From the NCBI GenBank assembly GCA_030390025.1, contig JASTWF010000033.1:3908001-3972000 (forward strand): 64,000 nt of DNA, read 5' to 3'. Position 1 is the first letter of the stretch, and each line of letters starts with the position of its first letter. A program made the translations under genes and the position numbers. This stretch comes from Squalus acanthias. Lineage: Eukaryota. The notes below the pieces were generated by a model. It was not told where the DNA came from, did no database searches, and saw nothing but the letters and a program-made list of their open reading frames with translations. Positions 1 to 64,000 of this stretch are shown here, piece after piece.

Positions 1-374
1 CGTCGGTAATGTCCCTCCGGCTGTGTGGTACTCCTCCTGCCCTCTCCCTCTGACAGTGCAGCCCTCTCACTTATGGCCCCTCAAAAAGTGCAGCATTCCC
101 TCTGTACTGTCCACTCACACAGTGCAGCGCTCCGTCAGTACTGCCACTTCAAAAATGCAGTGATCCCTCATTACTGCCCCTCCGAAAGTGCGGTATTGCC
201 TCAGTAACGTCCATCCCACAGTGTGGCGATCCCTTAGTACTTTCCTCCAACTGTGCGGCGCTTCACCCGTACTGTTCCATTCTGACAGTGCAGCAGTCCA
301 TCAGTACGGCCCCACCGACAGTGCCGCGCTCCCTCAGTCCTGCCCCTCTGACATTTCAGCACTTCCTTAGTACT

Positions 375-472
375 CACAGTAACTCTACCTGAGAAAGGGG
401 CGACAGCTCCGAAAGCTTGTAATTTTAAATAAATCTGTTGGACTATAACCTGGTGTTGTGCGACTTCTCATT
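375..472 (+). mobile_element. Short Penelope-like element (PLE) terminal fragment inserted in the satellite
   Basis: Contains CCGAAAGCTTGT..AAATAAATCTGTTGGACTATAACCTGGTGTTGTGCGAC, as in the PLE ends at 53.4, 57.7 and 58.1-58.7 kb. Flanked by the direct repeat TTAGTACT (367-374, 473-480). Confidence 0.85.
386..421 (+). ncRNA. Degenerate minimal hammerhead ribozyme motif (G8A core variant)
   Basis: tac-CTGAGAA-a-ggggc/gaca/gctcc-GAAA-gc-tt-gta. The core deviates from CUGANGA. Confidence 0.55.
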
Positions 473-3400
473 TTAGTACTTCCGGTCCGACATTGCAGAG
501 CTCCCTCAGTCCTGCGTCTCCAACTGTGGCGCATCCTCATTACTGGCAATCCGACAGTGCAGCACTCTCTCAGTACTGCACCTCCGACAGTGCAGCATTG
601 CCTCAGTACGCCACTCTTCCAGTGCGGCGCTCCCTCAGTACTTCCCCTCCAACAGTGCGGCACTCCCCAGGTACTGCCCCTCCGCCAGTGCAGCTCTCCC
701 TCAGTTCAGAGCCTCCGACAGTGCAGCGCTCCCTCAGTACTGCAGCACCGACAGTCCCGCGCTCCCTCAGTCCTGCCTCTCTGAGAGTGCAGCGCTTCCT
801 CTGTACTGCCAATCCGACAGTACATTGCTCTCTCAGTGCTGTCACTCCGACACTGCGGCGTTCCCTCAGTACCGCCCCTCCGACAGTGCAGCGCTTCCTC
901 AGTACTGCCCTTCCAACAGTGCGGCATTCCTCAGTACTGCTGCAACGACAGTGCAACGCTGCCTCAGTACGAAACCTCCGACAGAGCATGGCTCCCTCAA
1001 TACTGCCAAACTGACATTGCCGCGCTCCCTCAGTTCTGCCCCTCCGAGTGTGTGGAGTTCCCTCAGCCCCGCCCCTCCAATAGTGCAGCGCACCCACAAA
1101 GCAGGCCCTCCGACAATGCACCTCTACCTCAGTACTGCCCCAGCGACAGTGACGTGCTCCCTCAGTCCTGCCCCTCTGATAGTGAGACGCTTAATCAATA
1201 CTGCCCGTCCGACAGTGGCAGCACTCACCATGTACAGCAAATCTGACAGTGCAGCCCTACCTCAATATTGCCCTGCGATAGTGCAGCGTTACCTCAGTAC
1301 TGCCCCTTCGACAATGCGGCGCTCCCTCAGTACTGCCCCTCTGACAGTGCGGCGCTCCCTCAGTGTTGCCCCTCCAACAGAGCGGCGCTCCCTCAGTGCT
1401 GCACCTCCGACAGTGCAGTGCTCCGACGGTTATGTCCCTCAGGCTGTGCGGTGATCCCTCTGTACTCTCCCGCCGACAGTGCAGCGCTCTCTCAGTAATG
1501 CCCCTCCGACAGTGCAGAACTCTCTCAGTACTGTCCCACTGACAGTGCCGCGCTCCGTCAGTCCTGCCCCTCTGAGATTGCAGCGCTTCCGCAGTACTGC
1601 ATTACCGATAGTGCAACTCTCCATCGGTACTACCCCTCCGAAAGTGCATCTTGGCTCAATACTGCCCCTCCGACAGTGCAGCACTCCCTCATTACTGCTC
1701 CTCCGACAATTCCGCTCTCCATCATTCCTGCCCCTCTGACAGTGCAGCTCTTTCCAGTACTTCCAATCCGACAGTACATTGCTCTCTCAGTGCTGCCACT
1801 CCGACACTGCGGCATTCCCTCAGTAACGCCCCTCCGTCAGAGCAGCGCTCCCTCAGTCCTGCCCTTCCAACAGTGCGGCATTCCTCAGTACTGCTGCAAC
1901 GACATTGCAACGCTCTCTCAGTACGAAACCTCCGACAAAGCATGACTCCCTTAGTAGTGCCAAACTGACAGTGCCGTGCTCCCTCTGTTCTGCCCCTCCG
2001 AGTGTGTGGAGTTCCCTCAGCCCCGCCCCTCCAATAGTGCAGCGCACCCACAAAGCAGGCCCTCCGACAATGCACCTCTACCTCAGTACTGCCCCAGCGA
2101 CAGTGACGTGCTCCCTCAGTCCTGCCCCTCTGATAATGAGACGCTTAATCAATACTGCCCGTCCGACAGTAGCAGCACTCACCATGTACAGCAAATCTGA
2201 CAGTGCAGCCCTACCTCAATATTGCCCTGCGATAGTGCAGCGTTACCTCAGTACTGCCCCTTCGACAATGCGGCGCTCCCTCAGTACTGCCCCTCTGACA
2301 GTGCGGCGCTCCCTCAGTGTTGCCCCTCCAACAGAGCGGCGCTCCCTCAGTGCTGCACCTCCGACAGTGCAGTGCTCCGACGGTTAAGCCCTCAGGCTGT
2401 GCGGTGATCCCTCTGTACTCTCCCTCCGACAGTGCAGCGCTCTCTCAGTAATGCCACTCCAACAGTGCAGAACCCCCTCAGTACTGCCCCACTGACAGTG
2501 CCGTGCTCCGTCAGTCCTGCCCCTCTGAGATTGCTGCGCTTCCTCAGTACTGCCAATCCGATAGTGCAGTGCTCCCTCAGTACTCACCCTCTGATAATGC
2601 GGCGCTCCATCAATACTACCCCTCCGACATTGCAGCGTTCCCTCAGTACTGCCCCTCCGACATTGCAGCGTTCCCTCAGTACCGCCACACCGACGGTGCA
2701 GCGCTCCCTCAGTAACGCCCTTCCGACAGTGCGGCGCTCCCTCAGTACTGCTTTTCCAACAGCTCGGCATCCCTCAGTACACCCCCTCCGAAAGTGCAAT
2801 GCTCCCTCAGTACGGATACTCCGACAGTGCACTGCTCTCTCAGTGCAGAATCTCTGTCACTGCAGCTCTTGCACTGTACTGCCCCACCGACAGATACGCG
2901 CTCCCTCACTCCTGCCCTCTGCAAATGGAGCGCTTCCTCAGTTCTGCCAATCCGACAGTGCAACTCTCCATCAGTACTACCCCTCTGAAAGTGCATCTTT
3001 GCCTCAATACTGCCCCTCCGACAGTGCAGCACTCCCTCATTACTGCTCCTCCGACAATTCCGCTCTCCATCATTCCTGCCCTCTGACAGTGCAGCTCTTT
3101 CCAGTACTAATAATCCTCAGTGCTGCCACTCCGAGACTGTGGCGTTCCCTCAGTACCGCCCCTCCGACAGTGCAGCTCTCCTACAGTACTGCCCTTCCAA
3201 CAGTGCGGCATTCCTCAGTACCGCTGCAACAACAGTGCAATGCTCTCTCAGTCCGAAACCTCCGACAGAGCATGGCTCCCTCAGTACTGCCAAACTGACA
3301 GTGCCGCGCTCCCTCAGTTCTGCCCCTCCGAGTGTGTGGAGTTCCCTCAACCCCGCCCCTCCAGTAGAGCAGCGCACACACAAAGCAGGCCCTCCGACAG

Positions 3401-6400
3401 TGCACCTCTACCACAGTACTGCCCCAGCGACAGTGACGCGCTCCCTCAGTCCAACCCCTCAGATAAAGAGACGCTTAATCAATACAGCCCGTCCGACAGT
3501 GCAGCGCTCAGCATGTACAGCAAATCTGACAGTGCAGCCCCACCTCAATATTGCCCTCCGAAAGTGCAGCGCTAACTCAATACTGCCCTTCCGACAGTGT
3601 AGCGCTCCCTAGGTACTGCCCCTCCGAAAATGCGGCGCTCCCTCAGTACTGCCCCTCCGACAGTGCGGCGCTCCCTCAGTGTTGCCCCTCCAACAGAGCG
3701 GCGCTCCCTCAGTGCTGCACCTCCGACAGTGCAGTGCTCCGACGGTTAAGCCCTCAGGCTGTGCGGTGATCCCTCTGTACTCTCCCTCCGACAGTGCAGC
3801 GCTCTCCTAGTAATGCCCCTCCGACAGTGCAGAACTCCCTCAGTACTGCCCCAATGACAGTGCCGCGCTCCGTCAGTCCTGCCCCTCTGAGATTGCAGCG
3901 CTTCCTCAGTACTGCCAAACCGCTACTGCAGCGCTCCCTCAGTACTCACCCTCTAATAATGCGGCGCTCCATCAATTCTACCACTCTGACATTGCAGCGC
4001 TCCCTCAGTACCGCCCCACCGACGGTGCAGCGTTCCCTCAGTACTGCCCCTCCGACATTGCAGCGCTCCCTCAGTAACGACCTTCCGATAGTGCAGCGCT
4101 CCCTCAGTACTGCTTTTCCAACAGCTCGGCATTCCTCAGTACACCCCCTCCGAAAGTGCAATGCTCCCTCAGTACGGATACTCCGACAGTGCAGTGCTCT
4201 CTCAGTGCAGACCCTCTGACCGTGCAGCTCTTGCACTGTACTGCCCCACCGACAGGTACGCGATCCCTCACTCCTGCCGTCTGCAAATGCAGCCCTTCCT
4301 CAGTTTTGCCAATCCGAGAGTGCAACTCTCCGTCAGTACTACCCCTCCGCAAGTGCATCTTTGCCTCAATACTGCCCCTCTGACAGTGCAGCACTCCCGC
4401 AGTACCGCCCCTCCGACAATGCTGCGCTCCCTCAGCACTGCCCCTCCGAGATTCCGGAACTACCTCAGTAATTCCCCTTCGACAGTGTAGCGTTCCCTCT
4501 GTGCCGCCCCTCCAACAGTGCAGCGCTCCCTCAGTCCTGCCCACCCGACAGTGCAGCGCTCCGTCGGTAATGTACCTCTGGCTGTGCCGCTCTCCCTCAG
4601 TACTCTCCGTCCGACAGTGCAGAGCTCTCTCAGTACAGTCAATCCGACAGTTCAGCGATCCCTCAGTAATACACATCCGACACTACAGCACTACCACGGT
4701 ACTGTCCCTCCAACAGTGCGCCACTCCCTCAGTACTGACACTCCGTCAGTGCGGTGGTCCCTCAGTACCACCCCATCGAAAGTGCAGTGATCCCTCAGTA
4801 CTGCCCCTCCCACAGTGCCCCGCTCCCTCATTACTGCTTCTCCAACAGTGAGGCACTCACTCAGTACTGCCTCTTCGACAGTGAAGCGCTCCCTCAGTAC
4901 TGCGCAACCGACAGTGCCACGCTCTGTCAGTCCTGCTCCTCTGAGAGTGCAGCACTTCCTCAGTACTGACAATCCGACATTGCAGCGCCAACTCAGTACT
5001 GCCCCTCCGACAGTGCGGCGCTCCCTCAGTGTTGCCACTCAAACAGAGCGGCGCTCTCTCAGTACTCTCCCTCCGACAGAGCGGCGCTCCCTCAGTACTG
5101 CACCTCCGAGAGTGCAGTGCTCCGACTTTAATGTCCCTCCGGCTGTGCGGTTCTCCCTCTGTACTCTCCCTCCGACAGTGCAGCGCTCTCTCAGTCATTC
5201 CCCTCCAAAAGTACAGCGCTCCCTCAGTAGCGCCCCTCTGACAATGAAGCGCTCCATCAATTCTGCCACTCAAACAGTGCAGCGCTCCCTCAGTACTGCC
5301 CCTCCGACAGTGCTGAACTCCCTCAGTACTCACCCTCCGACAATGAGGCGCTCCATCAGTACTACCCCTCCGATAGTGCAGCGCTCCCTTAGTACCGCCC
5401 CACCGACGGTGCAGAGCTCCCTCAGTCCTGCCCCTCCGACTGTGGCGCACCCTCATTACTGGCAATCCGACAGTGCAGGGCTCCCTCAGTACTGTGTCTC
5501 TGGGTGTGCGGCTCTCCCACAGTACTGCACCTCCGACAGTGCGGCGTTTGCCTCAGTACCGCCCCTCCGTCAGTGCAGCGATCCAACAGTACAGACCCTC
5601 CGACAGTGACGCGCTCCCTCATTACTGCAGCACCGAAAGTGCAGCGCTTCCTCAGTACTGACCCTCCGACAGTGCGGTGCACCCTTAGTACCACCCCTCC
5701 CACAGTGTTCCGCTCCCTCAGTACTGCTTCTCCAACAGTGAGGCACTCCCTCAGTACTACCTATCCGATAGTGCAGCGCTCCCTCAGTACCGCCCCTCCG
5801 ACAGTACGGCGTTCCCTCAGTAACGGAATTCCAAAAGTGCAGGGCTCCCTCAGTACTGCCCCACCGACAGTGCAATGCTCCCTCAGTACGGACTCTCCGA
5901 CAGTGTAGTGCTCTCTCAGTGCAGACCCTCTGACAGTGCAGCTCTTGCTCAGTACGACCCCACCGACAGGGACACGCTCCCTCACTCCTGCCCTCTGCAA
6001 GTGCAGTGCTTTCTCAGTACTGCCAATCCGACAGTGCAACGCTCCCGCAGTACTGCCCCTCCCAAGGTGCAGAGCTCTCTCAGTACTGCCCCTCCGACAG
6101 TGCAGAGATCCCTCAATACTGCCCCTGCGACAGTGCGGCGTCCCCTCAGTAACGCCCTTCCGACAATGCAGCGCTCCCTAAGTACTGCCCTTTCAATAGC
6201 GCGGCATCCCTTAGTTCTGCCCCTCCGAAAGTGCAATGCTCCCTCAGTATGAACTCTCCTGACAGTGCAGTGCATCTCAGTACAGAGCCTCTGACAGTGC
6301 AGCGCTTGCTCAGTACTGCCCCACCGACAGGTACGCGCCCCCGCACTTCATCCTCCTGCAAGTGCAGCACTTACTCAGTTCTGCCAATCCGAGAGAGCAG

Positions 6401-9400
6401 CGCTCCACCAGTACAACCACTCCGAAAGTGCATCTTTGCCTCAATACTGCCCCTCCGACAGTACAGCAATCCCTCAATTCTGCTCCTCCGTCAATGTCGG
6501 CCTCCTCATTCCTGCCCCTCTGAGAGTGCAGCTCTTTCCAGTACTGCCAATCCGTCATTGCAGCACTCACTTAGTACTATCCACTCCGACAGTGCAGTGA
6601 TGCCTCATTACTTCATCCCTGTCAATGAGGCGCTCCCTCAATACTGACCCTCCGACTTTGCAGCACTCCTTCAGTACTACCGCTACGTCAGGGCAGCACT
6701 CCCTCAGTACTGCGCATCCGAGAGTGCGGCACTCCGTCAGTAATTCCTCTCCGATAGTGCTGCATTCCCTCTGTGCCGCCCCTCCAACACTGCAGTGCTC
6801 GCTCAGTCCAGCACATCCGACAGAGCAGCGCACCGTCGGAAATGTACCTCCAGCTGTGCCACTCTCCCTCAGTACTCTCCGTCCGACAGGGCAGCGCTCT
6901 CTCAGTACAGCCAATCTGACAGTTCTGCGATCCCTCAGTAATTCCCATCTGACACTGCAGCGCTACCATTGTACTGCCACGCTCCCCCAGTCCTGCATCT
7001 GCGTGTGCAGTGCTTCCTCAGTACTGCCAATCCGACAGTGCAGCACTCCCTCAGTGCTGCCCCTCCGACAGAGCGGCGCTTCACCCGTACTGCACCTCCT
7101 ACAGTGCGGCAGTCCCTCAGTACTGCCTCACCGACAATGCCGCACTCCCTCAGTCCTCCCCCGCTGACAGTTCAGCACTTCCTCAGTACTGCCAGTCCGA
7201 CGTTGCAGAGCTCCCTCACTCCTGCCCCTCCGACTGTGGCTCACCCTCATTACTGGCAATCCGACAGTGCAGCGCTCCCTCAGTACTGTGTCTCTGGGTG
7301 TGCGGCTCTCCCTCAGTACTGCACCTCCGACAGTGCGCCGTTTGCCTCTGTACCGCCCCTCCGGCAGTGCAGCGCTCCATCAGTACTGTGTCTGTGGGTG
7401 TGCGGCTCTCCCTCAGTACTGCACCTCCGACAGTGCGCCGTTTGCCTCTGTACCGCCCCTCCGGCAGTGCAGCGCTCCATCAGTACTGACCCTCCGACAG
7501 TGACGCACTCACTCAGTACTGCAGCACCGAAAGTGCAGCGCTTCCTCAGTACTGACTCTCCGACAGTGCGGTGCAGCCTCATTACCACTCCTCCCACAGG
7601 GCCCCGCTCCCTCAGTACCGCCTCTCCGACAGTGCGGCGCTCCCTCAGTAACGGCATTCTGAAAGTGCAGCGCTGCCTCATTACTGCTCCTCCGACAGTG
7701 CAATTATCCCTCAGTACGGACACTCGGACAGTGCAGTGCTCTCTCAGTGCAGACGCTCTGACAGCGCAGCTCATGCTCAGTACGGCTCCACCGACAGGGA
7801 CGCGCTCCCTCACTCCTGCCCTCTGCAAGTGCAGTGCTTCCTCAGTACTGCCAATCCGAGAGTGCAGCGCTCCGTCAGTACTACACCTCCGAAACTGCAG
7901 CTTTGCTTCAATACTGCCACTCCAACATTTGCAGCACTCCCTCATTACTGCTCCTCCGATAATGCCGCCCTCCTTCATTCATGCCCCTCTGACAGTGCAG
8001 CTCTTTCCAGTACTGCCAATCCGACAGTGCAGCACTCACTCAGTACTGTCCACTCTGATAGTGCAGTGATGCCTCATTACTTCCCCTCTGACTATGAGGC
8101 GCTCCCTCAATGTTGTCCCTCCGAGATTGCAGCACTCCCTCAGTACTGCACCTCTGACAGTTAAGCGATCCCTCAGTACTGCCCCTACGACAATGCAGGC
8201 GTTCCCTCAGTACAGACCCTCCAAGAGGAGGACACTCCCTCAGTACTTCCAATTCCAACAGTTCAGCATTCCCTCAGCACGGAACGTCCCTCAGTGCGGC
8301 ACTCCCTCAATAATTCCCCTCCGACAGTACAGCGCACCCTCAGTAATTCCCCTCTGACAGTGCAGCGTTCAATCTGTACCGCCCCTCAGACAATGCTGCT
8401 CTCCTTCAGTACTGCCCCTCCGAGAGTGTGGCACTCCCTCAGTTCTTCCCCTCCGACAGAGCAGCATTCCCTCAGTCCTGCCCATCCGAAAATGCAGCGC
8501 TCCCTCAATACTGCCCCTCCCACAGTGCAGAGCTATCTCAGTACTGCCCCTCCGACAGTGCCGCGTTCCCTCAGTACAAACAATCTGACTGTTCAGCGAT
8601 CACTCAGTAATACCCATCTGACACTGCAGCGCTACCACAGTAATGCCCCTCCGACAGTGCAGCGCTCCCTCAGTACAGCCCCACAGAAAGTGCCACGCAC
8701 CCTCTGTCCTGCACTTCTGGGTGTACAGCGCTTCCTCATTACTGGTAATCCGACAGTGCAGCGCTGTCTCAGTACTGCCCCTCCGACAGTGAAGAGCTCC
8801 ATCAGTACTGTTCCTCCGGCTGTGCGGCTCTCGTTCTGTAATGCCCATTCGACAGTGCGGCGCACCCTCAGTCCTGCCCTCCGACAGTGCACTTCTTCCT
8901 CATTAATGATCCTCCGACAGTGCAGTGCTCCCTCAGTATTGCCACACCGACAGTGCCACGCTCCCTGAGTCCATACCCTCTGAGAGTGCAGCGCTTCCTC
9001 AGTACTGCCAATCCGACAGTGCATTGCTCCCTCAGTTCTGCCCTCTGAGAGTTCAGCGCTTCCTCCCTATTGCCAATCCCACAGTGCATTGCTCCCTCAG
9101 TACTGCTACTCTGACAATGAGGCACTCCATCAATACTAATATTCCGAAAGAGCAGCGCTCCCTCAGTATTGACTCTCTGAAAGATAGCGCTCCATCAGTG
9201 CTGACAATCTGATAGAGCAGCGCTCCCTCAGTATCGATCATCCGACGGTGCAGCGCTGCCTCAGTACTGCCAGTCCGACATTGCGGCGTTCCCTCAGTAC
9301 CGTCCCTCCGACAGTGCAGTGCTCCCTCAGTACTGCTCATCCGACAGTGCAGCAATCCCTCAGTACTGCCCCTCCGACAGTGCAGCGCTCCATCAGACCT

Positions 9401-12400
9401 GCCCCTCCGACAGTGCAGAGCTCCGTCGGTAATGTCACTCCGGCTGTGCGGTGCTGCCTCAGTACTCACCCCCCGACAGTGCAGCGCTCCCTCAGTAGAG
9501 CCACACCAACAGTGCAGTGCTCCCTCAGTTACGCCCCTCTAACCATGAGGCGCTCCTTCAATACAGGCCCCTCAGACAGTGCAGCGCTTCCTCATTACTG
9601 CCCCTCCGACAGGGCAGCGCTCCCTCAGTACTGCCACTCCTACAGTGCAGTGCTACATCACTACCGCCACTCCGACAGTGCAGCGTCCCATCAGTACTGC
9701 CCCTTGACATTGCGGCGCTCCATCAGTAAATCACATCCGACAGTGCAGCTCTCCCTCTGTACTGTCTACGCATTTATTGCAGCGCTTGTACAGTACTCCC
9801 CTTCCAATAGTGCAGCGATCCCTCAGTACTGCTCTCCGATACTGCAGCGCTACCTCAATACTGCCCATCCGACAGTGCAGTTCTGCCACAGTACTGCCAC
9901 TCTGACAATGAGGTGCTTCATCAATACTCCTCCTCCGACAATGCGGGATTCCTCAGTACTCCTCCAACGACAGGTCAACGCTCCCTCAGTACGGATACTC
10001 TTACAGTGCAACGCTCCCTCAGTCCTGTCCCTGTGACAGTGTAGCGCTTCCTCAGCACTGCCAATCCGACAGTATGGCGTTCCCTCAGTATTGCCGCTCC
10101 GAAAGTGCGGCACTCCCTCAGTACTGTTCCTCTGGCTGTGCGGCGCTCCATGAGTAAATCTTATATGACAGTACAATGCTCCCTCAGTACTGTCCTTCCA
10201 ACAGTTCAGCGCTCACTCAATACAGCAACTCTGAAAGTGCAGCGCTCCCTCAGTAGCGCCACACAAAGAGTGCAGTGCTCCCTCAGTACTGCCCCTCTGA
10301 CCATGAGGCGCTCCTTCAATACAGCCCCTGAGACAGTGCAGCGCTCCCTCAGTACCGACCCTCCGACAGTGCAGCGCTCCCTTACCACTGCCCATCCTAC
10401 AGTGCAGCGCTCCCTCAGTACTGCCACTCCTACAGTGCAGTGCTCCCTCAGTACTGCCCCTCTGACCATGAGGCACTCAAACAATACAGGCCCCTCAGAC
10501 AGTGCAGCAGCGTCCCCTCAGTACTGCCCCTTGACATTGAGGCGCTCCATCAGTAAATCACATCCGACAGTGCAGCTCTCCCTCTGTACTGTCTACGCAT
10601 TTAGTGCAGCGCTCCGACAGTACTCTCCTTCCTACTGTGCAGCGATCCCTCAGTACTGCTCTCCGATCCTGCAGCGCTACCTCAATCCTGCCCATCCGAC
10701 AGTGCAGTTCTCCCACAGTATTGCCCCTCTGACAATGAGGTGCTTCAACAATACTGCTCCTCCAACAGTGCGGATCCCTCAGTACTCCTCCAACGACAGG
10801 TCAACGCTCCCTCAGAACGGACACTCTTACAGTGCAACGCTCCCTCAGTCCTGTCCCTCTGACAGTGCAGCGCTTCCTCAGTACTGCCAATACGACAGTA
10901 TGGCGTTCTCTCAGTATTGCCCCTCCGAAAGTGCGACACTCGCTCAGTACTGCTCCTCTGGCTGTGCGGCGCTGCAACAGTAAATCTAATCCAACAGTAC
11001 AGTGCTCCCTCAGTGCTGTCTCTCCGACAGTTCAGCGCTCACTCAATACAACCACTCTGACAGTCCAGCGATCCCTCAGTACTACCCATCCGACAATGAA
11101 GCGCTATCTCAGTACTGCCCCTTCAACAGTGCAGTTCTCCCTCAGTACTACCACACCGACAGTGCCGCGTTCTCTCAGTCCTGCCCCTGTGAGAGTGCAG
11201 CCCTACCTCAGTACTGCCAATCCCACTGTGCATTGCTCCCTCAATACTGCACCTCTGATAATGAGGCGCTCCATCAATACTGCCCCTCCGTCAGTGCAGC
11301 GCTCCCTGAGTAACTCACAACCGACGGTGCAGCTTTCCCTAAATACTGCCACTCCGACATTGCGGCACTCCCTCAGTAGTGCTGCTCCGACAGTGTAACG
11401 CTCCCTCAGTACGGACCCTCTGAACAATGCTGTGCTCCCTCAGTACTGCCTCACCGAGAGTGCCCCGCACACTCAGTCCTGTCCCTCTGTCAATGCAGTG
11501 CTTCCTCAGTTCTGACAATCCGACAGTTCGGTGTTCCCTCAGAATTTCCGCTACGACTGTGCTGCACTCCCTCAGTACTGCTTCGCTGACAGTGCTGCAC
11601 TCCCGCATTACTGCCCCTCGACAGTGAGACACTCACTGAATATTGCCCCTCTGTCAGTGCAGCGCTCCCTCAGTACTGTTCCTCTGGCTGTGCGGCGCTC
11701 CATGAGTAAATCTTATATGACAGTACAATGCTCCCTCAGTACTGTCCTTCCAACAGTTCAGCGCTCACTCAGTACAGCAACTCTGAAAGTGCAGCGCTCC
11801 CTCAGTAGCGCCACACAAAGAGTGCAGTGCTCCCTCAGTACTGCCCCTCTGACCAAGAGGCGCTCCTTCAATACAGCCCCTGAGACAGTGCAGCGGTCCC
11901 TCAGTACCGACCCTCCAACAGTGCAGCGCTCCCTTACCACTGCCCCTCCTACAGTGCAGCGCTCCCTCAGTACTGCCACTCCTACAGTGCAGTGCTCCAT
12001 CAGTACTGCCCCTCTGACCATGAGGCACTCAATCAATACAGGCCCCTCAGACAGTGCAGCGCTCCCTCATTACTGCCCCTCATACAGAGCAGCGCTACCT
12101 CACTACCGCCAGTCCGACAGTGCAGCTTTCCCTCAGTACTGCCCCTTGACATTGAGGCGCTCCATCAGTAAAGCACATCCGACAGTGCAGCTCTCCCTCT
12201 GTACTGTCTACGCATTTCGTGCAGAGCTCCGACAGTACTCTCCTTCCTACAGTGCAGCGATCCCTCAGTACTGCTCTCCGATCCTACAGCGCTACCTCAA
12301 TCCTGCCCATCCGACAGTGCAGTTCTCCCACAGTACTGCCCCTCTGACAATGAGGTGCTTCAACAATACTGCTCCTCCAACAGTGCGGATCCCTTAGTAC

Positions 12401-15352
12401 TCCTCCAACGACAGGTCAACGCTCCCTCAGAACGGACACTCTTACAGTGCAACGCTCCCTCACTCCTGTCCCTCTGACAGTGCAGCGCTTCCTCAGTACT
12501 GCCAATACGACAGTATGGCGTTCTCTCAGTATTGCCCCTCCGAAAGTGCGTCACTCGCTCAGTACTGCTCCTCTGGCTGTGCGGCGCTGCAACAGTAAAT
12601 CTAATCCAACAGTACAGTGCTCCCTCAGTGCTGTCCCTCCGACAGTTCAGCGCTCACTCAATACACCCACTCTGACAGTCCAGCGTTCCCTCAGTACTAC
12701 CCATCCGACAATGAAGCGCTATCTCAGTACTGCCCCTTCAACAGTGCAGTTCTCCCTCAGTACTGCCACACCGACAGTGCCGCGTTCCCTCAGTCCTGCC
12801 CCTGTGAGAGTGCAGCCCTACCTCAGTACTGCCAATCCCACTGTGCATTGCTCTCTCAATACTGCACCTCTGATAATGAGGCGCTCCATCAATACTGCCC
12901 CTCCGTCAGTGCAGCGCTCCCTGAGTAATGCACAACCGACGGTGCAGCTTTCCCTAAATACTCCCACTCCGACATTGCGGCACTCCCTCAGTACTGCCGC
13001 TCCGACAGAGTAACGCTCCCTCAGTACGGACCCTCCTACAATGCTGTGCTCCCTCAGTACTGACCCACCGAGAGTGCCCCGCACACTCAGTCCTGTCCCT
13101 CTGTCAATGCAGTGCTTCCTCAGTTCTGCCAATCCGACAGTCCGGTGTTCCCTCAGAATTTCCGCTACGACTGTGCTGCACTCCCTCAGTACTGCTTCGC
13201 TGACAGTGCTGCACTCCCGCATTACTGCCCCTCGACAGTGAGACACTCACTGAATATTGCCCCTCTGTCAGTGCAGCGCTCCCTCAGTACTGACCCTCCG
13301 ACAGTGCCGCGCTCACTCATTACTGCACCACTGAAGGTGCCGTGCTCCCTCTGTGTTGCCCCTCCAATAGCGCGGCGCTCCATCAGTACTGCACCACCGA
13401 CAGTTCAGTGCTCCGTCGGTAATGTCCCTCAGGCTGTGCGATGCTCCCTCTGTACTCTCCCTCCGACAGTGCAGCGCTCCCTCAGTACTGACCCTCCAAC
13501 AGTGCCGCGTTCCCTCAGTAACGCCCCTCCGACAGTGCAATGCTCCCTCAGTACGGTCCATCCGACAGTTAATGCTCTCTCAGTACCGACCCTCTGACAG
13601 TGCAGCTCTTGCTCAGTACTGCTCCACCGACAGGCACGCGCTTCCTCACTCCTGCCCTCTGCAAGTTCCGCGCATCCTCAGTACTACCGCTCCGAAAGTG
13701 CGGCGTTGCCTCAATACTGCCCCTCCGACTGTGCGGCACTCCCTCAGTACTATGCCTCCGACAATGACGCCCTCCTTCATTCCTGCCACTCTGACAGTGC
13801 AGCTCTTTCCAGTACTGCTAATCCGACAGTGCAGCACTCAATCAGTACTGTCCACTCCGACAATGCATTCATGCGTCATTACTTACCCTGTCACAATCAG
13901 GCGCTCCTTCAATACTGACACTCCGACATAGCAGCACTCCCACAATACTTCACCTCTGACAGTTCAGCGCTCCCTCAGTGCTACCCGTCCGACAGGGCCG
14001 CACTCCCTCAGTACTGCCCCTCCGACAATGCTGCGCTCCCTCAGTACTGCTCCTCCGAGAGTGTGGCACTCCTCAGTACTTCCCCTCCGACAGTGCAGCA
14101 TTCCCTCAGTACAGAACGTCCCTCAGTGCGGCATTCCATAAGTAATTCGCCTCTGACAGTGCAGCGATCCCTCTGTACCGCACCTCCAACAGTGCAGCGC
14201 TCCCTCAGTCCTGCCCATCCGACAGTGCAGCGCTCCCTCAGTCCTGCCCATCCGACAGTGCAGCGTTCCCTCAGTCCTGCCCCTCTGATAATGAGGGGCT
14301 CCATCAATACTACCCCTCCGACAGTGCAGCGCTGCCTCAGTACTATCCCGAAGACAGGACAGCGCTCGCTCAGTACCTCATCTCCGACGGTGCAGGTTCC
14401 CTCATTGCTGAACTTCGGACAGTGCGGCGTTCCATCAGCACCGAAAATCCGACAGTGCGGCGCTCCCTCAGTACTGTCCCCCCGACAGTGCGACGCTCCC
14501 TCAGTACTGCCCCTCCGACAATGACGCCCTCCTTCATTCCTACCCCTCTGACAGTACAGCTCTGTCCAGTACTGCTGATCCGACAGTGCGGCACTCACTC
14601 AGTAGTGTCCAGTACAACAATGCAGTGATGCCTCATTAATTCCCCTCTGACAATCAGGCGCTCCTTCAATACTGACACTCCGTCATAGCAGCACCCCCTC
14701 AGTACTGCACCTCTGACAGTTCAGCGCTCACTCAATACTGCACCTCTGACAGTTCCGCGCTCCCTCAGTGCTGGCCCTCCGACAGGGCCGCACACCCTCA
14801 GTATCGCCCCTCCGACAATGCTGCGCTCCCTCAGTACTGCCCTTCCGGGATTGCGGCACTCTCTCAGTACTTCCCCTCCAACAGTGCAGCATTCCCTCAG
14901 TACAGAACGTCCCTCAGTGCGGCATTCCGTCAGTAATTCGCCTCCGACAGTGCAGCGTTCCCTCTGTACCGCACCTCCAACAGTGCAGCGCTCCCTCAGT
15001 CCTGCCCATCCGATAGTGCAGCGCTCTGTCGATAATGTATCTCCGGCTGTGCGGTGCTCCCGCAAAACTTTCCGTCCAACAGTGCAGCGCTCCCTCAGTA
15101 CTGGCCCTACGACAGTGCAGCGCTCGCTCAGTACTGTCCGCTCAGATAATGCAGTGCTCCTCAGTACTGCACCTCTGACCATTAGGCACCCCATTAATAC
15201 TGCGACTCCGACAGTGCCACGTTCCCTCTTAACTGTTAATCTAACAGTGCAGCACTTCCTCTGAACTGCAAATCCGGCAGTGCAGCGCTCCCTCAGTACT
15301 GTCCCTCTGGCTGTGCGGCGCTCCCTCAGTACTCCCCACCGACAGTGCAGCG

Positions 15353-16560
15353 CTATGTGGGAACATGACGAGGTAATGAGTAAACAGTTGAAAGGCCTTC
15401 TATCTTAAATGAGTAAGGGAGATTCAGACACCATACAGGAAGTGGAGAATATGCTAATAACCACACAAGACGAAACAGAAATATACAGACAAATTCAGGA
15501 TCACTTTAACAATGCGACAACAGGGATTAGTAAAACAGAACAAGACATCTCACGAGCTATGGTCTGCTCAATTTACGGGAGTTATATGATGGTTCAATTA
15601 ATGGCAGGATTAGGTGAAAGAGAACGCAACCGAGTCTCCTCATTTGTCAACGATTCCATGATTAGGAAATGGATTCATTATGAATAGGACTATAATGTAA
15701 AAGTGGCAAGAAAGCAGGGATTAGTATATTTGGTGAGAGGAAATGGGGATTATGACAGTCAGCCAATCGTTCCTGTCATACTGTGGCTGCCGCAGTTGCA
15801 CAAGATGAGGCAGTGGGAAGTATTGAAGGTGGAATCGATAGGGATGCTGGAAGGAAGGTTCCATAATTCTTTTCATCACGACAGCCCCACCCCCACCCCC
15901 CTCACCCTGATAAAGCGAAATGATACCTGGGACAGTCCAAATATGGGGTGCTGCACCGAATATAGTGGGGTTTACATGTGCAGGTGCGATGTCAGGACAC
16001 CCAATCGGCCCACCTGTGGATTCAAACTAGGCTCAGACTCACCCCTCTCTAGTATGAATGTGCAGAGGTGGTGATTAGACAGGATAAATTATGTTTATCT
16101 ACAAATTGGCATCTATGCGTCACCACTCGAGCTAAATCATACCAGCATGTGCAAAATGAATGTCCAATAAATCATCTACCTTTTGTTTTAAACCCACACA
16201 AATGGTCCGAATAGGCAGCCACACCCTCCTACCGGTAATAATTCACAATATTACCGAACTAAGAGTGAGCTTTTCAGTGCAAGCAGAAGCCCTGAGAGCA
16301 GTGGATAACTTTGGACTTCCAATTCCACCCCATCCCGAAAACTTAAAGCCATTATAGAGAGAACTTCAACTTCACAAATGCAATTTGTCCAGGTGCAACA
16401 AAGCAATGATAGAACCCAGAGAGTGATTATGACCCTAGGGAGTTGCAGTTGGTGGGACAACACCCACTGTACAGAATGATTTTTTATGGCAATCTAACCC
16501 TTCCAAATAATATTAACGTTTATCGTATTGTTATGAAATGCTATCTGCGGAGTGTAATCC
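15353..16560 (+). pseudogene. env: 5'-truncated retroviral env pseudogene (post-cleavage subunit), duplicate of the 59.4-60.6 kb copy
   Basis: MSKGDSDTIQEVENML..., GCCTEYSGVYMCRCD..TCGF, STFCFKPTQMVRIG, SCSWWDN followed by a hydrophobic segment. Stops and frameshifts present. Confidence 0.8.
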
Positions 16561-17320
16561 ATAGAGTTTCTCGGCGTGCTATGACTGTTCATAACTTAGA
16601 CTTACAGCAATGCTTGTCAGAAAGTAGATTGAGGTAGTTGAGGAATCAATGTTTAATACATTTCATCCTCGAGGTGGGGACTTGCACAAAATGCTGGTAT
16701 TCGAGTGTCTTAGTAGATGGGAATCATATATGTATAAATTCAAGAGTAGCCATTGACCAACTAATCTTACCCATGATTCTCTGTGAGTATGGAAAGGCTA
16801 AAGACTGTTCGAATGTAGCCACAAGGCAGTTAAAAGCAGTTTTAACTAAGCTCAGATAATAAACAGCCACATGATTCGAGTGAAGGTTAAATTGTTAAAT
16901 AAAATATTGTAGTACTAATAACTGATTATAATCCGAAGTAGGAATTAGAGTTCGATTAACAAAACTAATTGCAAAGATATTTGAAAGATAATTATTATAA
17001 AAGATGAAAAATGTACGAGATCTTGTGAGTAAAAGTATCCACTTGGCAGCTCAAAGTGAGATATTCTGGACATCGTCAAGGTAAGCGAGGCAGCTCTGAA
17101 TTGGCCGACTTGGTATTGGTATTCTACCTTCCCTGCTTGTACCAGGGAAGGTAGAATAAGAGAGATAAGATAAGTTCCAATAAAGTGAAGAAACGTATAA
17201 ATAAGCTAACCATGAACAGGGTAGATCAGGGAAAGTTACTGAGCCAGGAGCAGTCATGATGGTACATTTAGTCTGAGTGAAAGATAGTATATTGAACATC
17301 AGAACCTATGAAAAAAGGGG
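16561..17320 (+). mobile_element. Proviral region 3' of env, ending in a polypurine-tract-like GAAAAAAGGGG (17310-17320)
   Basis: Mirror of 57969-59370 minus the PLE insertion; AT-rich; purine run at its end. Confidence 0.65.
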
Positions 17321-18100
17321 TATACAGAGTAAAGCTCCATGTACAATGTCCCTTCAAACACTTCCAGGGCTGGTACAGCACGGGTTAGATACAGAGTAAA
17401 GCTCCCGGTACAATGTCCCTTCAAACAGTCCCAGGGCAGGTACAGCTCCGGTTAGATACAGAGTACAGCTCTCTCTACTGTGTCCCTTCAAACACTCCCA
17501 GGGTAGATACATCACTGTTTAGATACAGAGTATTGCACCCTGTACAATGTCCCATCAAACACTCCCAGGGCAGGTACAGCAAGGATTATATACAGAGTAA
17601 AGCTCCCTCTACACTGTCCCATCAATACCTCCCAGGGCAGGTACAGCACGGATTGATACAGTGTAAAGCTCCCTCTACACTGTCCAATCAATAACTCCCA
17701 GGGCAGTTTCAGGGGGTTAGACGCAACGTAAACTCTCTCTACACTGTTACATTAACAGTCCCAGGACTGCAGCAGCACGGGCAAGATACAGAGGAAAGTT
17801 CCCTATAAACTTTGCCATCAAACACTCCCAGGGCAGGGACAGCACGAGTTAGATACAAAGTAAAGCTCGCTCTACACTGGCTCAAAACACACTCCCAGAG
17901 CAGTTAGATCACGGGTTAGATCCATAGTAAAGCTCCCTCTACAATGTCACTTCAAACACTCGCAGTGCCGGTACAACACGGGATAGATACAGAGTAATGC
18001 TCCCTCTACCCTGGTCATGAAACACTCCCAGGGCGGTTATAGCACGGGTTAGATACAGTGTAAACCTGCCTCTACACTATCTCTTCAAACACGCCCAGGG
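17321..18100 (+). repeat. 67-bp tandem array (GGTTAGATACAGAGTAAAGCTCCCTCTACACTGTCCCATCAAACACTCCCAGGGCAGGTACAGCACG)
   Basis: About 11-12 imperfect units. The 67-bp period was measured at 20706/20773 and 56874/56941. Confidence 0.95.
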
Positions 18101-18104
18101 TTTT

Positions 18105-20390
18105 TATAACAGTACGTAGAGGAGCCAACTATGGAACAGGCTATCCAAGATTGGGTATTGTGCAATGAGAAGGGGTTAATTAATAAGCTTACTGTGCGGG
18201 GTCCTTTAGGGAACAGTGATCATAAAATAATATAATTCTTCATTAAGATGGAAAGTGAAGTAGTCCAATCCGAAACTAGGGTCCTAAATCTAAACAAAGG
18301 AATCTACGAAGGTATGAGGAGTGAGTTGGCTATGATAGATTGGGGAGCTTCATTTAAAGGCATGACGGTGGGTAGGCAATGGTTAACATTTAATGAATGA
18401 ATGCATGAATTGCAATAGTTATATATCCATGTCTGGTGCAAAACTCAAAAGGAAAACCGTCCCAAACATGGCCAACAAAAGAAATTAATGGTATTATTAG
18501 ATCCGATCATATAAAGTAGCAAGCCTGTGGATTGGGAGCTGTTTAGAATGCAGCAAGAACGGACCAAGAGATTGATTAAGAGGAGAAAAATAGAGTATGA
18601 GAGTAAACTTGCAAGGAACATAAAAGCAGATTGTATACCTTCTCCAAGTATGTAAACAGAAAAAGATTGGTGAACACAAATTTAGGTCACTTACAGTCAG
18701 AAACGGGAGAATTTATAATGGGGAACAAGGAAATGGCTGAGCAATTAAACAAATACTTTGGTTCTGTCTTCACGGAAGAGGACGCAAATAACTTTCCAGT
18801 AATGCTAGGGAACCAAGGGTTTAGTGAGAAGGAGGAAGTAAATCAAATTAGTACTAGAAAAAAAATAGTGCTCGAGAAATTAATGGCACTGAAAGCAGAT
18901 AAATCCCCAGGGCCTGATCATTTACATCCCAGAGTACTAAAAGAGGTAGCGATGGAAATAATGGATGTCATCTTCCAAAATTCTTTAGATTATGGAACGG
19001 TTCCTGCAGATTAGAAGTTGGCAAATGTAACCCCAATATTCAAAAAAGGAGGGAGAGAGATTACAGGGCACTGCAGATCGGTTAACCTAACATCAGTAGT
19101 AGACAAAGTTAACATGGATTTATGAAAGGGAATTCGTGTTTGACAAGCCTACTGGAGTTTTTTGAGGATGTAACTGCTAGAATAGATAAGGGAGAGCCAG
19201 TGGATGTGGTGTATTTGGATTTTTAGAAGGCCTTTTATAAAGTCCCACATAAGAGGTTAGTGTGCAAAATTAAAGCAAATGGGATTGGGGGTAATATACT
19301 GGCATGGATTGAAAATTGGTTAACAGACAGGAAACAGAGAGCAGGAATAAATGGATCTTTTTCAGGGTGGCAGGTAGTGAATAGTGGGGTACCGCAGGGA
19401 TCAGTGCTTGGGCCCCAGCTATTCTCAATATATATCAATTATTTGGATGAGAGAACCAAATACAATATTTCCAAGTTTGCTGATGACGTGAAACTAGGTG
19501 GATTGTGAGTTGTGAGGAGGAAGCAAAGAGGCTTCAAGGCGATTTAGACAAGTTGAGTGAGTGGGCAAATACATGGCAGATGCAGTTTAACGTGGATAAA
19601 CTTGAAGTTATCCAATTCAGTAGGAAAAACAGAAAGGCAGAGTAAAATTTAAATGGTGATAGTTTGGAAAATGTTCATGTAAAAGGGACCCGGGTGTCTT
19701 TGTACACCAGTCACTGAAAGCAAACATGCAGGTGCAGCAAGCAGTTAGGAAAGCAAGTGGTATATTGGCCTTCATTGCAAGAGGATTTGAGTACAGGAGC
19801 AAGGATGTCTTACTACAATTATACAGGGCCTTGCTGAGACCACACCTGGAGTACTGTGTGCAGTTTTGGGCTCCTTACCTAAGAGAGGATATACTTGCCA
19901 TAGCGGGAGTGCAGCGAAGGTTCACCAGACTGATTCCTGGGATGGCAGGACTGTCGTATGAGGACAGATTGGATCGACTAGGCACAAGAGTTTAGAAGAA
20001 TCAGAAGGGATCTCATTGAAACGTAAACAATTCTGACAAGGCGGGGCAGACTGGAAACAGGGAGGATGTTTTCCCTGGCTGTGGCGTCTATAACGAGGGG
20101 TCACAGTCTCAGGATACGGGATAGGACATTTAGGACTGAGATGAGGAGAAATTTCTTCACTCAGAGGATGGTGAACCTGTGGAATTCTCTACCACAGAAG
20201 GCTGTGGAGGCCAAGTCACTGAATATATTTAAGAATGAGATAGATAGATTTCTAGACACAAAAGGGTATGGGGAGAGAGTGCGAATATGGTATTGAGATA
20301 CAGGACCAGCCATGATCATATTGAATGGCGGAGCAGGCTCAAAGGGCCGAATGGCCTATTGCTGCTCGTATTTTTCTATGTTTCGATGTT
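18105..20390 (+). mobile_element. 5'-truncated CR1-clade LINE (ORF2 RT remnant plus 3' UTR)
   Basis: [52 protein letters not shown]; 3' hairpin GGCCGAATGGCCT and a TTTCTATG-like tail. Multiple stops. Confidence 0.95.
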
Positions 20391-20864
20391 TCTACACTGT
20401 CCCATCAAAAACTCCCATGGCAGCTACAGCACGGGGTAGATACAGAGTAAAGCTCAGTCTACACTGTCCTTTCGAACACTCCCAGGGCAGTTGCAACATG
20501 GGTCAGATAGCGAGTAAAGCTTACACTACACAGTCCCATTAAGCACTCCCAGGGCAGGTAAAGCACGGGTTAGGTACAGAGTAAAGCTCCCTCCACACTC
20601 TCCCTACAAATACTCCCAGGGCAGGTGCAGCACGTGTTAGATAGGGTTAAAGCTCCCTCTATATTCTCCCCATCAAACACTCCCAGGGCATGTACAGCAC
20701 GGGTTAGATACAGAGTAAAGCTCCTTCTATACTGTCCCATCAAACACTCCCAGGGTAGGTACAGCACGGGTTAGATTCAGAGTAAAGCTCCCTCCACACT
20801 GTCCCTCAAACACTACCAGGGCAGGTGCAGCACGGGTTAAATAGAGAGTAAAGCTCCCTCCACA
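20391..20864 (+). repeat. 67-bp tandem array (about 7 units)
   Basis: Same unit as 17321-18100. Confidence 0.95.
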
Positions 20865-22033
20865 ACTTTTAGATGAAGTAACAGAGAGGATTGCTGAAGG
20901 TAATGCATTGGATGTTGTCTACATGGATTTTAGGAAGGCGGTTGACAATATATCACTTAGAAGGCTGGTAAACCAAAGTGAGACTCATGGAATAGGCAGC
21001 TTGGATAAGGAATTGGCTTAAGGACAGGAAAGAGCGAGTTGTGGTAAATGGCTGTTTTTCAGACTGGATGATGCTAGACAGTGGTGTTCCTCAAGAGTCA
21101 GTGCAGTGACCACTGCTTTTTTGATATATATAAATGACCTGGATATTGGAATACAGAGTAGATTTCTACATTTGCGAATGACACCAAACTAGTGGTTGTG
21201 GCAAAGAGTGATGATGATATCAATCGACTGCAACAGGACATAGAACGGCTAGCAGAATGGGCAGACAAGTGGCAGATGGAATTTAATACAGAGAAGAGTG
21301 AGTTAATGCATTTTGGCAGAAGGGACAGTGAGAGACAATATACACTTAATGAAACAGTTTTAAAGAGTGCGCAGGGACAGAGGGACCTGGGAGCTAATGT
21401 GCATAGGTCCCTGAAGGTGGCGGGACATCTTGAGAGAGTGGTTAGCAAAGCATATGGGATCTTGGACTACAAAATAGAGGTATTGAGTGCGTTATGTTGA
21501 ACCTTTATAAAGTGCTGGTTAGGCCACAACTGGAACATTGCATCCAGTTCTGGTCACCACACTTTAGGAAGTATGTGAAGGTCCATGAGAGGTTGCAGAT
21601 GAGATTTACCAGAATGGTGGAAGCGGAAACACTCAATGTTTTCAAGGGGAGACTAGATAGACACTTGAGGGAAATAAACGTGCAGGGCTACGGGGATAGA
21701 GCGGGGGAATGTGATTGGCTGGATTGCTCACAGAGATCCGGCACCGTCTTGATGGGCAGAAAGGCCTCCTTCTGTGCCTCTATGACTACACTGTCCAGTC
21801 AAACACTACCAGGGCACGTACAGCATAGAATACAAGAGCAGGGGGTGTGGGGGGTGGGGGTTATACTTCAACTGTACAAAACACTAGTTTAGCCTCAGCT
21901 AGAGTACTGCGTGCACCACATTACACGAAAGATGTGATTGCACCAGAGAGGGTACAGATGAGATGTACAAGGATATTGCCGGGAGTAGAGAATCTTAGCT
22001 ATGTGGAAAGACTGGACAGGCTGGGTTTCTTTT
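20865..22033 (+). mobile_element. Two degenerate CR1 fragments (20865-21786, internally deleted; about 21826-22033) separated by a 67-bp-repeat remnant
   Basis: LQQDIERLAEWADKWQMEFN, LYKVLVRPQLEHCIQFWSP; mirror of 51700-52876. Confidence 0.9.
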
Positions 22034-22322
22034 CACAGAATCCCCACAGTGCAGATAGAGGCCATTTCGGCCCATGGAGCCTGCACCGACACATATCCCA
22101 GTATTTAATACCCCTAACACTAAGGGTCAATTTTTATCACAGCAAACTCAACCTAACACGCACATCTTTGGACTGTGGGAGGAAACCGGAGCACCCGGAG
22201 GAAACCCACGCAGACACGGGGAGAATGTGCAAACTCCACACAGACAGTCACCCGAGGCCGCATTCGAACCCGTGTCCCTGGCGCTGGGAAGCAACAGTGC
22301 TAACCACTATGCCACCGTATCC
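22034..22322 (-). mobile_element. tRNA-derived V-SINE (HE1-like)
   Basis: Minus strand: A-box TGGCATAGTGG, B-box GGTTCGAATGC, V-domain GTGTGGAGTTTGCACATTCTCCCCGTGTCTGCGTGGGTTTCCTCCGGGTGCTCCGGTTTCCTCCCACAGTCCAAAGA, and a CR1-type 3' end GGGCCGAAATGGCCTC. Confidence 0.92.
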
Positions 22323-22344
22323 CGCTACACTGTCCCATCAAATA

Positions 22345-25300
22345 TATTGGCGTTGTTAGTGAAGGATGAAGTCAGAGCTATAGTGAGAAAGGATATTGGC
22401 TCAGGAAACAAAAGATGTGGAATCAGTCTGAGTGGAGCTAAGAAGCAGCAAGGGGTGGAAAACATTGGTTGGAGTTGTTTATAGGCATCCAAACAGTAGT
22501 GCTATTGTAGAGGATGGCATCAAACATGAAATTAGAGATGCATGTAACAATGGAACTACAGTAATCATTGGTGACATTAATTTACATCTAGACTGGCTAA
22601 ACCAAGTTAGCGATAATACAGTGGAGGATGATTTCCTGGAGTGTGTACGAGATGGTTTTTCAGACCAGTACGTGGTGGAGCAAATTGGGTACAGGCTATC
22701 CTAGATTGGGAATTGTACAATGAGAAGGAATTAATTAATAAACGTTTTGTGCGGGGTCCTTTAGGGAAGAGTGAACAGAACATGATAGAAATCTTCATTA
22801 AGATGGAAAGTGAAGAAGTCCAATTCGAAACTAGGTTCCTAAATCTAAACAAATCAAAGCTACGAAGGTATGAGGAGTACGTTGGCTATGATAGATTGGG
22901 GAGCTTCGTTAAAAGCCATATCGTTGGGTAGGCAATGGCTAACATTTAAGGAACGAACGCATGAATTGCAACAGTTATACATTAATCTCTGGCGCAAAAA
23001 CACAAAAGGAAAAGCGGCCCAACCGTGGCTACCAAAATAAATTAAGGGTAGTATTAGCTCCAAAGAGGAGTCATATAAAGTTGCCAGAAAAAGTAGCAAG
23101 CCTGAGGATTGGGAACAGCTTACGGTTCAGCAAAAAAGGATGAAAAGATTGATTAAGAGGAGAAACATAGTGTTTGAGAATAAACTTGCAAAGAACATAA
23201 AAGCGGAATGTAAAAGCTTCTAAAAGTATGTAAAAATAAAACGAGTAGTGAAGGCAATTGTGGGTCCCTTACATTCAGAAACGGGAGAATTTGTAATGGG
23301 GAACAAGGAAAAGGCTGAGCAGTTAAATACATACTTTGGTTCTGTCTTCATGGAAGAGGACACAAATAAATTCCCACGGTTCTAGAGAGAAGGAGGAATT
23401 AAAGGAAATTAGTATTAGTAAATAAATAGTGCTGGAGTAATTAATGGGACTGAAAGCTAATAAATCTCCAGGGCCTGATAATCTGCATCACAGAGTAATA
23501 AAAGAGGTAGCCTTGGAAATATTGAATGCATTGTTTGTCATCTTCAAAAATTCTATAGATTATGGAACAGTTCCTACAGATTGGAGGGTGGCAAATGTAA
23601 CACCACTATTTAAAAAAAGGAGGAAGAGAGATAACAGGGAACTACAGACCAGTTAGTCTAACATCATTGGTAGAGAAAATGCTGGTTTCTATTATACAGG
23701 ATGCGATAACAGGTCAAGGGTGGGACCAACAAGCCCAGGCAACCCTGAATGTCAAGTGATATACGAGAATGGATTAGGAAAAAAAGGGAGGCTTTTGGCA
23801 GATACAAAGGACTAAAAACAGTGGAAGCTCTAGAGGAGTACAGAAAGTAGGGGGGTACTTAAAAAGTAAATTAGGAGAGCGAAGAGGGGGCATGAAATAA
23901 CACTGGCGGGCAAAATAAAGGAACATACCAAGGTGTTTTATAAGTATATTAAGGGCAAGCGTATAACCAGTGAAAGAGCAGGGCCCATTAGGGACCAAAG
24001 TGGCAATCTGTGTGTAGAGCCAGAAGATGTAGGTGAGGTTTTAAATTAATATTTTGCATATGTGTTCAATATGGAGCAGCACGATGTAGGCATAGAAATT
24101 AGGCAGGGGGATTGTGATATACTTGAATAAATTAGTATTGAGAGGGAGGAGGTATTAGCGGTTTTAGCAGGCTAAAAAGTGGATAAATCCCAGCCCCAGA
24201 CGAGATGTATCCAAGGCTCCTGTGTGAGGCAAGGGAGGAGATTGCAGGGGCTCTGACACAAATTTTCAGAACATCTCTGGCCACTGGGGAGGTGCCAGAG
24301 GACTGGAGAATAGCTAACGTAGTACCATTATTCAAGAAGGGTAGTAGGGATAAACCAGGGAATTACAGGCCATTGAGCATAACATCAGTGGAAGGGAAAT
24401 TATTGGAAAAAATTCTGAGGGACAGAAATAGTCTCCACTTGGCGAGGCAAGGATTAATCAAGGATAGTCAGCAAGGCTTTGTCAGGGGGAGAGCATGTCT
24501 GACTAATTTGATTGAATTTTTCACTGGGGTGACTAGGTGTGTGGATGAGGGTAATGTAGTTGATGTAGTCTACATGGACTACAGTAAGGCTTTTGACAAA
24601 GTCCCGCATGGGAGACTGTTCAAGACGGTAAAAGCCCATGGGATCCAGGGCAATTTGGCACATTGCATACAAAATTGGCATAGTGGCAGGAGGCAAAGGG
24701 TGATGTTCGAAGGTTGTTTTTGTGACTGAAAGCCTGTGTCCAGTGGTGTACCTCAGGGATCGGTGCTGGACCCTTTGCTGTTTTAGTTTACATTAATCAT
24801 TTAGATATGAATGTAGGAGGTATGATCAGTAAGTTTCCAGATGACACGAAAATTGGTGGGGTGGTAAATAGCGAGCAGGGAAGCCTCAGGCTACAGGACG
24901 ATATAGACGGTATGGTCAGATGGGCAGAACAGTGGCAAATGGAATTTCACCATGAAAAGTGTGAGGTGATGCATTTTGGGACGACTAACAAGGCAAGGGA
25001 ATACACAATGAACGGTAGGACCCTAGGAAGGACAAAGGATCAGATGGACGTTGGTGTGCATGTACTTAGATTCATGAAGGCAGCAGGACAGGTAGGTAAG
25101 GTGGTTAAAACGCATATGGTATACGTGCCTTCATTAGCCGAGGCATAGATTATAAGAGCAGGGAGGTTATGATGGAGCTGTACAAAACGCTAGCTAGGCC
25201 ACAGCTGGAATACTGTGTGCAGTTCTGGTCGCCACACTACAGGAAGGATGTGATTGCATTGGAGAGGGTGCAGAGGAGATTCACCAGGATGTTACCTGGG

Positions 25301-51285: not shown

Positions 51286-52876
51286 CATAGAATCATAGAA
51301 TCATATAAATTTACAGCACGGAAGGAATCCATTTCTGCCCATCGTGTCCGTGCCGAGCAACAAAGAGCTATCCAGCCTAATCCCACGTCCCAGCTCTTGC
51401 TCCGTAGCCCTGCAGGTTACTGCATCCCAAGTGTACATCCAAATACTTTTTAAATGTGGTTAAGATTTCTGCCTCTACCACCCTTTCATGCAGTGAGTTC
51501 CAGACCCCCACAACGCTTTGGGTGAAGACATTTCCCCTCAAAACCCCTTTAAACCTTCCAATTGCTTTAAATCTATGCCCCATGGTATTTGACCCATTCG
51601 CTAAGGGAAATAGGTCCTTTCTATCCACTTTATCTAGGCCACTCATAATTTTGTACATCTCAATATAGTCTCCGCTCAGCCACCTTTGTTCCAAGGAAAA
51701 CAAACCCAGCCTGTCCAGTCTTTCCACATAGCTAAGATTCTCTTTACCCGGCAATATCCTTGTACATCTCCTCTGTACCCTCTCTGGTGCAATCACATCT
51801 TTCGTGTAATGTGGTGACCAGAACTGCACGCAGTACTCTAGCTGAGGCCTAACTAGTGTTTTATACAGTTGAAGTATAACCCCCAACCCCCTGCTCTTGT
51901 ATTCTCTGCTGTACGTGCCCTGATAGTGTTTGACTGGACAGTGTAGTCATAGAGGCACAGAAGGAGGCCTTTCTGCCCATCAAGACGGTGCCGGATCTTT
52001 GTGAGCAATCCAGCCAATCCCATTCCCCCGCTCTATCCCCGTAGCCCAGCACGTTTATTTCCCTCAATTGCCTATCTAGTCTCCCCTTGAAAACATTGAG
52101 TGTTTCCGCTTCCACCATTCTGGTAAATCTCCTCTGCAACCTCTCATGGACCTTCACATACTTCCTAAAGTGTGGTGACCAGAATTGGACGCAATTTTCC
52201 AGTTGTGGCCTAACCAGCACTTTATAAAGGTTCAACATAACTTGTCTACTTTTGTACTCAATACCTCTATTTTGAAGTCCAAGATCCCATATGCTTTGCT
52301 AACCACTCTCTCAAGATGTCCCGCCACCTTCAGTGACCTATGCACATTAACTCCCAGGTCCCTCTGTCCCTGCGCACTCTTTAAAACTGTGTCATTAAGT
52401 GTATATTGCCTCTCCCTGTTCCTTCTGCCAAAATGCATTAACTCACTCTTCTCTGTAGTAAATTCCATCTGCCACTTGTCTGCCCATTCTGCTAGCCGTT
52501 CTATGTCCTGTTGCAGTCGACTGATATCATCATCACTGTTTGCCAAACCCCTAGTTTGGTGTCATTCGCAAATGTAGTAATCTACGCTGTATTCCAATAA
52601 CAAGGTCATTTATATATATCAAAAAAGCAGTGGCCCCAGCGCTGACCCTTGAGGAACACCACTGTCTAGCATCATACAGTCTGAAAAACAGTCATTTACC
52701 ACAACTCGCTCTTTCCTGTCCTTAAGCCAATTCCTTATCCAAGCTGCCTATTCCATGAGTCTCACTTTTGTTTACCAGCCTTCTAAGTGGTATATTGTCA
52801 ACCGCCTTCCTAAAATCCATGTAGACAACATCCATTGCATTCCCTTCAGCAATCCTCTCTGTTACTTCATCTAAAA
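51286..52876 (-). mobile_element. Two CR1 fragments (51286-about 51908 with intact 3' tail; about 51945-52876)
   Basis: ORF track 51377-51886, 51861-52238 and 52232-52546; ATAGAATCATAGAATCAT tail. Confidence 0.92.
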
Positions 52877-53411
52877 GTTGTAGAGGGAGCTTTACTCTCT
52901 ATTTAACCCTTGCTGCACCTGCCCTGGTAGTGTTAGAAGGGACAGTGTGGAGGGAGTTTTACACTGTACCTAACCCCGTGCTGTGCCTGCCCTGGGAGTG
53001 TTGGATGGGGAGAATGTAGAGGGAGCTTTACCCCCTATCTAACAGGCGCTGTACCTTCCCTGGAAGTGTTTGTAGGGAGAGTGTGGAGGGAGCTTTATTC
53101 TGTATCTAACTCGTGCTGTAACTGCCCTGGGACTGTTTGATGGGACAGTGTCGATGCAGCTTTACTCTGTACCTAACCCGTGCTTTACCTGCCCTTGGAG
53201 TGCTTAATGGGACTGTGTAGAGTAAGCTTTACTCGCTATCTGACCCATGTTGCAACCGCCCTGGGAGTGTTCGAAAGGACAGTGTCGACTGAGCTTTACT
53301 CTGTATCTACCCCGTGCTGTACCTGTCCTGGGAGTGTTTGATGGGACAGTGTAGAGGGAGCTTTACTCTGTATCTACCTCGTGCTGTACCTGCCCTGGGA
53401 GTATTTGATGG

Positions 53412-53556
53412 TCATGATGCGGAGATGCCGGTGTTGGACTGGGGTGGACAAAATTGAGAGGTCTCACAACACCAGGTTATAGTCCAACAGTTTTATTTGA
53501 AATCACAAGCTTTCGGAGCTATCGATTGCTCCTTCCTCAGGTGAAGTAAATTAGAT
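53412..53556 (-). mobile_element. 145-bp Penelope-like 3'-terminal insertion with 12-bp TSD
   Basis: AGTATTTGATGG at 53400-53411 and 53557-53568; terminal ...GTCCACCCCAGTCCAACACCGGCATCTCCGCATCATGA. Confidence 0.9.
53503..53544 (-). ncRNA. Minimal type I hammerhead ribozyme motif, intact core
   Basis: tcac-CTGAGGA-a-ggagc/aatcgata/gctcc-GAAA-gc-tt-gtga. Confidence 0.78.
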
Positions 53557-53580
53557 AGTATTTGATGGGACAGTGTAGAA

Positions 53581-55955
53581 ACATGGCAACATAGAAAAAA
53601 AGGAGCAGCAATAGGCCATTCGGCCCTTTGAGCCTGATCAGCCATTCAATATGATCATGGCTGATCTTCTATCTCAATACCATATTCCCGCTCTCTCCCC
53701 ATACCCCTTCAAGCCTTTTCTGTCTAGAAATCTACCTATCTTCATCTTAAATATATTCAGTGAATTGGCCGCAACAGCCTTCTGTGTTAAAGAATTCCAC
53801 AGGTTCTCCACCCTCTGAGTGAAGAAGTTCCTCCTCATCTCAGTCCTAAATGTCCTATCCCGTATCCTGAGACTGTGACCCCTCGTTCTAGACGCCACAG
53901 CCAGGGGAAACATCCTCCCTGCTTCCAGTTTGTCTAGCCTTGTCAGAATTTTTTACGTTTCAATGAGATCCCTTCTCATTCCTCTAAACTCTAGTGAATA
54001 CAGACCTAGTCGACCCAATCTCTCCTCATACGACAGTCCTGCCATCCCAGGAATCAGTCTGGTGAACCTTCGCTGCACTCCCGCTATGGCAAGTACATCC
54101 TCTCTTAGGTAAGGAGCCCAAAACAACACACAGTACTCCAGTTGTGGTCTCACCAAGGCCCTGTATAATTGTAGTAAGACATCCTTGCGCCTGTACTCAA
54201 ATCCTCCTGCAATGAAGGCCAATATACCACTTGCTTTCCTAACTGCTTGCTGCACCTGCATGTTTGCTTTCAGTGACTGGTGTACAAAGACACCAGGTCC
54301 CTTTTACATGAACATTTACCAAACTGTCACCATTTAAATTATACTCTGCCTTTCTGTTTTTCCTACTGAATTGGATAACTTCAAGTTTATCCACGTTAAA
54401 CTGCATCTACCATGTATTTGCCCACTCACTCAACTTGTCTATGTCGCCATGAAGCCTCTTTGCATCCTCCTCACAACTCACAATCCCACCTAGTTTCGCG
54501 TCATCAGCAAACTTAGAAATATTACATTTGGTTCCCTCATCCAAATAATTGAGATATATTGTGAATAGCTGGGGCCCAAGCACTGATCCCTGCGGTACCC
54601 CACTAGTCACCGCCTGCCACCCCGAAAAAGACCCATTTATTCCTACTCTCTGTTTCCTGTCTGTTAACCAATTTTCAATCCATGCCAGTATATTACCCCC
54701 AATCCCATGTGCTTTCATTTTGCACACTAACCTCTTATGTGGGACTTTATCAAAGGCCTTCTAAAAATCCAAATACACCACATCCACTGGTTCTCCCTTA
54801 TCTATTCCACCAGTTACATCCTCAAAAAACTCCAGTAGGCTTGTCAAACAAGAATTCCCTTTCATAAATCCATGTTAACTTTGTCTAATCCCGTTGATAT
54901 TGTCCAAGTGTCCTGTTGTCACATCCTTTATAATAGAAACCAGCATTTTCCCTACTACTGATGTTAGGTTAACCGATCTGCAGTGCCCTGTTATCTCTCT
55001 CCCTCCTTTTTTGAATATTGGGGTTTCATTTGCCAACCTCTAATCTGCAGGAACCGTTCCTTAATCTAAAGAATTTTGGAAGATGACAACCAATGCATCC
55101 ATTATTTCCATGGCTACCTCTTTTAGTACTCTGGGATGTAAATGATCAGGCCCTGGGGATTTATCAGCTTTCAGTCCCATTAATTTCTCCAGCACTATTT
55201 TTTTTCTAGTACTAATTTGATTTAATTCCTCCTTCTCACTAGACCCTTGGTTCCCTAGGATTACTGGAAAGTTATTTGCGTCCTCTTCCGTGAAGACAGA
55301 ACCAAAGTATTAGTTTAATTGCCCAGCCGTTTCCTTGTTCCCCATTATAAATTCTCCCGTTTCTGACTGTAAGTGACCTAAATTTGTGTTCACCAATCTT
55401 TTTCTTTTTACATACTTGGAGAAGTTTTACAATCTGCTTTTATGTTCCTTGCAAGTTTACTCTCATACTCTATTTTTCTCCTCTTAATCAATCTCTTGGT
55501 CCCTTCTTGCTGAATTCTAAACAGCTCCCAATCCACAGGCTTGCTACTTTATATGATTGGATCTAATAATATCCTTAATTTCTTTTGTTGGCCATGTTTG
55601 GGCCGGTTTTCCTTTTGTGTTTTGCACCAGACATGGATATATAACTGTTGCAATTCATGCGTTCATTCATTAAATGTTAACCATTGCCTACCCACCGTCA
55701 TGCCTTTTAATGAATCTCCCCAATCTATCATAGCCAACTCACTCCTCATACCTTCGTAGCTTCCTTTGTTTAGATTTAGGACCGTAGTTTCGGATTGGAC
55801 TACTTCACTTTCCATCTTAATGAAGAATTATATTATTTTATGATCACTGTTCCCTAAAGGACCCCGCACAGCAAGCTTATTAATTAAACCCTTCTCATTG
55901 CACAATACCCAATATTGGATAGCCTGTTCCCTAGTTGGCTCCTCAACGTACTGTT
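53581..55955 (-). mobile_element. 5'-truncated CR1 (mirror of 18105-20390)
   Basis: ORF track 53674-53913, 53953-54261 and 54407-54727. Confidence 0.95.
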
Positions 55956-57310
55956 ATAAAAACCCTGGGCGTGTTTGAAGGGATAGTGTAGAGGCAGGTT
56001 TACACTGTATCTAACCCATGCTATAACCGCCCTGGGAGTGTTTGATGGCCAGGGTAGTGGGAGCATTACTCTGTATCTATCCCGTGTTGTACCAGCAATG
56101 CGAGTGTTTGAAGTGACATTGCAGAGGGAGCTTTACTATGTATCTAACCCGTGATCTAACTGCTCTGGGAGTGTTTTTTGAGCCAGTGTAGAGCGAGCTT
56201 TACTTTGTATCTAACCCGTGCTGTCCCTGCCCTGGGAGTGTTTGATGGCGAGGTTTATAGGGAGCTTTACTATTTATCTTGCCCGTGCTGCTGCAGTCCT
56301 GGGACTGTTAATGGAACAGTGTAGAGAGAGTTTACGTTGCGTCCAACCCCCTGAACCTGCCCCGGGAATTTTTGATTGGACAGTGTAGATGGAGCTTTAC
56401 ACTGTATCAATCCGTGCTGTACCTGCCCTGGGAGTTATTGATCGGTCAGTGTAGAGGGAGCTTTACACTGTATCTAAAACGTGCTGTACCTGCCCTGGGA
56501 GGTATTGATGGGACAGTGTAGAGGGAGCTTTACTCTGTATCTAAACCGTGCTGTACCGGCCATAGGAGTGTTTGATGGGACAGTGTAGAGGAAGCTTTAC
56601 TCTGTATCTAACCCGTGCTGTACCTGCCCTGCGAGTGTTTGATGGGACTGTGTAGAGGGAGATTTACTATTTATCTAACCCGTGCTCTACCTGCCCTGGG
56701 AGTGATTGATGGTACAGTGTCGAGGGAGCTTTACACTGTATCTAAACCATGCTGTACCTTTCCTGGGAGTTTTTGCTGGGACAATGCCGAAGGGGCTTTA
56801 CTCTCTATCTAACCCGTTCTGTACCTGCCCTGGGCGTTTTCGAAGGGACAGTGTAGAGGGAGCTTTACTCTTTATCTAACCCGTGCGGTACCTGCCCTGG
56901 GAGTGTTTGATGGGACAGTGTAGAGAGAGCTTTACTCTGTATCTAACCCGTGCGGTACCTGCCCTGGGAGTGTTTGATGGAACAGTGTAGAGGGAGCTTT
57001 ACTCTGTATCTAAACAGTGATGTACCTGCCCTGGGAGTGTTTGATGGAACAGTGTAGAGGGAGCTTTACTCTGTATCTAAACAGTGATGTACCTGCCCTG
57101 GGAGTGTTTGAAGGGACATTTTACAGGGAGCAATACTCTGTATCTAAACAGTGATGTATCTACCCTGGGAGTGTTTGAAGGGACACAGTAGAGTGAGCTG
57201 TACTCTGTATCTAACCGGAGCTGTACCTGCCCTGGGAGGGTTTGAAGTGACATTGTACAGGGAGCTTTACTCTGTATCTAACCCGTGCTGTACCAGCCCT
57301 GGGACTGTTT

Positions 57311-57789
57311 ATGTCACGATACATGACGTGATCCGGACTCGAGTCGTCGTTGGCTTGTTCACAGATGTGATTCCCAGTAAAAAAGTAAACATTTTCCCAG
57401 TAAAAAAGTAAAAATTTTAAAGCTTTTCGTTTTACATACAGGCAGCTTTTGACACGTTAGACCCCCTGCGACTCCACCTCGTTGTCTCAGTTGTATCTTG
57501 CTATGTCTTTGATGTGGTACCTTCCTGGCTGACCTGATTAACTTTATCACACCTCAGCAGATAGTCAGGATGATTTAATTTAGTTGTCTGCAATTGTAAG
57601 GTACACATGCATTGTTCTCTATCTATATATGCTTTGGCGATTCTGTATCGTTTTACTTCACCCGACGAAGGAGTAGTTAGTAAGCTCCGAAAGCTTGTGA
57701 TTTCAGATAAAACTGTTGGACTATAACCTGGTGTTGTGCGACCTCTCAATTTTGTCCACCCGAGTCCAACACTGGCATCTCCGCATCAT
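57311..57789 (+). mobile_element. 5'-truncated Penelope-like element (last ORF codons plus 3' region)
   Basis: Begins (F)MSRYMT*, matching the GFMSRYRT* ending at 58424. Direct repeat GACTGTTT at 57303-57310 and 57790-57797. Confidence 0.88.
57658..57700 (+). ncRNA. Hammerhead ribozyme motif, U4C core variant (probably inactive)
   Basis: tcac-CCGACGA-a-ggagt...gctcc-GAAA-gc-tt-gtga. Confidence 0.6.
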
Positions 57790-58164
57790 GACTGTTTGAA
57801 GTGACATTGCACCGGGAGCTTTACTCTGTACCTAACTCGTGCTGTACCTGCCCTGGGAGTGTTTGATGGGACAGTGTAGAGGGAGCTTTACTCTGTATCT
57901 AACCCGTGCTGTACCAGCCCTGGAAGTGTTTGAAGGGAAATTGTACAGGGAGCTTTACTGTGTATCTACCCCTTTTTTCATAGGTTCTGATGGTCAAAAT
58001 ACTATCTTTCACTCAGACTAAATGTAGCATCATGACTGCTCCTGGCTCAGTAAGTTTCCCTGATCTACCCTGTTCATGATGTGGAGATGCCGGCGTTGGA
58101 CTGGGGTGGACAAAAATGAGGAGTCGCACAACACCAGGTTATAGTCCAACAGATTTATTTAATT

Positions 58165-58203
58165 TTACAAGCTTTCGAAGCAGTTCGCTCCTTCGTCAGG
58201 TAA
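58165..58203 (-). ncRNA. Minimal type I hammerhead ribozyme motif, intact core
   Basis: ttac-CTGACGA-a-ggagcg/aac/tgcttc-GAAA-gc-tt-gtaa. Confidence 0.78.
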
Positions 58204-58423
58204 GTTAGCAATGAGAGAATCTCCCAGAATTCACAATTTAAACACAGACAATATCTATTCACATTATTCCCTACAACAAAGAGCACAGCCAAGACAATGA
58301 GATGTGTCCCAGGGGGTCCAACGTGTCAAACCACCTGCTGGCTGCATATCCTGTCAATTTGTGTTCTTGTGTTAGGCTTTTTAAAAAAAAAAAACACCTG
58401 GGAAGACCGGCCATGATGTCAAG

Positions 58424-58597
58424 TCACGTTCTGTATCGTGACATGAACCCGATATCGCGATTGAGGCCATCCTCATGAGTGCGGAACTTGGCTATCAGTT
58501 TCTGCTCTATGATTTTGCGCTGTCGTGTATCTCGAAGGCCGCCTTGGAGAACGCTTACCCGCAGATCCGAGGCTGAATGCCCCTGGCTGCTGAAGTG
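58424..58597 (-). pseudogene. C-terminal fragment of Penelope GIY-YIG endonuclease
   Basis: Manual translation: HFSSQGHSASDLRVSVLQGGLRDTRQRKIIEQKLIAKFRTHEDGLNRDIGFMSRYRT* (HF..GH, E..I..F.T...GLN.D pattern). Confidence 0.9.
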
Positions 58598-58627
58598 TGA
58601 ATTCTGGGAGATTCTCTCATTGCTAAC

Positions 58628-58666
58628 TTAACTGACGAAGGAGCGAACTGCTTCGAAAGCTTGTAA
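58628..58666 (+). ncRNA. Hammerhead ribozyme motif in the inverted PLE end (intact core, stem I closing mismatch)
   Basis: ttaa-CTGACGA-a-ggagcg/aac/tgcttc-GAAA-gc-tt-gtaa. Confidence 0.68.
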
Positions 58667-59369
58667 AATTAAATAAATCTGTTGGACTATAACCTGGTGT
58701 TGTGCGACTCCTCATTTTTACCCTGTTCATGGTTAGCTTATTTAAACGTTTCTTCACTTTATTGGAACTTATCTTATCTCTCTTATTCTACCTTCCCTGG
58801 TACAAGCAGTACACGGCCTAATACCAAGTGTGCCAATTCAGAGCTGCCTCGCTTGCCTTGACGGTGTCCAGAATATCTCACTTTGAGCTGCCAAGTGGAT
58901 ACTTTTACTCACAAGATCTCGTACATTTTTCATCTTTTACAATAATTATCTTTCAAATATCTTTGCAATTAGTTTTGTTAATCGTAATCTAATTCCTACT
59001 TCGCATTATAATCAGTTATTAGTATTTAAAATGTTATTTAACAATTTAACCTTCACTCGCAGCCTATGGCTGTTTGTTATCTGAGCTTAGTTAAAACTGC
59101 TGTTTAACTGCCCTGTGGCTGCATTCGAACAGTCTTTAGCCTTTCCATACTCACAGAGAATGATGGGTAAGATTAGTTGGTCAATGGCTACACTTGAATT
59201 TCTACATATATGATTCCCATCCACGAAGGCACTCTAATATCAGCATTTTGTGCAAGTCCCCACCTCGAGGATGAAATGTTTTAAACATTGATTCCTCAAC
59301 TACCTCAATCTACTTTCTGACAAGCATTGCTGTAAGTCTACGTTATGAACAGTCATAGCACGCCTAGAA

Positions 59370-61491
59370 ACTCTATGGATTACACTCCGCAGATAGCATA
59401 TCATAATCAATACGATAAACGTTAATATAATTTGGATGGGTTAGATTGCCATAAAAAATCATTCTGTACAGTGGGTGTTGTCCCACCAACTGCAACTCCC
59501 TCGGGTCATAATCACTCTCTGGGTTCTATCATTGCTTTGTTGCACCTGGACCAATTGTATTTGTGAAGTTGAAGTTCTCGCTATAATGGCTTTAAGATTT
59601 CGGGATAGGGGTGGAATTGGATGTCCAAAGTTAACCACTGCTCTCAGGGCTTCTGCTTGCATTGAAAAGCTCACTCTTAGTTCGGTAATATTGTGAATTA
59701 TTACCGGTAGGAGGGTGTGGCTGCCTATTCGGACCATTTGTGTGGGTTTAAAACAAAAGGTAGGTAATCTATTGTACATTCATCCTGCCATGCTGGTATG
59801 ATAAAGCTCGAGTGGTGAAGCATAGATGCCCATTTGTAGATAAACGTAATTTATCCGGGCTAATCCCCACCTCTGCACATTCATACTACAGAGGGGTGAG
59901 TCTTAGCCTAGTTTGAATCCACAGGCGAGCCGATAGGGTGTCCTGACATCGCACCTGCACATGTAAACCCCACTATATTCGGTGCAGCACCCCATATTTG
60001 GACTGTCCCAGGTATCATTTCGCTTTATCAGTGTGAGGGTGGGGGGCGGTGATGAAAAGAATTATGGAACCTTCCTTCCAGCATGCCTATCGATTCCACT
60101 TTAAATACTTCGCACGGCCTCATCTTGTGCAACTGCGGCAGCCACAGTACGACAGGAACGATTGGCTGACTGTCATAATCCCCATTTCCTCTCACCAAAT
60201 ATACTAATCCCTGTTTTCTTGCCTCTTTTACATTATAGTCCTAATCATAATGAATCAATTTCCTAATCAGGGAATCGTTGACAAATGAGGAGACTCGGTT
60301 GCGTTCTCTTTCACCTAATCCTGCCATTAATTGATCCATCATATAACTCCCGTAAATTGACCAGACCATAGCTCGTGAGATGTCTTGTTCTGTTTTACTA
60401 ATCCCTTTTGTCGCATTGTTAAAATGATCCTCAATTTGTCTGTATATGTCTGTTTAGTCTTGTGTGCTTATTAGCATATTCTCTAATTCCTGTATGGTGT
60501 CTGAATCTCCCTTATTCATGTTAGATAGAAAGCCTTTCAACTGTCTCCTCATTACCTCGTCATGTTCCCACATAGTTTCTATATCCACCCTGTACGGCGC
60601 ACCGGTTCCCGCAGTGGCTCCTAACCATTCCCCCCGTGCCTCTTTTTATTCTAAATTGGCTGTTGTTATTGCCTGAAATGTTGACCATTACGTAAGTCTG
60701 TCCTACAGCCCAGGAACCCCATCTGTCTTGTGCATAGTTTTTATATAAAAAGTCCTTTATAATTTTCCTCACCTAGTGGTCATAATATCCACGGTGTCCT
60801 TTAGGACATAAATTTCTGGGAAAGGGAATACCTGTAAAATTAAAAATTACCGGAATAATTTAGTACCGAATCCCCCTATACAATTGTTTATAGCTACGGG
60901 TGAGAAACAATCCATTTGATGGTCCTTTTGTTAATAATGGGCATCCCTTATTCTTATGCTTGTCGCTTTTCCTTTGTAACCTTATCTCCTCCGTTCTTCC
61001 CTTGATCTCAGCCGTTGCATTTGTCGTTGCCTTGGTCTCCCTCTTGGCTCTGCATTAAAGCATTCTACTATTCCCCTATGTCTTTTACCTATTTTGGGAC
61101 AATTTAGTTTATCCAAGCGCTGTCCCAGATATGGGATCCCCAAACTATTTGGTGTAATCTTAACCATTTCCTTGAACCCAAATCCTTGACCTACAAGCTT
61201 TCCTTTTCCTATATGATAATTTAGGGTTACTCGAACATCGTCTTTAGTACATAGACCCGCTATTTTAACCCCTTCGCCCTCTCTGGCCCGTAATACAAAG
61301 CCCCATCGGTCGTATTTCGCGTTCATAAAAATCACAGTACACAGTCATATCTCATGCTGAGCCGTTCCCCATTCTAACGACGGCATATCGTCGGTTGGCA
61401 TCTTGACTCCATTCTGGATGATGATAATGTTTGAAGTCTGCTCCATACCAACAAGCATCAGAAGTCCCACTATGCGTCTGAGTCCTGTCAT
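59370..61491 (-). pseudogene. env: Retroviral env pseudogene
   Basis: ATG 61491 MTGLRRIVGLLMLVGM (signal-like); furin-type RIKR at 60652-60641; Gly/Ala-rich GTG-EWLGATAGTGA; helical stretch; Cys cluster; WWD then hydrophobic segment. Many stops and frameshifts. Confidence 0.82.
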
Positions 61492-61501
61492 TTTGGCAAA
61501 C

Positions 61502-61517
61502 CTGGAGGAGTAAAGAG
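61502..61517 (-). promoter_or_regulatory. Candidate env splice acceptor
   Basis: CTCTTTACTCCTCCAG|G between the pol stop (61526) and the env ATG (61491). Confidence 0.55.
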
Positions 61518-61525
61518 TGCAGCAT

Positions 61526-64000
61526 TTATTCTTTCACAGTCTTTAACTGATTAATATAGTACCATTTAGTTACTTTTCTCTTTTCCACTCTCCCTTTAAG
61601 GTACTGAACCAGATACACGGCTGGCTTCAATTTATCCACTTTCGAGTAGGGTCCCTTCCACTTGGAGTCAAACGCATTTTCCTTTCTTACCATCATTTAG
61701 TACCATAAATTTATCACCTATCTGATACTCAAAAGGTCGAACGTTCTGGAAAAGTATTTCTTGATTTGGTTTCTAGATTTCCCTAAATTTTTGCCACGTG
61801 TCGATTAACTTCATTCATATTCTCTACTGTGCGCTCCAACCATGAATCATTACATGGTTGTTGCGTAAGGGGAGTAGTGCCAGTCAAAGTTAGATGGCCT
61901 GGAATCCTTCTCAACCTCCTAGTCATTGACTGTTAATTTGATATCCCCATTGTCCTATGTGGCGTGGACCGAATTACCATTAAACACTTGGATAACATAT
62001 TGACCCATTGAGTTGGGCGTTGTACACATTTTTCCTAACATGGATTTCAGCGTACGATTCCCTCTTTCTACTATCCCGGACGATTGGGAATAATGAGCCA
62101 TATGTATCTTATGTATAATTCCCATAATTTCCTGTAATTTGGAAAATACTTCACCAGAGAAGTGGGTGCCCTGATCACTATCAATTTGAATTGGCAGTCC
62201 CCAACTACAGAACACCTCACTCAATAACAATTTGGCCGCAATAGGCGCAGTGTTGGATCGGGTGGGGAAGGCCTCGATCCATTTAGTGAACTGGTCGATA
62301 AAAACGAGGGCATATTTATAATTGCCCTGCGAAAGTGGGAGGGGACCAACAAGCAATCTGAACATGAGTCCAGGTCCCATCAGGGCCTGGCTGACTTCGA
62401 GGAGGAGACGGTTGGAACAAGGTTCTGCTGCAAACAAGGTATGCATCGGGAAACATATAAACTTACAGTTTCCTTCATATTAGGCCACCAGACTGTGGAG
62501 GCAATCTTTGTGAAAGTGACTTCTGCCGGTTAATGACCTCCTACAGGGTGGGAGTGGAATAGGAACAAGAGTTCATCTGCCAGGTGTGGGGGGATACAGA
62601 CAACCTGATACTTATCTGGGGCATTTTGATACATAATTAATGATTGTGTACCACTTGTGGTAAGAAGGGTCTTGGAGGCACATGCGGTGGGTGTTGGTAA
62701 GGGTTTAGCTTGTACATGTCAATTGATGACCGTTGGATATGGTCTATACTCTGTCCGAAGGGAAGCCAGATCGAGAGCTGAGCTAACTGCAGCAACTGGG
62801 ATTAACTCCTCAAGTTGTAGAGGGAGGGGATCGCCTCCCAGGGCCGCGTCTTTTGCTGCTGCATCTGCCGCATTATTCCCCAGGGTGTGAGCGGACTGGT
62901 CTCTCTCATGGGCACTAACCTTTCCAATGTGACAGGGCTTCTGTCAGGCCTTCAGGGCCTGCCATAGGAGATGTAACCATGGCCCATGGGTTAGGGGTTA
63001 ACCATCTGACGAGAAGTAGGAATTCTTCTGGTAGAGGGGAAGGGACAGCATGGCATTGATGGCATAGGCACTGTCAGACCAAATGTTTGTCGAGTAGCCC
63101 GAAGTTTCTCGAACGGCGATGAGAAGGGCCACAGTCTCTGTATATTGGCTTGAGTGCTTGTTACTTTTAAAATTGAGAGTCTTTTCGGGTAGGACCACAG
63201 CACAACCGGTACGTGGTGGGCCCTGTATGTGGTAGGAGGAGCCATCCACGTACACCTCAGAGGCTCCTTCTGTTGGTGATCGCCAAACAGGATGGGACTC
63301 AAAGTCTATTAAAGGTAGCGGACACTTGTGAGTGTGTAACTCATACGCAAGCATCAGTGGTAAAAGAGTAATCCCTTTGGAGCTTATATCAATATCCCGT
63401 TGTAATAGTTCTAAAGTCCATTTACTGATGCGTTGGGATGAGATCAAAGAAATGCCTGGTTTGATAACGAGTTTCAGTGGGGTGTAAGGGGAATGCAAGA
63501 TAATGCTCTGTAAGCCCGTAATGTAGGTAATTGTTGACTGGCCCAGAACGTCGCCAGTAGGTGGCGATCACACGCTGAATAAGTCCGTTCTGCCCCCTGC
63601 AAAACCCGTGAGGCATATGCGATCGGTTGTAACCTGTGCAGTCGTTCTTGACATAGGACCGCAGTTAGACTATGGTCGGTGGATGCGAGCTCGAGATGGA
63701 ATGGTTGTGTTGGCTCGGGTGATATTAAACAGGTAGCCTGCATACAAGCCTGTTTCAATTTCTTAACTGCAGCGGGTGTGATCTGGCCCCCACAGGGAGG
63801 ACATTTGATCCTCTTTACCTTTTAAAAGTTCATAGAGGGGTTTTGCAAGTTCTGCAAATCCAGGAATAAAACTACGCTGGTATCCCACCAGTCCCAAAAA
63901 CGATCGGAGCACTGTCCTGGATACAGGAAGCGGAAGTCGTTGAATGACCTCTATCTTGTATCGTCAGGACTTAGACTCTGCGGAGAGATCGTCACTCCCA
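61526..64000 (-). pseudogene. pol: Retroviral pol pseudogene (RT C-terminus, tether, RNase HI, integrase), partial
   Basis: LRSFLGLVGYQRSFIPGFAELAKPLYELLK; QPIAYASRVLQGAERTYS; VYVDGSS..NIWSDSAYAIN; FHSHPVGGH..WWPNM..CIPC; IDQFTKWIEAFP..SDQGTHF..SSGIVERGNRTLK; KWKGPY..KWYYINQLK*. Confidence 0.95.

Follow-up and report, generated by a model that had tools for sequence, protein, structure and literature searches.

How does a shark locus whose two arms face each other across a scaffold gap compare with described duplications of similar form? The large sex-chromosome palindromes of primates and mice likewise have arms of more than 10 kb, inverted as they are in the present assembly. In those palindromes, as the accessible parts of the literature describe them, arm identity is held above 99% by conversion and the arms carry gene families, whereas here identity is 95%, many indels are unshared, no host gene was found and the spacer is unsequenced. 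False heterotype duplications at scaffold gaps also place two similar copies on one scaffold with a gap between them, but the divergence and structural differences here are far above ordinary heterozygosity (bioRxiv 2021.04.09.438957, in the portion available). Default 500-N Hi-C joins and GA-rich dropouts (PMC9292758, PMC9861903, PMC9186530, in excerpt) are similar in that exactly 500 N separate two GA-rich contig ends; they differ in that the tracts here are degenerate. Segmental duplications near the satellite-rich ends of shark chromosomes, or on the small chromosomes, lie in DNA with the same abundance of simple tandem repeats and LINE/SINE debris, with tandem repeats more abundant and substitution faster at chromosome ends and on short chromosomes (bioRxiv 2022.10.17.512540; PMC13100897). 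The available parts of those papers give regional trends and not this duplicated unit.

We find that the arms are probably (at a probability of about 0.72) old paralogues, each derived from the same 25-30 kb of dead mobile DNA, in a repeat-rich part of an elasmobranch genome. The duplicated segment contains the 3' part of a provirus, arrays of a 67-bp satellite, CR1 LINEs nested in one another, a 103-bp repeat and a GA tract (Table 1), and it has no evident function. Pfam matched 8 of the 11 ORFs tested, all with mobile-element domains, a count in which short exons could be missed, and Rfam at gathering score returned 0 matches over 15000-64000. Two env-position fragments had no Pfam match and one env-position fragment no Atlas match; "env" is a label by position only.

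Table 1. Features of the two arms, their flanks and the gap, in coordinates of the window (the whole 64-kb stretch of DNA analysed)
Feature	Position	Strand	Evidence and remarks
33-bp satellite array	475..15354	+	TRF; divergence from its consensus ~19%; flanks the left arm on the outside
Left-arm breakpoint	15353..15355	+	satellite fused to middle of env-position region; 2-bp microhomology
Module A/B left: 3' part of a 5'-truncated provirus, with env-position region and LTR-like tail	15355..17316	+	BLAST, alignment
67-bp satellite array, left 1	17322..18100	+	TRF
CR1 fragment C+D	18101..20390	+	lacks, at 19100, 64 internal bp that the right arm has; TAG in LDF*KA common to both arms
67-bp satellite array, left 2	20391..20864	+	TRF
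CR1 fragment E	20865..22034	+	cut at 22034
tRNA-headed SINE and satellite scrap	22035..22347	-	in the place of 6.75 kb of the right arm
Nested CR1s F1, F2, G, H	22348..28935	+	
Unique tail and 103-bp repeat	28936..29687	+	5 unit starts left, 2 right
Left GA tract, ~90% purine	29688..33992	+	contig end falls inside; CR1-tail/SINE insert at 32702-33160
Scaffold gap, 500 N, unsized	33993..34492	.	GA tract on left, TC tract on right
Right GA tract (TC on +), 6.6 kb	34493..41092	-	internal duplications of ~1.1 kb; contig end falls inside
Right tail, F1 and chimeric F2/H CR1	41093..44943	-	F-like to H-like switch near 42230; 3.2 kb lost
Right-only block	44944..51695	-	Pfam, alignments
67-bp array inside right-only block	50487-51285		
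Right copies of E, 67-bp array 2 and C+D (uninterrupted)	51696..55962	-	BLAST
Right 67-bp array 1	55963..57972	-	TRF
Right-only 640-bp insertion	58079..58718	.	127-bp inverted ends; 13-bp target-site duplication
Module A right	58719..60573	-	BLAST, alignment
Broken provirus, right-only continuation into pol	60574..64000	-	integrase core (rve) and RNase H domains by Pfam

Inverted homology between the arms

Reverse-complement homology extends over six modules, pairing 15355-25751 with 60573-41543. The outermost BLAST block joins 15355-17223 to 60573-58719 at 93.7%, five more colinear blocks follow at 92.9-96.2%, and identity by module ranges from 90 to 96.5%. Pooled over the six-module alignment, substitutions occupy 430 of 8810 columns (4.9%; identity 95.1%), with 22 gaps; across 73 alignment windows of 120 columns the median divergence is 4.2%, and 10 of the 73 reach 8% or more. 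The arms measure 18.6 kb (18638, left) and 26.1 kb (26081, right), of which 9276 and 9314 bases, respectively, pair 1:1 outside tandem arrays. No 1:1 partner exists for 44944-51695 on the right (6752 bp), for 25752-28935 on the left (3184 bp) or for some smaller pieces. At least nine indels separate the arms, two of them with target-site duplications. The outer flanks are non-homologous within the window, where the 33-bp satellite has no right-side counterpart (no 14-mer of its unit lies past 15400 on the + strand or anywhere on the - strand). Despite true inverted homology, the arms are no mirror.

An earlier note had placed the ends of this homology at 15353 and 60575, and BLAST bears these out once the 2-bp junction microhomology is counted in; the arm-specific insertions and deletions that it reported are present as well. 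Its statement that every module recurs fails for the unpaired stretches, and its divergence of 9%, taken from one 120-nt sample, is unrepresentative of the alignment. Both lesions that it listed as common to the arms were located in each: a stop past IHY[E/D] in the env-position region (15685-15687 left, 60243-60241 right) and a TAG in the CR1 motif LDF*KA (19215 left, 54772 right). Because both arms carry the same two stops, those lesions are older than the split. The note's conclusion, that these are old paralogues dead before duplication, is largely right: chimeras are excluded and the two stops predate the split, with long-isolated haplotypes such as X/Y a less probable alternative.

Segmental duplications are customarily recognized at more than 1 kb and more than 90% identity. 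The arms pass both values, with about 9.3 kb paired per arm in a common order and with shared repeat-repeat junctions, and the F1|F2 insertion junction is common to both.

Could the arms instead be two long-diverged haplotypes of one locus (e.g., X/Y strata or a non-recombining structural haplotype), joined at a homologous GA break into a false duplication? We regard this as unlikely. Two copies that share a scaffold and have an assembly gap between them, as found here, are the typical signature of false haplotype duplication in the available text of bioRxiv 2021.04.09.438957 and count against paralogues, and the same homologous point ends both contigs. Of 20 sites at which the right arm has a letter found in neither sample, 5 have that letter in the left arm as well; the arms therefore resemble one another more than they resemble most of the family, which paralogy predicts likewise. 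Against haplotypes stand a divergence of 4.9% and the many structural differences; the heterozygosity-level divergence of a false heterotype duplication is not what we find, at 0.049, whereas the epaulette shark, another species, has a nucleotide diversity of 0.002 (PMC10587355, in excerpt). Given the non-homologous outer flanks, allelism would need a further large deletion, possible past the window end at 64000. Ordinary alleles would be unlikely at such divergence.

Independent decay of the two copies

After the split, each copy decayed independently. In the left copy, a cut within the env-position region left the provirus joined to a 33-bp satellite that is older; this copy also lost 64 bp and ~6.75 kb and carries SINE inserts. 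The SINE standing in place of the larger loss is presumably HE1/V-SINE-like, HE1 being listed, in the source portion available, as a V-SINE of sharks and rays. We found no target-site duplications for this SINE, for the GA-tract insert or for the G block, where only 5-6 bp chance matches or GA repeats occur. On the right, E (cut on the left) aligns without interruption to three other CR1 copies, C+D is gapless against an independent CR1, and an endonuclease ORF crosses 44943/44944, where the left is cut. The right-only block holds the endonuclease-encoding 5' part of the F1 CR1, the 3' end of CR1 E, a longer CR1 represented by GDSL-type ORF1 and RT pieces, and unique DNA. Within the left arm, F2 (23717-25762) sits inside another CR1 copy and splits it into the halves F1 (22348-23716) and G (25763-27083); the F2 subfamily has a second member in H (27252-28935). 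An origin of H by tandem duplication of F2 inside the left arm was rejected: F-H divergence, at 10.2%, exceeds F-right divergence, and G continues F1.

On the right, a repeat of very high copy number inserted three times, and 3.2 kb disappeared from between two CR1 copies in direct orientation. The empty site of its 640-bp insertion lies on the left at about 17211-17223; a 479-bp insertion in array 1 (57311-57789) is flanked by an 8-bp direct repeat, a target-site duplication; and a short repeat insertion sits in array 2 near 53412-53550, with no target-site duplication found at 53412. A hammerhead-like motif proposed for the right-arm insertion was unsupported (0 Rfam matches over 57250-58800 at E up to 1). 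In the chimeric CR1, 80 of 107 informative sites ahead of the switch agree with F, as do 21 of 60 beyond it (permutations as extreme, 0/200). The 3.2-kb loss may have been homology-mediated, by single-strand annealing or unequal crossover, and the right arm may be the one nearer to the donor locus.

Such changes bear on whether one sequence was assembled twice, through chimeric fold-back reads or a noisy consensus, an explanation we find hardly credible. Palindromic read chimeras of 7-17 kb are documented (bioRxiv 2021.04.09.438957, in the part available), and the flat substitution spectrum and the lack of an exact public match would suit it. Read error, however, could not have produced a recombinant CR1, reciprocal deletions of several kb or insertions that carry target-site duplications; target-site-duplicated insertions and reciprocal deletions thus exclude read chimeras. 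Only 14 of the gaps are one-base, versus the 430 substitutions, and CpG transitions are enriched in satellite (0.22 versus 0.075).

None of 24 public runs holds half of 910 sampled left-arm words (best, 0.36). For the right arm, 57973-62000 was compared with four runs, of which X2 and X3 are one data set. No exact right-arm match occurs among the contigs listed, 16 pieces of X1 and X2 differing at about 2-12%; right-arm letters absent from contigs are uninformative, since contigs drop rare variants. The public runs thus gave no independent confirmation of arm-private bases, a point against the paralogue reading, and nothing that spans the gap. Many contigs cover env and pol, at depths of 12 to several hundred in two samples (summed over the repeat family), and there is a hint that the provirus is a multi-copy family. 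Run X8, filed under a different organism code, has sequence in 12 of 30 bins, chiefly those of the high-copy insertion, and its uncovered bins prove nothing.

The gap, the GA tracts and the mirrored arrangement

Is the arrangement a palindrome centred on the GA/TC tract, as the earlier note proposed? No symmetry centre is visible, identity drops toward the centre, and the contigs simply stop in the tract; the note was largely right that orientation rests on an unsized join, the 500-N run being present between the GA and TC tracts. A real palindrome would have arisen by fold-back at a break in triplex-prone GA DNA (breakage-fusion-bridge or template switch), with its centre in the gap, and would have escaped conversion and then decayed. 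We consider this very improbable. Module order is mirrored, both arms point to one centre, the scaffolder did join these ends, and AG-rich tracts form triplexes (bioRxiv 2026.07.13.738322, in excerpt). Divergence nevertheless peaks beside the centre (9.6%, in the left tail against the right arm, versus 4.4%; P = 9e-6), where identity is 90%, and similarity between the gap flanks (0.80) does not exceed that of other GA windows (0.77-0.81); lowest identity at the centre and unexceptional flanks thus give no signal of fold-back or conversion. The tracts look colinear only over about the outer 0.8-1 kb (by eye, from shared k-mers), beyond which length and content diverge, and two contigs breaking in the same tract would give an identical picture. 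No excess identity appears at the gap flanks, the centre itself being unsequenced, and none of the 73 alignment windows falls below 1.7% divergence, a scale at which short or old conversion tracts could escape. The arms thus have neither the >99% identity of a maintained palindrome nor, in 120-column windows, its ongoing arm-to-arm conversion. Even if head to head, the arms behave as an unconverted inverted segmental duplication and not as a maintained palindrome.

For two old paralogues, long reads would have failed in the GA tract, leaving both contigs to end at the same homologous point, and a Hi-C scaffolder would then have joined those ends by a default 500 N. In the source portions available, both 3d-dna and SALSA2 insert a Hi-C spacer of 500 N by default and Hi-C pairs give no orientation for short contigs (PMC9292758), while GA-rich DNA is a HiFi dropout sequence (PMC9186530; bioRxiv 2026.07.13.738322). 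The degenerate tracts, whose longest perfect GA run is 38-44 bases, count against the duplicate-pair reading; in human data, assembly breaks were not caused by degenerate satellites (bioRxiv 2026.07.13.738322, same portion). The join may reflect real proximity, as Hi-C reads at 95% identity should mostly map uniquely. We put head-to-head adjacency and orientation, as assembled, at about even odds.

Substitution spectrum and implications

The spectrum between the arms is transversion-rich (Ts/Tv 0.56), a value indistinguishable from random expectation (P = 0.24) and one that sequence error would also give. An excess of adjacent substitutions (27 versus 21.3 expected) was discarded, being reached by 69 of 500 shuffles. 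Our literature search found no published shark Ts/Tv baseline; in the epaulette shark, all four of the four validated de novo mutations are transitions (PMC10587355, in excerpt). That satellite-rich shark chromatin mutates in a transversion-rich manner is possible, at somewhat less than even odds. Distinctly unlikely is the joint reading, in which a true head-to-head 45-kb inverted duplication, begun at a GA tract prone to triplex formation, was neither converted nor deleted over tens of millions of years and kept a paired neutral record of such mutation (Ts/Tv near 0.5, C>A and non-CpG C>T equally common), in contrast to the predominance of transitions that is normal in vertebrates.

Mirrors centred on a 500-N gap in a GA tract call for caution: Hi-C scaffolding makes such structures when contigs are duplicated or haplotypic, and only reads that span the gap would justify calling them palindromes. 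The transversion-rich spectrum, if real and regional, would affect the dating of repeats in shark genomes. The arm pair itself offers a tidy record of decay after duplication, recombinant CR1 included.

Homology between the arms

How closely do the two arms—the copy left of the 500-N gap and the reverse-complement copy right of it—correspond? Self-BLAST with tandem arrays masked recovered colinear reverse-complement blocks at 92.9–96.2% identity, and global alignment counted 430 substitutions and 22 gaps over 8,810 columns (4.9%). At the sequence level the arms qualify as a segmental duplication. They are probably (roughly 0.7) old paralogues, with a putative head-to-head join. A true fold-back palindrome is improbable. 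The arms fall short of sex-chromosome-type palindromes, as characterized in the parts of the literature consulted, on both identity and conversion. The full mirror structure described in the earlier note breaks down: outside arrays, 1:1 pairing covers 9,276 of 18,638 left-arm and 9,314 of 26,081 right-arm bases, with 6,752 bp (right) and 3,184 bp (left) lacking a 1:1 partner. The ~9% divergence proposed there applies to the centre-proximal part only, the overall median of 73 windows being 4.2%; in the tail, a unique segment adjoining the GA tract, 43 of 448 positions are diverged (9.6%) vs. 315 of 7,105 (4.4%) in distal modules (p = 9e-6). Both stops reported as shared were found in both arms.

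The window is nearly all repeats, whose SINE and satellite types point to an elasmobranch source; HE1 is the V-SINE of sharks and rays. The 33-bp satellite in 1–15354 spans 15 kb and is uniformly diverged by 19%; its strand composition is strongly skewed toward C over G (about −0.3), and its CpG observed/expected ratio is 0.65. The right-only block holds a comparatively well-preserved CR1 (45260–48900, minus strand) with a GDSL-type ORF1 (below the Pfam cut-off) and RT pieces. Short non-repeat segments (50141–50486 and 28936–29230/41248–41542) leave room for stray exons; one 119-aa ORF from them had no Pfam match.

Repeat content, paired blocks, and right-only insertions (window coordinates)
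Feature	Left arm	Right arm	Remark
33-bp satellite	475-15354
67-bp satellite arrays			five in window
GA/TC tracts, CR1 LINE fragments, broken provirus			rest of window repeat content
Reverse-complement block	15355-17223	60573-58719
Reverse-complement block	17211-17316	58078-57973
Reverse-complement block	18101-19102	55962-54952
Reverse-complement block	19100-20390	54887-53580
Reverse-complement block	20865-22034	52878-51696
Reverse-complement block	22348-25751	44943-41543
Right-only insertion, very high-copy repeat		58079-58718	repeat at summed public-contig depth 10^5-10^6
Right-only insertion, very high-copy repeat		57311-57789	same repeat
Right-only insertion, very high-copy repeat		53412-53550	same repeat

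Changes on each arm and their age

On the left, the provirus is cut in its env-position region, and a 2-bp microhomology marks its fusion with the 33-bp satellite; on the right it continues into pol. The left copy of CR1 segment C+D has a 64-bp deletion where the right is gapless against an independent copy, and 6.75 kb is lost at a site where a SINE stands, both cut elements being uninterrupted on the right. The truncation with satellite fusion, the deletion, and the loss are derived on the left. The right-only insertions include one of 640 bp, which has a 13-bp target-site duplication and whose site is empty in the left arm, one of 479 bp flanked by an 8-bp direct repeat, and a related short insert near 53412 for which no target-site duplication was found. 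One of the three has 127-bp inverted ends; we take them to resemble Penelope-type termini with a hammerhead-like motif, for which Rfam gave no match. The right arm has also lost 3.2 kb. CR1 segments F1 and G are halves of a single element split by F2 (boundaries 23716/23717 and 25762/25763); the F1|F2 junction survives in both arms, G on the left only. Agreement of the right copy with F is 80 of 107 informative sites before a switch near 42230 and only 21 of 60 after it (0 of 200 permutations as extreme). This switch to H and the loss of G are the expected remnant of recombination between direct copies, from which we infer that the right arm is an F2 × H recombinant that lost the 3.2 kb. This loss and the three insertions are derived on the right.

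Two differences are unpolarised: an insertion within the left GA tract and the number of starts of a 103-bp repeat unit (5 left, 2 right). In all, at least nine structural differences run in both directions, of a kind that read chimeras or consensus error cannot generate, so that a read artefact is extremely improbable. Arm differences (15355–60573) comprise 155 transitions and 275 transversions (Ts/Tv 0.56); ratios are 0.87 and 0.29–1.04 for the 33-bp and 67-bp satellites against their own consensus, and 0.50–0.79 and 1.15–1.41 for same-subfamily and distant CR1 pairs. No genome-wide Ts/Tv baseline was found in the literature searched. Polarised changes number 135 left and 101 right; on both arms, C>A and non-CpG C>T occur in about equal proportion. 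The 33-bp satellite is enriched for CpG transitions (0.22 vs. 0.075), and few indels separate the arms; both points favour biology over long-read error, and this transversion-rich spectrum may be real.

K2P distances between the arms are 0.04–0.06. Whale and zebra sharks, in the portions of the sources consulted, differ by a median dS of 0.061–0.111 (PMC13100897) and split about 50 million years ago or more (bioRxiv 2022.10.17.512540). Given similar rates, the arms would have parted some 20–40 million years ago, a rough cross-species estimate, or more recently if the region mutates fast.

The centre and the scaffold join

The window's single N run is exactly 500 bases (33993–34492), the spacer length that 3d-dna and SALSA2 insert by default (PMC9292758, in part). 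Both contigs stop within their own GA tract and neither gets across; reverse-complement identity of the 500 bases flanking the gap on each side is 0.80 (0.77–0.81 in 11 other GA windows). In the sections consulted, long reads are described as dropping out in GA-rich DNA (PMC9186530; bioRxiv 2026.07.13.738322), degenerate satellites as causing no breaks in a human assembly (bioRxiv 2026.07.13.738322), Hi-C orientation as reliable for long contigs only (PMC9292758), and Hi-C gaps as where optical-map conflicts cluster (PMC9861903); the GA tracts here are degenerate. Given the contig ends, the default spacer, and the limits of Hi-C orientation, the head-to-head layout is the scaffolder's statement. 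It may be correct, since at 95% identity unique mapping is expected for most reads, and inversion is frequent among local duplications. The right GA tract (34493–41092) carries internal higher-order duplications at an offset of ~1102 bp (97% identity over 300 bp) and at 417 and 4900 bp, either recent expansion or assembly duplication; the left tract is almost free of them.

Could the arms be diverged haplotypes? They share the gap signature of false duplications (bioRxiv 2021.04.09.438957, in part), but their divergence is ~25-fold above ordinary heterozygosity, taken from the consulted part of a report on another shark (PMC10587355), which leaves this reading unlikely beside old paralogy.

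Public sequencing runs

None of the 24 public runs listed contains half of the left-arm words (top run, 0.36). Comparing 57973–62000 with contigs of four runs neither confirmed arm-private bases nor separated paralogues from haplotypes. Two samples of organism A covered 30 of 30 bins, with env and pol under many contigs at summed depths mostly of hundreds to low thousands (single contigs down to 12); summed depth is no copy number, and these contigs hint at a multi-copy provirus family. One contig of the X2/X3 data set joins 58729 to 60672, skipping 1942 bases of the env-position region, which suggests that the family includes an internally deleted member. At 59053–59322, summed depth exceeds that in adjacent provirus bins about tenfold, a level expected from solo LTRs or a further embedded repeat.

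For runs X1 and X2, the 16 longest listed pieces diverge from the right arm by about 2–12%. Among the 40 of 218 difference rows listed, 30 are in module A, the env-position part of the provirus. At 20 of these, both samples are mainly unlike the right arm (one uncovered in X1), and the left arm carries the runs' letter at 15 and the right arm's letter at 5; at the remaining 10, only one sample differs. Right-arm differences thus appear mostly private, with a minority common to the left arm, a pattern consistent with duplication some time after provirus insertion. The arm pair is ordinary in kind.
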